Sequence record: MT679221.1
DNA length: 64,000 bases
Reading direction: 5' to 3' (one strand)
In this document: positions 1 through 64,000 of the stretch, piece after piece
Numbering within the stretch: position 1 is the stretch's first letter
How the letters are laid out: every line of letters begins with the position of its first letter
Translations under genes and position numbers: made by a program
Notes under the pieces: generated by a model
Seen by the model: the letters and a program-made list of their open reading frames with translations, nothing else
The model's database searches: none
What the model was told of the DNA's origin: nothing

Positions 1-93
1 ATAATACCTTTAGGTATTATATTTAATTATTATAATTATTTATATAAATAAATATATTAATATATTAAGATCTTAAAACGCGTGCGCACGCGT
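1..93. repeat. Chain of abutting palindromes, AT-rich then GC-rich (candidate origin or packaging element)
   Basis: ATAATACCT-tt-AGGTATTAT 1-20; TAATTAT-t-ATAATTA 24-38; TATTTATATAAATA 37-50; AATATATTAATATATT 51-66; TTAAGATCTTAA 65-76; ACGCGTGCGCACGCGT 78-93. The palindromes are read directly; the function is inferred. Confidence 0.85.
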
Positions 94-158
94 GCGTGAT
101 CCTTATTAAGAGATCGTGATCGGACGGAAGTCCGAGATTGGGTACCCTGTGTATTTTT

Positions 159-180
159 TACGTGGTTTCCCTATCGTGTG
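159..180 (+). promoter_or_regulatory. Putative nvRNAP (middle-type) promoter TAC-N15-TGTG
   Basis: Matches the YAC-N15-TRTR motif recurring in this window; resembles the phiKZ middle motif AAanntTAC plus the start-site TATG. Confidence 0.55.
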
Positions 181-388
181 TTCAGACCACCACTCGATGT
201 CAAAAACCCATAGCTTCGGTGGTCACCTCCCTGGTCGGTAGACTCTGACAAGTCGACCCACAACACCAACCCGTCCGGGGACGGATTTTTATTCCAACGA
301 CAAGCTCCACGAAAATCCCCGCAGAGGGACTCACTGCTGTGTGACTCACCGGCTCCTGGACGCCTACGCCTCGAGCCGGTAATTTTTT
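180..388 (+). ncRNA. Candidate small non-coding RNA
   Basis: No ORF. Promoter motif upstream. Hairpin CCGTC-CGGG-GACGG plus T tract at 271-290, and ACCGGCTC/GAGCCGGT plus T tract at 348-388. Confidence 0.35.
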
Positions 389-391
389 GAT

Positions 392-413
392 TACGTGAGT
401 TTGTTGTTATATG
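392..413 (+). promoter_or_regulatory. Putative nvRNAP promoter TAC-N15-TATG
   Basis: Exact motif spacing: TAC 392-394, TATG 410-413. Confidence 0.6.
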
Positions 414-990
414 CGAATAGCGATTGACCGCGCCAATGGTCCAATCACTTTTAAACCCTGCACGCTAGGGCTCCAAGTCCTGGGATTGTTACCCAGGACG
501 CTTTTTCGAAAATACCTACCGTGGTGTCTTCGACAAAGCGCAATCTAACACTGCGTGATTTATTATGTTCTGGAAAACTTTCGCCGTGGAACAGAACCGG
601 TGAGCGTCGGCGGGGATTCCGACAATCACCACCCATTCAGGTACTCGGTAAATAACCGACCTGCCGACGGTGCTACGTCGGGCGTAGTTCGGTTTGCGAG
701 AGTGTCGAGAAAGTCGACTGCGCACCCATGACAAAATCCGAGTTGACCGTGGCAGCGCCAGAGGACTGGGCAGCGGAGAGACGTCGTTGAACTTACCTCC
801 GATAGTTATCGCTGATTCCGCTCTGGCGTCGGGCCAAAACTGATTCGAATTCGGCGTTGCGTCGAAAAGGGGTCTGCGTGTAGAACCGCAGACTTGGGGG
901 ATAACTCCAAAGTGGGGTGATCGGATCTTGACGGCTCGGAACAGACGAGAGGGGTGGGTACTCCCGTTGAGAAACGACGGTACCTGGCTG
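413..990 (+). ncRNA. Candidate ~580-nt structured non-coding RNA
   Basis: Lies between two promoter motifs with no credible + strand ORF. Serial hairpins at 477-499, 567-597, 606-623, 850-866 and 872-893. Confidence 0.45.
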
Positions 991-999
991 ATTAAAATT

Positions 1000-1021
1000 T
1001 ACAGATTCTGCGTGAGGTATG
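1000..1021 (+). promoter_or_regulatory. Putative nvRNAP middle promoter (AAAATTTAC-N15-TATG)
   Basis: Full match to the phiKZ-type AAanntTAC with TATG 15 nt downstream; GGAG RBS of the next gene follows. Confidence 0.7.
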
Positions 1022-1045
1022 ATAAACCAAACGGAGAATTAAACC

Positions 1046-1621
1046 ATGAACTTGTATCGCATCGGGTTCTACCGAAACGAGATGCCTGAATCGGTTTTGG
1101 TTGTCTTAGCCGAAAACGAGGAGCAGGCCAAATCCTTCTGGCCGGTTAGCGCAGAGCGTCCAGCGATTGCGTGCTGCTACGACGGCGCTGTGTCTACCCC
1201 GATGGTTACGCCTGGGGTGGTTCTGAAGCAAGGCCGTTGGGATGATTATTCCCATCCCGGTTTGGAATTTGTTTCCGAATCCGCCAGACACACCTGGAAT
1301 CTTACCACGGGTAAAACCAGAGTGTACTTCGGCCACCAAGCCAAGCAACCGTCGCTCATCAAGCTGTACCTGGTTTACAGCGACGTCGCTACCGAAGACT
1401 ATGTCGACGCCGGAATCATCGTCGGGGCAACAACCCCCGAGGCGGCATTCGCACATTGGGACGGTGATAAACCCGGAATCGTTTCGGTCTGTGAGCTGCC
1501 ACTTGAAGCCGGTTTGGTTACGAACATCAAGTGTGAGCAAGGCCAGGAGCTGACTTGGATGCGCCAGGATTACCTGACGGAAACGACATTCGAGTACACA
1601 CCGAGGAAGGTGACCCAATGA
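1046..1621 (+). CDS. Hypothetical protein with two copies of a short phage domain
   Basis: 191 aa ORF with GGAG RBS. MNLYRIG..VVLAENEEQA and KLYLVY..IIVGATTPEAA resemble each other and the 2343-2585 protein. Confidence 0.8.
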   Translation: MNLYRIGFYRNEMPESVLVVLAENEEQAKSFWPVSAERPAIACCYDGAVSTPMVTPGVVLKQGRWDDYSHPGLEFVSESARHTWNLTTGKTRVYFGHQAKQPSLIKLYLVYSDVATEDYVDAGIIVGATTPEAAFAHWDGDKPGIVSVCELPLEAGLVTNIKCEQGQELTWMRQDYLTETTFEYTPRKVTQ

Positions 1622-2109
1622 CGACGATAGCGTTCGATGGAAAAGTCTTGGCTGCTGACGGCCAGCTGACCCGCGGGTCGAATATCTGCAACCTGAATAC
1701 CCAGAAGTTATTCATCTGCCCTTCTGACGAGGAGTGGTGGATTACTGGTGAACGGATTGTGGCGTTCGGAGTAAGCGGTGACATCACAGGACAGTTGGCC
1801 CTGCTGGAAACGGTCCGCTTGAGACCCGGCTACAAGGGATTAACACAAAGCTCGCAGTTACCTGCGAAGATGGATTTTACTTTCCTGATGCTTCTGGCCT
1901 CAGGGAAAGCGATAGTCGGTGGGAAGCGTGAAGACGACGTGTCGTTGTGGTGGAGTGAAGCCACACCACCTCTGGCAACCGGAAGTGGTTACGAGTATGC
2001 GTTGGGTGCGATGAAGATGGGCGCGAATGCGGTTCGTGCTGTTGAGATTGCGTCCGAATGCGATATCTACACCGGTGGTGAGATTAGCACTTACGAACTA
2101 CGGAGGTGA
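1618..2109 (+). CDS. HslV/proteasome-beta-like Ntn-hydrolase (threonine peptidase fold)
   Basis: Start reassigned to ATG 1618 (GAGGAAGG RBS, ATGA overlap). MTTIA..LAADG, a Lys about 30 residues in, ATGSG and DIYTGG match HslV catalytic motifs. Confidence 0.75.
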   Translation: MTTIAFDGKVLAADGQLTRGSNICNLNTQKLFICPSDEEWWITGERIVAFGVSGDITGQLALLETVRLRPGYKGLTQSSQLPAKMDFTFLMLLASGKAIVGGKREDDVSLWWSEATPPLATGSGYEYALGAMKMGANAVRAVEIASECDIYTGGEISTYELRR

Positions 2110-2112
2110 ATC

Positions 2113-2163
2113 ATGCGGGAGTCAGAAGCACGCAAGCTTGACCCCATCAATCGCCTGCGATAA
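2113..2163 (+). CDS. Possible 16-aa peptide MRESEARKLDPINRLR
   Basis: GGAGGT SD 5 nt before the ATG; too short for the ORF track. Confidence 0.3.
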   Translation: MRESEARKLDPINRLR

Positions 2164-2202
2164 CGGGGTAGCGCATCCGTATAAACACGTTTAAAGAATT
2201 CT

Positions 2203-2278
2203 GGGGGTATGGCGCAATTGGTAGCGCACCGGTCTCCAAAACCGAAGGTTCGAGGTTCGAAACCTCGTGCCCCCGCCA
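2203..2278 (+). tRNA. trnW: tRNA-Trp (CCA)
   Basis: 76-nt cloverleaf: GGGGGTA/TGCCCCC acceptor stem, CTCCAAA anticodon loop, TTCGAAA T loop, encoded CCA end. Confidence 0.95.
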
Positions 2279-2342
2279 CATTTAGCCAACGAATTCAGGT
2301 TCAACACAGAAGACACAGATTTGTCAACTGTTGGAGAACAAC

Positions 2343-2585
2343 ATGAATTTGTACTTGCTAGAACGAACTGACGATATCGGGTATGATGAATTTGATTCCA
2401 TAATCGTGGCGGCTCCTACGGAGCAAGCCGCGTGTGCAATTCCTCCCGACCGTGGTTATTGGATGGACTGCCGCTGGTTACCGAAAGAGCGCTGGGATGA
2501 AGGGCTTACCCTGACCGTTACTCTTATCGGCACTACGCACTATCCTGCTGGGACCGTCGTTCATGAATCGTTCAATGCTGGCTAA
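2343..2585 (+). CDS. Small hypothetical protein
   Basis: ATG 2343 with GGAGA RBS; MNLYLLERTDDIGYDEFDSIIVAAPTEQAA. Confidence 0.8.
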   Translation: MNLYLLERTDDIGYDEFDSIIVAAPTEQAACAIPPDRGYWMDCRWLPKERWDEGLTLTVTLIGTTHYPAGTVVHESFNAG

Positions 2586-2587
2586 AC

Positions 2588-2605
2588 AGTGGGCTTCGGC
2601 CCACT
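2588..2605 (+). terminator. UUCG hairpin after the first operon (no U tract)
   Basis: AGTGGGC-TTCG-GCCCACT. Confidence 0.5.
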
Positions 2606-2631
2606 AACCCTATTCGAGCCATGATACTTAC

Positions 2632-2992
2632 TCAGATTGTGCGGGTTGATGTCCCGCATGAGCCGGTAGCAGCTCAGACCTACGGTAAACCGATAAATCC
2701 GTAGCAGCCAGGTACACAAAGCACCAGGTCGCTTGTACAGGATGCTGGGTATCTGACCGGTCATAACCTCATTCGATACGAGACACGTTTATGCATGAAA
2801 TACTCCAGTACATCAGGATGTTGATTTCCAACGTCCGGTTCTGGGTATTCGGTCATGTTTGGTTTACAGGCGATGGGTTTTCCCGTAAGGGCCCCACTTA
2901 CAGACTGGCGTCTCCACGACAACCGTCCCTAGGGGACAGGCAAGCACCGGCCCATTAAGCCGCCATGCTACGCCTGTAAATCCACAATCTGA
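2632..2992 (+). ncRNA. Candidate multi-domain structured ncRNA (domain A)
   Basis: Closing helix TCAGATTGTG 2632-2641 / CACAATCTGA 2983-2992. Inner helix 2863-2872 / 2971-2980. Hairpins at 2680-2704, 2816-2836, 2882-2891 (GTAA loop) and 2925-2937. No ORF. Confidence 0.6.
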
Positions 2993-3250
2993 TAACCGAA
3001 TGGGATTGAGTTCCCAGTGTTAGGGTGACTGTGTGTCACCGTAGGCGCGGTACCTCATACGGCCGGTACGCCACGAATGTACGTGATAGCGGGTGGTGCT
3101 TGGAGACGCTAAGACCTGACCTTACGGCCAGGCTCAGAAGAAGAAGTCCATCGCCTGCATTCAGAAATGAATTTAGGTTAATTATCGGAAGCGGCGAAAT
3201 CGCTTACGTGATAACTTAGTAGTATGCAACGAACAATACCAGAGTGACTT

Positions 3251-3272
3251 TACGAGGTTACTGTGGTATATG
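3251..3272 (+). promoter_or_regulatory. Putative nvRNAP promoter TAC-N15-TATG inside the non-coding island
   Basis: TAC 3251-3253, TATG 3269-3272. Confidence 0.55.
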
Positions 3273-3620
3273 TCGGTGCGCCGGGCAACGTGTTGCCGCA
3301 GATAGGCCCGAGGGAGCTGAGTGCACTAACACACGCCGGGATGCACCGGCACCTTACAATGGGAGCGCTGTCACCATCAGTGATGACAGGAGTGAAGGAT
3401 TCGTACCTCACTCGACTGGGCGGAAGCCTGGGCGTTCCCCCATCTTCACATCATGGCCGGCTTGCCGGTTCAACGTAGACGTCTCGTAAGAGATTTCCAG
3501 TCAGGCAACTGATAACGCACCTAAGCGTCGACCTTGGACGTATGGTGTCTGGTTAAGTCCCCCGAAACGGAAACCAGTAGGGGTGTGGTACGTTGAGTGT
3601 AACTATCATGATGCCATGAA
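3272..3620 (+). ncRNA. Candidate structured ncRNA (domain B)
   Basis: Nested helices 3449-3455/3607-3613 and 3470-3477/3589-3596. GNRA-capped hairpins at 3419-3428 and 3481-3494. Further stems at 3284-3297, 3335-3350, 3390-3413 and 3549-3577. Confidence 0.55.
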
Positions 3621-3624
3621 CAAT

Positions 3625-3694
3625 GGCTTTGTAGCTCAGGTAGGTAGAGCAGCCTCATCGAGGAAGGTCGCCGGTTCGAGACCGGTCAAAGCAA
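3625..3694 (+). ncRNA. tRNA-like element with collapsed anticodon loop
   Basis: Acceptor GCTTTG/CAAAGC, D arm GCTC-AGGTAGGTA-GAGC, T arm GCCGG-TTCGAGA-CCGGT, variable loop AGGTC. Anticodon arm is CCTC-ATC-GAGG (3-nt loop). No CCA. Confidence 0.75.
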
Positions 3695-3770
3695 GAGCAG
3701 CGAAGTTAGAGGAATTAACACCCGACTCATAATCGGATATTTCGACGGTTCGAATCCGTCCGTTTGCTCG
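3695..3770 (+). tRNA. Atypical tRNA with CAT anticodon (elongator Met or Ile2; possibly pseudo-tRNA)
   Basis: CCGA-CTCATAA-TCGG anticodon arm, GACGG-TTCGAAT-CCGTC T arm, GTTA/TAAC D stem. Acceptor stem is 8 bp with a bulge; A in place of U8; no encoded CCA. Confidence 0.65.
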
Positions 3771-4149
3771 CCCTATTTGTGTTATCCTTATCCCGAAGGC
3801 ATTCGAAATAAGACGCGTATCCACACACGGGTCAAGGGTAACACGAACCACTTCCGCGGTCACCGTGTCCATTGCCGCCTACCTGCATGGGCTGTCCTCC
3901 GACACGGTGACTTCGGGCCAACTTACAGGCCAGGGCCGTTTGGGTTTTTCTTACGCATCCATCCAGAGCCACCTCGCGCCCTAGTCTGTATACCCCTTTT
4001 CTGTTCCTGGTTTGCCAACTAAATCAATTAAGCCTGGTGCGTTGCCCTGGGAACAGAAAAACTTATTCGGTTACACACCGAACCCACCCACGAGGGATAT
4101 GTCGTGGACTACCAATAGAAGCAGCAATAGTAGTAAGAAGGAAAGCAAC

Positions 4150-4971
4150 ATGTTTACAGTTAAACGTGTGATTGACGGTGACCGTATTATTACCGAACAT
4201 GAAAAAGTTCGTATCGGTGACCGTAAGTCTCGTGTATTCCGCGAGGCATTAAAAATGCTCGAGAACGAGCGCTTCGACATCGTTGTCGGTGATGAAAAAT
4301 TAGCCCTTAATCCGGGGTTAAAACGCGTTGCCCCTGATGTACCTGATCCGAACACCATGCATTTGTCTGATTATTGTAGCTGGCAGCAGCGCCTGTCTAC
4401 AAGTCAGCTTTATGCTCACGTATATCTAAGGCAGCTTTTCCCCAACCTTATTATCCCCGATTTGGAAACGGTCGAGGTGTTTAACTGCAACGCACGCGAG
4501 TTTGTTAGCTACGTGCTAGATAATAAGGGCAACGCTATCTTGGTACTGGCGACAAATTTATGTGAACCGGAAGCCATGGATAGTATCTGCGGCGAACTTG
4601 TTGGTTTCGGTACGCCCTTAGAAAAATTAGGTTGGTACAAGCCGTCTCCTGATAGCGACATGGCGATTATTGTCTACACTCAGGAAGAACTGCAACAAGT
4701 CGAATTAGAGCCTGGTCCATCTATCGAGTTCACTGATGTCCAGGAGCAATCGCAGTGGGTTAACGGTGAGTGCGTTGTTACTGTTTTAAAAGGCGCTCGC
4801 CCTGGCGACCGGTCAGTCGATGAACTGATTGGCGCAATGTGCATCGAAGAAGAATCTGGGTACGATCCTGATAACCAGATCAGTGCCGGTGCGTTGTACG
4901 AACTGTTTTATAAAGGCGACGAAGTCTACGTGGTTAACTCTCACGGTAAGACTACCGACGTCCTTCGCTGA
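4150..4971 (+). CDS. Hypothetical protein
   Basis: Start reassigned to ATG 4150 (AGAAGGAAAG RBS; MFTVKRVIDG..); 273 aa. Confidence 0.8.
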   Translation: MFTVKRVIDGDRIITEHEKVRIGDRKSRVFREALKMLENERFDIVVGDEKLALNPGLKRVAPDVPDPNTMHLSDYCSWQQRLSTSQLYAHVYLRQLFPNLIIPDLETVEVFNCNAREFVSYVLDNKGNAILVLATNLCEPEAMDSICGELVGFGTPLEKLGWYKPSPDSDMAIIVYTQEELQQVELEPGPSIEFTDVQEQSQWVNGECVVTVLKGARPGDRSVDELIGAMCIEEESGYDPDNQISAGALYELFYKGDEVYVVNSHGKTTDVLR

Positions 4972-5061
4972 ATTAGCTAACGCCCAGTAGCTATGTTCCT
5001 GACGATTAGCCCTCGTCTGACCTTGTAAGACCTTGTAGATTTACATGCCAACACCAGGGAA

Positions 5062-5103
5062 GTCCTCACTCTTCGGAGTGAGGACAACTCTTTTATTTTT
5101 TTT
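5062..5103 (+). terminator. Intrinsic terminator
   Basis: GTCCTCACTC-TTCG-GAGTGAGGAC followed by a T tract. Confidence 0.85.
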
Positions 5104-5120
5104 GTATTCCAAATATTTGC

Positions 5121-5140
5121 AGATAGATATTACCTAAGTG
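5121..5140 (+). promoter_or_regulatory. Putative early (virion RNAP) promoter
   Basis: AGATAGATATTACCTAAGTG; contains the phiKZ early-motif core TATTAC. Confidence 0.7.
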
Positions 5141-5194
5141 AGATGAGAAAGCCTCATCTGAATTCCCCCAACTCGACTATAAAAGGTAAGCATC

Positions 5195-6142
5195 ATGTAC
5201 AGACCAAGTAATCCTAGCGCTATTGAAGGATTAAACCAGGATGGCTTCAGCCTCGCAGAAGCAACCCGCATTCGACCTTTCTTACCTCGCAGATTCTTCC
5301 CTTTCGGTTCGTTATACAGAACGAACTTTGACGCTTGGGAAGCGATACGTGCTGTAAAAGATGCACTACAGTACAAGAACTTCGAATTCCGATTTGTGTT
5401 CAAATGGGGCAACGGCGAATTGCTCCACTACTTCGGATTCCAACAGAACGAGTTTATTGAGTATACCTCACCTACGTACCACACCAAGTTCCTAAGCATT
5501 GAGTTTGTTCGCCATTTCGGCGATGCACTCTTTACGGAACGGGCTACAGATGAAAACCATGGACGTAGACTGATGTTAACGAACGGTGCATTGCGCATCA
5601 AGATGAATCGTTTACGGGAAGCGTATAACCAGCTCATCAATCCTGAACCGGTAATGTTTCCAACGGTGGCAGATATGAATGTAACACCGCTTCAGCTACC
5701 TGTGGATATAGACAAACCAATTCTGGCAATCAGAGCACTGCAGGCAGGTTATGCAAACTGGTATAAAGGGCACAGTCTCCCGAACACCAGATTGAACATC
5801 GAACCGTATGAGTTGTGTTTATTCTTAACTCTACGCAAGCGGTTTGAGCCGAATAACTTAGACTTGCGTTATTTAGCGACTCCTGATGTTGGAACCTATT
5901 ATCCTGCGAATTGGATGGTTGCGGCAGTCCTACCGGACGGCGAGATGGTCGGTAGCATCGTTTATGGGACTCAACAATTACCTTCTCCGTTAGCACCACC
6001 GAAGGATTCTATATATCCGTACGCTTCCTGGTACGTTGGCAGTAACGGAGCTAGATGGTTGGTACTCCACGTCCCTGAGGAAGTTTATAATTTGTTTCCA
6101 CGTGAGCAATGGCTTAGCGTGTACGATTTTCAGTTTGGTTAG
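5195..6142 (+). CDS. Hypothetical protein
   Basis: 315 aa ORF with AAAGGT RBS, flanked by a promoter motif and a terminator. Confidence 0.85.
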   Translation: MYRPSNPSAIEGLNQDGFSLAEATRIRPFLPRRFFPFGSLYRTNFDAWEAIRAVKDALQYKNFEFRFVFKWGNGELLHYFGFQQNEFIEYTSPTYHTKFLSIEFVRHFGDALFTERATDENHGRRLMLTNGALRIKMNRLREAYNQLINPEPVMFPTVADMNVTPLQLPVDIDKPILAIRALQAGYANWYKGHSLPNTRLNIEPYELCLFLTLRKRFEPNNLDLRYLATPDVGTYYPANWMVAAVLPDGEMVGSIVYGTQQLPSPLAPPKDSIYPYASWYVGSNGARWLVLHVPEEVYNLFPREQWLSVYDFQFG

Positions 6143-6156
6143 TAGTCGATGCTTTT

Positions 6157-6191
6157 GAGGGAACTTCGGTTCCCTCTTTTTTTTCTTTTTT
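6157..6191 (+). terminator. Intrinsic terminator
   Basis: GAGGGAAC-TTCG-GTTCCCTC plus long T tract. Confidence 0.85.
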
Positions 6192-6227
6192 CACGACTGC
6201 CTCAGAATCTTATAGGAGGAAGTTACC

Positions 6228-6644
6228 ATGATTACGCAGTGCTATTACCAGACGCAAGATTTATTTAAAGCATTGGAAGAAAATAAGTTACCCACGACTT
6301 TAAGACCGCAGTGCAGTTATTCAAGAATGCTTGCAAGCGAGGTCTTTCCAGTGCTAATGCAGTTGCCCCAATTCCAGCCGTGGCTCGACTCGCTAGATGT
6401 GGTAGAGGTTGTGGCTATCTACACTGGGCCAGACACACCAACAATAAATACAAGCGAGTGTTTATCCCGTAGCGAATCTGCGGCGTTAAATGAAATGTCG
6501 CAACTAATGCCTTCTCTATTTGATTCGATGTGCGCTGCAGTTATGCAGAAACGACTACCTTATGAGGAAGTATTCGCCATTGTGTTAGACAGCATCCACG
6601 CAATGAATTATAAACACTATAAAACCCTCGGAACCTTACACTGA
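6228..6644 (+). CDS. Hypothetical protein
   Basis: 138 aa; AGGAGG RBS; CAC-N16-TATA motif at 6192-6214. Confidence 0.8.
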   Translation: MITQCYYQTQDLFKALEENKLPTTLRPQCSYSRMLASEVFPVLMQLPQFQPWLDSLDVVEVVAIYTGPDTPTINTSECLSRSESAALNEMSQLMPSLFDSMCAAVMQKRLPYEEVFAIVLDSIHAMNYKHYKTLGTLH

Positions 6645-6711
6645 CTTTTTTACGGCAGGCACCTATCTTGTAGGGAGTCTGTGCTGTAATAGATTCCAAA
6701 GGAGATGCTCG

Positions 6712-7101
6712 ATGAAAAACAAACTGCGTCCGCTGGACGTGATTATGGCGCATCCGGATACCCTCAAGAAAATTAAAGTGGTCAATGAACTTGACCGTGG
6801 TCTCCTGGATACTATTCAATGGGGTTTTACTTTCCACCCCGATGAAGAGAACAACACGCGTCAATTAGATGTTTGCGACGGCGTAGAAATCGATTGGTCT
6901 TCTAACGAAGGCTTCAACGATGTCGTCGATTATGTCAAACAAGCCACCGTTCCACCTGTGTTTCCCGTAGCTGGTTTAGCGGAGCACACAATTTCTCTCC
7001 GCCGACTGGTTAACGCTCAACCGGAGATTGTGCGTGAAGGTGAAGCGTGGACGTCAGGTATTACTCATCATCTTAAGGATGTGCTGGGTGTTGCCGGTTA
7101 A
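6712..7101 (+). CDS. Hypothetical protein
   Basis: 129 aa; AAGGAG RBS; TAC-N15-TGTA motif at 6651-6672. Confidence 0.8.
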   Translation: MKNKLRPLDVIMAHPDTLKKIKVVNELDRGLLDTIQWGFTFHPDEENNTRQLDVCDGVEIDWSSNEGFNDVVDYVKQATVPPVFPVAGLAEHTISLRRLVNAQPEIVREGEAWTSGITHHLKDVLGVAG

Positions 7102-7152
7102 AAAAAGAAGAAGTACCTCTACGCAAGTAGAGGTACGGAATCTTTCTTTTTT
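7100..7152. terminator. Bidirectional terminator between convergent genes
   Basis: A tract, GTACCTCTAC-GCAA-GTAGAGGTAC, T tract. Confidence 0.85.
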
Positions 7153-7153
7153 G

Positions 7154-7966
7154 TTACGACTTGAAGCGTCCACCGTTCATGTAATTCCAACGGTTTCCGA
7201 TGTTGTCGTTGTGGACCAGACAACGTTGCATTTTCGGCAAGGTGTCTTCGAACATTTGACCCGCGTCCGAGTAACCTTCAATAACGTTTCTGAAGGCACC
7301 GAACTCCATACCATTTTCCAGTTTACCGGAGTCCATGTCGAAGATCATGGTGTTGTAGATATATTGCTTAACAGCCATGACTGCCAGCTCACCTACAACC
7401 GGATAGAATGCTGGTTTTATTTCGTTCATCTCCTGGGATAGTTCGTACTTCACCACGAGTTTGGTAGAGTAAACGAACATGCCTGGGTCTTTGATACGGA
7501 TGGTATTCGGGCCGAGTACCTCAACCTCTGGAGAGGCGATACGCGGCATCGCCGACTGACTATCAACCACTTGTTGGGTGGATGCTAATACACCAGAGGT
7601 GGCACCGTCCAGATATGAACCTGCGGGAGGCATGGTGTACGCCTGTCCGGCAACGGGTGTTACAGAAATGTGGGCATCCAGAATAGGACGACCGCCTGTT
7701 TTGATGTCGTCGAGATAATACACGCGACTGAAATAATCTTGCGTGTCGTTATCCCAAGGGACACCTTGCAAATCTACTTCTTGATACTGCCCCATTCTGG
7801 AGATTTCAGGGACCAGAATCTCACGAATAACACGTTGTTGGATTTCGTTATCTACAGAGCTTGCAATTCCCAGTAACTTGAGGTTTTCTGGAACAAAAGC
7901 CGCCTGTAGAATCGGGGCAGGAATATGCTGTCTGATTTTACGCAGACAGTAGTCGATAACATTCAT
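7154..7966 (-). CDS. Conserved phage protein, probable virion structural protein
   Basis: Start reassigned to MNVIDY (AGGAG RBS); 270 aa. Structural role inferred from synteny with SPN3US gp8 as recalled. Confidence 0.7.
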   Translation of the reverse strand: MNVIDYCLRKIRQHIPAPILQAAFVPENLKLLGIASSVDNEIQQRVIREILVPEISRMGQYQEVDLQGVPWDNDTQDYFSRVYYLDDIKTGGRPILDAHISVTPVAGQAYTMPPAGSYLDGATSGVLASTQQVVDSQSAMPRIASPEVEVLGPNTIRIKDPGMFVYSTKLVVKYELSQEMNEIKPAFYPVVGELAVMAVKQYIYNTMIFDMDSGKLENGMEFGAFRNVIEGYSDAGQMFEDTLPKMQRCLVHNDNIGNRWNYMNGGRFKS

Positions 7967-8039
7967 TCTAAGGCTCCTATGAAGCTCGTAGGACAACTCA
8001 TACCATCGGGTAATGCTATCCCATTACCTGACATTAAAA

Positions 8040-8104
8040 TACGTTTTACGACCTTTATGTGCGCACCATACTCGAAGAAATTTTGCATAGATATTATCTT
8101 CGTG
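8040..8104 (+). promoter_or_regulatory. Tandem middle-type (TAC-N15-TGTG, 8040-8061) and early-type (TAGATATTATCTTCGTG, 8088-8104) promoters
   Basis: Both window-wide motifs are present upstream of the 8130 operon. Confidence 0.6.
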
Positions 8105-8129
8105 AATTATCCTTAAGGAGCATTTCTCG

Positions 8130-8450
8130 ATGACGCGCATGTTCTTTAATTTCTCTCCAGGGACAAATGAACAGATTGTGCCTGCGGACATGTTACTGTG
8201 CGCGATACAAGAAGTCATTTATCCCGGCACGCATGAGTTTCCACGCGAGTGGACACGCATTGCCGAAAGTTATTTTGGCACGGAAGCGTGGTTTGTTATT
8301 TCGGCGTTGGGCCGAAACCATAGCTATCCCTTTCATTACAAAAATGGAGTTGTGCAAACGTGGTCAGAATATACCTCGAACCAGCTGCGGTTCATTCTAG
8401 CTTCTGGGGGCCTGTCGATGCTTCCCAGTACGCTACCGCTCTGCGGATGA
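8130..8450 (+). CDS. Hypothetical protein
   Basis: 106 aa; AAGGAG RBS. Confidence 0.75.
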   Translation: MTRMFFNFSPGTNEQIVPADMLLCAIQEVIYPGTHEFPREWTRIAESYFGTEAWFVISALGRNHSYPFHYKNGVVQTWSEYTSNQLRFILASGGLSMLPSTLPLCG

Positions 8451-9010
8451 GCCAAAAAGAACGCGAGATGTTAACTGTACAACTGTTACACACTGCGCTC
8501 GAAGATATCTTTTACTCCGTTCCGGAAATGCCTAATGCACGTATGGAACCTTTGCTGGAACCTTATACTGACGCTTTTAATCTCACGATGATGTTGGTGG
8601 CTGACCAGATCATACTTCCACCGAAAACAGTTCCTGTGGAACGTACACACGTTTCCAGTGGCGGTTTGGGTACTCCGGTTAATAAGACGAAAGAGACCGT
8701 AGCGATTTTACGTTCTACCGAATATCTTATCGGATTGGCATTCGAAGACTGTTACAACAGTTTCCTGGACAGTATCCATGCGCTTGTGGAGAATGCTGTG
8801 AAAGCCGCCAAACACCCGTTTAATCGTTATGCGACGATTAAACTGGAACCACACATAACCCGTCGTGGGCAGGTGCAATCTCTGGAGTTACAAATTGGAG
8901 AAGACATCAGATTCATCCACTACCGCCAATGCTTCCCAAACAAACGATATCGTCCGTCTGGTACTGATCGATCACATTGCCTCGACGGCATACGTCAGGA
9001 TATTGAATGA
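8447..9010 (+). CDS. Hypothetical protein
   Basis: Start reassigned to ATG 8447 (ATGA overlap; MSQKERE..). Confidence 0.75.
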   Translation: MSQKEREMLTVQLLHTALEDIFYSVPEMPNARMEPLLEPYTDAFNLTMMLVADQIILPPKTVPVERTHVSSGGLGTPVNKTKETVAILRSTEYLIGLAFEDCYNSFLDSIHALVENAVKAAKHPFNRYATIKLEPHITRRGQVQSLELQIGEDIRFIHYRQCFPNKRYRPSGTDRSHCLDGIRQDIE

Positions 9011-9332
9011 CCCCAGCGACATCATGTTCAGCATGTATGATGTTAACACGGGGTTGAAGCATATCATTCTCTGTATGCTCGAATACATGATTCCGACATT
9101 TACAGAACACGGTGCGTGGGACACAGAAACAGTCTCACTGATTGTTAGGTGTTATCGTCCCAGAAGTCATTCGCGGGAAATCCACACCATCGCGTCACAC
9201 GTTCATCGTGCTATCTGTGAGGAAATGGGCATTCCTCCGAAAGGGTATCGGTATCATTATAATCAAGCAGACAGAATTCTCCGTTTCATTCCACGTAAGG
9301 TAACAGATGTCTATGATGACGGTTTATACTGA
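9003..9332 (+). CDS. Hypothetical protein (start uncertain: TTG 9003 or ATG 9024)
   Basis: 3' part of ORF 8865-9332; fits the overlapping operon. Confidence 0.6.
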   Translation: MNDPSDIMFSMYDVNTGLKHIILCMLEYMIPTFTEHGAWDTETVSLIVRCYRPRSHSREIHTIASHVHRAICEEMGIPPKGYRYHYNQADRILRFIPRKVTDVYDDGLY

Positions 9333-9714
9333 GTTCGTGCGTTTGACTTGCCGACTCACCGCACTCGTCAAAGAGAATCTCGGCATCGATTACCAGGATG
9401 CTGCGGTAGAGCTTGACGACTATATCGAGCAAATTGTTCGGTTGCATGTTCTACGGAAAAAATATGGCGTTATCGATAGCATGATACGCCAGTTCTTTAT
9501 GGAGTATGTTCACGATAACCCAATCATTGCTCCAACCACGTCGGCAAAATACTGGGCTCTTTGTCGATTTGAGTTGTTGATACGGGACACCGATTGCATC
9601 TGGCAAGCAATCGACGAGGACATGACTTATTTACCACAATCCGACTTCCTCCTTTGGCATGTAGGAGATGGTGTCTGGAAAATGTTAACTACAGGGGTTA
9701 CTTACAATGATTGA
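9307..9714 (+). CDS. Hypothetical protein
   Basis: 135 aa; overlaps both neighbours. Confidence 0.75.
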   Translation: MSMMTVYTEFVRLTCRLTALVKENLGIDYQDAAVELDDYIEQIVRLHVLRKKYGVIDSMIRQFFMEYVHDNPIIAPTTSAKYWALCRFELLIRDTDCIWQAIDEDMTYLPQSDFLLWHVGDGVWKMLTTGVTYND

Positions 9715-10216
9715 GCGATCTCATTTCTATATCCCCGGCTATCAGTTATTGGCCGGGCCGTTAACGGAGTTTTCGCCAAATGATGTGCTCCGCGAAGTGA
9801 ATGACGATTTGAACTCGATAATCAATACCGCCATGAGCTTCGTGGAACGTGGAACCATCGGTAGTGAGTTAAAGTTTATGATGAACAACACCTTTGGGTT
9901 TGTTTCTCGTACGCTGAATGCACACGGCGTTGTGCTGGAAAATGAGCAAGTAATCACCTACGGCACTGCAATTCAAAACATCGGCCGAGCGTATATGACT
10001 GCTGTGTCACAGTCTCCTTATTGGTTTACTCACTACGGTCGTTGGGTCGGTGCGCAATACACAACGCGCAATCCATCGGATGTCGAATTCTTACTGGATT
10101 ATAACGGTGGTGATAAGTTCCCACAGTTTGCCAGCCAAGAAGCGTACGAGCGCATCACCCCACAACTTCTGCCGGTTATCGATTTGCTTATCGGTAATCT
10201 CGGAGGTCGTGTATGA
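9707..10216 (+). CDS. Hypothetical protein
   Basis: 169 aa; AGGGGT RBS. Confidence 0.8.
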   Translation: MIERSHFYIPGYQLLAGPLTEFSPNDVLREVNDDLNSIINTAMSFVERGTIGSELKFMMNNTFGFVSRTLNAHGVVLENEQVITYGTAIQNIGRAYMTAVSQSPYWFTHYGRWVGAQYTTRNPSDVEFLLDYNGGDKFPQFASQEAYERITPQLLPVIDLLIGNLGGRV

Positions 10217-10701
10217 GCGTTCTGTTTGATGTGGCGGATATTGCGAACCAATATAGCGCGACTCGGTTTTACGAGCATGTTCGTGAAGCGGCATTGCGTG
10301 TACTAGAAGCCAGTAACCTGGAGATTGATGAAACACAGATACGTGATTTTTATCAACGTTTTGCGTTTGCGTATATCATCGGTGTGAAAACTCGTGACCC
10401 TTCGACGATGGTTGATTTGTTACAGGAAGACACGCTTGAACCTCTGGGCAATTGGGAGTTGGTGACCGATGGCCTGTCCGTTGACCAGTTCGCTAAGGAA
10501 ACGTCTGTCGATACGACATTTCTGGCCGCACAAGGTTCGCCCGAACAACATCAAGCCGCCTTCGGCGCTGCGGTAAGTTTACTGGCCGAAGAGTTAACAA
10601 ACTTAACTGGTTTTGCTGGACTGATAGAGTCGCTGTATCCGGGGCGATATCAAACGTATGTAGGTGATAGTTTTAACGATGTGGTGTTAATCTGCGAATG
10701 A
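10213..10701 (+). CDS. Hypothetical protein
   Basis: 162 aa; GGAGGT RBS; ATGA overlap. Confidence 0.8.
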   Translation: MSVLFDVADIANQYSATRFYEHVREAALRVLEASNLEIDETQIRDFYQRFAFAYIIGVKTRDPSTMVDLLQEDTLEPLGNWELVTDGLSVDQFAKETSVDTTFLAAQGSPEQHQAAFGAAVSLLAEELTNLTGFAGLIESLYPGRYQTYVGDSFNDVVLICE

Positions 10702-11129
10702 AACTGTACATGACCATAGGCGAAGTCTTCAAATATGAGTCGTTGTTGGCACGGGCCGAGATTGCTGATACTAGCGAGATCGAGCCCGCTGTCGCTTATT
10801 TGTTTCTGGCCAGTTACGCCGAATTAACGGTACGTTCTATTGTTAATGGGCTAGGTAAGGGTAAGAACTTTCTTACTTTTATTCCCCCAGACCCTGCTTT
10901 GATACTGGAACAGTTGCGCGGGATGTGGGGTACTGAAAAGGTGCTGCCTCTAAACTGCTACAGCATGAGCAGTGGAATTAAGGATGATGTTCGGTTCTAT
11001 GAAATCCTTTCCGTGATAGAACGTGTGTGGGGCATGGCTGGCTTGACTCCAGAAGACGGAGCAAAAAAGACAAAGGTTTCACTCCTTATGAATGAAATTG
11101 GCAACGCACTCATCTGTGTTGAATGTTAA
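10698..11129 (+). CDS. Hypothetical protein
   Basis: 143 aa; ATGA overlap. Confidence 0.8.
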   Translation: MKLYMTIGEVFKYESLLARAEIADTSEIEPAVAYLFLASYAELTVRSIVNGLGKGKNFLTFIPPDPALILEQLRGMWGTEKVLPLNCYSMSSGIKDDVRFYEILSVIERVWGMAGLTPEDGAKKTKVSLLMNEIGNALICVEC

Positions 11130-11138
11130 GGAGTACGA

Positions 11139-11738
11139 ATGATCTACAAGGTGATCGCCAACCACTTGATTAATGTGGACTTGGGGGTCGTGGGGTATCT
11201 TCCTGACGGTATGCGGTTTCTGGATCTGGTGATTGACACCGTAGTCCGTTTACCACGTGTCACTGTGGAGATACCTGTAAAGGAATTGGACCGGGACGAG
11301 ATACATGAACTTATACGTGAAACGCTGACTAGCTACACATACGAGTTTCGTTGCATGTTACCTCGCACCGATCTTACGTTCTTGCACGACTTCTTTACGT
11401 TACTGACTGACGAGTACCGTCGGTGGAAGTTTAATGTTGCAATGGAAGCCAGCACCGAATCGCATTTTAACGGTCTGACACCATTGTTAGATTTAGCGTT
11501 GATGTACAAAGAGCAAGACAGTTCACACTGGGTTACGCTCAAGCATTACACGTTGGATCTAATGGCGACCGCCGTAACGGAAGCAGTTATGGCGCATTAT
11601 GTTGAGCCGGTGAAGATGTTCTTAGAGGCGCATAATGGCGCTATCCGTACGTTGGTTCTCAAGGTGGACTTCCCGAAGACGCCGTTAACCAATGCTTTGG
11701 ATATGAGGCTGCTTGTTGATGTTCCTGAGGAGGAATAA
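11139..11738 (+). CDS. Hypothetical protein
   Basis: 199 aa; AAGGAG RBS. Confidence 0.8.
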   Translation: MIYKVIANHLINVDLGVVGYLPDGMRFLDLVIDTVVRLPRVTVEIPVKELDRDEIHELIRETLTSYTYEFRCMLPRTDLTFLHDFFTLLTDEYRRWKFNVAMEASTESHFNGLTPLLDLALMYKEQDSSHWVTLKHYTLDLMATAVTEAVMAHYVEPVKMFLEAHNGAIRTLVLKVDFPKTPLTNALDMRLLVDVPEEE

Positions 11739-12148
11739 TGTTCGATCTACGCACACTGGTCGCTGGGCAAAAAGTTAACATTGTTTACGACACCCCTTTG
11801 AAAGGGCAAGAGACGCGTGTAATTATTCTGGCAACCGGCGTTGGCTATGAAATGGCCAAAAGCTATATGGATGTGATGGCGGAGCAGAAGAATATCTACT
11901 CTTCCATTGTTTCTCAGCCAGAAGATAACGTGAACAAATACACGTATCTGATTTTCAAAGGTGTTGACGGCAAACCAAAAGTCGCTGCCGATGCCTGGAT
12001 TCGTGATGTTCAGATTATCGAAAACACGAAGGTGCGCTTCACCGTCACCCTGGATAACAAACAGGAGATTGACGACCTTAAACGTGCCCTGGCTGCCAAT
12101 GGTTTCAATGACGTCGATTTTGAAATCGTTGAGAGTATTGCCGGTTAA
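11738..12148 (+). CDS. Conserved hypothetical protein
   Basis: 136 aa; GAGGAGG RBS; TAATG overlap. Confidence 0.85.
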   Translation: MFDLRTLVAGQKVNIVYDTPLKGQETRVIILATGVGYEMAKSYMDVMAEQKNIYSSIVSQPEDNVNKYTYLIFKGVDGKPKVAADAWIRDVQIIENTKVRFTVTLDNKQEIDDLKRALAANGFNDVDFEIVESIAG

Positions 12149-12153
12149 AGTAA

Positions 12154-12191
12154 GCCCACTCTTCGGAGTGGGTTATTTTTTTTTCTTTTTT
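12154..12191 (+). terminator. Intrinsic terminator
   Basis: GCCCACTC-TTCG-GAGTGGGT plus long T tract; CAC-N15-TATA promoter motif follows at 12192-12213. Confidence 0.85.
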
Positions 12192-12240
12192 CACGTATCC
12201 CGCAAGTCTTATAGCTGAGTAAAAAACCAAGGGGCCAGAC

Positions 12241-14520
12241 GTGGACTACAATTCACCATTTCGTCTTAGTCAAGACGAGTATCATCGCGACATTGACGTT
12301 ATCGATGCGTACTACGAACAACTGGCGCTCTACATTCATACCGTCACCAACGGGAAATATTCTTTGGAGTTCTGTCGACAGCAGGTCGAAGAAATGTTCC
12401 AACCTGGTGGTGAGTTAGTACACGAATTTCCCGTGTGTAAGATGTGGGTGCGCAATCAAAAGACCGGCGATCGCGAAGAAAAATACACCACGGTAGATAA
12501 ACTGTTCCGTACAGTGATTGATAAGCAGATTATCTCTGCGCCGTCGCTGACCTTTTATCTGCCTGAGCACGTCAAGCGCTCTAAGCTTGCTGAATTTACC
12601 GCAGAGAACGTGCGTAAGCGTGCGGTTGTTAAGAAAGAGATGTACGCAGCAGGTGCTGCGGGTAATGAAGTTCTGCGTATTAACAAAAAGAACGAACAGA
12701 ACGCTGTTAAGACGTTGAACAACGGGATGTCGGGTGCATTCTCATCACCGTACACGGTAATCTTTAACCAGTCTTCGCACTCTGTATTGACGTCAACCTG
12801 CCGTACGGCTACATCGTTCGGTAACGCGGGCAACGAACGTCTACTGGGCGGTAATCGTCACTACGACACGCCGTCCCGTGTTATCGACCACTTACTGTCT
12901 ATTGGTACACTGACTAACTTTGCGGAGTTCAAGAAGTGTATGGAACTCTATAACCTCCACTACCCAACAGTGGACGAGGTTATGGAAGTGGTTATGTACT
13001 CTGCAGAGTTTTACTTCCGTAACGACGAAGGGCTGGAGTTCATTCGTCACTACGTCGGTAATTGTAGCCCGCTGGTACGTGCAGCGTTTGTCTACATGGG
13101 TGACTTCTACCACCTGGCGAAATACAACGATGAATTCATGCGCGGATTTATCGGTGCGCTGATTGCCGAGGAGATGGAAGACGAGATCACCGATTGGGAT
13201 GCTGCTGAGCGCTCTATCGACGGTGACATGCAGATCATTATCTCGCAGTTCCGTACTGATATCGTGCCGTTAGGTAAGTCGTTCTCTGACGTTAAACTCA
13301 AAGACGAAAACACGAACAAAGCGGAACCGTGGGATAAGCAGGAAAAATACAAAGAGCTGATTCGCTCAGCTGTGTATCTGCAGAAAACCATCGGTAAGTA
13401 CGCGTGCTTGATTCGTAATATCCTGACTACCAAAAACCTGCCAATTAACATTGCCAGGATGCCCGACGTAGTTCGTCGTGTTGGTGTGGTGTCGGATACC
13501 GACTCCACGATGATGACCGCACAGTGGTGGGCACAGTGGTATACCGGTCAACATTACGGTCGTGAAGCTACGCGCGTATCGGATGCGATGATTTATATTG
13601 CAACCCAGCACTTACGTCATCTGATGGCGAGCATGTCGGCGAACATCGGTGTGGCGAAAGAGCGTCTGTTTTTGTACGCAATGAAGAACGAATTTAAGTT
13701 CGACTCCTTTGCGTTAACCACGAAAGCAAAACACTATTTCTCCATCATCACTGGCCAGGAAGGACAATTGAAGTCCGACCCTGAGTTAGAAGTTAAAGGT
13801 GTGTCTTTACGTACGTCGAACATACCGCCTGTGGTCATGAAAGAGTTCAAACGTACGATTAAAGAACTCTGTGAGATTGTAGCGCGCGGCGATAAGATTA
13901 AGATTCTGCCTCTGCTGGAAAAGGTTGCTGCAATTGAGCACGTTGTGGTGGACTCTATTCGTGCTGGTAAAGCAGGCTACCTGAAAACAACCAACGTCAA
14001 AGACCGTAGTGCGTACTCTGAAGATGATGAAAAGAGCTACCACTACCACCGCATGTACAACGCCATCTTTGGACCGAAGTACGGCTACCTGGACGAACCG
14101 CCTTATGACGCCGTGAAACTTCCGGTAAACCTGGAGAACAAAACAGCCGTTAAAGAGTGGCTGGAAAACATTAAAGACCCGATGATTAAGACCACTGCAA
14201 CACGGTGGTTCGAAGAGAACAACTATCGCACCTATCGTACTCTGATACTGCCAGAGTTCTTGGTGGAAAACTTCGGTATTCCTCCGGAGCTGATTGATGC
14301 TGCAGACACACGTCGAAGCGCATTCTCCACAGTAGAACCTTACTATCACATCCTGGAATGTCTGGGTGTGTTCATGATGGACAAGAACAGAACTCGTCTG
14401 CTTTCAGATTACTACGGCGAATCTGTAGACTCGGTCAAGGAAGAATTAGGTAGCGGTGAGTACGTTAAGAAATCTGAACGTGATGGAGAGGAAGAGGATG
14501 GGGAAGAAGCGGAGGAGTAA
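12241..14520 (+). CDS. Family B DNA polymerase, C-terminal polymerase subunit (split enzyme)
   Basis: Motif B-like KNEQNAVKTLNNGMSG, motif C SDTDS, KxYF, LEVKG. No exonuclease motifs. GTG start. Confidence 0.9.
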   Translation: MDYNSPFRLSQDEYHRDIDVIDAYYEQLALYIHTVTNGKYSLEFCRQQVEEMFQPGGELVHEFPVCKMWVRNQKTGDREEKYTTVDKLFRTVIDKQIISAPSLTFYLPEHVKRSKLAEFTAENVRKRAVVKKEMYAAGAAGNEVLRINKKNEQNAVKTLNNGMSGAFSSPYTVIFNQSSHSVLTSTCRTATSFGNAGNERLLGGNRHYDTPSRVIDHLLSIGTLTNFAEFKKCMELYNLHYPTVDEVMEVVMYSAEFYFRNDEGLEFIRHYVGNCSPLVRAAFVYMGDFYHLAKYNDEFMRGFIGALIAEEMEDEITDWDAAERSIDGDMQIIISQFRTDIVPLGKSFSDVKLKDENTNKAEPWDKQEKYKELIRSAVYLQKTIGKYACLIRNILTTKNLPINIARMPDVVRRVGVVSDTDSTMMTAQWWAQWYTGQHYGREATRVSDAMIYIATQHLRHLMASMSANIGVAKERLFLYAMKNEFKFDSFALTTKAKHYFSIITGQEGQLKSDPELEVKGVSLRTSNIPPVVMKEFKRTIKELCEIVARGDKIKILPLLEKVAAIEHVVVDSIRAGKAGYLKTTNVKDRSAYSEDDEKSYHYHRMYNAIFGPKYGYLDEPPYDAVKLPVNLENKTAVKEWLENIKDPMIKTTATRWFEENNYRTYRTLILPEFLVENFGIPPELIDAADTRRSAFSTVEPYYHILECLGVFMMDKNRTRLLSDYYGESVDSVKEELGSGEYVKKSERDGEEEDGEEAEE

Positions 14521-14576
14521 GAATAAGTCACGATCGTGTGTACCACAAACAATAACCGTTACGGGGGTGGAAGGGT

Positions 14577-14774
14577 ATGTATCGAAATAGTGGGAAGTCC
14601 ACAGAGATGATAACCGCAATCCGTCGCGACCTCGAAGAACGGGGTTGCGTGGATATTGAGTTACATCAGGCAGGCGAAACGGTGCATATCACGGCATTGG
14701 ATGCCAAACGGAAACGTAGTATCACTGTGTGGGGTAAACCATACGCAAGTGATTTTACGGAGACGATAAAATAA
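14577..14774 (+). CDS. Small hypothetical protein (start uncertain)
   Basis: 65 aa ORF between the polymerase and a bidirectional terminator. Confidence 0.55.
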   Translation: MYRNSGKSTEMITAIRRDLEERGCVDIELHQAGETVHITALDAKRKRSITVWGKPYASDFTETIK

Positions 14775-14783
14775 TAGACAGAC

Positions 14784-14828
14784 AAAAAAATAAAAAAAAA
14801 GAACTACACACCGAAGTGTGTAGTTTTT
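14784..14828. terminator. Bidirectional terminator (UUCG loop on the minus strand)
   Basis: A tract, AACTACACAC-CGAA-GTGTGTAGTT, T tract. Confidence 0.85.
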
Positions 14829-14877
14829 GTATATAGTATGAATACTCGAAAGAGTGTTCGCGAGGAGAGAGTAAGTC

Positions 14878-15945
14878 TTATTTTTCTTCTAGCTCTGTCA
14901 TCAACGGGATAATCAAATCGCGTTGGATAAAGTTATAGAAGGATTTGGTCAAACGTGTGAGGACTTTAGAGTCCACATAACGCGCCAAATCAACCAACAT
15001 CGTACGTTTGTGTTTCTCCATATTCCCCTGGTTGTATTGAAGACAAAACAGTGCCCAGTACCAGTTCACCATGTTCTGGTGCCAGGTGTTCTGCAGTGTT
15101 TGACCTGGTTCTCGAAAGACAATCAGTTCCAGTGCTGTGTGGCCTTCTTCACCAGGATGTTGGAAGAACAATGGGATGTTGTTTAAGACTTGTCCCGGTA
15201 ACGGGTTGGCAGCCAGTAGTTTACTACGGATGCCTTTTGCGTGCTTCACAGCTAAAGCTTGAAGCGGCGGAACAGGAATGACACGTAACGTTTCATCCGG
15301 TTCAATCTCTTTCCCGAAGGCTATCGCACGATGTATATTTACAAAGGCGATATCCATGTAGCTCGGCAACATGCGAGAGATCACATGTCGTTGGAGATAC
15401 ACAGGTGTGGCAATAGGTTCGGTGCCGCGACTGTAGTGCTGCTGACCTTTGACATATTGCCAAAGCAAAGCAACCAGGTTGATTTCGATCACCGTAACAC
15501 CTCGGGGCCGTCCGTCACCGAACTTCCAATTGAGGTTGGTATACTCATGGTAGAGGTAACGTGCGGGGGTGTAGTCGCGGAACGAAAGGTCTGGATTTAC
15601 TGGGCGGGCTACGAGAGAGATTACCTCATCTTGGCCCTGGATAAACTTGCTATTAAAGATTTGACCGTACTCACCAACAGACGTCAAGCGTAAGGCGTTA
15701 CCGATCTGAACAAGTTTGCGACGGCAAGCCCATTCGATGTCTTCGTACTCTGGTTCACCGGCATAGCCGATGGCAGACAACACCTCTTGCAACAAATGGC
15801 CATTACCAGCACTGCGATTAAGCTGTTCGTAGTAGTTGCGTATACGCTGGCTGTTGTTTTTTACGTGAGCCGCTAATGTTATAGCGGAGGGGTCCGTGCT
15901 GTGACCCTTTATGGCCACTTGGTTTAACTCGGCTTGGCTGAACAT
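14878..15945 (-). CDS. Conserved chimallivirus protein, probably late/virion
   Basis: Start reassigned to MFSQAEL (AAGGAG RBS); late-type TATG at 15966-15969 on the minus strand; sits between the DNA polymerase and chimallin. Confidence 0.7.
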   Translation of the reverse strand: MFSQAELNQVAIKGHSTDPSAITLAAHVKNNSQRIRNYYEQLNRSAGNGHLLQEVLSAIGYAGEPEYEDIEWACRRKLVQIGNALRLTSVGEYGQIFNSKFIQGQDEVISLVARPVNPDLSFRDYTPARYLYHEYTNLNWKFGDGRPRGVTVIEINLVALLWQYVKGQQHYSRGTEPIATPVYLQRHVISRMLPSYMDIAFVNIHRAIAFGKEIEPDETLRVIPVPPLQALAVKHAKGIRSKLLAANPLPGQVLNNIPLFFQHPGEEGHTALELIVFREPGQTLQNTWHQNMVNWYWALFCLQYNQGNMEKHKRTMLVDLARYVDSKVLTRLTKSFYNFIQRDLIIPLMTELEEK

Positions 15946-15997
15946 GGCAGACTCCTTAGATTCCACATAGGAAGTCAGTCACAGTCAAAAATATCTC

Positions 15998-16110
15998 AGA
16001 TTGATATTATCTATGTGACAGTTCCTGAGAAATGTCTGGACTATGTGCCTTGTAAGTAAGCGACGGCGTACTTGCATTCCATGAAATTACAGGCAGATAT
16101 TATCTCTGCG
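15998..16110 (+). promoter_or_regulatory. Two tandem early-type promoters upstream of chimallin
   Basis: AGATTGATATTATCTATGTG 15998-16017 and AGGCAGATATTATCTCTGCG 16091-16110. Confidence 0.65.
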
Positions 16111-16151
16111 AACCGAACTATGATTGCAATCACTATTAAGGAATATTTAAA

Positions 16152-18005
16152 ATGGTAAAAATCGTTGACTCTAACAACAACGCTCAGCAGAACAACACTC
16201 AGACTCAAGACACCGCACCACTGGGCGGTCTGGGCAACGAGACTGTAAAAGTGCAAACTGCTGTGCCGGGTACTTCTACTGTCAGCCAATTCGATAACGC
16301 ATTTGGCATCCGCAACATCAGCACCTATGCAATGCACTTCGTCAACCTCCTGGACGAGCTGAAGAAAAGCAACGAATACCTCAACGCTTTCCGCTGGGGC
16401 ACCATCGCCGGCGTGGGTAACGAAATGGGTTCCGCGGCGTATGTCGCAGGCCAATGGCAGGGCCACTGGCTGTATGGTATCATCTTCTTTGAACGCGGTC
16501 AGTCTCTGCGTCTGAAAGAAACTACCAACAACGGCCAGGAAGACTACTACACCATCACTGAACTGTTCAACAAAGACGTGCTGGCAGTAGTACAGAAAAA
16601 CATCATGGAAGCGCATGGTCTGACCAATGCGAACTTCATGATCATCAACTCCGTACCAGACCTGGGTAAAGTTCTGGATGCTGAGTGGGCACGTACTCTG
16701 ATGGGTCAGATGATGATGGGCATCTTCGGTCGTATCGCAGGCTACCTGGGTACGCTGAACCTGCGTAAGCATGACCGTTATCAGGCTGCAGTAATGCCGC
16801 TGGAAGATGGTGCGGTTGTGGATGCTAATGGCCACGCACAACGTGCTGATTTCGCAATCACCGTTGAGCACAGCCCAAGCAACGTATCCGACGCCACACC
16901 GACTCTGCTGGACACCAATCAGGTACAGGTGTATCCGCGTGTATCCGGTACTGGTTTCGTCAATATGCGTTTCACCGGTCAGAAGCCTGTCGTTAACGGC
17001 GTCTACGACCTGAAACAGCTGCAGGCTGAAATCGTAGTAAGTCTGGTCGATTCTCAAACTGAAGGTGCAATGGCACCGTATGAACGTCAACTGCTGCTGC
17101 TGGCTGCATTTGCAGAAATCGCGGCAATCGGTGGCTGGCGTGACCTGTTTGTGAAACGTCTGAACAAACAAGATCGCAAGTTCTCCCGTGTGGCAGAATA
17201 CCTGTCCTGGGGTGCTGACGCTCGTCCTGATGTATCCAAAATCGACGGTAGCCGTGAAGCTATCGAAGGTTGCCTGGATATGTTCGCACCGCGTGAAGCA
17301 GCACTGGTAGTTAGCCATCGTGCCGGTAACGGTCTGGGTGGTCTGTCTACTATGCTGTCTGAAATTGCGGTCGGTTACGACAACTCTCTGAAACAGCTGC
17401 TCGCTATTCTGAATTCCATGTCCCCGCGTGATCAGAACGGCGAAGTTGTTGCAGCGACCAGCTTCACTGCAGTATTTGCTTCTGCACTGAAAGCACAGCT
17501 GGGCGATGCCTTCAATGGTACCATCCATTGCAGCCACATCGTGAAAGCAGCCGTACCGACTGTTTCCGGTGTTTACACCGGCACTGCACAGAAACGTAGC
17601 TTCCAGGATATGGACCTGATTTCCGTTGTTACCAAACTGGGTGATAACGCGAACGACGTCTATAGCTACCTGAACGCACAGTCCTACAGCCACCGTGAAC
17701 TGAACGAGCGTCAACAGCGTATCTACATGCTGAAACTGGCCGCTTCTCTGTTCGCATCCAAAGCACCGCAAGCTACCGGTGAATCTCTGGATATGGCTAT
17801 CAACCCGATCTTCGGTAAATGCCTGCTGGACTTCGTCCGTAACAACTGCACCTGGTCTATGACTGGTGTAAATGCCTACAACACGATGGCGACCTCTCTG
17901 TTCTTCAACAACGGTGGGGAAGACTTCACGCTGTCTGGCAACGGCCTGTCTGCAAGCGGTTCCGATTTCGGTCTGGGCGTGTCTCTGAGCAACTTCAAAC
18001 TGTAA
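16152..18005 (+). CDS. chmA: Chimallin, major phage nucleus shell protein (phiKZ gp54-like)
   Basis: 617 aa, strongly biased high-expression codons, low-complexity termini, double early promoter. Occupies the conserved position immediately upstream of nvRNAP beta'. Assignment rests on synteny and size, not on an alignment. Confidence 0.75.
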   Translation: MVKIVDSNNNAQQNNTQTQDTAPLGGLGNETVKVQTAVPGTSTVSQFDNAFGIRNISTYAMHFVNLLDELKKSNEYLNAFRWGTIAGVGNEMGSAAYVAGQWQGHWLYGIIFFERGQSLRLKETTNNGQEDYYTITELFNKDVLAVVQKNIMEAHGLTNANFMIINSVPDLGKVLDAEWARTLMGQMMMGIFGRIAGYLGTLNLRKHDRYQAAVMPLEDGAVVDANGHAQRADFAITVEHSPSNVSDATPTLLDTNQVQVYPRVSGTGFVNMRFTGQKPVVNGVYDLKQLQAEIVVSLVDSQTEGAMAPYERQLLLLAAFAEIAAIGGWRDLFVKRLNKQDRKFSRVAEYLSWGADARPDVSKIDGSREAIEGCLDMFAPREAALVVSHRAGNGLGGLSTMLSEIAVGYDNSLKQLLAILNSMSPRDQNGEVVAATSFTAVFASALKAQLGDAFNGTIHCSHIVKAAVPTVSGVYTGTAQKRSFQDMDLISVVTKLGDNANDVYSYLNAQSYSHRELNERQQRIYMLKLAASLFASKAPQATGESLDMAINPIFGKCLLDFVRNNCTWSMTGVNAYNTMATSLFFNNGGEDFTLSGNGLSASGSDFGLGVSLSNFKL

Positions 18006-18034
18006 TCGAATCGGTTACTGAGTAGTTAGGAAAC

Positions 18035-18072
18035 GGACGGGGGCTAACGCCTCCGTCCTTCCCTCTTTTTTT
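18035..18072 (+). terminator. Intrinsic terminator
   Basis: GGACGGGGGC-TAAC-GCCTCCGTCC followed by a T tract. Confidence 0.8.
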
Positions 18073-18087
18073 GTTGAGGTTGACAGA

Positions 18088-19455
18088 GTGAGAAAGGTAC
18101 CAAAATTCTACGGAATATCCGGCCGGTTGGTTAGTCAGGATAACTATTTGTCCGATTTGCAAATAGAAGCTGCTGCCAAAGGTATTAAACCGCCCACTAT
18201 TATTAACGATGTCGCTGTTAACGGGGATGCGATCGAGGTTGCTGAACTTATCGATCGCATGGTACAGAACAGAATCGTTGACGAAGAACTGAACTCTGCA
18301 CCGATTTGTAGTTTGGATTGTCCGGCACCGATCGCGCATCGTTACAATCTTGGTTGTAAGTGTCCGACGTGTGGTTATGTTGTAACTGAACATCGAATTG
18401 AATCCGATGTCTGGTTACGTGCGCCTGATGAAATGGGTAACTTCGTCAACCCACGATTCTGGGCAATGTTCAATGCTTTCTTTAATAGCAAGTTGAAGAA
18501 GTTTGAACGTAACAAGGTCACTATCGAACGCGGTAATGACTTGATGATGTGGATGATTGACCCGTATTACCGTATAGAAGAACCAGACGGTAAACGCGCA
18601 CATGCTGTGAAACGTGTATTGGAAGAACATGGTTTCGTTCGTGGCTTGCGCAATCTGGTTGATAACCACGTTAGTATCTTTAACATCCTTACCACGCCAG
18701 AAGCCTGGAAGGAAATCTTCGCACCCAATCGGCATAACGCCGCTGAAGGTGAACGCTTACGTTTACAATGGAAGGAGCTATTCGAAACGCAACGCCATGC
18801 ATTCTTCCCAAGACACTTACCGCTAATCTCCTCTAAACTTATCGTTACTGAGGAAGGTCGTCGTGGTGTCATGGTAGACCCAGTGTTCACGGGTGCTATT
18901 GATGCGGTGAAAAATATCGCGTTGCTTTATACGCGACGTAAAGCGATCGAACCACGTTTTCTGATTAGTCGTGCTTTGAAAGCGAACCGTCAGTTAACGT
19001 ACTTCCACATGGACTTCCGTCGTGAGTCTATGGAAGGTAAACCGGGTGACTATCGTGCGAAATTGGGTTCCACCCATATTCCGTTCGGTGGCCGTGCAAC
19101 CATCTCACCTATCTCAGAACCACACGATGCCTGGAAGTTAAAAGCACCATGGCGTTGGATGGTTGGGTTGATGTCGACCCACATCGAGAACAAACTGCTA
19201 CGCCGGGGTTATTCGTCACGGCAGTGTGAGCGTATCGTCGCAAAAGCGGCAATGCAGTATGACCCGCTTGTAGACGAAATCTTTAAAGAACTGATTCGTG
19301 AATCCCCAGGCGGTCTTGGGATCATGGTCATACCGCTGCGTAACCCGACGCTGGTACAGTTGTCTATTCAGACGCTGTTCATCGACGAAGTTGTTACCGA
19401 TGTTAACCAGTGTTCGCTGCGTATCTCCGACCGTGTGATAAAGATGGCTAACGGT
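18088..19455 (+). CDS. rpoC: nvRNAP beta' N-terminal subunit (phiKZ gp55-like), exon 1
   Basis: Zn-site CSLDC..CKCPTC; GGRATISP; PLRNPTL (cf. LNRQPTL); ends ..KMANG at the predicted 5' splice site. Confidence 0.88.
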
Positions 19456-20859
19456 AAAAGTGTTATTCTGCTATTCCTTATTCTTAGTCGGTGACTGGTA
19501 ATAGGGAATAAATTGTGATTATTGAAAAGTTGAGTAGGAAACTACGCGATGATTTAGAGCCCTCGTATGTTTTTAAGGGGTATTACAGACACCCAGTCTA
19601 TCGTGATCTCTTTGTTGATGCATTGGGTGACTGTAAAGTAAAAGGTATGGTCATGCCGCTACCGGTCTTCATTCTCAAAAGTGGATACCTGGGAGTGCGC
19701 GGTTGTAAAGGCGAAACCCATTTACATCGAATTGTTGCGACTGTGTTCCTGGATAAATGTGGTGACGAGGTTAACCATCGTGATGGTGTTAAGAGTAATC
19801 CATCTGTGGTAAACCTTGAGTGGTGTTATCGAAAGGAAAATGTTAATCATGCTTTCGATACTGGTCTAAGAACTGACAACATTATTGTCGATGTCAGAAA
19901 TCTCGAGACCGGCGATATAGTTCAGTTCCGTAGCATGACTAAGGCGGCTGAGTATATCGGCGTTAATCGGCACTTGGTTTCAAGCTCGATCGCGCGTGGG
20001 CTTAATCGTCAATACACGCTAAATGATGTGTTTGAAGTCAAGGTACCGGAAGACGACTGGATTCTCACCAAGAATTCTATTGGTAAGAACTCAGGACCAG
20101 GTAATAAAGGACTGGTCATCAGAAAAGTTGGTAAGGAACCATATTTCCTGTTCTCGTCTGTACCGGCAGCAGCCGAATACGTGGGTATAAAACCACACCT
20201 CATCTATTCCCATCTCAACGGCGGTTCCGTCGATTTGACTAAGTTTGGATATGAGGCGTGGTACATGGTGGATATCGATGTTGCCATAACTGACATGATC
20301 GATCTCCGCAAACCCAGACCACAATCACAAATGCCAAAACGTGTACCGTCGATGGTGCGTGTGACTGATACGACCACTAACATCAAAACCATTTGGAATT
20401 CTTTACAAGAGTTTTCAAACGCGATTGGTGTGAAAAGAAACACTGTGGCCAAAGCAGTCTCACAAACCGGAAAGTACAAACAATTTGAAGTTCAATATTT
20501 AACAGCAGAATAGCCTTGCCCCATCAGACGGGAAACCTCTGATGTGTATCTCCCTGAATTGCTGGGAACCCCTAAAGCTCATTTGCCCATGTGGAGACGA
20601 AAGTCGGAAACAAGTAATGAGATGACCTATGCTAAACAATACTGCTAAGGGTTTTAACAATGGGTAATCAGCAGCGAAGCCTCGTAAGAGGAACGTTCAA
20701 CGACCGGAGCTGAAATGCTCGTAGGTGCTTAGAATAGCACCGAAGTGGGGAGGAGCCTAAAAGCGAAAGCTCATGGCTAAGGTATGGTCTGTGCCCTAAT
20801 GAAAGTTAGGGAGGGTGTTACTACACACCTGCTCCAAAAGGATTGGAGTGGACAAACAG
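19456..20859 (+). mobile_element. Group I self-splicing intron (1404 nt) with HNH homing endonuclease
   Basis: P AATTGCTGGGAA 20557-68, Q AATCAGCAGC 20666-75, R GTTCAACGACCGGA 20695-708, S AAGGTATGGTCT 20779-90. P2 20522-44; P9 20794-811. 5' exon ends in U and intron ends in G. Splicing restores NGDFDGD in frame. Confidence 0.92.
19515..20513 (+). CDS. Intron-encoded HNH homing endonuclease with three NUMOD1-like DNA-binding repeats
   Basis: HRIVATVF..VNHRDGVKSNPSVVNLEWCYRKEN HNH motif. Repeats FRSMTKAAEYIGV, FSSVPAAAEYVGI and WNSLQEFSNAIGV. GTG start. Confidence 0.9.
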   Translation: MIIEKLSRKLRDDLEPSYVFKGYYRHPVYRDLFVDALGDCKVKGMVMPLPVFILKSGYLGVRGCKGETHLHRIVATVFLDKCGDEVNHRDGVKSNPSVVNLEWCYRKENVNHAFDTGLRTDNIIVDVRNLETGDIVQFRSMTKAAEYIGVNRHLVSSSIARGLNRQYTLNDVFEVKVPEDDWILTKNSIGKNSGPGNKGLVIRKVGKEPYFLFSSVPAAAEYVGIKPHLIYSHLNGGSVDLTKFGYEAWYMVDIDVAITDMIDLRKPRPQSQMPKRVPSMVRVTDTTTNIKTIWNSLQEFSNAIGVKRNTVAKAVSQTGKYKQFEVQYLTAE

Positions 20860-21087
20860 GATTTTGATGGTGACCAGTTCCAGGTACGTTTGCCAGTCGA
20901 TGAAACTGAGATGAAGTTGGCGCTCCAATTCCGTCCAGATAACGGCTTTATGTCTTCTACTGATGTGGACCGCGTAGAACACGGCATGGTTTTACATAAC
21001 GAGCTAATCAGTATGCAGAACCAGTTCCTTATTGAGACAGATGAGGACGATGAAGAAGGCATTCCGTTGGAAGCGGTGATGGGCTAA
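20860..21087 (+). CDS. rpoC: nvRNAP beta' N-terminal subunit, exon 2 (catalytic DFDGD); spliced product 531 aa
   Basis: Begins GAT TTT GAT GGT GAC (DFDGD), in frame with exon 1 after intron removal. Confidence 0.88.
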   Translation, partial: DFDGDQFQVRLPVDETEMKLALQFRPDNGFMSSTDVDRVEHGMVLHNELISMQNQFLIETDEDDEEGIPLEAVMG

Positions 21088-21100
21088 TAGGAGTATTGTA

Positions 21101-21682
21101 ATGTGGCTACAAGGTAGCACGGTGTGGACGAAACAGACCGAAGGTAGCGGGGCACTCAGCGTATTCAAAGAATCGTTTTCGCTGTCTAGCCTGGCACCCG
21201 ATCTCGTTGACCGTGTAAAAGAACATTGTCAGGACTTAATCTCACTGGAGCGTTTCCGTGAAACATTCAGTACCGCACGTAAGTTACGTTATAGCGATGC
21301 GGTGGAGATGGTAAGACAGATCGAAGAGTTGGGTGAATTCCAGTTCGCCAATGCTGCTTTACAGCCATTCCTCGTTGCCATGCCGGAATATCGTAAGTTG
21401 TATAATGACGGTATGGCGACTGGTTATGAGAACGGCTTTTCGCGGTTGGATGTGTTCAAAGGCAATGCGTATATGCGTACCGATGACCACTTCCGCGAAG
21501 CAACATCGGGCATTTCGACGAAGTACGATGAAGATAAGATTTGGCAATGGGCTACCAATGAAGATCGTGCAGTACGACTGAGTCGAATCGATAAAGTGGA
21601 TATTCAACTTAACTGGGCACGCATGTCAGCTTTCGACTGGGAAGATGGTGATCCCTGTTCGGAACTTGGCGCGACGTGTTAA
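21101..21682 (+). CDS. Hypothetical protein
   Basis: 193 aa; AGGAG RBS. Confidence 0.85.
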   Translation: MWLQGSTVWTKQTEGSGALSVFKESFSLSSLAPDLVDRVKEHCQDLISLERFRETFSTARKLRYSDAVEMVRQIEELGEFQFANAALQPFLVAMPEYRKLYNDGMATGYENGFSRLDVFKGNAYMRTDDHFREATSGISTKYDEDKIWQWATNEDRAVRLSRIDKVDIQLNWARMSAFDWEDGDPCSELGATC

Positions 21683-21683
21683 A

Positions 21684-21715
21684 AAAGATGGGGCTTCGGC
21701 CCCTCTTTTTTTCTT
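21684..21715 (+). terminator. Intrinsic terminator
   Basis: GGGGC-TTCG-GCCCC plus T tract. Confidence 0.8.
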
Positions 21716-21764
21716 CACTGGGGGCTGTATGCAGCATCCTACCTTGAATTTGACAGGAGCTAAC

Positions 21765-22151
21765 ATGATTGCGGTAGGAACCTTATCCACACGTGGCTGG
21801 GCACGTACACCCCAGGAAAAGGCGCGTGAGTTGATGAACCATTACACCGAGTCTGGCTATAGCCAATCGGTGGTTTATCGTGGGAACATTAAATCACTTG
21901 CGTATACGCAAGCTGTGTTTGCACAAGATCCCGACGGGATGGTTGCCCAGATTAAAATGGATTTGGAGAACCTCTACGGGAACGTATTTCCTGCTGGCGT
22001 TGAAGTTGAAACCAGCTGGGAGTTTTTAAAAGATTCAGATGTGCGTTACCGCATCTTCATTAGTGTCCGTGTGCAAGAAGTTGTAGACGGTGAATGGTAC
22101 GATGTTGAGCGGTACGTGGATACCGAGTCGAGTGCGATTGAGGATATGTAA
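21765..22151 (+). CDS. Conserved protein, possible T4 gp25-like baseplate/sheath initiator
   Basis: Start reassigned to MIAVGTL (CAGGAG RBS); late-type TATG at 21728; 128 aa with gp25-like size and helix-then-beta pattern (weak resemblance). Confidence 0.55.
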   Translation: MIAVGTLSTRGWARTPQEKARELMNHYTESGYSQSVVYRGNIKSLAYTQAVFAQDPDGMVAQIKMDLENLYGNVFPAGVEVETSWEFLKDSDVRYRIFISVRVQEVVDGEWYDVERYVDTESSAIEDM

Positions 22152-22825
22152 TGAGCCAGGAACCTACATTTAACGGCGTACCGTTAAGTCAGATGAATGA
22201 GCAGATGCGCTTTGAGTATAACAAACTCAAAGAGATTGAAAACGATTTGGCGGAAAGCCAGAACGTCTGTAGCGTCTTCACCGAAGCACAGTTCCGACGT
22301 CAGGGCTTACCACTGCTGTCCGGGATGCTTGATGGTACTTTTAACGAAGAGACCTGGACGGCTTACGTAGGAAGTCCATTTGTACCCCTACAGATTGTGG
22401 ACGATGCTGATAACAGCAAACTGCTATTTACCATCCCCGCTCTGCTGAACACCGGCCGCTCGTTAATCACCGTTGACGGCGAACCTTCCCTCTCTGATGA
22501 GACTGAGTACATCCGTCGTCAGGTTGATGTGATTGCAACCGTCGGTGAAACCCAGATGTACAAGATGATCGATTACACCCTAACCGGGATCGAAAATATG
22601 TCTCTGGCTGAAAATTCAGTTCGTGCGAAGTACATTATTGACTTGCTGAACTGGATTTTCCGACGCTACGGTGTGGGTGGTCAATTGCCATATCCGGAAG
22701 GGTTGGTTGAATACGTCGATAAAATTACCGGCGGTAAAAACACGGCGACAGCTGCAGAGACTTCGGCGCAAGCCCCAGCTCAAACGCAGCCAATCGTAGG
22801 GATCGGTGATGGAGAAGATTACTAA
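22151..22825 (+). CDS. Hypothetical protein
   Basis: 224 aa; GAGGA RBS; TAATG overlap. Confidence 0.85.
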   Translation: MSQEPTFNGVPLSQMNEQMRFEYNKLKEIENDLAESQNVCSVFTEAQFRRQGLPLLSGMLDGTFNEETWTAYVGSPFVPLQIVDDADNSKLLFTIPALLNTGRSLITVDGEPSLSDETEYIRRQVDVIATVGETQMYKMIDYTLTGIENMSLAENSVRAKYIIDLLNWIFRRYGVGGQLPYPEGLVEYVDKITGGKNTATAAETSAQAPAQTQPIVGIGDGEDY

Positions 22826-23957
22826 ACCTCCTAAGAAACCAGAAGGTGTTAAGCGCCTTTTGAACACTAACGATATCCATTTGTTGCATAAACGTGTGCC
22901 CACATGGCACATCGTGGATGTGATACGTGAGGTACTCATTAGCTGCGAAAATACGCTTGATGCCTTTTATATAGCAGGGGATTTATTTGATGATTCCCGA
23001 CATCTTCGCCAGGAAGATTCTCAAGAAGCTGTGGGCTTCTTGACGTGGTTGCTCCAGTGGTCTAAGGCCACTAATACCGCAGTTCGCATCGTTGAGGGAA
23101 CACCGTCCCATGACCATGGCCAGTCCAAAATAGTTGAGTCGCTGAACATCAGTATAGGCGCAGACTGTTTGTATTTGGCAGGGATCGGGATATTTTACGA
23201 TCCGGCTCTCGATGCGATGGTAGGTTGGGTGCAGGACGAATATAAAGCTGCTGGCGTCGATGAAATTAATGCTGCTGCCACTGAGGCAGAAATGGCAGAA
23301 CTGATGGCGACACGAGGCTTGGAGAAGTTAGACTTTATCTTCATGCACGGCTGCTTCCAGTTTCAACTCCCTGTCGAGTCCCCTCGTTCTTTCCACGAGG
23401 AGTTCTGGTTGCCGAGAGTCAAGCACCTGATATTTATCGGGCATGACCATCGACCCAAGGAATTAGACAAGATAAGAGTTGTAGGTAGTCCTGAGCGACT
23501 ATCTCAAGGTGAAGAGGAGGACAAAGGCGTAGCTCTTGTCGATTTCACCGATACGGTTGCCAGGGATTATTTCCTGGTTAACCCACGCGCGTGCCCGCAG
23601 AAAAAGATTCGGGCACAGGAAGACTTTGATGCGCAGTTAGCAGCTTGTCTTTCTGCATTAGAATACATCGACAATCATCCTTCGTCCGCTATTGGACGAT
23701 TTGAAGTCGAGTATTACGCAGGTTCACCGATGGCCGAATATGTTAGTCGGTGGAAAAAAGAATACACGTTCCACATATCTGGAGAACGTGTGCGCTCCTC
23801 TGAAGAAGAGGAGTTGTTAGTGAAGAGTTTTTCGAACGAAGCCCCAGTGTACGAAAAACCCACTCCTGAGAACTTCGAACGGTTGGTTCTCGAAGAGCTA
23901 ACATCAGTGAAGTACGACCCTGATGTTGTTACTGCAATCATTAGGAAAATAGAATGA
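22809..23957 (+). CDS. sbcD: SbcD/Mre11-family metallophosphoesterase nuclease
   Basis: Motifs NDIHL, AGDLFD, EGTPSHD, FMHG, GHDH, VGS. Confidence 0.9.
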   Translation: MEKITKPPKKPEGVKRLLNTNDIHLLHKRVPTWHIVDVIREVLISCENTLDAFYIAGDLFDDSRHLRQEDSQEAVGFLTWLLQWSKATNTAVRIVEGTPSHDHGQSKIVESLNISIGADCLYLAGIGIFYDPALDAMVGWVQDEYKAAGVDEINAAATEAEMAELMATRGLEKLDFIFMHGCFQFQLPVESPRSFHEEFWLPRVKHLIFIGHDHRPKELDKIRVVGSPERLSQGEEEDKGVALVDFTDTVARDYFLVNPRACPQKKIRAQEDFDAQLAACLSALEYIDNHPSSAIGRFEVEYYAGSPMAEYVSRWKKEYTFHISGERVRSSEEEELLVKSFSNEAPVYEKPTPENFERLVLEELTSVKYDPDVVTAIIRKIE

Positions 23958-24790
23958 ATCCAATCAGTGTTGATCGCACTTTCGGGTTCTATTCAGTGTC
24001 AATCGCCAGTTCGCTGGCGTTTGAAGGTCTGCTGCATACCGGCGAATACGCCGACTGGAAAGGCGAATTGCCTATCCATTCCTATCAGGAAATATACCTG
24101 AATCTCCGGACATTGTTCCGTAACGCCTTTTATGCGTTTGAAGAGAATAGAGAACGGTTAACACCCGACGTGATGCTAACATCGATTGAAGAAGATATTA
24201 ATAATCTTACGGCTACCGCGAGAGCGGTAGCCCCTTCGGTGTTATGCGTTCCGTACCTTTGTAGCTATCGTAGCGCTAACAAAGTGTTTCCCGAAGCCTC
24301 GTTCAAAAACATTGCAGGCGGTCAGGATAAGATGACGCCAAACCAGCTGCACTATAATGCACTGGAACACGACACCTTAAAAATGTACGGTGAGAAACAC
24401 GAAAATGACTTCCGTCAATTCGATGTTTTCCCAGAGGGTAGCCGCGACACACTGTTACTGACCCACATGCCAGCTGATCTCCTGGCACGTAAAGATTTCC
24501 CTAAACTGGGTTTGTTGGAATCACATACCGGTAAAGTGAAAACGCAACTGGAGTGGTACACCAAACTTAACGGGAAACCCCAACATATTCCGTTTAACAA
24601 AGCGTTCCTGACGTTATTTGGCGACGGGATAATGTTTTCACCCCTCGATCGCAAAACGCGTGGGGTGGTGTTAAAAACCGCAGAGAAGTACAGCTGGAAA
24701 CAGGATACCACAATGGACCGTATTTATAACTGTCTAAAACTGGTGAATGAGCCATTTGTAATTGAACTGCTCCGCAGGCTTATGAAGTAA
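23954..24790 (+). CDS. Conserved chimallivirus protein, possible RNase H/5'-3' nuclease-like
   Basis: 278 aa; syntenic position after SbcD; acidic conserved-looking motifs. Fold not verified. Confidence 0.5.
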   Translation: MNPISVDRTFGFYSVSIASSLAFEGLLHTGEYADWKGELPIHSYQEIYLNLRTLFRNAFYAFEENRERLTPDVMLTSIEEDINNLTATARAVAPSVLCVPYLCSYRSANKVFPEASFKNIAGGQDKMTPNQLHYNALEHDTLKMYGEKHENDFRQFDVFPEGSRDTLLLTHMPADLLARKDFPKLGLLESHTGKVKTQLEWYTKLNGKPQHIPFNKAFLTLFGDGIMFSPLDRKTRGVVLKTAEKYSWKQDTTMDRIYNCLKLVNEPFVIELLRRLMK

Positions 24791-24793
24791 GTT

Positions 24794-24821
24794 AAAATTT
24801 ACGTTAGTGGGACATCATGTG
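24794..24821 (+). promoter_or_regulatory. Putative nvRNAP middle promoter AAAATTTAC-N15-TGTG
   Basis: Recurrent motif; TAC 24800-02, TGTG 24818-21. Confidence 0.65.
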
Positions 24822-24855
24822 TGAACCACTAGACTGCTTTTCCGAAAAGGATGAA

Positions 24856-25512
24856 ATGATGATTAACCAAGAAATTTTCAAAGACAAATGGCTTTACCCG
24901 CAGACCGAACCGGATCAGCAAAACCGTACGCGTAAACTCAACATTGAACCGAATGATTTCAACGGTGATGTTGAAACTATGAAGTTTAGCTACTCTTTTG
25001 GTAAGGGCGAAGGTCTCTATTTCTCTGCACCGATTACGGTTTGCCGTACCATTATCGAAGCTCTGCAGGATTGTCTGCGTAAGAGCGAAAAGAGTATGCT
25101 GAAGTTTACTAACGAAAACGGCAACAAACCGCCCGTTAGTCTGATTGTTGGCCGTGAAGACAACCTGGTACCGTTCATCGCTATTGCCGGTGAAATCCAG
25201 GGCGTTGGTGCCCGCCAGAAGAAGTTCTACTTCTCCTACCCGAAAGGTTTCCGTATTTTCCGCGACGGCCAGCAGGTTTCTGATTTAGAACTTGCTGAGC
25301 GCTGTGCACGTGCGTTTATCACTAACTTCGAGAAGTTCTTACAGAACCTGGAAGAGAAATATAAGCCGCGTGAATTCCAGCAAGGTGGTGGTAGCTTCGG
25401 TCGCGGTGGATACGGCGGTGGCCAGGGTGGTGGTCAGCGTAGCGGCGGCGGTTATCAACAGCAACAATCTGCACCTCCAGCAACCACTGATTCTTACGAC
25501 GAATTCCTCTAA
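24856..25512 (+). CDS. Probable ChmC nucleus-associated RNA-binding protein (phiKZ gp67-like)
   Basis: Start reassigned to MMINQE (AAGGA RBS); C-terminal G/Q/R-rich disordered tail; synteny directly upstream of the gp68- and gp69-like genes. Confidence 0.6.
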   Translation: MMINQEIFKDKWLYPQTEPDQQNRTRKLNIEPNDFNGDVETMKFSYSFGKGEGLYFSAPITVCRTIIEALQDCLRKSEKSMLKFTNENGNKPPVSLIVGREDNLVPFIAIAGEIQGVGARQKKFYFSYPKGFRIFRDGQQVSDLELAERCARAFITNFEKFLQNLEEKYKPREFQQGGGSFGRGGYGGGQGGGQRSGGGYQQQQSAPPATTDSYDEFL

Positions 25513-25531
25513 GAAACAAAATAAAAAATAC

Positions 25532-25551
25532 GCCCAAGGGAAACCTTGGGC
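25532..25551. terminator. GAAA-capped hairpin with upstream A tract
   Basis: GCCCAAGG-GAAA-CCTTGGGC; the U tract reads on the minus strand. Confidence 0.55.
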
Positions 25552-25598
25552 TATTAACGCTTATGCGTGGTCCTGCAACACACACTGTAAGAAGATTG

Positions 25599-25618
25599 AG
25601 ATAGATATTATCTCAGTG
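25599..25618 (+). promoter_or_regulatory. Putative early promoter
   Basis: AGATAGATATTATCTCAGTG. Confidence 0.7.
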
Positions 25619-25647
25619 CAATCGACTATTCGCGGAGTTCAACTATA

Positions 25648-27282
25648 ATGAAAATTACGAAGATTAAAGACCGGATGACAATCGAGCATCATGGTCAAGA
25701 GGTCTCATTTATTGGCTTACGTTATCGGAAGGATAACAACGCACCCGACTACATCACTGTTAAAGGTAAACAGATTGCACGCGACAACATTCTCTTCATG
25801 GAATTACAACGCGTGTGGGATTATTTAACGCCAGACGAACAAGATGAACTGTTCATGGCGTATCTGATGCTGGACGAGCTGGCAAACGAATCGACGGAAA
25901 CGCAGCGTAAGCACATGCCGAAGATTGTGCAGACGATTGCGAAGTTCCACAAGGCCGAAGTGTATCGTAAGCTGTATCCCATCGATAAGCTGTGGATTCC
26001 GCAGAACATGGAAGATACGCACGATGAAATGAACAGTAATTATCCGGAAGCGATGACGTACATTCGTCCGGACTATTACGAGTTGTTGATACTGGTCCTG
26101 ATGATTAAACCGTATATTCCGGTGTTCCTCACCATGGGGACGTTCCCGATAGGTAAGAACTTGCCAATCGAAACACATCGGAAAATGGTGTACAATCTGA
26201 CATACTGTCTGGAGATGCTTCAAGACACAGAAGTCATGTCTTTACCTGCTATTCCGAAACTGCGTGGGTTCCTACAGACAGTGATGGAAAAGGTAGAAAA
26301 AGAACTGGCAAACAAAGGTACGAACAGCACCAGTTTGTCGGTACTGGCTACGGTGCGGGGCTATGGCACGGATATGATGGAAGATTATATCCTGGCGTAT
26401 GCTATTATTAAATTGTTGGCTGTCCGTGAAGTCGGTGGTGAATTACCGGTTGAAATCATGGTTAACAACAACATCGTCACCGGCATGTATTTCCTGGTTA
26501 AACAAGAGATTGAAACAGGTTTTGCAAACAAAATCTCTAACCAGCCGGTGCTGTTAAAAGCGCATCCGGAAAGTGTGGTATTCAATGGCGAAAAGGGTAA
26601 GATAAACGCCATGGATTTGGTGCAGGCACGTTCTCCTGCCCAGATGAAAGAATACGTCCGTACCGAGTACGTATTTAAAGAATACCGCTCTTTCTTGAAA
26701 ACAATGCGTCTGGATAATGCCGCTCCAGCAGATGTTAAGTTATTGATTGATTCGCAACTGGCAACACACGACGGTCCTGTCTATACGCTGCACGAATGGT
26801 TAGTCGCGTTAGCACTTCATCGTAGCGTGCATTATAAGACGTATACCGAATGTGGACCAGAAGCGTTTCGCTACGGTATGGCATTGGCACAGGCAACTTA
26901 TCTCAATTATGGAATGTATGACGTTGCGCAACTGTTAAGTTGCAATATGGTGCGTTCTGAGATGTCTGCCGGTTATGCAGCCGACCCAATTCGATCTGAA
27001 CTCAAAGCAGATTTAGATAGATATTATCTTCAGGAGTATCGCAACCCGCGTAATCTCGAACCGCAATCTACACCACGGGAATCACTGACCTTGTTACACA
27101 AGGATCACATCAACCCATATCTGTTCCATCTCAGGGCTACACCAGAAGCAGCTGCGCTGCTGAAGTGTGAGACGGATCAGCCAAACTATATACCTCACTT
27201 GTCACTGCACAATAGCCTGGCGGAGTTTATGGTGTTGAATGCACGTCGCAAGTTAGAAGAAGTTGAATGGTTTAATTCTTAA
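25648..27282 (+). CDS. nvRNAP promoter-specificity (sigma-like) subunit, phiKZ gp68-like
   Basis: 544 aa helical protein with an early promoter; synteny in the gp65-gp75 block. No alignment run. Confidence 0.65.
   Translation: MKITKIKDRMTIEHHGQEVSFIGLRYRKDNNAPDYITVKGKQIARDNILFMELQRVWDYLTPDEQDELFMAYLMLDELANESTETQRKHMPKIVQTIAKFHKAEVYRKLYPIDKLWIPQNMEDTHDEMNSNYPEAMTYIRPDYYELLILVLMIKPYIPVFLTMGTFPIGKNLPIETHRKMVYNLTYCLEMLQDTEVMSLPAIPKLRGFLQTVMEKVEKELANKGTNSTSLSVLATVRGYGTDMMEDYILAYAIIKLLAVREVGGELPVEIMVNNNIVTGMYFLVKQEIETGFANKISNQPVLLKAHPESVVFNGEKGKINAMDLVQARSPAQMKEYVRTEYVFKEYRSFLKTMRLDNAAPADVKLLIDSQLATHDGPVYTLHEWLVALALHRSVHYKTYTECGPEAFRYGMALAQATYLNYGMYDVAQLLSCNMVRSEMSAGYAADPIRSELKADLDRYYLQEYRNPRNLEPQSTPRESLTLLHKDHINPYLFHLRATPEAAALLKCETDQPNYIPHLSLHNSLAEFMVLNARRKLEEVEWFNS
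27015..27030 (+). promoter_or_regulatory. Early promoter motif embedded in coding sequence
   Basis: Exact AGATAGATATTATCT within the DLDRYYL codons, ~265 nt before the 27295 start. Confidence 0.5.
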
Positions 27283-27294
27283 GGAGTATTTAAA

Positions 27295-28995
27295 ATGCAG
27301 CTTGTAAATCTACTGATGTATCCGGTCTACGATGTTCCAGAGCAAGTTCGTCGCCGCATCGGCTTTAACGCATCGACGGGTGCACTGGATGACTTAGCAG
27401 CAGCGGTTGAACTGGGCGGGGAAAAAGCTGTGGGAACACAGCAGTATCAAGAAGCATTATCTGCCATCGTGGGCTTCGATGGCACCCAGAACGGTTTTGA
27501 GCGTCCATTCATCAACGTGTCCGATGATGACAATCGTCCTGTACAGTTCCAATGGGAATCACGTGATACCGGTATCTTTAACTTCGTGGCGGTGTTTATT
27601 GCTAAACCTCTGAATGCAACACGCACTCAGGAAACGCAATACATCGTCTCCGGTTATACCAGTCAGGCAGAAACCAGCCTGGGTAGCCTGTTGCCGGACG
27701 ATATGGTGTTGTACATTAACGACATCTACGGCTTACAGGCAACGTATACACACGATGCCCTGGGCGGCAAAACATTGAACCCAGACTCTTTCCGTCTACT
27801 GGATAACTACGTTTTATCGAAAGCGCTGTCTGTTGAAGGTCAAACAGAAAGTACGGTAGATATCATTTCGATCGCGAAAGCAGCGGATATGGTAAAACGT
27901 ATTGAAATGAATAGCGGTGAGAAGTTCGTTCCAACGAGCGACTCTGTGCTATCCGCAACCAGTAGCTCTGCACCACAGTTGATGGTATCCCAACTCCAGC
28001 GTCCAGAAAACTACGTATCTGCAATCAGTAATGCGTATCTGGCAAGCTCTGGGGTAGATACCGAACTCGGTAGCGTGGAAAGCTTCTTTGCAGGTAATAA
28101 CTCCATCGGCGTTGAATCTGAATTGAAGCAGCGTGGTGTTATCCGTAACTACAGCAACCACGAACTGATTGCTGCGATGCGTCAAGCACTCCAGAACGGG
28201 ATGTCTGATGTATCTGGCGGTTGGAAAGCAACCAGTAAGGCGACGTTCCGTTTGGCTGATTTGCGTAATGCGATTGTCAACCCAATGCGGTTGGATGAAT
28301 GTATCCGTGAATCGCTGGCGCTGGCAAGTCGCCGTGGGTTGGGTGCAGGGCTGGTTAACCAAACCGACCACTGGATTGGACGTAACGGCTTTTCTACTCA
28401 GGGTAGTCTAGTTGCGTATGATCTGGCTATGTCTATCGGGCCGATTATGTCACGTAACCTGATTGGTGAAGTGAGCTTTGTCTTTGATAACCGCAACACG
28501 GATATCATGATAGAGCCTACGCTGGAAGTTATTCCTAACTCAGTCAGCAGCATCACACACCATCAGTTACCTGCTGCATTAGGTCGTCGTTTCTTGCAGA
28601 ACATGAAAGAAGCGATGGTTCAGGTTACTAAACATAACCATATTCGCTGTCACATGCTGGTCACCGCATTGTTGGGGACCGTTACTCGTATTGAAATCCG
28701 TGTCGACGACGAACCGCTGGAATATTACACCTACGCGTCGTTTATGCAATTCCGTCTCCATACCGGCAACACCACCGATCTCAAATACGTTGGTGAGCTG
28801 GCACAGAACACCGCAACGCTGTTGAAAGCCGTGGAAGAAGGTTATACAGAATTCGAGAAAGGCCAAGGCCGGGGTCGAATGCTATCTAACATTCCAACTA
28901 ACACAGGTGGCTTAGATCCTCTTGGAGGTCTTGACCTGGGTGGTGGCTTAGGCGGTATAGGCGGAAACGGACTCGGCAACGGTCTCATTGATTAA
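27295..28995 (+). CDS. Probable PicA/Imp1 phage-nucleus protein import factor (phiKZ gp69-like)
   Basis: 566 aa; AAGGAG RBS; synteny immediately after the gp68-like gene; Gly/Leu-rich C-terminal tail. Confidence 0.6.
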   Translation: MQLVNLLMYPVYDVPEQVRRRIGFNASTGALDDLAAAVELGGEKAVGTQQYQEALSAIVGFDGTQNGFERPFINVSDDDNRPVQFQWESRDTGIFNFVAVFIAKPLNATRTQETQYIVSGYTSQAETSLGSLLPDDMVLYINDIYGLQATYTHDALGGKTLNPDSFRLLDNYVLSKALSVEGQTESTVDIISIAKAADMVKRIEMNSGEKFVPTSDSVLSATSSSAPQLMVSQLQRPENYVSAISNAYLASSGVDTELGSVESFFAGNNSIGVESELKQRGVIRNYSNHELIAAMRQALQNGMSDVSGGWKATSKATFRLADLRNAIVNPMRLDECIRESLALASRRGLGAGLVNQTDHWIGRNGFSTQGSLVAYDLAMSIGPIMSRNLIGEVSFVFDNRNTDIMIEPTLEVIPNSVSSITHHQLPAALGRRFLQNMKEAMVQVTKHNHIRCHMLVTALLGTVTRIEIRVDDEPLEYYTYASFMQFRLHTGNTTDLKYVGELAQNTATLLKAVEEGYTEFEKGQGRGRMLSNIPTNTGGLDPLGGLDLGGGLGGIGGNGLGNGLID

Positions 28996-29007
28996 GGATT
29001 ATTAACC

Positions 29008-30375
29008 ATGAAATTGATTGAATTCTACCGTTCGTTTCTGACCTCTCTCGGATACGGATTCGAAGGTGACATGTTGACTATCGATGATGGTCATCCGGCA
29101 ATGTTCACCTACAACAAAGTGAAGCGCCGCTTGGTGCTTCCAACTGCAGCGATGATTAAGCGTGGGTTGGAAGACGATGAAGGTAGTGAATGTCATGCGT
29201 TCCACCCACTGTGTGAATCGGTACTGGCTGGCGAATCTGGAACGATTCGCTTCCTGAAGAAAGCCATCAACGCGAACCTCTTCCTGAAAAGCTTCGAGCT
29301 AATCGATGCGATTTTGGAAACAGCAGCCGAAGGAAAGAATATCCGTCTGGCGGCGTACAAGAAGTTTTTAAGCGATGTGGTTTGTGCTGACCTGAAAGAT
29401 CCGACGATGGATAAGAAACTGGTTCAGAGCTGGCAAGCGGTGAAGAACTATGTTTACGGGTTGCTGGAAGAAGATAAAAAGACAAAGATCACCAGTATCT
29501 TCATCTCCAGCGATATGACCATTGAAGGTATCAAATATATCCGCGTGGCGAACTACAAACACATGTTTGAAGAAGAGTCACTGGATGGTACGGCAACATT
29601 CTTCGGTGCCAAGCTCCAGCGTAAGCAGGATAAGGTCATTATCTTTAACCTGCTAACTGCAGTGTTTGGTTGGTATCCTTCGGTTACGGGTTCTAACGAT
29701 CCGCGTCCGTACTTCGGTTCTTTGGCACGCGGTTGGGCACAATACGTGACCAACTACAATCAAGTGGTTCGAGGTCTGCGTGACCACACTCCACTGCGTC
29801 CGTTAGAAGAAGAATGGATTGGCCAACTGGATAACATGAGCGTTTATGATAACGTTATCCAAACTCTGCCGTATAATACCGGCCCACGTAACGATCAGGC
29901 AACAGACACCACCGCAACAGATTTCCGTATCGGGCGTACACCTGCCGGCACAAAGCCGGTCGTTGCTTTAGCTTCTCAACAAGCTCCGCAGGAAAATCTT
30001 GATCTCAACGATCCGGTAAACTATTTCCGTGCGAAGAAAGCGCAACAGGCGTCTTCGGCTAATAGCTTCAATGCGTTAGCACCGAAGATTCAGGAAGCGC
30101 TGCGTGAGAACAACGGCCATTTACCGAAAGGGACAATTAAAGAACTGTCTCTCGGTGAAGCGCTGCGTGGTAATGCGGTGACGAAAGAAAGTGGTCTGGG
30201 TTCTGGTTTGCTGGGAAGTAGTAACAATCTCTTGGGGGGTAGCACGCAGTTGGGCGGCGGTAGCACCAACCTCTTAGGAGGGAGCAGTGACGTGTTAGGT
30301 GGTCTGGGTGGTTTAGGTGGCGGAAGTAGCAGCAGTTTAGGCAACCTACCATTCTCATCAGCTAATTTACGTTAA
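29008..30375 (+). CDS. Conserved chimallivirus protein (phiKZ gp70-like)
   Basis: 455 aa; AAGGA RBS; long Gly/Ser/Leu tail. Confidence 0.7.
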   Translation: MKLIEFYRSFLTSLGYGFEGDMLTIDDGHPAMFTYNKVKRRLVLPTAAMIKRGLEDDEGSECHAFHPLCESVLAGESGTIRFLKKAINANLFLKSFELIDAILETAAEGKNIRLAAYKKFLSDVVCADLKDPTMDKKLVQSWQAVKNYVYGLLEEDKKTKITSIFISSDMTIEGIKYIRVANYKHMFEEESLDGTATFFGAKLQRKQDKVIIFNLLTAVFGWYPSVTGSNDPRPYFGSLARGWAQYVTNYNQVVRGLRDHTPLRPLEEEWIGQLDNMSVYDNVIQTLPYNTGPRNDQATDTTATDFRIGRTPAGTKPVVALASQQAPQENLDLNDPVNYFRAKKAQQASSANSFNALAPKIQEALRENNGHLPKGTIKELSLGEALRGNAVTKESGLGSGLLGSSNNLLGGSTQLGGGSTNLLGGSSDVLGGLGGLGGGSSSSLGNLPFSSANLR

Positions 30376-30383
30376 GCGTTAGA

Positions 30384-30412
30384 AGAAGGGACTGGGCGTC
30401 CCTTCTTTTTTT
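30384..30412. terminator. Bidirectional terminator
   Basis: AGAAGGGAC-TGGGC-GTCCCTTCT plus T tract, between convergent genes. Confidence 0.8.
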
Positions 30413-30735
30413 CAAGATTCTACGATAGTCGATAAGATGTTACTTACCACACCGACACTAGGAACCAATAAGGTTCTTATCTCTGGCGTGAAATCAAACG
30501 GAGTAGAAATTCCGTTCATTAACATCATCGGATAAATAATACTATTATCGTACTGTTTGAGACGACAGTACGCGTAGAAACTGTGTACCTCTGGGTAGGC
30601 ATATTTTGGGTCAACAACTTCTTCTGTAGTATCTGGGTGTTTGCGAAGGAAGTCTGTATAGTCATGCAACACCTTATACTTGGTCGAATCAGGCGAAGGT
30701 ATTATTTCGGATAAGGTAGCAAATTTATCTAGCAT
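30412..30735 (-). CDS. Small protein, possible LysM/gpX/T4 gp53-like baseplate component
   Basis: 107 aa; AAGGAG RBS; C-terminal IIYPMMLMNGISTPFDF..LLVP resembles the W-x-I-x-x-x-N-x-I..L-x-IP signature. Confidence 0.55.
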   Translation of the reverse strand: MLDKFATLSEIIPSPDSTKYKVLHDYTDFLRKHPDTTEEVVDPKYAYPEVHSFYAYCRLKQYDNSIIYPMMLMNGISTPFDFTPEIRTLLVPSVGVVSNILSTIVES

Positions 30736-30756
30736 CGTCTCTCCTTAAAATAAAAC

Positions 30757-30776
30757 AGATAGATATTATCTTACCG
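30757..30776 (+). promoter_or_regulatory. Putative early promoter
   Basis: AGATAGATATTATCTTACCG. Confidence 0.7.
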
Positions 30777-30801
30777 AGGTAACCAAAAGGAGCATTTACG
30801 A

Positions 30802-33039
30802 ATGAAAACACCAGTCGAACTCATGTCAAGCGTTGCTGACCGTGAGGTGAATATCACTGGCGTATCTGGGGCACGTGCCTCAATGGTGGGTGGACATATG
30901 AAGTCGGCGGTACCACTGGACAATCCAGACCCGACTATCCATTTTACCGGCGCTGATGTGAACTACCACGATTATTGTTTTAACGATATCGTGGAAGATA
31001 GTGGTACTGTGTGCAGTTACACAACCAAAGAAGGTGTTACTCGTGCAGCTGTTTTTGCACGCTATGGTCGTGAAGGGGATCACGATCCTCTCCAGCACGT
31101 TATCTTCTTCACGCGCGCAGATTTAACCAACCAGCGCAAAGTGATGATTGATGTAATCGATATTAAGTATTACACCAACCACGATAACATTTTCTCGTCT
31201 AAGAAAGAGGCTACTGGGAAACTTCAGGCGTTGCTGCGCGGACAGACGCAGCACCTGGAAAAAGATGAAATGCTTACCGTACTGCCGGCACAGAAAGACG
31301 GTGAGTTTGTCGATGGGGTCAACCTGCACACTGTGACAATGTCGCACCCGGACATTATCGAGGACTCGTACACCATCTCCGAAACTGCAGCGAAGGCGAT
31401 GCACGCTTATGGTTTGCGTGCAATCGACTTTACCTTGCGCGACGACGAGTACCTGCTTGATACGTATGGGACAACGGGTATTGATGGCGTTCGTCGTCCA
31501 CAGTACCTGCCCAATAAAGGACAGGCAATTCGCGATGATGGGTTGGTTATAGCCGCGCGTCGTTTCGATAAGCTGTGGGCGGCTATTGACTCACACGTGG
31601 GCGAAACACAACATATCTCTCCGCACTTCGACCGTTGTGAGTATGTTGACGCTGACCCTGAGCATTACAAAGCGCGTCAGGCCGGCGACTTTGAAAAGAT
31701 GGAACGTACCGGTTCTCGTGTCGTTGATATTCAGGTATGGCGGGACGAAACCAAATGCGATCGTGGTGTTAACAATATCGCATGTACCGAAGAGAACAAA
31801 CGCGAGTTAGATCACTACGCGAACGCTTTGAAACGTTTTTACAATGATATCGTGCGGTTCTATTTTGCGATGTCCAAAGACAAGAACATTGTCTGGTCAC
31901 CGAAAGCGTTTGAGATTCTTGACAAGGCGTTCTGTTCTGAGACGTATGAAGTCTATAACGACTTCCGTGAAGAGATTGGTCGTGAATACGATGAAGCCAT
32001 GCGCAAAGGCGAGTATAACCGTTCTGCTGATAAGAACGTGTTAAACAAACTGGCGCAGCCGGTTCAGCGTGGTCTCTGGGACCCAATTGGTAGTTACACG
32101 ATACGCATCGTGGTACGTTATCCAATCCCAGTTACCGTCTCATCGAAAATCACCGACCGTTCAGGTACAAAAGGTATCGTGGGCGCAGTGCGGCCTGATG
32201 AAGAAATGCCGATTAACGAGTTCGGAGAACGTGTGCATGTCATTCGTTCCATGAACGCCGTAATTCGTCGTTCGACTTATGCTGCGCTGTTCCACATGTA
32301 TTGGTCTGCTGCATCCGAGCAGTTGAAGATGCGGTTGAAACCATTACTTGCCGCCAACCAGGTTGACGAAGCCTGGGAAATCCTGATGGACTATATCGAT
32401 CGCTATAACCCACGCTGGACATTCTATCTCAATGCCAGTCACCCGGATACTGGGTCACGTCTGGAACTCTTTAAAGAGATTTACGACTTCACGATTCGTA
32501 TCTGGCTTCCCCACGAATTGAATGCTACCCAGGTAGAAATCTGCCGTGCTCTAGGCGAGTATGCACCACGCAAGTCTAAGCTACTGATTACTAACTATCA
32601 GGGTGAGAAAGAGTGGACGAAGAACCAGTTCTACGTCGGCATGGTAGAGACTCTGCGCCTGGATAAAACCGGTCGTGAGTTCTCCAGTATCTCGTCGATG
32701 TACACGAACTATTTGGGTTGTATTGATGCATCCAACCAAGGACGTGGTTCATATCCGATTAACCTGAAAGGGTTGAAGTGGGGTGGTCCTTCCGAGCAGC
32801 GTCTTACCGACGGCTTTGGTCCGGGCAACTTCCCCGAAACTCATGACCGCGCTAATAACCCTGCGGTACACCGTGCGATCGTAACGGGGCTGTATAACTC
32901 GCCAACACCAACCAATCCAGGGGTGCTGGTCGATCGTAAGAAACTGCCAATGGGAGATTCGCAGATTGACAGGATGATACGTAACATCCATCGCTGTGAA
33001 GGTTTTGAATTAGTGCGTCCAATTCGGGAGGATAAATAA
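30802..33039 (+). CDS. rpoB: nvRNAP beta subunit, C-terminal part (phiKZ gp71-73-like), intron-free
   Basis: RASMVGGHMKSAVPL (cf. RALMGSNMQRQAVPL); SKITDRSGTKGIV (cf. GDKxxGRHGNKG); 745 aa continuous. Confidence 0.88.
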   Translation: MKTPVELMSSVADREVNITGVSGARASMVGGHMKSAVPLDNPDPTIHFTGADVNYHDYCFNDIVEDSGTVCSYTTKEGVTRAAVFARYGREGDHDPLQHVIFFTRADLTNQRKVMIDVIDIKYYTNHDNIFSSKKEATGKLQALLRGQTQHLEKDEMLTVLPAQKDGEFVDGVNLHTVTMSHPDIIEDSYTISETAAKAMHAYGLRAIDFTLRDDEYLLDTYGTTGIDGVRRPQYLPNKGQAIRDDGLVIAARRFDKLWAAIDSHVGETQHISPHFDRCEYVDADPEHYKARQAGDFEKMERTGSRVVDIQVWRDETKCDRGVNNIACTEENKRELDHYANALKRFYNDIVRFYFAMSKDKNIVWSPKAFEILDKAFCSETYEVYNDFREEIGREYDEAMRKGEYNRSADKNVLNKLAQPVQRGLWDPIGSYTIRIVVRYPIPVTVSSKITDRSGTKGIVGAVRPDEEMPINEFGERVHVIRSMNAVIRRSTYAALFHMYWSAASEQLKMRLKPLLAANQVDEAWEILMDYIDRYNPRWTFYLNASHPDTGSRLELFKEIYDFTIRIWLPHELNATQVEICRALGEYAPRKSKLLITNYQGEKEWTKNQFYVGMVETLRLDKTGREFSSISSMYTNYLGCIDASNQGRGSYPINLKGLKWGGPSEQRLTDGFGPGNFPETHDRANNPAVHRAIVTGLYNSPTPTNPGVLVDRKKLPMGDSQIDRMIRNIHRCEGFELVRPIREDK

Positions 33040-35144
33040 TGGCGGGTCGTTCTGTACACGTACGTGATTTGCGTATGCTTAACTCTGATCAGGTGTGGAA
33101 ACTACGCGGGCGTTATTACGTGACTTTCGACGATGGTAAGTCGTTGGAAATGTCTAGTCGCCACATCAAACTCAGCTGGCCGTATTGGGGTGTGTCGCGT
33201 CTGTATCCGCAGGTGCCCACTCCATCGACCATGGCGTATCGTCCAGGTCAGGTAGCAACAGATGACCTGCATCTGGACTTTATGTCGGAAGCAGCGGTAC
33301 TGGCCCGTAAAGCAGGTGTCGACCTTGCTGAAACGCGTTATATCCTGAGTCAACATGTCTACGCCGATGCGTTCAACATGACAGTGAAGAACTTGCTGTC
33401 CTATTGTACGACAATCGACTTTGATACGATGATGGAGATCTACGACCATCCGAACTTCGAACTCATCCGTCAGTGGGAAGTGCAATATCCTACTGGCTAC
33501 GATGAAGATGGTCGGGATATGGTTGAAGAAGCGTACAAGCTTATCGAGAAAATCTTCAAAGACCCTGCGCTACGGTATAACCCGGTCGTGATGTCGGTAC
33601 TGGACGGTACTGTGAAGATGAACCAGGTACTGCAAGCCTTCGTGCGTGGTAAAACGTCAGAAATTGACTCACGTGTATACACCAATCAGGTGTGGGAAGG
33701 CTTCTTTACCGGAATGCATTCGGTTATTTCGCGTTTGAAAGAATCCGGTGCAACTTCACGTTCCCACCTGTACAACACTGACAAGATTGCCGAAGCAGAA
33801 TACGCCTCACGTAAACTGCAGCTGGCAGCAAACGTACTGATGTATTTCACGTACGACGACTGCGGTACAACTCACGCACACCGCTACACGTTTAAGGATA
33901 CGCAGCTGGATGAGCGTGCCTATAAAGCGATGGTGGGGATGCGTTATCGTTTAGAAGGCGATAATGGTCCGTGGTTGAGATTTGAGAAAGGCGGATACGC
34001 AGACCTGGTTGGCAAACCGCTGGTCTTCCGTAGTGCCATGACCTGTAAAGAGATGGCGAATCAGTCCATCTGTGCGACCTGTATGGGGGATTTGATTTAT
34101 AACCTCTCTGAAGGTACGTCACCGGGTCACCTGGCATCCACGTCCATCTCGGAAAAGGGTACACAGGGAATTCTCTCCACCAAGCACCTTGACTTCTTGC
34201 GTTATCTGCTCAACCTGGTACTTACCCCACGTATGCGTGAGTATATGACCGAATACAAACATAACTCTCTGAAAGGGTTGTGCTTGCTGCCAAAACCACA
34301 GCGTGGGAATTGGTCAGAATACGAGTTGGTTGTTACCGACAAAGTTTATTCGGAGCTGAGCCAGATTGCGTATCATGAAGATCTCGATGCGATTGATGAA
34401 ACGGCATTACCAGAAATCACCGACTTAACTTTCCAACGTCGTTTAGAAGATGGGCAGATAATCGCTGCGGATTCTATCGATGTGCGAATGGGTGTTTGTG
34501 GGAACTTCTCTAAACCGTTCCTGCACTACTTCTTGAAACAACGAGCGAACATTCGTATCGAGAAGAAGACGGTAGAAATCCCCTTAAAAGGATGGAACCC
34601 GAAACACCCGGTCCTGGTCTACACCAACCGTTCTGAATCGATGGCAGAGTTCGTAGCCGGCTTAGAAACCAAGCTCCGTTCGATTGCTGCCGATAAGAAC
34701 GAAGACATTGTGGAAATCATCAACACAGCATCGACTGTGAAGTTGAACAAGAAACAAGGTCGTGTGAAACCGGTGACGTTGGTTGAAATGGGTGGTGCTA
34801 CAGAGAAACAGTGTACTTATGCGTTGATGGACACGTTTAAGTATATCCAGCGTAAGCTGAGTGGTATACCGATGACGCACATTGCGATTATGTTGGCGAT
34901 ATCTCGTGTAGAGTCGCCAACCAATCCGTTCCCGGCGGTAGGATTTGACAGTGAGGATTCTACTAATGCCACCGGGAAACGGTTTGTCGATCACAACACG
35001 CTCATTAGTTTGCGCTCGGCAATTCCGATGTTGTTGTTTGAAGGACAGCAGGGGAATATCGATCGCGTTGGTTTTTATACCGAGTACAAAATCCCGGCAT
35101 CGTTGTACGATGACCTAGGAGCCGCTGTGGTAATTGAGTTGTAA
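33039..35144 (+). CDS. rpoC: nvRNAP beta' C-terminal subunit (phiKZ gp74-like)
   Basis: DDCGT; RSAMTC..ICATCMG Zn site; SISEKGTQGILSTKH (cf. SIGEPGTQLTMRTFH trigger loop). Confidence 0.88.
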   Translation: MAGRSVHVRDLRMLNSDQVWKLRGRYYVTFDDGKSLEMSSRHIKLSWPYWGVSRLYPQVPTPSTMAYRPGQVATDDLHLDFMSEAAVLARKAGVDLAETRYILSQHVYADAFNMTVKNLLSYCTTIDFDTMMEIYDHPNFELIRQWEVQYPTGYDEDGRDMVEEAYKLIEKIFKDPALRYNPVVMSVLDGTVKMNQVLQAFVRGKTSEIDSRVYTNQVWEGFFTGMHSVISRLKESGATSRSHLYNTDKIAEAEYASRKLQLAANVLMYFTYDDCGTTHAHRYTFKDTQLDERAYKAMVGMRYRLEGDNGPWLRFEKGGYADLVGKPLVFRSAMTCKEMANQSICATCMGDLIYNLSEGTSPGHLASTSISEKGTQGILSTKHLDFLRYLLNLVLTPRMREYMTEYKHNSLKGLCLLPKPQRGNWSEYELVVTDKVYSELSQIAYHEDLDAIDETALPEITDLTFQRRLEDGQIIAADSIDVRMGVCGNFSKPFLHYFLKQRANIRIEKKTVEIPLKGWNPKHPVLVYTNRSESMAEFVAGLETKLRSIAADKNEDIVEIINTASTVKLNKKQGRVKPVTLVEMGGATEKQCTYALMDTFKYIQRKLSGIPMTHIAIMLAISRVESPTNPFPAVGFDSEDSTNATGKRFVDHNTLISLRSAIPMLLFEGQQGNIDRVGFYTEYKIPASLYDDLGAAVVIEL

Positions 35145-35147
35145 ACC

Positions 35148-35173
35148 GAGGGGCCTTGCGCCCCTCTTTTTTT
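35148..35173 (+). terminator. Intrinsic terminator
   Basis: GAGGGGC-CTTGC-GCCCCTC plus T7. Confidence 0.8.
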
Positions 35174-35190
35174 GTGCGAAGAGGGGCAGC

Positions 35191-36897
35191 ATGGTAGAAA
35201 TTCAAATGACTTACACGAGTATGGGGGTACGGGTTGAAGTCCCTATCCGCCAGGCTGAAAGGGCCATACTCGCGTGGGCCGAAGAGAATATGCACGCCCC
35301 AAAGATGGGCAAGCAACATGGACGAATAACTACGGAACGCGGTGACGCGTACTACGCCCACATTCCGTCTTTAAGGACGTTCATTTTCCATAAAGTGTTC
35401 GCTGAGAAGATTAAACATATCCTCCAACGAGCAGCAATTGAATATGCTTTTCAGTACAAGCTGACAGAGCACCATCCTGAGCGAGGAACACCTTACTACT
35501 GTACATTTGATAACTACGGCTTCTCGATGGTAGAAAGCGATCCGGAATCACGCTTCTATTATCAGAACGAAGTTGTGGATGCGGCGTCCGATCCAAACCG
35601 ACCACAGACAATCTTTGCCATCCAGACAGGTCGCGGTAAAACGAAATCGTGTATGAAGTCGATGGTTAAACGGGGAACCCGCACCGCGTTGATTCACCGT
35701 CCGTCGTACGTTCCCAAATGGCTGTTTGACGTCTGTGATGATGAAACAGGACTTCGTATACTTCGTGACGAGGTATTGGTTTGTACTGGCGTACAGGCCA
35801 TCTACGATGCTCTGGAGATGGGTAAGTCGGGAGAGCTAGATAGACGTGGCATTAAGGTAATAATCCTCCCCACGGTCTCTCTACAGCGTTTCCTGAAGGA
35901 ATACATTAACACTGCTGCGACTAACCCCGTGGACCTGGATACGTTTTACGATGTTCTGGGTGTGGGTCTGGTGGCGATGGATGAGGTGCACGAACATTTT
36001 CACCTCGTTTACATGGCAGGTATAATGTTGAACCCGCCAGCATCGATAGAAATGTCTGCAACTCTTAAACCGGGTAGCAGTAAAGCCTTTATCGCGGAGC
36101 GGTATTTAGAACGATTCCCAATGGAGTACCGAATCAGTATCCCGATCATCCCGGTGGTTGACGTGAAGGCGTTGTACTATCGACTGGATGATAAGAAGTT
36201 TGCGTGGTGGGCGTCGAAGATGACCCCGTATAACCACAAACTCTTCGAAGGGAAGCTGATTAAAGAGAACTTGCATTTAGAATACGCGAACATGATCTGG
36301 GATGTGGTTGAGAAATCGTTCCTTAAACGGTATCAGCCTGGTCAGAAGTGTTTGTTGCTATTTGCCACGGTTGCAATGTGTGAGTTCTTTACCGAGTATG
36401 TGAAAGATAAGTTATCGCGTGACCCTGTATTCCATCCATTGATGGTGGCGAAATATAATGCAGGCGATTCGTATGACGACTTTATCCAAGCAGACTTCTC
36501 TATCTCCACACCGGGGAAAGCGGGGACTGCGGTCGATAAACCTGGGTTGGTACACATGTACATTTCAACCCCGGTAGAAGACCAGCAACTGAACGAACAG
36601 ATGGCCGGTCGTCCACGTAAGATTCTCCACAACGAGTGGGGTGAAATAGACCCAACGGTGTGGTTATTCCATGCGTATAACGTACCGAAGCATTGCAATT
36701 ACTTGAATGCCCGCCAGAAATCACTCAAGGATGTCGTATTGTCGTTCCGTATCGCGACATCCCCCTACGTTGTAAGGAAATCACATGCTCACTCCGCCGC
36801 GTCCAGCAGAGCCGCTGCCACCCTACATCGGAATGACTTTAGCAAGTTTTCTCGAAAACATTCTAAAGGCGTATCCCGGCGTAGAAGACGTCGCTAA
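35191..36897 (+). CDS. SF2 DExH helicase (phiKZ gp75-like)
   Basis: QTGRGKT Walker A, DEVH, SAT motif III, QMAGR motif VI; start reassigned to ATG 35191. Confidence 0.9.
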   Translation: MVEIQMTYTSMGVRVEVPIRQAERAILAWAEENMHAPKMGKQHGRITTERGDAYYAHIPSLRTFIFHKVFAEKIKHILQRAAIEYAFQYKLTEHHPERGTPYYCTFDNYGFSMVESDPESRFYYQNEVVDAASDPNRPQTIFAIQTGRGKTKSCMKSMVKRGTRTALIHRPSYVPKWLFDVCDDETGLRILRDEVLVCTGVQAIYDALEMGKSGELDRRGIKVIILPTVSLQRFLKEYINTAATNPVDLDTFYDVLGVGLVAMDEVHEHFHLVYMAGIMLNPPASIEMSATLKPGSSKAFIAERYLERFPMEYRISIPIIPVVDVKALYYRLDDKKFAWWASKMTPYNHKLFEGKLIKENLHLEYANMIWDVVEKSFLKRYQPGQKCLLLFATVAMCEFFTEYVKDKLSRDPVFHPLMVAKYNAGDSYDDFIQADFSISTPGKAGTAVDKPGLVHMYISTPVEDQQLNEQMAGRPRKILHNEWGEIDPTVWLFHAYNVPKHCNYLNARQKSLKDVVLSFRIATSPYVVRKSHAHSAASSRAAATLHRNDFSKFSRKHSKGVSRRRRRR

Positions 36898-37168
36898 GAA
36901 ACTCTGCACCGACGCCACTATCAACCAGGCGTTTCACTACTACATGGTCACTGAACATTACAGCGGCCTGTTCCTTAACCAACGCGGGTTGACGTATTAC
37001 GTCACCCGCACGTCAAGTATCCGTAACACTTCGTCGTACGAGCTTTATACGTACGTGTTGTGGAATGAGAACCCGGCCGGCAGCGTCGATCAGAATCCAA
37101 AGATGGCTTATCGTCTTTACTCTGAAAAATGGCACGATTGGGTGACTGTTCCACACGATGCAAGTTAA
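36833..37168 (+). CDS. Hypothetical protein overlapping the helicase 3' end (start 36785 or 36833)
   Basis: Open frame fills the gap to the next promoter; protein-like composition after 36833. Confidence 0.65.
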   Translation: MTLASFLENILKAYPGVEDVAKKLCTDATINQAFHYYMVTEHYSGLFLNQRGLTYYVTRTSSIRNTSSYELYTYVLWNENPAGSVDQNPKMAYRLYSEKWHDWVTVPHDAS

Positions 37169-37169
37169 T

Positions 37170-37200
37170 CACGTTTTGGGTGTATATTGTGTATACACCC
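37170..37200 (+). promoter_or_regulatory. Middle-type promoter CAC-N15-TGTG overlapped by a 9-bp inverted repeat
   Basis: CAC 37170-72, TGTG 37188-91; GGGTGTATA 37178-86 / TATACACCC 37192-200. Confidence 0.6.
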
Positions 37201-37228
37201 AACCCCTAATTGCAAAAGGATTATTACG

Positions 37229-37849
37229 ATGAGTCGTCGCAAAAAGAAACCCGCTTATAACCCACGTAAAGACGCACGCGATTTCGTCAAGGCGATGATG
37301 CAGTCTGTGTTGAAAAAACAAGCTGTGTTTATCGAAAGTACCGAATTCCTGTCAGGCAAAATTGATCGGGAGCGTGAAGTAACTGAAGCCATTGCGCACG
37401 AAGAGCTGAAAGCTTTCACGTTGAAAGCGCTGGATGAAGCACAAGCGGCATTCCTCGGCATGTGCCAACAAGGCAAAGAGCTGTTCGGTAAACTGATTGT
37501 TGAGGCGGATGCTAAGGCTGTGCCGGTGTTTGACATGCTGAACGATAACAGCAAAACGTGGAAAGAAATCAAAGACCAGTTCCACGTCGACCACACCGAA
37601 CTGTCCCTGATTGACCAGCGGGCGAATATGCTCGCGATGGATATCCAGGGCACCAGTATCGAAATCTTCTCCACGTATAACGCGAAAGTGAAGTTCGTGA
37701 AGCAGGCGCTGAATAACGGTCATACCGTGGAACAAGCCGAAGTTCTGTTGGCCGAAGCTTTGGCTAATAATTCGAAAGAACTCCCTAAAAACGCCATCGT
37801 CGATCACAACGACGTTGTAGTAGAAACCGAGGAAGCGGCTAATGTCTGA
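37229..37849 (+). CDS. Hypothetical coiled-coil-like protein
   Basis: Start reassigned to MSRRKKK (AAAGGA RBS); 206 aa. Confidence 0.8.
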   Translation: MSRRKKKPAYNPRKDARDFVKAMMQSVLKKQAVFIESTEFLSGKIDREREVTEAIAHEELKAFTLKALDEAQAAFLGMCQQGKELFGKLIVEADAKAVPVFDMLNDNSKTWKEIKDQFHVDHTELSLIDQRANMLAMDIQGTSIEIFSTYNAKVKFVKQALNNGHTVEQAEVLLAEALANNSKELPKNAIVDHNDVVVETEEAANV

Positions 37850-39812
37850 GATCCAAGATCAGCGTCCGGGTAATGCCCGTCGCCCTAATCCCGACCAGCC
37901 AGCCCCTGTGGCGGCTGCTACCCAACAAGAGATGATTCTTCCGACCGTGCCTGATGACGCGACCTCGGATGCAATCATCATGGCTATTAAACAAGCCAAT
38001 CCCGATTTTTCTTTTGCCCGTGCAGAAGAAGTTTATCACCAACACTATCATCGTCCGGAGCCTAAGCTTGAGCGTCCGACGTTTGTAGAAGAGGCGTTGC
38101 CTGAACCTGCTGCGCCTGTACCACCGACACCTCAGACTTTTGCTGAACAGGTGCAGGAGCACCTACATCGTGCCCCGGAACCGGTAGTAGAGAAAGCGCC
38201 TGCGGTAGAACCTGCTCCGCAGCCAAAAGCTCCGGAAGCGGTTGCACCGGCACAGCCGGCTGTAAAAGAAATGGAAGATGCAGCACCGAAGGTTCCGGAA
38301 CAACAACAGATGCGTGAGATTGACTTCGGTAATACCCATTTAGCTGAAACCGCCGAAATGGGTGAAGATGAAGCCGATCGTATTCTGACCCAGTCGAAGA
38401 TGTTGATTGGTCTGAAACAAGACCCTAACATCATTGCAGACTCCCTGCAAAAGTTCCTCGGTAATATTAAACGTTCACCGAAAGACGGCCGGCTGCTATT
38501 CGAAAGCCCTGAACAGCAACAGGTTTACGACGACATCTATCGTGCTTTGAACATGACCCCGCCACGTCTACAGGACGGCGTACCGGCATTCGCGGGTGCA
38601 CTGGACCGTGGTGATACCGCTTGGGAACAGCGCGTGATGTTGCCGGACGGTAAGGCATCTGGTGCTATTGCACCGCGTGACAATATGCACACTGGCGCGC
38701 TGGCTGCTTTGCGTCGTGTACGTAAGTCGGGTATTCCGAACATGGTTTGGTTGCCGGCCACAGGTATCTACGTGGGCTTCCGCGCACCGCATGAACGTGA
38801 CCTTTGTGACTTCGACATGCGCCTCACACTGGAAACTGCGACCATCGGTATGCAGACCTACGGTTTGATGCTGTCGTCGTCTTCTGGTGTGTACATGCGT
38901 CACATGGTTGAATTCGCACTTCAGTTTGTTACTGAAGCAACCATCGACTGCGCGGGTAACGATCTGCGTACGGTGCTGTTGGATACCATTGATCTGGCTG
39001 ACTACTGGCTGGTTATTCTGGGTCCGTTGCAGGCGAAGTGGCCGTCTGGTATTCCATGGACGCTGATGTGTGGCGAAGACGGTTGCAACCAGCAGGAAGA
39101 TGTGAAGCTGAACATCGCGCGTTGTATCCGTTTTGGTTCCGGACTGTTTAGCGACCTGCAGAAACAACTGTGGGCACGTCAACGCGGTACTGAGCGTCCA
39201 GTGATTTCTATCGCAGAACAGCGCGAATATATCGCGGCGCATCAGGTTGACCCATCTTCGGTATTTGAATACCACGACGTGCGTGTTGAATTTGGCCGTT
39301 CTACCCTAGGTAGCTTCTTTGACTCCACCGAGAAGTGGATTGAAGACGTTAACGCGTCAACTACGGCAGCGCTGTCTGAATTTGCTACCGAGCGTGAACG
39401 TGAATCCCATATGCGTTTAACTGCGGAAGCCCGTCGCTTAACGCGCTACGCTCACATGGTGAAATCTATCACTGTTAATGAGCAACGTGAAGTAAACGGT
39501 GAAATGCAGGTTATCCCACAAACTGAAACCGATACAGCGAAAATCGTTGAGATGCTGGAAGAGCTGTCTTCCGACCGTATCTACGTTGGTCAGTTTGAAA
39601 ACGCGATTGCTGAATACAACGAACGTACACGTTTAGCGGTATTCGGTTACATGGGTAAACGCTGCCCGGCGTGTGGTAAAACACACGGCGAGAAAGACGG
39701 TCTGTATCGCGGTATTGTTACCATCAGTCCGGACAGGGTTTTTTTCGTGCTCTCTCGAGTGGTGTCCGAGATTCAGAAATTCTTGCTGGATCAATACGCC
39801 GATATTGGCTAG
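37842..39812 (+). CDS. Conserved protein, possible T4 gp26-like hub/tail assembly chaperone
   Basis: 656 aa; P/A/E-rich N-terminal region; Cys pairs CGEDGC and CPACG; ends just after a U7 slippery run. Confidence 0.6.
   Translation: MSEIQDQRPGNARRPNPDQPAPVAAATQQEMILPTVPDDATSDAIIMAIKQANPDFSFARAEEVYHQHYHRPEPKLERPTFVEEALPEPAAPVPPTPQTFAEQVQEHLHRAPEPVVEKAPAVEPAPQPKAPEAVAPAQPAVKEMEDAAPKVPEQQQMREIDFGNTHLAETAEMGEDEADRILTQSKMLIGLKQDPNIIADSLQKFLGNIKRSPKDGRLLFESPEQQQVYDDIYRALNMTPPRLQDGVPAFAGALDRGDTAWEQRVMLPDGKASGAIAPRDNMHTGALAALRRVRKSGIPNMVWLPATGIYVGFRAPHERDLCDFDMRLTLETATIGMQTYGLMLSSSSGVYMRHMVEFALQFVTEATIDCAGNDLRTVLLDTIDLADYWLVILGPLQAKWPSGIPWTLMCGEDGCNQQEDVKLNIARCIRFGSGLFSDLQKQLWARQRGTERPVISIAEQREYIAAHQVDPSSVFEYHDVRVEFGRSTLGSFFDSTEKWIEDVNASTTAALSEFATERERESHMRLTAEARRLTRYAHMVKSITVNEQREVNGEMQVIPQTETDTAKIVEMLEELSSDRIYVGQFENAIAEYNERTRLAVFGYMGKRCPACGKTHGEKDGLYRGIVTISPDRVFFVLSRVVSEIQKFLLDQYADIG
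39740..39771 (+). promoter_or_regulatory. Candidate programmed -1 ribosomal frameshift signal
   Basis: In-phase T_TTT_TTC heptamer 39740-46; 6-nt spacer; stem TCTCG/CGAGA 39753-71; the -1 frame is open into ORF 39857-40228. Confidence 0.6.
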
Positions 39813-39856
39813 ACCAGGAAGACGTTCCGTCCGAGCAAATCATTACAACGCTCAAG

Positions 39857-40228
39857 ATGGATACCACCTCTCTCTTCAAGCAGCGTAGCACACGTCCTAT
39901 TACGTATCAGGAAGCCCATAACGAGCTTCTGGAAGCGTATGACCGTACACTGGCTCTTAATACCGGCGACCATCAGGTAGGATTGTCGGATTTTGAAAAC
40001 CCGGTATACGGTAGTCTTTACGATATCTGGTACGCCACTTACTTACGTGAAGAGGTCGGTGAAAACTACCGGATGTCGATAGACGAGTTCCTCGACCGCC
40101 CCCGCTGGCAGATACTGCTGATGCTCGACAATATCCGTCGTCGCAAAGCGATTATCGCCAAAGCCGGCGAGCAGGTGGCAGGTGAACGTGCGTTAAAGGA
40201 GCTGGAGAAAGATCTGACGGGACATTAA
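39857..40228 (+). CDS. Small protein, possible T4 gp51/gpT-like chaperone C-terminal module
   Basis: 123 aa; no SD before the ATG; MSIDEFLDRPRWQILLML resembles the S-x-x-E-x-x-x-x-P-x-W pattern. Confidence 0.6.
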   Translation: MDTTSLFKQRSTRPITYQEAHNELLEAYDRTLALNTGDHQVGLSDFENPVYGSLYDIWYATYLREEVGENYRMSIDEFLDRPRWQILLMLDNIRRRKAIIAKAGEQVAGERALKELEKDLTGH

Positions 40229-40236
40229 TAGAAATT

Positions 40237-40264
40237 CGGGGCTTCGGCCCCGTTTTCTTTTTTT
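40237..40264 (+). terminator. Intrinsic terminator
   Basis: CGGGGC-TTCG-GCCCCG plus T tract. Confidence 0.85.
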
Positions 40265-40307
40265 ATTCGCCTTGGTATGAATGCCCTTTTCACTATGGAA
40301 CAGAGCC

Positions 40308-41165
40308 ATGATTGATATTTATACCGACTATGCGGCTGTATTGACAGTCAACCGTCACGAAGGTCGTGCAGCACCGATGCTAGATTTAGTGACGCTCGGT
40401 ATGGATTACGGTTACGATGTGGCGTTATCCGATGTTTATAGCAACCCGTTGTCTGACCCTGCGGACGAAACTGTCCGTTTGGAATCCATTATCGTGAAGG
40501 TAGCGGTTGGATTAGGCAACCGCCTCGGTATCGGACTTAATCCACAAATCGTCTTCCAGAAACCGAAAGAAACCGTACGTATCCTTCACGGTGTGTTGGA
40601 AGCCTTCGAAGAGTTTGAAGACAGTGATGCCCTTTACGGGATTGTCTCCTCTGGTGAGACACCAGAATATATCCTGGAGAACATGTGTCGTTATGTTTAC
40701 GGTGACGAAAACCTGCACTTCGAAGACCTGATTACTGTTGTAAGCCCACGCGTGCTTACCGTGATGGAAAACTTCTTAGCAGCAGAGTCGTTGGAAAGCC
40801 AGAAACGAAACAGCGATGATGTGCGCCAAGAGCGTATCGTCACTTACTTGCGGTTGTTCCCTGAGAACCCGTCAGCATTTGTCTTTATGAATCTGCCTGC
40901 TGAGCCAGACTTAACGGTGGTGCAGCAGTCGTTAGAGTTTCGCGTAGAAGACATTAGCGAAATTGATTTGCTGACAATGTATGCAGTGGGCTTATCGATT
41001 ATTCCTCATGCGGAGTTTGACGGGGCTTACGGTGACTTAGAAAAGAACCTTGCCCTGTTGAACGTCGACAACGTCCCGCCTGGAGAAATCTTGCGGAAAG
41101 GATTAGAGGCGTTGAAAGTCATATACGCTAGTGGGGACGCGGAGGTAGATGATGAACAAGATTGA
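40308..41165 (+). CDS. Probable virion protein
   Basis: Likely start MIDIYTD; late-type TATG at 40276 and 40294; co-transcribed with the vRNAP subunit. Confidence 0.65.
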   Translation: MIDIYTDYAAVLTVNRHEGRAAPMLDLVTLGMDYGYDVALSDVYSNPLSDPADETVRLESIIVKVAVGLGNRLGIGLNPQIVFQKPKETVRILHGVLEAFEEFEDSDALYGIVSSGETPEYILENMCRYVYGDENLHFEDLITVVSPRVLTVMENFLAAESLESQKRNSDDVRQERIVTYLRLFPENPSAFVFMNLPAEPDLTVVQQSLEFRVEDISEIDLLTMYAVGLSIIPHAEFDGAYGDLEKNLALLNVDNVPPGEILRKGLEALKVIYASGDAEVDDEQD

Positions 41166-42447
41166 TTATCTGGTCGCTGCGTGTAAAGCAGAAGCTTGGC
41201 GTAGACTGGTGTGGCGTATTGCGGTTTTCAACGTGGCTATCTTTAATGAAAAAGGTGAGCCACCTGAGCAATACGACCTGAACTACATTGACGGCTTGCC
41301 CCACTACTGGGAAAACGAAGAAATTAAATGGGTGCCGATTGAAGGGTGCAAAAAAGATGAAGAGCTGTTCGTCCCGGAAGAACAGTTTGAATTGCGTCCT
41401 GAGATGTACCCAGGTCTAGCTGGTCCCATTCCGACTACCGTGGGTCGCTATGTCTTTAACTGGATTGCTATCTATTACGCTTTCGGTACCCGTCTCCCGT
41501 ATCTGGCAGAGTCTCGTGACCCGCTAGCCTACCGTAAAGAGATGTATGAGCGTTGTGTGGAATATGATGACACCGATCCAGACAACGAAGACGCGATTCG
41601 ACCGTACATGATAGGACGCTTTGTAGGGGGTCTACACGAGCTTGCTCCGTTGTGTCGTGGGATTGCCCCAACAGGAACTATTAGAAGCCTTACAACGCAT
41701 CCTGACGCGTATAAGGTACGTGATGCGTTGCTGTTGAAGCACAAAGACGAACTGGATAACCCTGCGGTTATCGTTATGATTGAAAAAGCTCTCGACGAAC
41801 TTGATAAAGAGTGGTTGAGTGGCGACCAGTCCGTTGAGTTCTACAGCTCGCCTAAAGCGCGTATGCGTCGCCGTAAGCTGATGCTGATGTATGGTATTCA
41901 GACCGCTTTTAAAGAAGGTGCAGATTTTACCTTAATCCCAACGAGTCTGATGGAAGTTGATCAGACCGGGATGAAGTACCTGGTAGAGAAGTTCAATGAC
42001 ACTCGTGAAGGTTCCTTCATGCGTGGTGCAGAAACCGCTAAGGGTGGTGAGCAGGTACGTATCATCCAGATGATCTTCCAGAACCACAAAATCGTGCCTG
42101 GAGATTGCGGGACAAAACTGACACATGCACTTGTAATTAACCAGTATAATTACAAGCGTTATGTTGGCATGAACGCGATGATTAACGGTAAAGTTACCCA
42201 ACTCACCGAAGAGTATTTGAAAACGCAATTCGGTAAAGTTGTTCGACTCCGCCGACCCATCTTATGTCAGCAAGGTCACGTAGACTGTTGTGCGGCGTGC
42301 GCCTCTGCACACAAAGCAGAAGAGCCACGGGCAATCGCTGCGGATATCTCTTCCGGCTTCTCGAACGTTATGACCACCGCAATGGGTGCGATGCACGGTC
42401 GTGAAACCGTGGTTAAAGAGTACATCCCTAAATTCCACATCACCTAA
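41149..42447 (+). CDS. rpoC: Virion RNAP beta' subunit (phiKZ gp80-like)
   Basis: PGDCGT; LRRPILC..CCAACA Zn site; ISSGFSNVMTTAMGAMH trigger-loop-like segment. Confidence 0.85.
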   Translation: MMNKIDYLVAACKAEAWRRLVWRIAVFNVAIFNEKGEPPEQYDLNYIDGLPHYWENEEIKWVPIEGCKKDEELFVPEEQFELRPEMYPGLAGPIPTTVGRYVFNWIAIYYAFGTRLPYLAESRDPLAYRKEMYERCVEYDDTDPDNEDAIRPYMIGRFVGGLHELAPLCRGIAPTGTIRSLTTHPDAYKVRDALLLKHKDELDNPAVIVMIEKALDELDKEWLSGDQSVEFYSSPKARMRRRKLMLMYGIQTAFKEGADFTLIPTSLMEVDQTGMKYLVEKFNDTREGSFMRGAETAKGGEQVRIIQMIFQNHKIVPGDCGTKLTHALVINQYNYKRYVGMNAMINGKVTQLTEEYLKTQFGKVVRLRRPILCQQGHVDCCAACASAHKAEEPRAIAADISSGFSNVMTTAMGAMHGRETVVKEYIPKFHIT

Positions 42448-42460
42448 GGATTGTTTCCTC

Positions 42461-42961
42461 ATGACTAAGAAAGACACTACTACCCTTGACCCGCGTACAG
42501 AAGGCGTGGTCCGTGATAGCGCTTCTTACAGCAACGACGACCAATATCGTGTTAAACTGATCACCACGATGCTCGATGAAGCAGGTAACAATGCCGGCCC
42601 ACGTAAAGCATCTGGTACCCAGGCTGAGAAAGATGCGTATAATAAGCTGCATCACTCTTTCCGTGAGCTGTTTAAACTGCGTGGTCAGGCATTCCTAGAC
42701 GGTTTCTACGCCTTTGTAGAAGCGGCTAATAAGCACCGTAACGGTATTTTCTACGCACCGGCTGCTAATAACCGTATCAGTGAGAACTTCCCGAATCGTG
42801 ACGAGCGTGAAGTCTTCGTTATCTTTATTAACATGCTGATTCGTTACGCACGTTGCGCCGACAAAGGCCGTTTCCGCGATACCAACGATGTTGACCGTCT
42901 GGCTCGTCGCTTGAACGACCCAGACCTGCGTTCGCTGGTTATGCACGCCTTTGGCGGTTAA
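42461..42961 (+). CDS. Hypothetical protein
   Basis: Start reassigned to MTKKDT (TAAGGA RBS); 166 aa. Confidence 0.8.
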   Translation: MTKKDTTTLDPRTEGVVRDSASYSNDDQYRVKLITTMLDEAGNNAGPRKASGTQAEKDAYNKLHHSFRELFKLRGQAFLDGFYAFVEAANKHRNGIFYAPAANNRISENFPNRDEREVFVIFINMLIRYARCADKGRFRDTNDVDRLARRLNDPDLRSLVMHAFGG

Positions 42962-43007
42962 ATAAAAGTACCTCTCTACCCTAGGGTAGAGAGGCCTTTC
43001 TTTTTTT
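42961..43007. terminator. Bidirectional terminator
   Basis: CCTCTCTACC-CTAG-GGTAGAGAGG with A and T tracts. Confidence 0.85.
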
Positions 43008-43010
43008 GTT

Positions 43011-44795
43011 TTAGAACCCGCAGATGTATTCCATAGGCTCTGTCACTACTTCCCCTTGCTTACGTAAGAACGTAGACAGGACAGTGTCTTTGTCCGGTAA
43101 GCAGAAGAAGTCTGTCGCTATTTCCATGGCATTAACTCGCCCAGCAGTTAAGTTGACGCCCGTGCGACGTCGAATCTCTTCACTAACCCCATTGATGGAC
43201 AGTAGTTCGATGAGTGTGGTCTCACGAGACTGGTTCATCATGTTTGTGGCCGACGGGTAGGCCTGGGTTAAGTCCGCATCCGCAGTTTGACCACGGAACG
43301 CAGAGTAATATTCGTCAATCTCCTCCAGAATGTTATTCAGACCGTTCTCAGCATTCATACATGCTGTCAGGGTAACAATCCAACCGTCTGTACCGATAAC
43401 CTCTTCATCGTAATCGTTACGCATTGCAGACCCTACGGAACCGATGACGTATCCTTTGTCATACAGATAATAGGTAAAGGCCACGCAGATACGTTTTGGT
43501 AGCGACGGGAAGATATCGTACATCGAGAAACCTGCCAGAATGGATATTGCCGAAGACAAGTCGTTCGTCTTCTTATCCAACAACACGATTAACAAGTTAT
43601 CCATCATGTTGTATACGGCATATTCGGCAGGGTAGTCCCGTTGTGCTTTTATGTGCCATTGCAGGTTATCTTCATACGGCAGTCCAGGAATGTCGAGTTT
43701 GTGTAAACCGAGTTCGGTGTACAGTATGGCAGATAACTTGTACGAAGGACGTTGCCCTTCGTGGACACGCAACGAACGGAATAACACCATGGCATCCACA
43801 CAGTAGAAAGACGCAGTACAGTAGAGTACGTGCCACTGTTGTGACGGTGCTTTGGTGAGTGACTTGGATTCCGTCTTTTTGTTCGCCTGGTCTTCTTTAA
43901 ACCACAGACGACGGTATTTCTCCGGCACATCCGGATGGTTAAAGACGCCCAGTGGATCGATGCCTTCTTTCTGCAAGGTTTCTAACATGCGTGAAATATC
44001 GAACTGGTGGTTCCATGCGACCAGCAAATCAGGAAGACGCGGATGAATTTCTTCGAACATCCTGACGATGCACTGCCCTGCCGTAGCGCAGGTATAGGTG
44101 AAGATTTTATAACCGCTGATAATGTCTTTGGTCTTTGTCACCTTTTCGCCAGTCTTTTTGTCTTTCTCATCGAATTCGATTTTGCTTAAGAGTTCCTGCG
44201 CTTTTTTGAGAATGACTTCTTCCGCGTTTTTACCGATGCGGTCCATGTAGTTCTTAGCACCAAAGAAATGGATTTCGTCATCTAAGATAAATGACACGAT
44301 CCACGGTTCCTTCGTGCCGTCCATTTCGTTGGTCTCTACGTCGTATACACAAAGACGGTTAGGACTGATGTTGTTTGGCCAGCGTTTTAAGTATTTCTGT
44401 TTAATCCAGCTGGTAATCGGTAAGTCGGCCCAATAAACGTACGGGCTAGTACAAACACGCCGCAGGTTCTTTTTCGGGTCAGGGAAACGTGCACCTAAAC
44501 CCATCTGCAACGTCTTTGCCATTTGTGCATCGGTGGTCCAGAGTTCTTGACATTTTCCTTTTTCTTCGAACTCTTTTTTCTCCTGGTGGTTACGATATTC
44601 TTCACGGGTAACGTACACCGGACGCTTTAAATTCTCACGCATTACCAAGCGCGGGATAAGCCTGCCATCCTTAGTATGGATGACCTCTTTGATGAGGACA
44701 AAGTCATTTTCTTTTTCTTCGTCCGTCGCATAAGCGACGTGCTTGCACTCTTTAGCGATGACATCCTCGGGTGCGTAATAGGTATTGATTTCCAT
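43011..44795 (-). CDS. Family B DNA polymerase, N-terminal subunit (3'-5' exonuclease + motif A)
   Basis: ExoI YDVET, ExoII WNHQFDI, ExoIII YNMMD, motif A DADLTQAYPS. Confidence 0.9.
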   Translation of the reverse strand: MEINTYYAPEDVIAKECKHVAYATDEEKENDFVLIKEVIHTKDGRLIPRLVMRENLKRPVYVTREEYRNHQEKKEFEEKGKCQELWTTDAQMAKTLQMGLGARFPDPKKNLRRVCTSPYVYWADLPITSWIKQKYLKRWPNNISPNRLCVYDVETNEMDGTKEPWIVSFILDDEIHFFGAKNYMDRIGKNAEEVILKKAQELLSKIEFDEKDKKTGEKVTKTKDIISGYKIFTYTCATAGQCIVRMFEEIHPRLPDLLVAWNHQFDISRMLETLQKEGIDPLGVFNHPDVPEKYRRLWFKEDQANKKTESKSLTKAPSQQWHVLYCTASFYCVDAMVLFRSLRVHEGQRPSYKLSAILYTELGLHKLDIPGLPYEDNLQWHIKAQRDYPAEYAVYNMMDNLLIVLLDKKTNDLSSAISILAGFSMYDIFPSLPKRICVAFTYYLYDKGYVIGSVGSAMRNDYDEEVIGTDGWIVTLTACMNAENGLNNILEEIDEYYSAFRGQTADADLTQAYPSATNMMNQSRETTLIELLSINGVSEEIRRRTGVNLTAGRVNAMEIATDFFCLPDKDTVLSTFLRKQGEVVTEPMEYICGF

Positions 44796-44865
44796 GGTCT
44801 ACTCTCAAATATGGTGTCTGCTATACTGATTTGTGGGTAACGTATTTTCTAAAAGGAACGTCTAA

Positions 44866-46218
44866 ATGGGACACTGGCAAAAGCACATAACCTCGTTGGC
44901 CGACGCGAAAGCCGTGGCCTCGGAGTCCATCGGATTCCAAGATAAAAAGAAACTCGCCTCTTTGGCGGAAGTGGTACGTAAGTTCCGTGATGCGGGCGAC
45001 TTCTCGCCAGCGGGTTATCAGAGTTCTGGTATTGCTGCCTGGGTCTTTGACAACAACGGTATTACAGTCCTGCCTCGTAACGGGTCCGACCTAGGTGTGG
45101 CGGACGTTGTGTTTGCGGGTGTGGAGCCACCGAAGCTCGACGCGAACAACCCAATCATCGCCGACCTGCAACGCAAGATGGTGCAGGGCAACACCGACCT
45201 GGATGTCTACAGTAAGTTCTTAAAAGAGAACGAGCTGAACGGCGAGTTCGACGATAAAAATGCGAAGCTTTCAGGCGAACTCAGCAAGGTGCCGTCCCCA
45301 CTTTGGCTGACCCCGAAACTACTGACCGGTATCGAGTTAACGGATTTAGAAGTCGCGGCGATTATTCTACATGAAGTCGGCCACGTCTATTACTATTTCC
45401 GTACCTTGATGCGTACGGTGGTAACGAACCTGATTGCGGATGCTGCAGCGAACCGCATGATGCAAACAGAAGACCCGACAGTGCGTTTAAAAGTCGTAAA
45501 AGACGTTGAACGTATGCTGAACACCAAAGTGAATCAGCCGGAAACTATCTGCAAAGAGATGTCTAAAGAGAACATCTACATGCATCTGGTGACAGACATT
45601 CTGCTTGAGCGTCCGTTTGTTACCGGTTCGGAAGGGTTCGCTAACCGTACCTGGGAACGTGCTGCAGATGACTTCGCAGCTCGCTTTGGTGCAGCCCCGT
45701 ACCTGGCGTCAGCCTTGTACAAAATCGAAACGTCCCAATTCTATCTCTGCCGGAACGCGTCGTACATGAACTACGGTGTGCATCTGATGCTGGAGATGCT
45801 TAACGTTTCGCTGCTGATTGTGGCTTCGACTAATCCAGTTGGTCTGTTCTTCACGACTATCTCAGTCGCGTTCGGCCTGATTGTGAACGACCCACGCAAC
45901 ACCATCTACGATCCGCCGCAGGAACGTTTTGAGACGATGCGTCGTAACTTAGTGGAGGAGCTGAACACCTTAAAAGGCAGCACCACGAAAGAAGCGAACG
46001 AACATCGTAAACGTATTCTGCAGGGCATTGCGTCTATCGACGAACTACTGAAAACCGTGAAAGACAAAGACAACGTCTTTAGCTTCATCATGAAAACGCT
46101 GACCCCTGGCGGTCGCCGTGAGCGTGCTGGGGTGGATTATCAGCGTACGATGGAGCGCTATCTTTCTAATGACCTGCGTGTGGCTTCTGCGAAGCTTAGT
46201 CAGGCGACTTCTTCCTAA
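44866..46218 (+). CDS. Head/ejection protein with zincin HEXXH motif (SPN3US gp45-like)
   Basis: IILHEVGH, downstream ERAADDF, hydrophobic hairpin, N-terminal AVASES AxE site; late-type TATG at 44810. Confidence 0.7.
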   Translation: MGHWQKHITSLADAKAVASESIGFQDKKKLASLAEVVRKFRDAGDFSPAGYQSSGIAAWVFDNNGITVLPRNGSDLGVADVVFAGVEPPKLDANNPIIADLQRKMVQGNTDLDVYSKFLKENELNGEFDDKNAKLSGELSKVPSPLWLTPKLLTGIELTDLEVAAIILHEVGHVYYYFRTLMRTVVTNLIADAAANRMMQTEDPTVRLKVVKDVERMLNTKVNQPETICKEMSKENIYMHLVTDILLERPFVTGSEGFANRTWERAADDFAARFGAAPYLASALYKIETSQFYLCRNASYMNYGVHLMLEMLNVSLLIVASTNPVGLFFTTISVAFGLIVNDPRNTIYDPPQERFETMRRNLVEELNTLKGSTTKEANEHRKRILQGIASIDELLKTVKDKDNVFSFIMKTLTPGGRRERAGVDYQRTMERYLSNDLRVASAKLSQATSS

Positions 46219-46233
46219 GTAAGGGTACTTAAC

Positions 46234-46677
46234 ATGACGCATAAAGTTTCTTTAAATAACCTGGTACTGGATTTCAAACGTACCAACGAAGGGAAAGGCG
46301 TACACGCCCAGCGTGCTTTGACCGGCCTGGTTGCTTTCTCACTGGCGTATAACGCGGTACTGGCTGATAATGGCCAATATGGCGCTGCAGAGGCCGCTGG
46401 GACGTTTTTACGTCCGGTAATGCGTAATATCGTCTCTGACGTTAACGAGCTGTACTGTGTTGATTTAGGCGTGATTGAGGACATGACCGTGGGTCTGTAC
46501 TGCAATCGTTACTGCAACGTGTATGGCGGCGCTAAAGCCCTGGAAAGTTTCTCTGTTCGTGAAATCTTCAACCAGGCGCTCGGTGAAGATATCTGGGAAA
46601 CCGTCGGTCTGTGGATTAGCCGCTTTATGGAAGTGGTTGGTTTCTACATGGCAGAACTGAAAGGGCAAATTTCATGA
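46234..46677 (+). CDS. Probable head protein
   Basis: 147 aa; AAGGG RBS; in the late head operon; ALES site. Confidence 0.65.
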   Translation: MTHKVSLNNLVLDFKRTNEGKGVHAQRALTGLVAFSLAYNAVLADNGQYGAAEAAGTFLRPVMRNIVSDVNELYCVDLGVIEDMTVGLYCNRYCNVYGGAKALESFSVREIFNQALGEDIWETVGLWISRFMEVVGFYMAELKGQIS

Positions 46678-48407
46678 GCATGGAAATGACAGGTAACGCC
46701 ACCCACCCCAAATGGCGTTTGGGGGAGATCGGTGAAGTCCTGCGTTCACGTATGGCCGAGCGTATTGATTCTGTCAACCAGCTCAATCTGTACATGCAAC
46801 GCAACGAAGCTGACTTAATCTACGGCTCTCGACTGATTCTGCAAATTGACGCGATTCTTGACGAAGTGCGTCGCGCAGGTCTGTCGAAAGATGTCGCTGT
46901 CGCTGTTGAATCTTCTCGCCCAGGTACAATTCCCGAAGCCGTTCGCAAAATCCTGACCTCGAACTATACCCGCACGCACCAGAAAGAGACTATTGTTGCG
47001 CTCGAATCCTGGGCAAATGCAGGTAAAGTGGGATTGGTTGTGCTGATCATGACCGCGATTATCAAAATCATCGGTTGGATTATCAGCAACGGTAACGGGT
47101 TTGCTGGTAATGGCGAATTCGACGGCGAAGGTTACGCTGAGAAAGTCGGCGAAAAAGCAGAGAGTTTCTCCCAGACCGAAAATACTATCATCGGTCAGCT
47201 GAAAATCAGCGCAGTGAAAGATGCATACATCGAAGCCTCTAAGGGTCTGAAAGGTCGTGACCTGGAAAACCTGAACTTGGCTATCGCGATGGCCGACGAA
47301 GTGTTTACGAACATGAACGCGGAAGAGTATCTGAACGACTTGAGCAGCGCGCTGGGTCGTTCGCCGTTCACTGAGTTGTTCAAAGGCTACACTAAGAAAC
47401 GTCAGTCAAGCCAGCAGGTTATTCACGATCTGTTAGATACCCTGTTACAACACAACGTGACGTACGGTATCTACCCGATTGAAGTGGGTAAGAAAGCCTG
47501 GCAGGCGTTACCGAAGTCTGCTCGCGAAGCCGGTGTGCGTATTCCGAACCTGTTGAACTTCCATCAGATGTCGAATGTTGCCAGCGAACTTATCGGTTAC
47601 TTTGGCTCGCTCCAGAGTGCCTTTAAAGCGATGATCGACCCAAGCGTCGCCGAAGGTTTTAAGAATCAGCAAGGTTCAACCACCACGCACAACGGTAAGC
47701 AAGTTAACAAAGCAGCACACGACACCGCGCTTATTTTCGGTCAGGCGTTAGCGCAGCTGAACACCACGATGAACTTCATCATCAGCGACGTTTCCCGCAA
47801 AGGATTCGAATACGCTACTGCACCATTGGTCGTTATCCCAGAAAACAAAGTTCGTGGTTTAGTGGGTCATGACGATGGTGTGGACTTCGTGCCTGGTAAG
47901 GTATTGGTTAACGCACAAGCATCGGCGTTCCTGGGACGTGAGTGCTTAGAGCAAATGCGTCAGGCCGGCACGTTATCGGTTGGTGACGAACGTGAGTTGC
48001 TGGCTGTAGTGGTAACGTTAGGTAAACAAGGCTTTACCAACGACACCGCTGCGACTAACCTGAACCGTTACAGTGCACTGGACAAAGCAGTGAACAACAC
48101 GATTAAAGTGTTGGAACAGTTCCAGAAAGCAACCAAGGATAACGTTGAATACGTTAACCTGATTAGCGAAGTCATCATGAATGAGCTTAATCAGCCTTCT
48201 GGCCTGCGTACCGACGGTCGTGAACTCTCGATGGTGTTATTCTCCCCAGACGGGGATGAAGACCTCTTCGTCGGCTTGCGTCGTAACCTGTCGTTGGTGC
48301 GCCGTTGTTGCGGTGCTGCCGCTACACTGCAGACGATACTGAACCTGGCCAAACGTAACCCGTTGGTGAAAGGCAATAATCGCAAAAACATGCTTGACGG
48401 CGAATAA
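46674..48407 (+). CDS. Probable head/ejection protein (SPN3US gp47-like)
   Basis: 577 aa; AVES and ALES sites followed by hydrophobic VGLVVLIMTAIIKIIGWII. Confidence 0.7.
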   Translation: MSMEMTGNATHPKWRLGEIGEVLRSRMAERIDSVNQLNLYMQRNEADLIYGSRLILQIDAILDEVRRAGLSKDVAVAVESSRPGTIPEAVRKILTSNYTRTHQKETIVALESWANAGKVGLVVLIMTAIIKIIGWIISNGNGFAGNGEFDGEGYAEKVGEKAESFSQTENTIIGQLKISAVKDAYIEASKGLKGRDLENLNLAIAMADEVFTNMNAEEYLNDLSSALGRSPFTELFKGYTKKRQSSQQVIHDLLDTLLQHNVTYGIYPIEVGKKAWQALPKSAREAGVRIPNLLNFHQMSNVASELIGYFGSLQSAFKAMIDPSVAEGFKNQQGSTTTHNGKQVNKAAHDTALIFGQALAQLNTTMNFIISDVSRKGFEYATAPLVVIPENKVRGLVGHDDGVDFVPGKVLVNAQASAFLGRECLEQMRQAGTLSVGDERELLAVVVTLGKQGFTNDTAATNLNRYSALDKAVNNTIKVLEQFQKATKDNVEYVNLISEVIMNELNQPSGLRTDGRELSMVLFSPDGDEDLFVGLRRNLSLVRRCCGAAATLQTILNLAKRNPLVKGNNRKNMLDGE

Positions 48408-48458
48408 AATAAAAGGCTACCCTCTCCTTCGGGAGAGGGTAGTGCTTTTTATTCTTTT
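48406..48458. terminator. Bidirectional terminator
   Basis: CTACCCTCTCC-TTCG-GGAGAGGGTAG with A and T tracts. Confidence 0.88.
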
Positions 48459-51409
48459 TCGGTATCGTGACGGTTGTACGACAGTACGATGTCATCTTTC
48501 AAACCGATGTCGCCATTGGCTTCGATATCGAGCTTCTTACCAATCGTGGCACGAGCCGCTTCGGTAATGACAGTGAACAGTCGCAGGTCTTTATCTGGCC
48601 CCATGTCGTCGAGTTCAACACCGATAATGGCATCGTTAAGCGTATTGCGTAACGCATTACCGATCTCGGTTGCTGAAACGGTCAGATGTGTTGACAGATA
48701 GTCGTTAATGACTTGCGAAGTCCGTTTCCGGATTTGTGCCAGAAGCTCGCTGTTTGCACGGTTCGCTGCAGTGAGGTAATACTTGACAGTGAACTGGTTT
48801 TCAGCAGGCAACGGTGACACAACCCCGTCTTCGGTACGTACATCGATATAACCCATCGTGGTGATAGGAACAAAGAAGCCTTCAGTTTGCTCCAACAGCA
48901 GCGGTTTCAGATTAGGCAGTACCACCGTAACGTAGTTGATGATATTGTCAATCACATTATCAAGGTACGCTTTAACCGCTTTCGAGGTTGCGAACTTATA
49001 ACGGGCATCGAAGACAGCCATTTCACTACGGAACTTAATACTGCGCGGCTTCGCAATAATAGGCTGACCGTTCCCGTCGAAGATTTGTTCCCCAACGTGG
49101 TGTGCGATTTCTTGCTCACCGGTGGCCGGGTCTATTTTCGGATCGCCTTTGCGATGCAGATACGTGATTTGCAACGGTGGAACAGCATCAGGGTCGTACG
49201 TGTACTCAGGCGTTACGCCATCGTCTTTGGTTTTAATAACATCCTTTTCCCAATACGCCAGAACGTCCTCCTGGTAGTATTCGTAGTTGATGCTGTCCGT
49301 TACTGCACGTGCTTTTCGCCAGTAATAGGACATGGCTTTACCCAGCTCGATTTTGAAAATCTCATGAGTAATCCCAATACCATCACGCGCAGGTGGTACA
49401 ATCATTGTATCCATTTCAGCACGTTCGTAATTACCGGGGTAGTAACCCGTACAGCCGTAGAACACGTTATACTCGGTTAACAACGGTGCAGGTGTGTCCA
49501 CATCCACTTCGGTGGTGATTCGGGTGTTGTTGATAATCAGCTCATCGTTACGGTCAACGTCGAGATTGGTTTTCAACAAGAATTCCCATACACGCTCCGA
49601 ACCTTGACGACCCACTAAGGTGCCGTTGATGTACGCCAGCTTACCGTCTGCGTTGCGTGGCGAGAAGGAAATCTGCGCAAAGACTTGGTCATCACTTAAC
49701 GCCTGGTATGGCGGTTCTGATTTAGTCACAGTGCGCAGGATATAACCTTCGGCCGTTTTCTCAATCTGATAATCTGCAGTGACAACACTCAGCTCCGTTG
49801 TCACGTTGGTGCTAACGAAACGTTTTGAGTTCAACTGCGGCTTATCGAGTTGGTAAATACGAACATCGCAAGATTTGTTGTTAATGTCCACCACGTAATG
49901 GAACGGCGTGAACAGGTAACGGTTAGTGTTACCCGCGTTAACCAAATCTTCTTTACGCATGGTCTTCGCAAGGATGGTCATCTCCGCATCGATTTGCAGA
50001 CTGGTATCCGTAAAGCGATACAGTGTATCCGGCTCAATCGTCAAACGGTTGCCGTTAATACGGACCGTCGGCAGTTTCACCAGTTCATCCCAGCTAAAGT
50101 ACAGCGGGGCGGTGATGGTCCCGATAGGGGAACTCACTTTAGATAACGTGGACTCCGGCATCGGCGCGGTCAGGAAGTAAGTACGTCCGGTTACGTAGTC
50201 GTTTGGCTTAGACAAGGTCAGGCCGTAATCCGATACTGTGGCTTCTAACTGCTTTTCCGTTACAGGCAGTTTGCGAATCCCCACTGCATTGTTTACCACA
50301 CGGTCACGCAACTCATCAAACGAAAGTTGTGTACGCCCCCCGGTGGCGTAACTGCCTTCTTCCGCAACCAGCATTTTGATGGAGAATGATTTTAACGGGT
50401 TGATGTATCCCGCGTCGTATTCACCGTTCAAGTCGCGCAATGAGAAGGTGTATTCGTCCGCCGGAAATGCAGAAACGTCGAGGTCGAGTGGCCCGATGGT
50501 CGTATATACGTCCATGCGGATTTCACCACTTACCAGGTTCTTCGCCATGTAGATAGACGGTATCGTACAGCGAATGGATTGGTTAACGACTTGAATCAGC
50601 GCCGTAGGTGTGTTTGGATCGTAAACGTCACGACTGTGCGTGTGGTGGATTTCTGTCCAGGTGTTTGAATTGGACGGTTTATTCCACACCCGTGCGTAGA
50701 AGAACTTGTTGGTGAACGTGCGCGTCATCACAAACGTGTTCTGCCCCAACAACGTATCGTTCTCGTCCTTTACACTGTACTGCATCACCGGAATACGGAT
50801 AGCCAGTATCTGCGACGGTGTGCTAGGAACACTTGTCAGTTCCCAGTCCAACGCGTTAGTGGTTACGGGCGATATCGGTGACTGGGTTTCGGTAATCCAC
50901 AAGACCTGGAAGGCTGGATTATCAACGGTACCATACGGCAGCACTCGAATTTCGATGGGATACTGTATGGCAAAGTTGTAACCTGAAACAGTAAAGACGG
51001 TATCCCGTGGAATCACGACTTTACGAATACCTGCCACGTTTAACGGCATCGCCTTCGCTAATAGAGAGTCGACATCTAGAAGCAGCAGTAAGGTCGCTTG
51101 TGATGGCTGGGCAAAAACATCGACATAATCCACGTCAGACATGTGGCGGAACAGATCATCGTGAGTTTGTGCCATAGAGGGGAACATTTTCGGAATGGTG
51201 TCCCGATCGCCCTGGATAATCGTGTGGCCCATCGTAATTCCGACTTCGGTCATGTAGACCACCGGGTCGGTCGGGTCACGTAGCAGGATTTGCCCGTCGG
51301 CGTCCTGCACGTCTTGGAGCTGGTTCAGCATTAATGACTGCATTGCTGATGGGTTATGTGCCATCAGTAGCAAGTCTTTCGATAATGCGTCGTACGTTTT
51401 CGTAGTCAT
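48449..51409 (-). CDS. Baseplate wedge protein (T4 gp6/baseplate J-like)
   Basis: 986 aa; GGRTQLSFDELRDRVVNNA..VTEKQLE resembles the GG-x-D-x-E..R..VT-x-x-D baseplate J motif. Confidence 0.65.
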   Translation of the reverse strand: MTTKTYDALSKDLLLMAHNPSAMQSLMLNQLQDVQDADGQILLRDPTDPVVYMTEVGITMGHTIIQGDRDTIPKMFPSMAQTHDDLFRHMSDVDYVDVFAQPSQATLLLLLDVDSLLAKAMPLNVAGIRKVVIPRDTVFTVSGYNFAIQYPIEIRVLPYGTVDNPAFQVLWITETQSPISPVTTNALDWELTSVPSTPSQILAIRIPVMQYSVKDENDTLLGQNTFVMTRTFTNKFFYARVWNKPSNSNTWTEIHHTHSRDVYDPNTPTALIQVVNQSIRCTIPSIYMAKNLVSGEIRMDVYTTIGPLDLDVSAFPADEYTFSLRDLNGEYDAGYINPLKSFSIKMLVAEEGSYATGGRTQLSFDELRDRVVNNAVGIRKLPVTEKQLEATVSDYGLTLSKPNDYVTGRTYFLTAPMPESTLSKVSSPIGTITAPLYFSWDELVKLPTVRINGNRLTIEPDTLYRFTDTSLQIDAEMTILAKTMRKEDLVNAGNTNRYLFTPFHYVVDINNKSCDVRIYQLDKPQLNSKRFVSTNVTTELSVVTADYQIEKTAEGYILRTVTKSEPPYQALSDDQVFAQISFSPRNADGKLAYINGTLVGRQGSERVWEFLLKTNLDVDRNDELIINNTRITTEVDVDTPAPLLTEYNVFYGCTGYYPGNYERAEMDTMIVPPARDGIGITHEIFKIELGKAMSYYWRKARAVTDSINYEYYQEDVLAYWEKDVIKTKDDGVTPEYTYDPDAVPPLQITYLHRKGDPKIDPATGEQEIAHHVGEQIFDGNGQPIIAKPRSIKFRSEMAVFDARYKFATSKAVKAYLDNVIDNIINYVTVVLPNLKPLLLEQTEGFFVPITTMGYIDVRTEDGVVSPLPAENQFTVKYYLTAANRANSELLAQIRKRTSQVINDYLSTHLTVSATEIGNALRNTLNDAIIGVELDDMGPDKDLRLFTVITEAARATIGKKLDIEANGDIGLKDDIVLSYNRHDTEKE

Positions 51410-52671
51410 TACAGTAAGCCCGCTCGTTTAAGGATGAATTGGTAATCTGCCTGATAAACATACCAGGTCAGTTTACGACGCAGGGAGTCGATGTGCGGAT
51501 AGCCGTAGTAGTTGAACAGCGGTAGTAGCTGTGGTGCAATCGGCACAAGCTGGTCTTCAGCAATCGGGATAAAGTTGCCCGCTGCAACGCTCCCTGGTTG
51601 CGGCATCATATCCGGGTTAAACATAGACACCGTCAAGTTGAACATCTCCATGTACAATGGGTCATCGAAGCGCGCCCCGATGCATTGCCAGTTGAGGTTA
51701 ATTGTGGTGTCGTCATTTAATTGAGGCTTGGTGTTATCGACATTCGCCATTTGACCGGCGTTATCGTTCATCGGCCAACAAACACACGCTGTCCAGAAAC
51801 GAGTGATGTTTCCGAGCGCGTCGTATTTGAACCCGTACATCCTCGACTGGTAGTCAATGCGACGTTGGATGGAATTACGCATCTTCGGTTTGAACTTACC
51901 CATCTTAATGCCGGACATATATTCCAGCCACACGCCCATCATTCGCATGATAGGGTTGCCGTATGGGTTGTTCAGCGACATTGACATGCTGTACTGGTTA
52001 TTGATTTCATGTGTGGAGTCAACCATACCCCACTGTTCGCGCATTAAACCTTCTTCAGACATCCAGTTATCGACAGACTGGTCAGGCATCCCCGAGAGGC
52101 TCAGCATCTGCGTACTCAGCAATGGTATGAATGCCTGAAGATTGTCAAACATAATGTCCTTCATGAATGGCGTGCCCAAACGGTTCTTTCTTCGCCCATC
52201 TTCCATCGGTGAATCAGAGAACCCCAATTCAAAATCTGGGTCTAACGCTGCCAGAATGGAATAGTCGAGTGACGATTTCGGCTGAGAAGCCATGTTCGAC
52301 ATCTTGCGCGAGTTGGCAATGTTGTCAAAGCACAAGTTGAAGTCAGGGCGGGTAATGAAGGTTAGGCCACCGTACTCACGGTTAACAGGCGTCGGGTTCG
52401 ACGCCATCATATGGTTGAACCCCATGTAGGGGTTGGTCACACGCTGCGCAGCCAGACCCAAACCTAACGTAAGACGGATACGGTCATTCCAACCCGATAA
52501 CTCATCATTAACGTTGTACGCCGTGGTGGGTTTCGCATCGGACAGTCGACGGTCAAAGTAGTCGGCGACCGATGGTACTGCATCGATATTATTCGGGTTT
52601 TGATACGAATTGTCGTAGTCGGTATTCGGGTCATACCCCGGATCGTTCTTATCGGTCTCGTTACTCATCAT
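51409..52671 (-). CDS. Virion protein, possible tail-tube-fold baseplate component
   Basis: 420 aa; coupled to the wedge gene; beta-rich pattern with NPIMRMMGVW helix (weak resemblance to gp19/gp54). Confidence 0.55.
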   Translation of the reverse strand: MMSNETDKNDPGYDPNTDYDNSYQNPNNIDAVPSVADYFDRRLSDAKPTTAYNVNDELSGWNDRIRLTLGLGLAAQRVTNPYMGFNHMMASNPTPVNREYGGLTFITRPDFNLCFDNIANSRKMSNMASQPKSSLDYSILAALDPDFELGFSDSPMEDGRRKNRLGTPFMKDIMFDNLQAFIPLLSTQMLSLSGMPDQSVDNWMSEEGLMREQWGMVDSTHEINNQYSMSMSLNNPYGNPIMRMMGVWLEYMSGIKMGKFKPKMRNSIQRRIDYQSRMYGFKYDALGNITRFWTACVCWPMNDNAGQMANVDNTKPQLNDDTTINLNWQCIGARFDDPLYMEMFNLTVSMFNPDMMPQPGSVAAGNFIPIAEDQLVPIAPQLLPLFNYYGYPHIDSLRRKLTWYVYQADYQFILKRAGLL

Positions 52672-52672
52672 T

Positions 52673-52684
52673 AACTCCGGAGTT
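52673..52684. promoter_or_regulatory. Palindromic dual ribosome-binding site between divergent genes
   Basis: AACTCCGGAGTT gives GGAG on both strands within a 22-nt gap. Confidence 0.6.
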
Positions 52685-52693
52685 TAGTTAAAA

Positions 52694-53812
52694 ATGGCAG
52701 AAAAAACATTTGAGACATCGCTCGTCTCCTTTCTTTCTAAGTTTCCCATGCTGCTTCGCCAGCGGGCGGAATCGACGGAAGAATTCAACTCTGTGCTGTA
52801 CAACGAGCACACCACGCTGGTTGAACAAAGTCTGTTGGGCTTAGATTACCTGCCAGGTATTCTGGAGAAAATCCAAATCCTGCTCGCGGGCAACCAACTT
52901 ACCGCCATCTCAATTCTGGTAGGTGTTCCTGAGGTTGATATCCTTGGTACGCTTGACCAGGTTAGCACCCGTCGTAATGCCCTCGACGCGGCTGCACGTT
53001 CGGGTTCTCGCTTAGCGTCTTTCGCAATCGGCGAGTCCTCCCGTCACGCGCTGCCGTCATACGATAAAATCGGGCTTGCGGTCGGTGAATCCCGTCGCCA
53101 GAAATCCGATAACAAAGTAGCGACTGAATCGTCCGCAGGTTCTGTGCTGCCGAACAACACGCTGAAGCTCCTGCACGATCAAGAAGGTCTGTCCAACGGT
53201 AAAGTGTTCTCTGTTACCTTCGAACGTGACGGTAATAAAGTCGAGCTGCCGATGCGTCTGCGTCTTGATGTGAAGTCTCTGCCGACCGACGAAATGAAAA
53301 CGCTCATCGCGTTCAGCGATCAAACCAAAACCTTCTGGGAACGTGTGCTGCGTGCGAAAGTCGGTTCTCTCAGCTACGCGAAAGATATCGCGCTGTGTAA
53401 TGACCTCATTGAAGAATACCGTAAGAACCGCTTCCGTGATAAGTCCGGTTATTACCGTAAGATGATGGAAAAGAAAAACGCCAACTGGCTGTCTGGCCTG
53501 CTGACGCTGAGTCCATCCATCAACAACGCGTCTTCGGTTATGGTGGTTTCTCAAGAAACTATCGACGATCTGACTGCTCAGCTGGGCGGTGACTTCGATG
53601 ATTACAATATCCGCCAGCGTGTGTTCAAAGACACCCTGACTGTTTACTACGTGGTTGTCGACCAGACCTGGAACCGTGTAACCATTTATACGCGTGGTCA
53701 GACCGGGTCTCAAGAACTCGACAAATCAGACTTTAGCAAGGCGAAGTCCGGTAGCGGCGATGTAAACAAAATCATCGATGCCTATCGCGTCGGCGCGAAT
53801 CCGGTACTGTAA
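52694..53812 (+). CDS. Head protein (SPN3US gp50-like)
   Basis: 372 aa; RAES, VATES AxE sites and repeated A(I/V)GES. Confidence 0.7.
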   Translation: MAEKTFETSLVSFLSKFPMLLRQRAESTEEFNSVLYNEHTTLVEQSLLGLDYLPGILEKIQILLAGNQLTAISILVGVPEVDILGTLDQVSTRRNALDAAARSGSRLASFAIGESSRHALPSYDKIGLAVGESRRQKSDNKVATESSAGSVLPNNTLKLLHDQEGLSNGKVFSVTFERDGNKVELPMRLRLDVKSLPTDEMKTLIAFSDQTKTFWERVLRAKVGSLSYAKDIALCNDLIEEYRKNRFRDKSGYYRKMMEKKNANWLSGLLTLSPSINNASSVMVVSQETIDDLTAQLGGDFDDYNIRQRVFKDTLTVYYVVVDQTWNRVTIYTRGQTGSQELDKSDFSKAKSGSGDVNKIIDAYRVGANPVL

Positions 53813-53822
53813 GGGGAAAAGA

Positions 53823-54755
53823 ATGCCGATTCCGAATATGTTGGCGATGTTGCTGCCGAGCTTCGAAGCCACGAACTTAAAAAACCAACTGTCATCTAAC
53901 TGCGACTCGATTGCTGCGTTAGAGCCACAGTTCCAGAACCTCCAGGAACTGGTGGGAAGTGTCCAGGGTAAGCCATTTAAAGCGAAGCCTGTTGCAGACC
54001 TTTCTACTGAAATCGTTAAGTACCTGCATAGCTCCGGTTTGGAAGTTAAAGGGTTACGTAACGCAAGTATGCTGGAGTACGTCATCGCGTCTATGCAGAA
54101 CGTACAGGCGCTGCGACCTTTCCTGGAGCAGTGTATCGACCGCGACATCGGGAAAACGTTGGTGACATCATCTCTAACGTTCAACAAACAAACCGTGTTG
54201 CAGTTGCTGGATATGATCGAATTCTTCGTCGGTTACGCTAGCACCCTGATTAACTACATCACGGCCGAAGAAATTGCCGCTGTACAAGACTCGAACATTG
54301 CAGTGAAGGGAATCGGTCCGAAAGACCTTCAGTATCTGCAAACTCGTAAGACGTCTTTCTGTATTGCGGTGCGCGTCCTGGCAACCCCCATTACCAAACT
54401 GAAAGCAGACTACGCTGAGATACCCGAAGCGGTGTTTGACGAAGAGACATATAGCCAACTGGTTCAGCAGTTCGGTTCGAACACCACTGACCCGCTGGGT
54501 ATGTCCTCCGTCCCGTTCCCGCTGTCGATCGTCTACCGCGTGCGTCTGAATATTGCAGAATGGCAAATGGATCGTTATGACGAATGCGTGGAAGCCGCGA
54601 AAGCGACTGAGCTGCGTATTCTGTTGTACAAGAAACAACAGGCTGCCGGTGAAGGGGACGTGCACATTGAGAAACTCATCGAAGCGCACGAAAAGCGCTT
54701 GATGGAACTCAAGTACAAACGTGAACGTCTGGAGAAAAAATACGGTCTGGTTTAA
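53823..54755 (+). CDS. Probable head protein
   Basis: Start reassigned to MPIPNML (AAGGGG RBS); 310 aa. Confidence 0.7.
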   Translation: MPIPNMLAMLLPSFEATNLKNQLSSNCDSIAALEPQFQNLQELVGSVQGKPFKAKPVADLSTEIVKYLHSSGLEVKGLRNASMLEYVIASMQNVQALRPFLEQCIDRDIGKTLVTSSLTFNKQTVLQLLDMIEFFVGYASTLINYITAEEIAAVQDSNIAVKGIGPKDLQYLQTRKTSFCIAVRVLATPITKLKADYAEIPEAVFDEETYSQLVQQFGSNTTDPLGMSSVPFPLSIVYRVRLNIAEWQMDRYDECVEAAKATELRILLYKKQQAAGEGDVHIEKLIEAHEKRLMELKYKRERLEKKYGLV

Positions 54756-54778
54756 GGCCGTATTATCAGGAGAGTCTC

Positions 54779-55336
54779 ATGTTTGACAATGACCAGAATT
54801 TTAACCTCGCCGAGAAGTTGATTAAAAACTACATGGCGAAACTGACCCAAAACCCCGTGCTGGTTCATGACGACGAACTGATACATGAAACCCTGGAAGC
54901 TGCAGCCGTCGTGCTGCCGTATTTCCGCATGATGGGCGCTGACTCTGTCCAACAAGTATTATATGACGAATATCCGCAGGTCGGTTTTACGTTTAATACG
55001 TTCTATAACGAAACTGCATCGTTCATACTTGACGGTAAACGCCGTACAGTGTCAACAGGACAGTGGTCCGTTCTTCTGGTATCGTACATGAACGATATCC
55101 ACTCTACTAAGCAAGTAGAGCGAACCGGTTCTCTGGGCTCACGACTTCTTGCTGCGGCTTACGGTCGTAGTGGGCAAGTTCGCCGTATGGGAACTGCGCA
55201 TCAGACGTACACGCCTGACCGGCGTCTATTATCTTATGCAGACCACGAACTGCTGGCACGTTGGTTGACACGTCCGAACGGGTTATCCGATATGATCTCG
55301 TCGTTAGCAGTGTTTTTAAAAATCGCACGTCCCTAA
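54779..55336 (+). CDS. Probable head protein
   Basis: 185 aa; AGGAG RBS. Confidence 0.65.
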   Translation: MFDNDQNFNLAEKLIKNYMAKLTQNPVLVHDDELIHETLEAAAVVLPYFRMMGADSVQQVLYDEYPQVGFTFNTFYNETASFILDGKRRTVSTGQWSVLLVSYMNDIHSTKQVERTGSLGSRLLAAAYGRSGQVRRMGTAHQTYTPDRRLLSYADHELLARWLTRPNGLSDMISSLAVFLKIARP

Positions 55337-55392
55337 GGGGGCCCCTTATCTAGGGGCGTGTAATTGGGTTATAACCAAAGGAACCGAAACAA

Positions 55393-56670
55393 ATGGCAAA
55401 CTTTGTAAAAAGTAAACTCGCCCGCGAGTCCGTTGAAGCTACCGGCGACGTAATCGACGGTCTGAGCAACGTTGAACCGGCAGAAGAGAACATCGACGTT
55501 CAGCTGGCAGAAGTTGCGTCTATCGACGGTCAGCTGGAACAGCTCGATGGTGACCAGGAAACTCTGGCTGCTGATACCGAGCGTACCGAAGCTGCTATCG
55601 ACGCTGCTGACGAAAAAATCGAAAACGGTGAAGAGATGCCTGAAGAAGCCATCGCTCACACCGAAGTGGCGCAGGAATCTATCCGTAAGCGTTGGGCTAT
55701 CGATCGTACCAAACTGGCGCGCGAATCTTATCGCCGTGGCCGTGGCATGACCAAAGCAGCTCAGGAAGGCTGGAAAGAAACCCTGAAAGATCTGTTCGAA
55801 CGCTTCGTTGAACTGTGTAAAGCAGTTATCGCGAAAGCGAAAGAGCTGAAACTGAAGTACATCAACGTTGGTAAGTCCGCGCAGAAACGTGCGAAAGCTT
55901 ACCAGGAGATGCTGCGTAAGCTCGGCAAACAGAAGAAAGAAAACATTTCTGGTGGCTTTATTAGCAAACTGTCTATCGAAGGTGAATTCGATGTGGCCAA
56001 CTCTATCGCTATCGCGAAAGAGCTGACCGGCGGTAAAGCGAAAGATGCTATCAACAAGCTGTCCTCTCAGGCGGCTGACTCTGCTGTAGCGATCACCAAA
56101 ACTTCAGACGGTACCGCAACCGCTGCTAAAGGCGCTGTTGACGTTGCCCTGTTTGGTACCGCTGCGAAGAAACTGCGCGCACTGCCGCAATTCGAAGACG
56201 GCGAAGGTGGTCAGAAAGTTCTGGCACTGCCAGGCAACGCCTATGTACAGACCGGTAGCAAAACTCTGGCAGGCGGTCAGGAATTCACCGCAGTGGCCTT
56301 CCTGTCGACGGGTGACGTTTCTGAAACGAAAGAAATCGCTACTCCGGCTATTTCTGCACTGGCATCTGCTGCGTCTGCCCTGGACGTTATCGGTAAAGGC
56401 TTCGAGAAAGTCCTGCAAGACTTCCGCAGCTACGATGCTGACGTTGAGAAACTGGAAGAGGCTGCTGCCAAAGCTGCTGCCGCTCTGAAAAAATCCAACG
56501 ACGAAGGCGAGTGGGAAGCGCTGCGTAATGCACGCACTGCAGCTGACCAGGCTGTGCGTAACTACCAGACTCTGAACCGTGCTGTGGCTCACGTTGGTAA
56601 CACTGTTATCAGCGGCCTGAACGGCTACATCGGCGCTGGTATTGGCGCGTACGAAAAGTCTAAAGCTTAA
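55393..56670 (+). CDS. Abundant internal head protein, paralog 1 (SPN3US gp53/phiKZ gp93 family)
   Basis: Acidic propeptide with ARES, AQES, ARES and AQEG sites; Lys/Ala-rich mature part; high-expression codons. Confidence 0.8.
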   Translation: MANFVKSKLARESVEATGDVIDGLSNVEPAEENIDVQLAEVASIDGQLEQLDGDQETLAADTERTEAAIDAADEKIENGEEMPEEAIAHTEVAQESIRKRWAIDRTKLARESYRRGRGMTKAAQEGWKETLKDLFERFVELCKAVIAKAKELKLKYINVGKSAQKRAKAYQEMLRKLGKQKKENISGGFISKLSIEGEFDVANSIAIAKELTGGKAKDAINKLSSQAADSAVAITKTSDGTATAAKGAVDVALFGTAAKKLRALPQFEDGEGGQKVLALPGNAYVQTGSKTLAGGQEFTAVAFLSTGDVSETKEIATPAISALASAASALDVIGKGFEKVLQDFRSYDADVEKLEEAAAKAAAALKKSNDEGEWEALRNARTAADQAVRNYQTLNRAVAHVGNTVISGLNGYIGAGIGAYEKSKA

Positions 56671-56747
56671 TCCGCTTTACGTACTGAACGTCAGTTGACA
56701 AATCATTAATGGCGGTACACGGCGTACCGCCTAGAGGATAGAAAAAG

Positions 56748-58007
56748 ATGGCTAACTTTGTAAAAAGTAAACTCGCTCGTGAATCTGTCGAAGGCGCAGG
56801 CACTGTCGTTCCAGATGGCATCGAGCTGCCGGCTGAGTCCGTGGAAGGTACTCTGGCTGACATCGAGCATGACACCAAACCGATCGACCAGCTGGACGCA
56901 GAAGCAGACGTGCTGGCAGAAGACGGTGACGAAACTGATGCACAGCTGGATGCAGTTGATGCTGCTGAAGCCGCCGCTGACGGCGAAGGCGAAGATGGCG
57001 AAGAGCCAATGGAAGTGGAAGAAGATATGCCTGACGAAGCTGCTGAGCAGCTGGACGTTGCGCAGGAATCTATCCGTAAACGTTGGGCATTCGATCACCG
57101 CGTAAGCGTTGCGCAGGAATCTTACGGCGCACGTAAACGCCGTCAGGTTGCTCGTGAATCACTGTGGGACGACATCAAAGCGTTCCTGCAGCGTATCTTC
57201 GACTGGCTGAAAGAACAAGGCCGTAAAATCAAAGATCGCTGGCTCAAGTTCAGCAACCAGGGTAAATCCATTCAGGCGCGCGCTAAGAAATATGACGCGG
57301 CTCTGCGTGGTCTGGGCAAGCAGAAGAAAGACACCGTTAGCGGTGGGTTCATTAAGAACCTGACCACCGGTGGTAAGTTCGTCGGTAACGACATCAACGT
57401 CCTGAAAGGTGTTCTGTCTACTATCGGCAGCATCTACGGCGAGCAGGATGCAGTGGTCAAAGCTGCAACCAGCATGGTCAGCGCAGTTGAAGGCGGCAAA
57501 CTGAACAGCGGCTTCGCAGCAGCGGTTAACAAAGCCACTGCAGGCAAAGCGGGCGAAGTTCAACTGCTGGGTAACCAGATCGGTAAAGCTGACGTGAAAG
57601 TGAACGGGGATGACCTGGAAGCTTCCTTCACCGTTATCGATGCTGAAGGCAGCGTAGAAAAATCTGTTTCTACTCCGTCTGCTCAGACGCTGTCTTCTCT
57701 GGTTGCGTTCTTCAACCAGCTGGGTAAAGCAGTCGAAGAGAACGTGAAAGCGTACCACAAAAATAACCAGGCTCAAGAATCGTACGAGCGGGCTATTGAG
57801 GCGCTGCTGAAACGTATCGACGGCGTGAAGATCGACGACAACGCTGAACTGACTTCCAACGTCCGTGTTGCACGTCGTGCAATCACCGTTGCGAACCAGT
57901 ACATCTCCTGGACCGAACGTTGCGTTGCAACTGGCCAGAAAAACCTGATCGCCGGCGTTAACGGCTACATCAGCGCTGGTATCGGTGCGTACGAAAAGTC
58001 TAAGTAA
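56748..58007 (+). CDS. Abundant internal head protein, paralog 2 (SPN3US gp54-like)
   Basis: Shares MANFVKSKLARESVE, AQESIRKRWA and NGYIxAGIGAYEKSK with the upstream gene. Confidence 0.8.
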   Translation: MANFVKSKLARESVEGAGTVVPDGIELPAESVEGTLADIEHDTKPIDQLDAEADVLAEDGDETDAQLDAVDAAEAAADGEGEDGEEPMEVEEDMPDEAAEQLDVAQESIRKRWAFDHRVSVAQESYGARKRRQVARESLWDDIKAFLQRIFDWLKEQGRKIKDRWLKFSNQGKSIQARAKKYDAALRGLGKQKKDTVSGGFIKNLTTGGKFVGNDINVLKGVLSTIGSIYGEQDAVVKAATSMVSAVEGGKLNSGFAAAVNKATAGKAGEVQLLGNQIGKADVKVNGDDLEASFTVIDAEGSVEKSVSTPSAQTLSSLVAFFNQLGKAVEENVKAYHKNNQAQESYERAIEALLKRIDGVKIDDNAELTSNVRVARRAITVANQYISWTERCVATGQKNLIAGVNGYISAGIGAYEKSK

Positions 58008-58018
58008 TTAGACTGGCG

Positions 58019-58058
58019 AATCCCCCACTTCGGTGGGGGATTTACCCTTTCTTTTTTT
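58019..58058 (+). terminator. Intrinsic terminator
   Basis: AATCCCCCAC-TTCG-GTGGGGGATT plus T tract. Confidence 0.88.
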
Positions 58059-58080
58059 GTCTCAGATTAGAAAAGATTTC

Positions 58081-58100
58081 AGATATATATTACCTAGGTG
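58081..58100 (+). promoter_or_regulatory. Putative early promoter
   Basis: AGATATATATTACCTAGGTG (TATTAC core). Confidence 0.7.
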
Positions 58101-58143
58101 AGATTGCATTGGTAATCTTTTAACCGACCATCACTTAAGGAAT

Positions 58144-58905
58144 ATGAAAATGAAAACTATCAATCTGCTCACTCTGGCTAATGGCTCTATCGAACGTAGC
58201 GAAGACGACGGTGCTATCCTGCAAGCAACCAACGGCTTTAAAATTATACTGTCCCCAATTCAATTCACCGGCTTACAAGTCTGGCTGCGCGAAATCAACA
58301 AACGCAAACTGCCGCGCCGTATGGCGGTTGGCGACCTGCTCTTTACACTGGATAACGTTGACGGTGTTAAACCGGAACTGTACGAAGTTCAGTACAAAGC
58401 CGCAGTCGACACACTGCGCCTGAAGAAAGGGGAAGAAATCAAATTCATTCCGGTGACCTATAATGGTAACAATTACCTGCAGATGGAAGACACCCCGTTC
58501 GCTGTGCACGTCACTGACACTGCTGTTGAATTGGTCATTGCCTTTGGTCTGGTTGCGACTCCGGCGGTACTGGAAATCAGCGAAGACCCACTGCAAGATT
58601 TCGGTACGCTGTTCGATACCATGCTGGGTGGCATGAAGCTCGGGAATATCACCAAGGTCATCCGCCGTATTCCGATTCTGAATGCGCAGCCGAAAGTGAT
58701 GACCCTGGCAGAAAGCATGACGGAACACCCGGAGCTGACTGCTGAAGAAATTCAGGCGCAAGAAGAAGCAATTGAAGAAGAACGTCAGAACGCCCAGCGT
58801 GAAGCCATGAAGCCGTTCCGTGGTTTCCTGGATGCTATCTTCGACTGTGCGAACTCGCTGATGAAACCAGTTGAAGTGAAAACCGCTGAAGAACCAGCAG
58901 CGTAA
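58144..58905 (+). CDS. Hypothetical early protein
   Basis: 253 aa; AAGGA RBS. Confidence 0.85.
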   Translation: MKMKTINLLTLANGSIERSEDDGAILQATNGFKIILSPIQFTGLQVWLREINKRKLPRRMAVGDLLFTLDNVDGVKPELYEVQYKAAVDTLRLKKGEEIKFIPVTYNGNNYLQMEDTPFAVHVTDTAVELVIAFGLVATPAVLEISEDPLQDFGTLFDTMLGGMKLGNITKVIRRIPILNAQPKVMTLAESMTEHPELTAEEIQAQEEAIEEERQNAQREAMKPFRGFLDAIFDCANSLMKPVEVKTAEEPAA

Positions 58906-58931
58906 ATATTACGTTAGCCTGAAACCGTATG
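58904..58931 (+). promoter_or_regulatory. Putative nvRNAP middle promoter AAATATTAC-N15-TATG
   Basis: Full motif match. Confidence 0.7.
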
Positions 58932-58963
58932 TAATCGACCATTAATCTTAAGGAGTATTTATA

Positions 58964-59509
58964 ATGAAACGTGTCAATCTTAAAGATATTATTAGCGTAA
59001 GTAACGATAAATCATCGCCCCTTTGGGACGAGGTTACTACGCTGCAATTTAGTACCAGTGTCATGACAATCCCGCGTCCAGTTATGATTGGTCTGGGCGT
59101 ATTCATTTTAGAATGTGATCGTCGTGCAGCAGGCACGCACATTCTAACGTACGGTGGGTACGAGTTTGTCGTCGAAGGCGAACTTAACAAACATTGCTCG
59201 GAGAGCATCATCGGTCTTTGGAAATACTTAATCGATGCGGGATTGTCCGACATGTCTAAAGTCTGTAGTCACGATTACGGTAAGTTGGAGCATTTTGTTC
59301 GTCGTAACGGTGAGCGTGTTCCGGTGACGATTGATGGTTACCAGACCAAAATGGTCACCGCGCCTTACAGCGCTGAGGGGATACGTGCAACGCTTTACAT
59401 TCGCCAGACGCTCGTACGCGATGACCTGTTAGACGAAGCAGAGCAAACTCTACATGGTCGTGTTGTGAACCTCGCACCGTCTTACGACGCGCAGCGTATG
59501 GTTCAATGA
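58964..59509 (+). CDS. Hypothetical protein
   Basis: 181 aa; AAGGAG RBS. Confidence 0.85.
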   Translation: MKRVNLKDIISVSNDKSSPLWDEVTTLQFSTSVMTIPRPVMIGLGVFILECDRRAAGTHILTYGGYEFVVEGELNKHCSESIIGLWKYLIDAGLSDMSKVCSHDYGKLEHFVRRNGERVPVTIDGYQTKMVTAPYSAEGIRATLYIRQTLVRDDLLDEAEQTLHGRVVNLAPSYDAQRMVQ

Positions 59510-59515
59510 TTTAAT

Positions 59516-59545
59516 AAGGTGGCCTAACATGCCACCTTCTTTTTT
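59516..59545 (+). terminator. Intrinsic terminator
   Basis: AAGGTGGC-CTAACAT-GCCACCTT plus T tract. Confidence 0.8.
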
Positions 59546-59556
59546 GGGATTTTTTG

Positions 59557-59928
59557 ATGACCGATAAATTTAAATTTGAGATGACGCCAGAAACCGCAAA
59601 CGTAGAACCGCAGATTCGCCTCCGTGTACGAGATGACGAATACTGTCTAGCGATAGTTGAAGAAGACCTGGCAGAGGCCTTGTTGCTGCTCGGCGACAGG
59701 GAATGGCTTGGTACGCTAACTATTAGGCTTAAGAGGCCGTTGGTTGGTGGTGGGATGTTTGCAGGTTGCTGTACGAACAGTCTGTTGGTCGATGTGGATG
59801 CCAGAACGGTATCACTGTCGGTGATTCTGGACTATCCGGTGACGTTCTCGTATAGCCGTCTTGAATTTAGTCGCCATTTACGCCATGCAATGAAAGAATT
59901 ATCTAAAGCCCGTAGGAGCAAACCGTGA
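59557..59928 (+). CDS. Hypothetical protein
   Basis: 123 aa; GTGA overlap with DHFR. Confidence 0.75.
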   Translation: MTDKFKFEMTPETANVEPQIRLRVRDDEYCLAIVEEDLAEALLLLGDREWLGTLTIRLKRPLVGGGMFAGCCTNSLLVDVDARTVSLSVILDYPVTFSYSRLEFSRHLRHAMKELSKARRSKP

Positions 59929-60476
59929 AACTCTCTATTATCGTCGCGATGGACCGCAACAATGCCATCGGTAAAAACAATGAACTGCCGTGGCGTCTGC
60001 CTGCCGACCTGGCTAACTTTAAGGCAATTACCACAGGGAAGAACGTTATCATGGGCAGTAAGACCTGGGAATCGTTAGGTTGTCGTCCTTTGCCTAACCG
60101 CGGTAACTTAATTGTTACTCGTAACCCAGAAGGGTACATCAATGGCCGGGAAGAACACACCGACATGCGTTTGGTGACGTTTCACACGAGTATTGATTTA
60201 GCCATCAAAGCTCTGGAACGTATCGAGAAAGATACCGGAAAAGAGCAAGAGGTGATGATTATTGGCGGCGCATCAGTTTATCAACAAACCCTCGCTCGTG
60301 CGGATCGTATTTATCTATCGCGTATTGACATTGCTGTTGAAGGTGCAGATGCATTCTTCCCAGAAATCGACAGAGATGTTTTTCAAGTCGACTACACCAT
60401 GACCCATTTACCCGACGGCCAGAAACACACGCACCGTTGGACGTATCAAATTTTAAATCGTATCGCTGGAGTTTAA
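59925..60476 (+). CDS. folA: Dihydrofolate reductase
   Basis: IVAMDRNNAIGKNNELPWRLPADLANFK, VIMGSKTWES, RPLPNR, IIGGASVY, DAFFP. Confidence 0.95.
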   Translation: MKLSIIVAMDRNNAIGKNNELPWRLPADLANFKAITTGKNVIMGSKTWESLGCRPLPNRGNLIVTRNPEGYINGREEHTDMRLVTFHTSIDLAIKALERIEKDTGKEQEVMIIGGASVYQQTLARADRIYLSRIDIAVEGADAFFPEIDRDVFQVDYTMTHLPDGQKHTHRWTYQILNRIAGV

Positions 60477-60477
60477 A

Positions 60478-60807
60478 GTGGAAAAGAAATCTGTTAAAGG
60501 TTACGTGATGGAAGTAACCCCAAAAGCGGCTGAACTGGCGAAAGAGTATACCGATTGTATTCTACCACTGACGTCAATTGTGGTTTGCGAGGGTTCCTTC
60601 TATCTCATTTTCGGCAGCAACGAGCTGGTTTATGCATACATCGATGACCCTGATCAAGTTACAGCCCTCTCTATCGCGATGGGTAAAAGGTTATCAGACA
60701 AGATGATTGAATTCGTTGTCGGGCAAACGATGGACATTATCCGCAATCCGGTTGGGCACAGCGGAATAAAATGTAAGAAGTGGCAGCTGGCTTGGCTGGC
60801 CCACTAA
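60478..60807 (+). CDS. Hypothetical protein
   Basis: 109 aa; GTG start; GGAG RBS. Confidence 0.7.
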   Translation: MEKKSVKGYVMEVTPKAAELAKEYTDCILPLTSIVVCEGSFYLIFGSNELVYAYIDDPDQVTALSIAMGKRLSDKMIEFVVGQTMDIIRNPVGHSGIKCKKWQLAWLAH

Positions 60808-60813
60808 AACACG

Positions 60814-60843
60814 AAGGGAGTTTCGGCTCCCTTTCTTTTTTTT
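60814..60843 (+). terminator. Intrinsic terminator
   Basis: AAGGGAGT-TTCG-GCTCCCTT plus T tract. Confidence 0.85.
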
Positions 60844-60884
60844 GCGTTTTAGGCCAGTGATATGACTACAACGAGGGACAGCTA

Positions 60885-62387
60885 ATGCAACAGTATTTTG
60901 AAATTCCATCGTTGGACAAGACCATGCGCAAAGCTGTGGTCGACGGCGTCGTAGAACGTGTGCTAAACGAATCTGGTATTGAACGTGCCAGTGTTGTTTT
61001 CACGGATAGCTTCAACACCGCCCATCAGCCAGGCTCTACGCTCGGCGATGAGACACCGGTGGACTATTCAGCACCGAACCGTGTCTACGTCGAAGTGGAA
61101 GAAGAACGTGATGAACGTGCACGCATTAACCGTCAAGTTGGGTTAGCGGCAGAGATTCCATTCTTCCATAACCCCGAAGACCAAGTGCGCGCTGCTCCTG
61201 TCCGCGTAATGTATAACGTGACCATCACGCTCCGGCGTGTCGGCCCATCACGCGACGAATTGTTACGTTGGGCGAACCGCCTGGATTCACTTATCGACAT
61301 GGGTCGCTATTCGACCATGACAGAATCCGAAGCGTATTACTTGATTCCAAAACCTGCGCTTAAGCTATTGAACGAATGCTATATCGCTGCAGGGACCCGT
61401 GTGCCGAAATACGATGACTTTAAAGCCTATCTAAAGGCACATTTCACACCCGACGTTTTCACCACAGGCAATGTCGCCGGTGGCCAGAATGTCTTAGCGG
61501 TGCGTTATGCACCAACCCGTATCGAGACGGTTTACGATGTTATCTCTCCTACCTGGGATAACGACGAAAACCATTACGAGACCAGCTTCGTTATACGCTT
61601 CTCGTATCAGCGACCCGAAGAGGTGGTGATTACCTACCCGTACATCATCAACCAGACACCGTTGCCTGATGAATGGTGGCCTGAGATAGACCCACCGTTT
61701 GTGAGTAATGAAGAGGGTGTGCAACGTCACCAACAGCAAAAGAACCTCGACGGCACTTGGTGGATTAATGAATCTCGCCAGTTCTTACGCCTACCGTATC
61801 TGCTGTCACCGACAGAACAGTTCGAACGTACACACTCGCCTCTAAAAGCAAAGCTTCTGCATGTGTTCGGCACCGATGTAGCCTTCGGTGAAGAAAACAT
61901 GATCGACCCTGAGGTTTGTAGTATCGATGATTTACCGTATGTCTGGAATGCCGACGTGGTTCCTTATATCGAGCACTGTCGCACGATAGACCCGACAGGT
62001 CAGACGGGCATTATCCGTATGGAATTGTTCGAGAATGGTCAAATCATTGAACCACGTTTCTACCATTGGGAAAACGGCGTCTTCTCGCTACGTAACCGTA
62101 AAGTTCATGTCGAGAAAGCGTACTACTTAACAGAGTCGGCAATACACGACTGGCGTAATATGGACTTATGGCCACTGCATCTTTATCCAAAAGCGGCAAA
62201 AGTGCTTATTGAGTGGTTATTCCCAGATTGGGATTGCCCGGATTGGTGGTGGGATAAACCTGTGTTACCACCAAGTGTGATTGATGAAATCACGAAGTTC
62301 TATCGCCGTGTCCTGTTGACGCAATTTAATACCACGATTATAGCCATCAGAGGAGCCGATAATGCTCAAGGCGAACAAGAGGGGTGA
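60885..62387 (+). CDS. Virion structural protein (possible tail terminator/neck)
   Basis: 500 aa; late-type TATG at 60861; PVRVMYNVTITLRR weakly resembles T4 gp15. Confidence 0.6.
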   Translation: MQQYFEIPSLDKTMRKAVVDGVVERVLNESGIERASVVFTDSFNTAHQPGSTLGDETPVDYSAPNRVYVEVEEERDERARINRQVGLAAEIPFFHNPEDQVRAAPVRVMYNVTITLRRVGPSRDELLRWANRLDSLIDMGRYSTMTESEAYYLIPKPALKLLNECYIAAGTRVPKYDDFKAYLKAHFTPDVFTTGNVAGGQNVLAVRYAPTRIETVYDVISPTWDNDENHYETSFVIRFSYQRPEEVVITYPYIINQTPLPDEWWPEIDPPFVSNEEGVQRHQQQKNLDGTWWINESRQFLRLPYLLSPTEQFERTHSPLKAKLLHVFGTDVAFGEENMIDPEVCSIDDLPYVWNADVVPYIEHCRTIDPTGQTGIIRMELFENGQIIEPRFYHWENGVFSLRNRKVHVEKAYYLTESAIHDWRNMDLWPLHLYPKAAKVLIEWLFPDWDCPDWWWDKPVLPPSVIDEITKFYRRVLLTQFNTTIIAIRGADNAQGEQEG

Positions 62388-63717
62388 TACTAAATTCGTT
62401 CCTGTTGAACCTGAAATTCCGATTATCAATAAACCGCAGGACGGGGTGAAAGAAGCCAGCAACTTGGTAACGATTCCAACCCGCACCACGGTAACGGACT
62501 TCGACAGGATTCCGAAACAGTATCTCCTGCAATACAACGAAGGTTCTGAATGGCCGGTTGATTTTTATCACGCGTTGTCGGGTCGCAACGATCCGAAGAC
62601 GATGTTCGATACTCAGAATGACAGCCCTACGCAACAGCTGCTTAAGATTGTTAATCTGTCATTACGTGTTAACGCACCGCTCGACCGTACGCAGGACGAA
62701 CAACGTAAGACTTTCGAACTGACCGGGACGTCGACCCTGGTAGCATCGATTACACCGAACGAGGGTGACTTCTTTGTTGCGCCGATAGGCGACCATCGAC
62801 ACGGTCTGTTTAACATCACTGCCGTTACTCGAATGTCGAACAACAAAATTGCAACGTACCAGATACGTTACACGATGTTGTACGAGATTACACCGCAGAT
62901 TGCAGAGACGATTCGTCTGTGCACTGTGAGAACGCTCCATTACGTCCGTGAGCGCGCGTGGACCGGTGGTGATACCTTACTGACCCCCAACGAGTATCGT
63001 ACGTTCCTGGAACTGGGAGACCGCATTAAGGACATTGAGACGACGTTTGTTCGCCGTTTCTACGATACCAGTTTAGAAACCCTTGCTTATCCACGCGACT
63101 GGAAACTCGACGGGTTAAAGGCAGGTGGCTACTACGACGTCTTCTTGGCGATGTTTGTGAAGGCTATCGGCCTTCGAACTGTTGGTAAAGATATCCGTAT
63201 TTACCCACACCCGCCGAAACCTGTGCAGGATATCGAAACGCTGTTCACGGTGCTGTTAAATCAACAGCCAGGACTACTACCGTACGTCGAGAAAGAATGC
63301 AGCGCAGTTAACCCGCGCACTTTCAGAACGATGCAGACCCGCAACACCATCGCGTGGTCACAGTTCAGTTCAACGCGCTTCTTTACATCACAGATTCGTC
63401 AGTTGGCAACGTACGATGGGGAGTGGCCAGAGTTCGAAGCATTCGAACCGGTTATGTTCCCTGAGTATCAGGGCAACGCAGGCGAGGATATGGTGGCTTT
63501 TCTGCCGTTGACGTATAAACCCTACCTGTTAAGCGAAACGTTCTATAGCGGCTCGTACAGCTCGGTTCTGGAGCATTGTTTGTACCTGTATCTGAACAAA
63601 CAACCAGTACCTAGTGAAGTGGCTGCGCGTTTAGCAGAATTGGTGCTGGCTTTACCGAAGGACAGTCAGTTCTATTACGTCCCGATGGTCTACGTGATTT
63701 TGAAATACGCGAGGTAG
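62362..63717 (+). CDS. Virion structural protein (possible neck/head-closure)
   Basis: 451 aa; PNEGDFFV..GLFNITAV weakly resembles T4 gp14. Confidence 0.6.
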   Translation: MLKANKRGDTKFVPVEPEIPIINKPQDGVKEASNLVTIPTRTTVTDFDRIPKQYLLQYNEGSEWPVDFYHALSGRNDPKTMFDTQNDSPTQQLLKIVNLSLRVNAPLDRTQDEQRKTFELTGTSTLVASITPNEGDFFVAPIGDHRHGLFNITAVTRMSNNKIATYQIRYTMLYEITPQIAETIRLCTVRTLHYVRERAWTGGDTLLTPNEYRTFLELGDRIKDIETTFVRRFYDTSLETLAYPRDWKLDGLKAGGYYDVFLAMFVKAIGLRTVGKDIRIYPHPPKPVQDIETLFTVLLNQQPGLLPYVEKECSAVNPRTFRTMQTRNTIAWSQFSSTRFFTSQIRQLATYDGEWPEFEAFEPVMFPEYQGNAGEDMVAFLPLTYKPYLLSETFYSGSYSSVLEHCLYLYLNKQPVPSEVAARLAELVLALPKDSQFYYVPMVYVILKYAR

Positions 63718-63719
63718 TA

Positions 63720-64000
63720 ATGTCGGAGAAGAAGCGCAGTGCAGCATTTATGCTGTTTAAAGCGTGGGTGTTCTTCCGGGTACCGGAATACGCAACCATC
63801 ACAACCTACGCCAGTCAGGAACACGGATTGTTCTTGCCAGAAGACCCGAAGAAACGACAAGCGTTGTTACTGAACATGAAGCCTATCTATCTGCACCCCT
63901 CAGAAGCCGCTGAGTATTTAGCGACCGGTGGTGCGTTAGATGTACACGACCCGCATGACGGGATTAAAGTGTACGGGTGGATTATGGAACACCTTGCGGA
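63720..64000 (+). CDS. Hypothetical protein, truncated by the window end
   Basis: GAGGT RBS; MSEKKRSAAFMLFKAWVFF.. open to position 64000; absent from the ORF track. Confidence 0.8.
   Translation, partial: MSEKKRSAAFMLFKAWVFFRVPEYATITTYASQEHGLFLPEDPKKRQALLLNMKPIYLHPSEAAEYLATGGALDVHDPHDGIKVYGWIMEHLA

Follow-up and report, generated by a model that had tools for sequence, protein, structure and literature searches.

Low-complexity C-terminal tails on the PicA/Imp1 and gp70 orthologues of Proteus phage 7 as possible tethers at the phage nuclear shell

In Proteus phage 7, which is almost a twin of Salmonella phage SPN3US, the neighbouring orthologues of the import factor PicA/Imp1 (phiKZ gp69) and of phiKZ gp70 both end in low-complexity, Gly/Leu-rich tails. 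In our best and still tentative explanation, to which we give somewhat less than an even chance, these are disordered sticker-and-spacer tethers which would cluster PicA and gp70 at the nuclear shell, in an accessory role and not as a conserved selectivity filter. The basis of this reading is orthology, predicted disorder, composition, distribution over the family and the co-variation of the two tails. The window, i.e. the whole 64 kb stretch that was analysed (record MT679221.1), also encodes chimallin itself, with ChmA at 16152-18005. The features are collected in Table 1.

Table 1. Features of the window, with coordinates counted from its first nucleotide
Feature	Coordinates	Strand	Basis or remark
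Chimallin (ChmA) orthologue	16152..18005	+	C-terminal tail ~17913-18002, docking comparator
ChmC/Imp6 orthologue (phiKZ gp67, PhiPA3 gp61)	24817..25512	+	phrog_3284; tail ~25372-25509
gp68 orthologue (non-virion RNA polymerase subunit)	25648..27282	+	phrog_3209; position kept
PicA/Imp1 orthologue (phiKZ gp69, PhiPA3 gp63), 566 aa	27295..28995	+	phrog_3141, profiles, synteny
PicA/Imp1 Gly/Leu-rich C-terminal tail, residues 529-566	28879..28992	+	predicted disorder, composition
gp70 orthologue (PhiPA3 gp64 family), 455 aa	29008..30375	+	phrog_3520, phmmer, iterated profile
gp70 folded N-terminal domain, residues 1-292	29008..29883	+	pLDDT, family-wide alignments
gp70 variable low-complexity C-terminal region, residues 293-455	29884..30372	+	pLDDT, survey of representatives
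gp70 distal Gly/Ser/Leu repeat tail, residues 387-455	30166..30372	+	pLDDT <50
Small conserved gene between gp70 and nvRNAP beta gene	30412..30735	-	context only
Non-virion RNA polymerase (nvRNAP) beta and beta-prime genes, synteny anchor	30802..35144	+	phrog_3295, phrog_3015

ORF 27295 is the PicA/Imp1 orthologue. It matches phrog_3141 (E 6.6e-157), as do Phikzvirus gp69, PhiPA3 gp63, Goslar gp174 and RAY gp244; a profile built from 19 other gp69 proteins finds it with E 6.8e-18, and hhalign places it on the gp69 profile at 99% across residues 15-517. ORF 29008 is the orthologue of gp70 (PhiPA3 gp64). It matches phrog_3520 (E 3.7e-135), which is common to the Phikzvirus, PhiPA3 and Goslar proteins, and phmmer pairs it with PhiPA3 gp64 at 3.6e-17. 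An iterated gp70 profile gathers all 25 of the 25 positional orthologues and no other protein, and the 982 library matches to the gp70 query span residues 1 to ~300. For SPN3US, YP_009153325.1 and YP_009153326.1 are listed in PMC10643120 as the homologues of PicA and gp70, respectively. Together with strict synteny in more than 25 phages, the profile and the shared PHROGs bear out the gp69/gp70 assignment which the initial annotation had wished to see confirmed by HMM.

The order gp68, gp69, gp70, nvRNAP beta is identical in 25 phage loci and nine contigs, and the small opposite-strand gene has a counterpart at the same position in nearly all loci compared; with the polymerase genes as tblastn queries, 255 phage records were recovered. 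The gp68 orthologue, an nvRNAP subunit according to the literature (preprint 10.1101/2024.03.27.586873), carries no low-complexity tail. Upstream, phrog_3284 is common to ORF 24817 and the Phikzvirus protein at the gp67 position. The ChmA gene is followed by an nvRNAP gene as in phiKZ gp54/gp55, and its product is 42% identical (E 2e-143) to a Derbicus protein with the Pfam domain PF25677, Chimallin_Phikzvirus. The tail region itself is 98-100% identical across more than 25 phage records, hence the tails are not a sequencing artefact.

Comparison of the PicA model (AlphaFold2; pLDDT 76.7, pTM 0.74) with the PDB by Foldseek gave no match at E <=0.001, and a PicA fold without known structural relatives has also been reported in PMC11087766. 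The N-terminal domain of gp70 is modelled with pLDDT >90 throughout, and conservation in family-wide alignments is confined to it. It has no structural or sequence relative in the PDB or Pfam; Foldseek returned no meaningful PDB match for the gp70 model, and the gp70 profile matched none of the PDB sequences, as was also the case for ChmA. When the six operon and shell proteins were compared with Pfam, nucleoporin families included, nothing matched at E <=0.01. A search of BFVD with the structure models led only to uncharacterised jumbo-phage orthologues. With the gp69 protein, tblastn found nothing beyond the SPN3US/Erwinia supergroup, and a protein search started from the gp69 alignment of 25 phages led back to this clade and added nothing.

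Both tails are predicted to be intrinsically disordered. In the PicA model the last helix covers residues 496-531, and the tail, which extends past the end of the family profile, has pLDDT <50. In gp70, residues 300-386 show mixed pLDDT with short helices, followed by the distal tail with values below 50. The PicA tail contains 14 Gly and 8 Leu in 38 residues, no aromatic residue and thus no Phe; the 69 residues of the distal gp70 tail include 20 Gly, 14 Ser, 14 Leu and a single Phe. Neither of them contains an FG motif. The C-termini quoted in the initial annotation for both ORFs are present in the sequence, as is its chimallin tail, which forms the last 30 residues of ChmA; its string for ORF 29008 is correct, but the ORF runs six residues further, to a stop codon at 30373-30375. 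Its description of the repeats as uncharged does not strictly hold for the PicA tail (3 Asp in 38, net -3); the gp70 tail has 5 charged residues in 69, net +1. The feature of charge-depleted polar spacers is found in the latter and only partly in the former.

Across the six frames, 96 ORFs reach 100 aa or more. Within these, the three 30-residue stretches of lowest entropy lie in the tails of ORFs 24817, 29008 and 27295, the ChmC/Imp6 tail (ORF 24817) being lowest in the whole window. The PicA and gp70 tails supply the two stretches highest in Gly+Leu (values of 0.70 and 0.67), compared with a maximum of 0.40 in the ChmA tail. This ranking places the tail composition far from chance. All three lowest-complexity tails, those of ChmC, PicA and gp70, lie within one operon. 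Recent DNA slippage or tandem duplication was considered as their source and rejected: the tails contain a single weak 9-nt array with 2.8 copies, and no DNA repeats were found from tail to tail within the window.

The two tails are distributed very differently over the family. For PicA, only 0-12 residues are present in 14 out of 25 phages, among them Goslar, RAY, PCH45 and an EL-like phage, which makes its tail clade-restricted and indicates that PicA works without one. The gp70 extension, surveyed among representatives with a complete N-terminal domain, is present in 173 out of 173, with 78-338 residues (median 161). The absence of tails from most orthologues, named in the initial annotation as an argument against its own proposal, is thus found for PicA and not for gp70. 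Tail composition, the conservation of which it had proposed to check, varies: Gly/Leu chemistry is limited to part of one supergroup, and 42 of 172 gp70 tails (24%) are Arg/Asp-rich and strongly charged. In the others, uncharged spacers surround a dominant sticker which is Tyr in 41, Met in 37, Phe in 28, Leu in 18 and Trp in 6 tails. Sequence identity of the tails is low even among close relatives. What recurs in gp70 is a biased tip: a hydrophobic or aromatic residue closes 63% of 172 tails, against a tail-wide share of 21%, the last three residues include a hydrophobic one in 90% (51% expected), and the last four a Lys or Arg in 62% versus 36%.

Literal FG-type repeats (FG, SLFG/GLFG, NPF) occur among the relatives, in some of them on both proteins of one genome. 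Where the folded parts are 55-65% identical to those of the window, both proteins encoded on one contig have Phe in place of Leu, as in L033/L034 with FG repeats on gp69 and gp70. In the Derbicus/Phobos/CR5 lineage the switch likewise affects both proteins, gp69 having FSFG and gp70 having NPF repeats. Further relatives carry 10 FG (P0005), 6 FG (P0007), 5 FG including GLFG and SLFGs (P0078) or 10 NPF (P0083), and xMFG repeats are likewise present. In Xoo-sp14 the PicA and gp70 tails are both Arg/Asp-rich, and in L032 an NSLL-type motif stands internally, in two copies per tail.

In several comparisons the tail motifs change together in PicA and gp70, the sticker type being specific for a lineage and matched between the two proteins. 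Tails of gp69 and gp70 from the same genome have 60 4-mers in common versus 30.1±6.2 after permutation (1 of 20000), where 7 of the 21 gp69/gp70 pairs were joined only through the equal length of their longest contigs; with one genome per lineage, there are 29 shared motifs versus 12.8±3.8 (3 of 50000 permutations), in a test which corrects only partly for relatedness. Exact sharing inside genomes exceeds permutation for 4-mers and 5-mers. The ratio F/(F+L) ranges from 0 to 0.91 in the tails and correlates weakly between gp69 and gp70, phylogeny being ignored (Spearman rho 0.44, p 0.046); in L037 and L031 the ratios of the two tails disagree. A GC or mutational bias behind the Leu/Phe switch was rejected, since the folded domains keep to an F/(F+L) of 0.24-0.41 and the switch does not follow GC content. 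Gene conversion between the tails was also rejected as a general cause; Caitlin alone has a 23-nt stretch with 87% identity.

These results bear on the view that the tails have no specific function at all, being tolerated low-complexity drift or an extension which merely serves solubility, turnover or spacing, with their resemblance due to genomic or host constraints. The hugely variable chemistry, the low identity between close relatives and the many phages with functional but tail-less PicA would fit such a view. Nevertheless, we think it improbable, as the gp70 extension with its biased tip is kept without exception, the F/L switch is tail-specific and explained neither by GC nor by the folded domains, and the sharing of exact words inside genomes is higher than in permutations.

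Bacterial SSB consists of a folded domain, a low-complexity linker and a short C-terminal tip. The three-part layout of gp70 is alike, and the tip of gp67 is acidic-aromatic like that of SSB; the gp70 fold is different, however, with no OB domain, and its tip is basic/hydrophobic instead of acidic. By this analogy the tail could be a flexible, drifting spacer of which only the last residues matter, docking into a groove on some partner common to both proteins, for instance ChmA, ChmB or nvRNAP. We regard this as a minor but appreciable possibility. A wide linker chemistry agrees with weak constraint on a spacer and the tip bias with docking, and the ends of gp69 and gp70 are often alike within one phage (LGLL/LGLL in PhiPA3, LGLL/LGLI in Phabio, TFNY/SFNY in L031, SFNF/GFSF in L030). 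Chimallin provides a precedent, as its flexible C-terminal extension (CTS1/CTS2) places its last residues on another protomer, the extreme C-terminus CTS2 being the published docking segment, and the ChmA and gp69 ends are similar in L030 and L037. No such similarity is seen in the window, in Caitlin or in phiKZ-like phages: the window proteins end differently, in LID (gp69), NLR (gp70) and FKL (ChmA), phiKZ-like ChmA ends in SFY versus GLL or GLI in gp69 and gp70, and the chimallin tail is also less repetitive. Moreover, the shared motifs are internal and repeated as well, and sticker type co-varies over the whole tail, which is more than a pure spacer would need.

The initial annotation had suggested that the repeats could form a cohesive, GLFG-like selectivity mesh or dock on chimallin, and that the gp70-like protein may contribute to the pore as well. 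As such an FG-nucleoporin-like mesh, the tails would themselves be the selective permeability barrier for import. Like Nup98-type GLFG domains, the tails combine predicted disorder, charge-poor Gly/Ser/Asn/Gln spacers and spaced hydrophobic residues beside Gly, and like nucleoporins their proteins are attached to the boundary of a compartment with selective protein import. The literal FG, SLFG/GLFG, xMFG and NPF repeats of the relatives speak for a mesh, too, as does the fact that no channel through the shell has been seen so far. A Leu-only repeat, GLLG//L, forms a cohesive, selective FG-like phase; repeats of plain GLLG showed no phase separation in vitro (PMC9918544). Against cohesion, the window tails are short, with 38 and 69 residues and 8 and 14 Leu. 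This is far from the high valency of tens of motifs in hundreds of residues; the Nup98 FG domain, with several hundred residues and tens of motifs, is longer by an order of magnitude. There is also no homology to nucleoporins and no known analogue of a transport receptor for the phage tails. Any likeness would be compositional and convergent.

Published data on gp70 come from two systems. PhiPA3 gp61, gp63 and gp64 are all found at the nuclear shell, a location in agreement with the proposal, and ChmB is recovered together with gp63 and gp64 (PMC10643120). phiKZ gp70 is counted among the nuclear proteins and did not co-purify with Imp1 on co-expression in E. coli (preprint 10.1101/2024.03.27.586873). 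We found no statement on essentiality of gp70 in the transposon or antisense papers. That PicA forms a punctum on the nuclear shell and is needed for selective import has been published solely for the proteins of phiKZ, PhiPA3 and Goslar. Published mutations which affect import selectivity map to its folded surfaces, and recognition of cargo goes through surface patches (PMC11087766). Given the clade-limited PicA tail, the Arg/Asp-rich gp70 tails and selectivity on folded surfaces, a mesh is not the conserved mechanism, and as a universal filter the proposal falls, although it may still apply in the clade of the window. As an account of these tails we consider it quite unlikely.

Under the preferred reading, hydrophobic Leu stickers in Gly/Ser/Asn spacers, with a short terminal tip, would be presented on two shell-placed proteins and provide weak, multivalent adhesion of like with like, within gp70, within PicA/Imp1 and between both. 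By this adhesion both proteins would stay together and be anchored where import takes place on the chimallin shell; cohesion, clustering and partner are what we infer here. The conserved selectivity filter lies elsewhere, namely in PicA's folded part. Possibly the tail of ChmC/Imp6, which forms condensates, joins in. ChmC/Imp6 is encoded two genes upstream in the same operon, is associated with the shell and also has a low-complexity, predicted disordered C-terminus; the ChmC tail is disordered and required for condensates (PMC11077065), and Imp6 binds Imp1 (preprint 10.1101/2024.03.27.586873). It differs in being Asn/Gly-rich (Gly/Gln/Tyr/Arg-rich with an acidic-aromatic end in the window) with an acidic end cluster, and in acting together with RNA on an RNA-binding protein of the Whirly fold, whereas the gp69 and gp70 tails consist of Gly, Leu and Ser, are nearly free of aromatic and charged residues, and give no indication of nucleic-acid binding. 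A stronger version, in which the PicA, gp70 and ChmC tails with co-evolving stickers (Leu, Phe and others) build a miniature cohesive phase at the import site in part of the Chimalliviridae and help to decide what reaches the translocation step, appears rather unlikely to us; it would amount to a phage-sized, convergent analogue of the nuclear-pore FG barrier.

In the literature searched we found no mention of low-complexity tails that match between the essential import factor and the shell-associated protein encoded next to it, of literal FG-type repeats in these tails in several lineages, or of the invariable gp70 layout of folded domain, low-complexity region and biased tip. The central question about the phage nucleus is how folded proteins get through its closed chimallin shell, and the known import factors are without recognisable folds. 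The tails offer a handle which can be read from the sequence: they point to residues, to natural variants with Leu, Phe, Arg/Asp or no tail, and to the proteins expected together. Should the cohesion be real, a bacterial virus would have converged strikingly on the nuclear pore of eukaryotes; should it not, the tails would still mark a tether-and-tip design throughout the family.

The region holding the genes gp69 (the import factor PicA/Imp1) and gp70 (27295–30375) has 100% identity to Proteus phage 7 (MT679221.1) at the same coordinates and 99.5% identity to the Salmonella phage SPN3US (genus Seoulvirus), and it is found at 98–100% identity in more than 25 phage records. Several records of the Salmonella phages SPFM (for instance, LR535903 and LR535911) matched it only as dozens of short pieces with odd protein entries; they look like error-rich assemblies and were excluded from every tail analysis. 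The gene order is the nuclease SbcD, gp66, gp67 (ChmC/Imp6), gp68 (a subunit of the non-virion RNA polymerase, nvRNAP), gp69, gp70, a small gene on the opposite strand, nvRNAP beta, beta-prime and a helicase. Annotated phages with this order number 25, spread over at least 15 genera, and nine metagenomic contigs have it too. Nearly every locus inspected has the small gene, with a range extending from phiKZ-like phages to those of Vibrio; a Pfam search for its family or function gave no result. For Asesino, a related phage, formation of a nucleus has been shown (PMC11724907). The nvRNAP subunit gene behind that of chimallin (ChmA) has a group I intron and an endonuclease ORF at its end; its SPN3US counterpart is an uninterrupted gene of 531 aa. 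This insertion, missing from the SPN3US gene, accounts for the offset of about 1.4 kb between the coordinates of the window and SPN3US.

Table. Coordinates of genes, tails and other features in the window
Feature	Coordinates	Strand	Remarks
Chimallin orthologue	16152–18005		42% identity, E 2e-143, to a Derbicus protein with Pfam Chimallin_Phikzvirus
nvRNAP subunit gene	18088–19494		
Intron plus endonuclease ORF	19515–20811		
ORF ahead of intron	19515–20513		HNH and NUMOD1 homing-endonuclease domains
Group I intron	20483–20811		Rfam RF00028, 51.9 bits, E 8.7e-12
gp67 (ChmC/Imp6)	24817–25512		
gp67 tail	25372–25509		
gp69 (PicA/Imp1)	27295–28995		
gp69 tail	28879–28992		residues 529–566
gp70	29008–30375		
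gp70 distal tail	30166–30372		residues 387–455
gp70 end	30355–30372		
Small gene between gp70 and nvRNAP beta	30412–30735	minus	about 107 aa
ORF with low-complexity stretch	37842–39812		Ala/Pro/Glu/Val-rich, near residue 111
ORF with low-complexity stretch	56748–58007		strongly acidic, near residue 71

The assignment of ORFs 27295 and 29008 to gp69 and gp70, made in the initial annotation, holds by several approaches. ORF 27295 matches phrog_3141 (6.6e-157), which is common to a Phikzvirus gp69, PhiPA3 gp63, Goslar gp174 and RAY gp244. A profile built from 19 gp69 proteins, none of them of the SPN3US supergroup, found it at E 6.8e-18 and picked up no gp67, gp68 or gp70; hhalign of a gp69 profile against this ORF gave 99% across residues 15–517. 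ORF 29008 matches phrog_3520 as well as PhiPA3 gp64 (phmmer, 3.6e-17), and an iterated gp70 profile gathers exactly the 25 positional orthologues. Synteny agrees with these matches, and so does the list of Enustun et al., where SPN3US YP_009153325.1 and YP_009153326.1 are given as homologues of PhiPA3 gp63 and gp64 (PMC10643120). Both accessions belong to the proteins annotated for the SPN3US gene pair that matches the window.

Both C-termini quoted earlier are present in the sequence, but ORF 29008 runs six residues further to its stop, and the gp69 tail, with three Asp, is not strictly uncharged as had been proposed. The entropy of 30-residue stretches, compared over all ORFs of 100 aa or longer in the six frames (96 in total), is lowest in three tails, those of ORFs 24817, 29008 and 27295, and the two stretches richest in Gly+Leu (0.70 and 0.67) are the gp69 and gp70 tails. 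The low complexity of both tails is a property of the protein, since the coding DNA has almost no tandem repetition and no repeat is common to the two tail-coding regions of the window. In the AlphaFold2 model of gp69 (29 sequences, mean pLDDT 76.7, pTM 0.74) the last helix spans residues 496–531, and residues 529–566 fall below a pLDDT of 50. In that of gp70 (140 sequences) the pLDDT exceeds 90 from residue 1 to about 295, is mixed, with short helices, over 300–386 and drops below 50 over 387–455. Family-wide alignments of gp70 confine conservation to the first 292 residues (29008–29883), and its library matches mostly cover only positions 1 to about 300. The PDB holds no structural relative of either fold, as already published for PicA (PMC11087766). 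Within gp70 residues 59–84, Pro67 and Glu70 are the sole invariant columns among 140 relatives and His66 is nearly invariant; in the SPN3US supergroup His63, His66 and Cys69 are conserved, too. These columns could mark a metal or active site.

The two families differ in how widely the tail is distributed. A gp70 profile search over 1.84 billion representatives gave 982 matches; the best 150 of these plus the phage set included 173 proteins with a complete N-terminal domain. All 173 bear a C-terminal extension (78–338 residues, median 161). Their composition varies widely: out of 172 distinct tails, 42 belong to an Arg/Asp(Glu)-rich type. The others are charge-poor to moderately charged (less than 35% Asp/Glu/Lys/Arg; at most 12% in 71 of 173), and their dominant sticker, the hydrophobic or aromatic residue between spacers, is Tyr in 41, Met in 37, Phe in 28, Leu in 18 and Trp in 6. 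For gp69, tail length was taken as the residues past the end of the family profile in 25 phages. Tails of 28–58 residues occur in three groups only: the SPN3US supergroup; phiKZ, PhiPA3, 201phi2-1 and Phabio (Gln/Asn/Pro-rich, the last two or three residues aliphatic); and Xoo-sp14 (Arg/Asp-rich). The extension is just 0–12 residues in 14 of the 25, including Goslar, RAY, PCH45, an EL-like phage, RisingSun and Vibrio phages. Among 29 distinct proteins of the supergroup, the Gly/Leu type is confined to the SPN3US and Asesino/phiEaH2 branches, the other branches having Ser/Asn/Leu, Phe-containing or mixed tails. A tail conserved across gp69 orthologues is therefore contradicted.

Relatives with 55–65% identity to the window proteins have Phe at Leu positions. 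FG dipeptides number ten, six and five in the relatives P0005, P0007 and P0078, the five of P0078 including a single GLFG and several SLFG; MFG is repeated in P0081 and P0082, and NPF occurs ten times in P0083. On contigs L033 and L034 the gp69 beside an FG-type gp70 likewise ends in FG repeats, and in the Derbicus/Phobos/CR5 branch a gp69 tail with FSFG accompanies NPF repeats in gp70. The window tails lack two defining features of nucleoporin FG domains, FG motifs and valency, although natural relatives have the FG motifs; the likeness of the window tails is compositional and convergent. In synthetic Nup98-like repeats, phase separation was lost on changing GLFG to GLLG; an extra Leu restored a phase which kept out mCherry; an engineered carrier could enter it, native importins could not (PMC9918544). 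A true FG-like permeability barrier, quite improbable as a reading, could at most hold for this clade and cannot be the conserved mechanism: the tail is missing from most PicA orthologues, one gp70 tail in four is Arg/Asp-rich, and those of the window are short and virtually Phe-free. Our literature search did not find "FG repeat" together with "phage nucleus".

Tails of the same genome resemble each other. In 21 genomes, seven of whose gp69/gp70 pairs were matched by equally long source contigs, 60 distinct 4-mers were in common versus 30.1±6.2 with permuted partners (1/20000), and 36 5-mers versus 13.1±4.9 (0/20000). With one genome per lineage (nine), 29 4-mers were in common versus 12.8±3.8 (3/50000). 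In both comparisons, permuting removes relatedness only in part. The F/L ratio of the two tails is mismatched in the L037 and L031 lineages. F/(F+L) is 0.24–0.41 in folded parts and 0 to 0.91 in tails; the Leu/Phe switch does not track the GC content of the locus, and a trace of tail-to-tail exchange in the DNA was seen only in Caitlin. Xoo-sp14 (L009, 5507–8393), outside the supergroup, is another case of matched chemistry, both tails being Arg/Asp-rich.

The gp70 end is biased as well: 63% of the tails close with a hydrophobic or aromatic residue (21% tail-wide), and Lys/Arg occurs among the last four in 62% (36% expected). This bias speaks for a tether with a tip, a reading which we consider unlikely, yet compatible with tethering through stickers. 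Functionless drift is disfavoured as improbable by the universal gp70 extension, its biased tip and the co-variation of both tails. With few exceptions among 26 phages, the gp67 tail closes with an acidic cluster and then an aromatic or aliphatic last residue, a layout which it shares with the C-terminal tip of bacterial SSB; an acidic subregion is described in the ChmC paper, which does not mention SSB (PMC11077065). The basic and hydrophobic gp70 end is opposite in charge to this tip, encoded in the same operon. The ends of gp69 and gp70 are often alike in one phage (for instance, PhiPA3, Phabio, L030 and L031). The ChmA end resembles that of gp69 in L030 and L037, but not in Caitlin, phiKZ-like phages or the window (gp69 LID, gp70 NLR, ChmA FKL). 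Published work describes CTS2, at the extreme C-terminus of ChmA, as a docking segment on which lattice assembly depends, so it is a reasonable idea that the tails might mimic it.

PicA, a core gene product, is seen as a punctum on the shell, and its folded surfaces select the cargo (PMC11087766). Imp1 binds Imp6; co-purification of gp70 with Imp1 was not observed, and gp70 was counted among nuclear proteins (preprint 10.1101/2024.03.27.586873). In PhiPA3, gp61, gp63 and gp64 are all at the shell, and ChmB pull-downs contain both gp63 and gp64 (PMC10643120). ChmC needs its disordered tail to form condensates with RNA (PMC11077065); the PicA/Imp1 publications examined, these two sources among them (PMC11087766 and preprint 10.1101/2024.03.27.586873), do not mention a disordered tail. 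New here are the family-wide design of gp70, consisting of domain, low-complexity region and tip, and a sticker chemistry that depends on the lineage, extends to literal FG repeats and is matched between PicA and gp70. Tentatively, and with somewhat less than even confidence, we favour a role of the tails as disordered tethers made of stickers and spacers: weak adhesion of like with like would hold PicA/Imp1 and gp70, perhaps with ChmC/Imp6, clustered at the shell, and sticker chemistry would be kept matched between the partners.

Follow-up and report, generated by a model that had tools for sequence, protein, structure and literature searches.

A conserved U run as the site of a probable programmed −1 frameshift in a core gene of the Chimalliviridae

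The locus and its gene neighborhood

The stretch of DNA analyzed here (hereinafter the window) comprises 64,000 nucleotides of record MT679221.1. Over the region of interest the identity is 100% to Proteus phage 7 (MT679221), an SPN3US-like chimallivirus, and 99% to Salmonella phage SPN3US (genus Seoulvirus). The region contains two consecutive ORFs, here termed A and B, in a neighborhood that includes a helicase, homologs of gp78 and gp79, and RNA polymerase subunits. ORF A belongs to the family typified by phiKZ gp77, with which the 201phi2-1 record equates its own ORF A homolog as well as EL gp47. This family, common to all nucleus-forming jumbo phages, has been listed as core gene cg18 (phiKZ gp077, RAY gp267) under the label “hypothetical protein” (Prichard et al. 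2023 supplement, PMC10299810). The genes called “gp77” in the papers on Goslar and PCH45 are unrelated to it and were set aside. Across relatives, ORF A is followed by a small ORF, namely gp76 in phiKZ, gp40 in SPN3US and gp266 in RAY. Further upstream in the window, the helicase ORF shares about 110 nt at its 3′ end with a 127-aa ORF in a different frame (36785–37168), which carries an annotation in SPN3US. The features relevant to the following discussion are:

37842–39812, plus strand: ORF A, zero frame, 656 aa, the predicted short isoform; homolog of phiKZ gp77, SPN3US gp39 and RAY gp267, with an AlphaFold model
39069–39086, plus strand: first cysteine pair, C410/C415, nearly invariant
39663–39674, plus strand: second cysteine pair, C608/C611, nearly invariant, about 25 codons before the heptamer
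39740–39746, plus strand: slippery heptamer T_TTT_TTC, in phase, at the invariant Phe634–Phe635 (from the sequence and orthologue comparison)
39746–40228, plus strand: −1 coding stretch of 160 codons and a stop, the predicted C-terminal extension of the long isoform, which takes in the part annotated as “intergenic”
39747–39812, plus strand: dual-coding overlap of the 21-codon zero-frame tail with the start of the extension; variation low at all three codon positions
39753–39771, plus strand: candidate 5-bp hairpin, TCTCG (39753–39757) with CGAGA (39767–39771); weak, with no covariation support
39857–40228, plus strand: ORF B (SPN3US gp40) with its annotated limits, 123 aa; the ATG lacks conservation in other genera
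40237–40262, plus strand: intrinsic terminator with six G-C pairs and a T tail, just past the stop of ORF B

There is no terminator between A and B, and the two would be carried on one transcription unit.

Frame geometry at the slip site

ORF B lies in the −1 frame relative to ORF A, and this −1 frame is open from 39680. The two open frames overlap at 39680–39812, and this stretch includes an in-phase heptamer of the X_XXY_YYZ type, with the zero-frame codons GTT TTT TTC setting the phase of T_TTT_TTC. A −1 shift at this point would join the first 635 residues of ORF A to 160 residues read from the −1 frame. A first-pass annotation made from the sequence alone had drawn attention to this configuration; its coordinates and frames for ORF A, the heptamer, ORF B and the open −1 frame were all correct on re-checking, and its predicted fusion of 795 aa was recovered upon recomputation. 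Likewise, the ATG of ORF B lacks a Shine-Dalgarno sequence as had been claimed, with no GGAG-type motif in the 24 nt before 39857. Taken alone, such a heptamer is unremarkable, since 49 in-phase XXXYYYZ heptamers occur in the long open frames of the window. The other runs of 8–9 T or A in the window all lie outside long open frames.

Conservation across relatives

We assembled 67 related loci from GenBank phages, IMG/VR and metagenomes. Many of these are redundant, but at 50% protein identity they still fall into no fewer than 16 lineages: the first 51 loci form 28 clusters at 90%, 16 at 70% and 12 at 50% protein identity, and four lineages were added afterwards. The records of Salmonella phages SPFM5–SPFM15 and SPFM20 were left out on account of their fragmented matches. 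In these records at least 30 short pieces match the region, the proteins are broken up, and the quality of the deposited sequence looks low.

The Phe-Phe dipeptide at the heptamer is invariant, and from it a −1 extension of 151–176 codons can be read in 66 of the 67 loci, as compared to 0–88 codons in the +1 frame, which served as the control. The sole exception is SEGD1, which is also the only locus where the downstream ORF is not in the −1 frame. The motif T_TTT_TT(C/T) is found in phase in 61 of the 67 loci and in 14 of the 16 lineages. Given that 9–18% of the other Phe-Phe dipeptides in these genomes form the motif, its conservation exceeds chance. The run itself ranges from 5 to 8 T across the loci, with T7 in the window and T8 in RAY, RSL2 and Proteus phage 10.

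The departures from the motif fall into two sets. Three loci, from FLC9 and two metagenome relatives of 201phi2-1, display G_TTT_TTT instead, and in the Vibrio phages pVa-21 and pVp-JHP1101 the run is degraded to T5 at a homologous Leu-Phe. FLC9 and the two other G_TTT_TTT lineages keep a −1 extension of 161–175 codons, and in a locus of this group with 57% G+C both Phe codons are still TTT. The pVa-21 clade possesses an in-phase A_AAT_TTG seven codons after the T5 run and inside a 61-nt overlap (locus positions 3348–3411), which may represent a relocated slip site.

The boundaries within which a shift could take place vary between lineages. At the latest, the −1 frame opens 12 nt upstream of the run, or 8 nt upstream in the case of the degraded T5 run of pVa-21; at the earliest, the zero frame stops 8 codons past the run. 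As the windows of possible shift across the lineages intersect at the U run, the shift is pinned to it. Thus, the comparison of orthologs that the first-pass annotation had proposed as a check recovers both the conserved U-run heptamer and the open −1 frame, and its central suggestion of a programmed −1 shift joining ORF A to ORF B receives strong, family-wide comparative support.

Coding signal in the −1 frame

The per-position entropy of the alignment provides a second line of evidence. Upstream of the heptamer, variation is highest at the third codon position of the zero frame. In the annotated intergenic part (39813–39856) it is highest at the third position of the −1 frame (entropy 0.91/0.50/1.51), and in the intervening overlap (39747–39812) all three codon positions are constrained. 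By the comparative evidence, the downstream frame is protein-coding from the slip site onward, without a start of its own. In the SPN3US-like group the zero-frame tail after the heptamer is also conserved, being always 21 codons long with a fixed stop, and AlphaFold models it as a confident helix (residues 630–655). Given the constraint on the overlap and this constant, helical tail, both the end of ORF A and the −1 extension appear to be under selection. The extension is also recognizably homologous over large distances: a profile of the enteric-phage versions matches one built from distant clades (phiKZ, 201phi2-1, RAY, RSL2, Haymo, Proteus phage 10 and IMG/VR contigs) with an hhalign probability of 98% and E = 1.5e-13.

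The recoding mechanism and competing explanations

On the strength of these comparative patterns, we consider it probable that programmed −1 recoding at the U run occurs family-wide in the Chimalliviridae and generates a short and a long isoform of the protein. This recoding is most likely ribosomal. Host ribosomes translating ORF A would encounter U_UUU_UUC with tRNA-Phe in both the P and A sites, and a fraction of them would slip back by one base, with both tRNAs re-pairing perfectly, and continue for 160 codons in the −1 frame. The unshifted ribosomes would make the 656-aa short form ending in the conserved 21-residue helix, which in the 795-aa long form would be replaced by a probably flexible linker and a helical domain of about 100 residues.

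Two observations count against such a ribosomal mechanism. First, the search for a conserved stimulatory RNA structure by consensus folding, covariation and Rfam found none. The first-pass annotation had pointed to a hairpin downstream of the heptamer: its 6-nt spacer and its 5-bp stem, which encloses a 9-nt loop, do exist, and 12 of 16 distinct relatives have the stem intact; however, it shows no covariation, and its standing as a conserved element is not supported. An RNAalifold consensus structure was tested and found unsupported (consensus fold −1.15 kcal/mol; downstream fold z = −0.54). The region has no match in Rfam, no RNA structure is common to the distant clades, and no upstream element was seen at a dnaX-like spacing. 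Second, under the classic tandem model, less efficient slippage would be expected at the G_TTT_TTT and pVa-21 sites.

These same observations are relevant to the principal alternative, which is transcriptional slippage: either the phage or the host RNA polymerase would add one U to some of the transcripts, from which the same long protein would be translated. That the conserved element is a homopolymer run, that no conserved downstream RNA stimulator was found, and that the G_TTT_TTT lineages retain the run but not the full heptamer for tandem slippage are all as expected of a slipping polymerase. However, in the known bacterial cases efficient transcriptional slippage involves runs of about 9 or more, in contrast to the 5–8 U seen here. 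Moreover, the phase of the run always permits tandem re-pairing of tRNAs, though the invariant Phe-Phe partly forces this phase. We therefore regard transcriptional slippage as unlikely, if still worth serious consideration. The particular version in which the phage's own, unusual multisubunit RNA polymerase slips on the U run within the phage nucleus, and thereby sets the ratio of the isoforms, appears to us similarly doubtful.

The conventional reading, in which A and B are two separate genes with B being initiated alone or by re-initiation past the stop of A, agrees with the annotation of two CDSs in every GenBank record but one, and with the presence of an ATG near codon 35–37 of the −1 stretch in the window and some other genera. 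However, this start is not kept across the family: in most genera the position of the window's ATG is occupied by a non-start Leu codon (CTN or TTA), and in several lineages the first ATG, GTG or TTG appears only at codon 60–68, past the invariant residues D39–H58. The annotated starts of B differ from record to record. Across the SPN3US-like genera, exactly 37 codons separate the heptamer from the first block conserved in B. Together with the missing Shine-Dalgarno sequence, and with invariant residues and −1 codon periodicity that extend upstream of any possible start, this makes separate genes a very improbable account of the locus.

No natural fusion of A and B is found among 52 close homologs. 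A HMMER search recovered 1275 representative clusters at E up to 0.001; among the best 150 of these, no protein apart from the metagenome protein P0084 has an added extension domain, the rest ending about 10–65 residues past the profile match, which is too few for it. A profile search of proteins with the mixed alignment returned close relatives only. SEGD1, whose record is the only one in GenBank without two CDSs, and P0084 both read through owing to a short divergent stretch upstream of the run. Since this stretch removes invariant zero-frame residues, we do not count them as natural fusions; they are probably sequence or assembly errors or defective variants. Hence, although the single 795-aa CDS of SEGD1 and the read-through of P0084 might suggest that a homopolymer sequencing error has split one real gene into A and B, this is scarcely credible, as the run length and frame layout seen here turn up again in over 70 phage records deposited by many laboratories and in contigs from IMG/VR and metagenomes, conservation extends to the zero-frame tail with its fixed stop 21 codons past the heptamer, and those two sequences differ upstream of the run with the loss of invariant zero-frame residues.

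Protein features and functional assignment

The AlphaFold model of ORF A is of good quality (pLDDT 79, pTM 0.71). Its first ~165 residues (37842–38340) are predicted to be disordered and are rich in Pro, Ala and Glu; the phiKZ-type homologs (~533 aa) are shorter and have no counterpart to this region. The cysteine pairs that the first-pass annotation had noted upstream of the slip site are real and nearly invariant in relatives. They are separated by about 200 residues in the ORF A sequence, and may come together to constitute a four-cysteine metal site.

The functional labels that had been proposed for the two ORFs fared less well. A lambda G/GT-type tail chaperone identity is not supported: the pair has helicase and RNA polymerase genes around it, and no chaperone family matches it in Pfam, PHROGs or PDB, with the best chaperone-named Foldseek match having E = 0.46. 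Searches of ORF A with Foldseek against PDB gave nothing better than E = 0.65. Against BFVD they recovered chimallivirus homologs, along with an uncultured myovirus “Baseplate protein” (E = 5.5e-22), and a weak match to the predicted structure of a “Baseplate hub assembly protein, bacteriophage T4-like” from an uncultured phage (E = 5.3e-4; TM 0.26 for the query and 0.50 for the target). Two GenBank records also carry the T4-like baseplate hub assembly label. However, when 21 diverse members were compared with Pfam and PHROGs by hmmscan, no functional family was identified, including any of the gp26 type. Thus, the proposed likeness to T4 gp26 comes down to that one weak Foldseek match and is not established.

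For ORF B and the extension, Pfam, PHROGs and PDB yielded no named match that would back the proposed likeness to T4 gp51. With a pLDDT of 58, the extension is modeled too poorly to make a fold search meaningful. Sequence searches of PDB returned only noise, including a match with E = 0.0049 to an uncharacterized protein. Over residues 13–78 (39782–39979), the profile of the extension gave a non-significant match (E = 0.16) to the eukaryotic DNA primase small subunit, which we mention as a lead only.

The text of the Goslar virion paper does not mention gp081, and in the 201phi2-1 record gp136 has no mass-spectrometry flag, while its neighbors are flagged. The Grad-seq supplements have no entry for these genes. 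phiKZ gp077 was among 15 early-expressed proteins that have been screened (PMC11849849). As far as published models and proteomes show, the ORF A protein is absent from the virion, and it is possible that it functions as a non-virion assembly factor.

Comparison with known recoding systems

The nearest parallel is the frameshift by which tailed phages such as lambda reportedly make their G/GT tail assembly chaperones. In both, a −1 shift, here a proposed one, occurs on a heptamer close to the 3′ end of an ORF and leads to a second isoform with a C-terminal extension, and the arrangement persists in very divergent phages, frequently with no obvious RNA stimulator. They differ in that the genes for tail tube and tape measure do not flank the ORF A/B pair, that ORF A codes for 656 aa as opposed to about 130 aa, and that neither sequence nor fold matches link the pair to chaperone families.

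In Escherichia coli dnaX, which produces tau and gamma, a homopolymer-type heptamer in a conserved gene similarly yields isoforms that differ in their C-terminal domains. However, the dnaX shift truncates the product where that of ORF A would extend it, and dnaX requires an upstream Shine-Dalgarno-like element and a strong hairpin, neither of which was found here. The orfA–orfB pairs of the IS3 family resemble the present locus in that an A or U run links their overlapping −1 ORFs. Slippage on A/U runs has been documented both for ribosomes and for polymerases, as in IS elements and Thermus dnaX. The products of IS elements are, however, transposases, and the runs on which transcription slips in these elements and in Thermus dnaX are longer than the 5–8 U seen here. 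In T4, gene 26, which codes for a baseplate hub protein, is followed by gene 51. Like the ORF A protein, T4 gp26 is not seen in mature virion models, but it is far smaller, and we know of no recoding in its gene.

Implications for the Chimalliviridae

Our search of the literature found no report of a −1 frameshift in a gene of the phiKZ gp77 type, in agreement with the earlier statement that none had been described for phiKZ-like phages. The proposed shift would add a further example of a known mechanism, this time in a core gene of the Chimalliviridae, a family that has been intensively studied even as about half of its core genes have no known function. For every family member the shift would alter how core gene cg18 (phiKZ gp77) is annotated, with the variable small ORF (phiKZ gp76, SPN3US gp40, RAY gp266) becoming a conserved domain of a longer isoform rather than a separate gene. 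Core-genome lists, knock-down or transposon screens, and proteomic databases that split the two ORFs would consequently misread both.

Assembly chaperones and clamp-loader-like machines typically have such a design of two isoforms in a fixed geometry, which offers a concrete lead to the function of cg18. If polymerase slippage were to be the true mechanism, it would be a case of programmed transcriptional realignment conserved over a whole virus family and setting the isoform ratio of a core protein. The locus also lends itself as a natural test of recoding in phages whose transcription is kept physically apart from translation.
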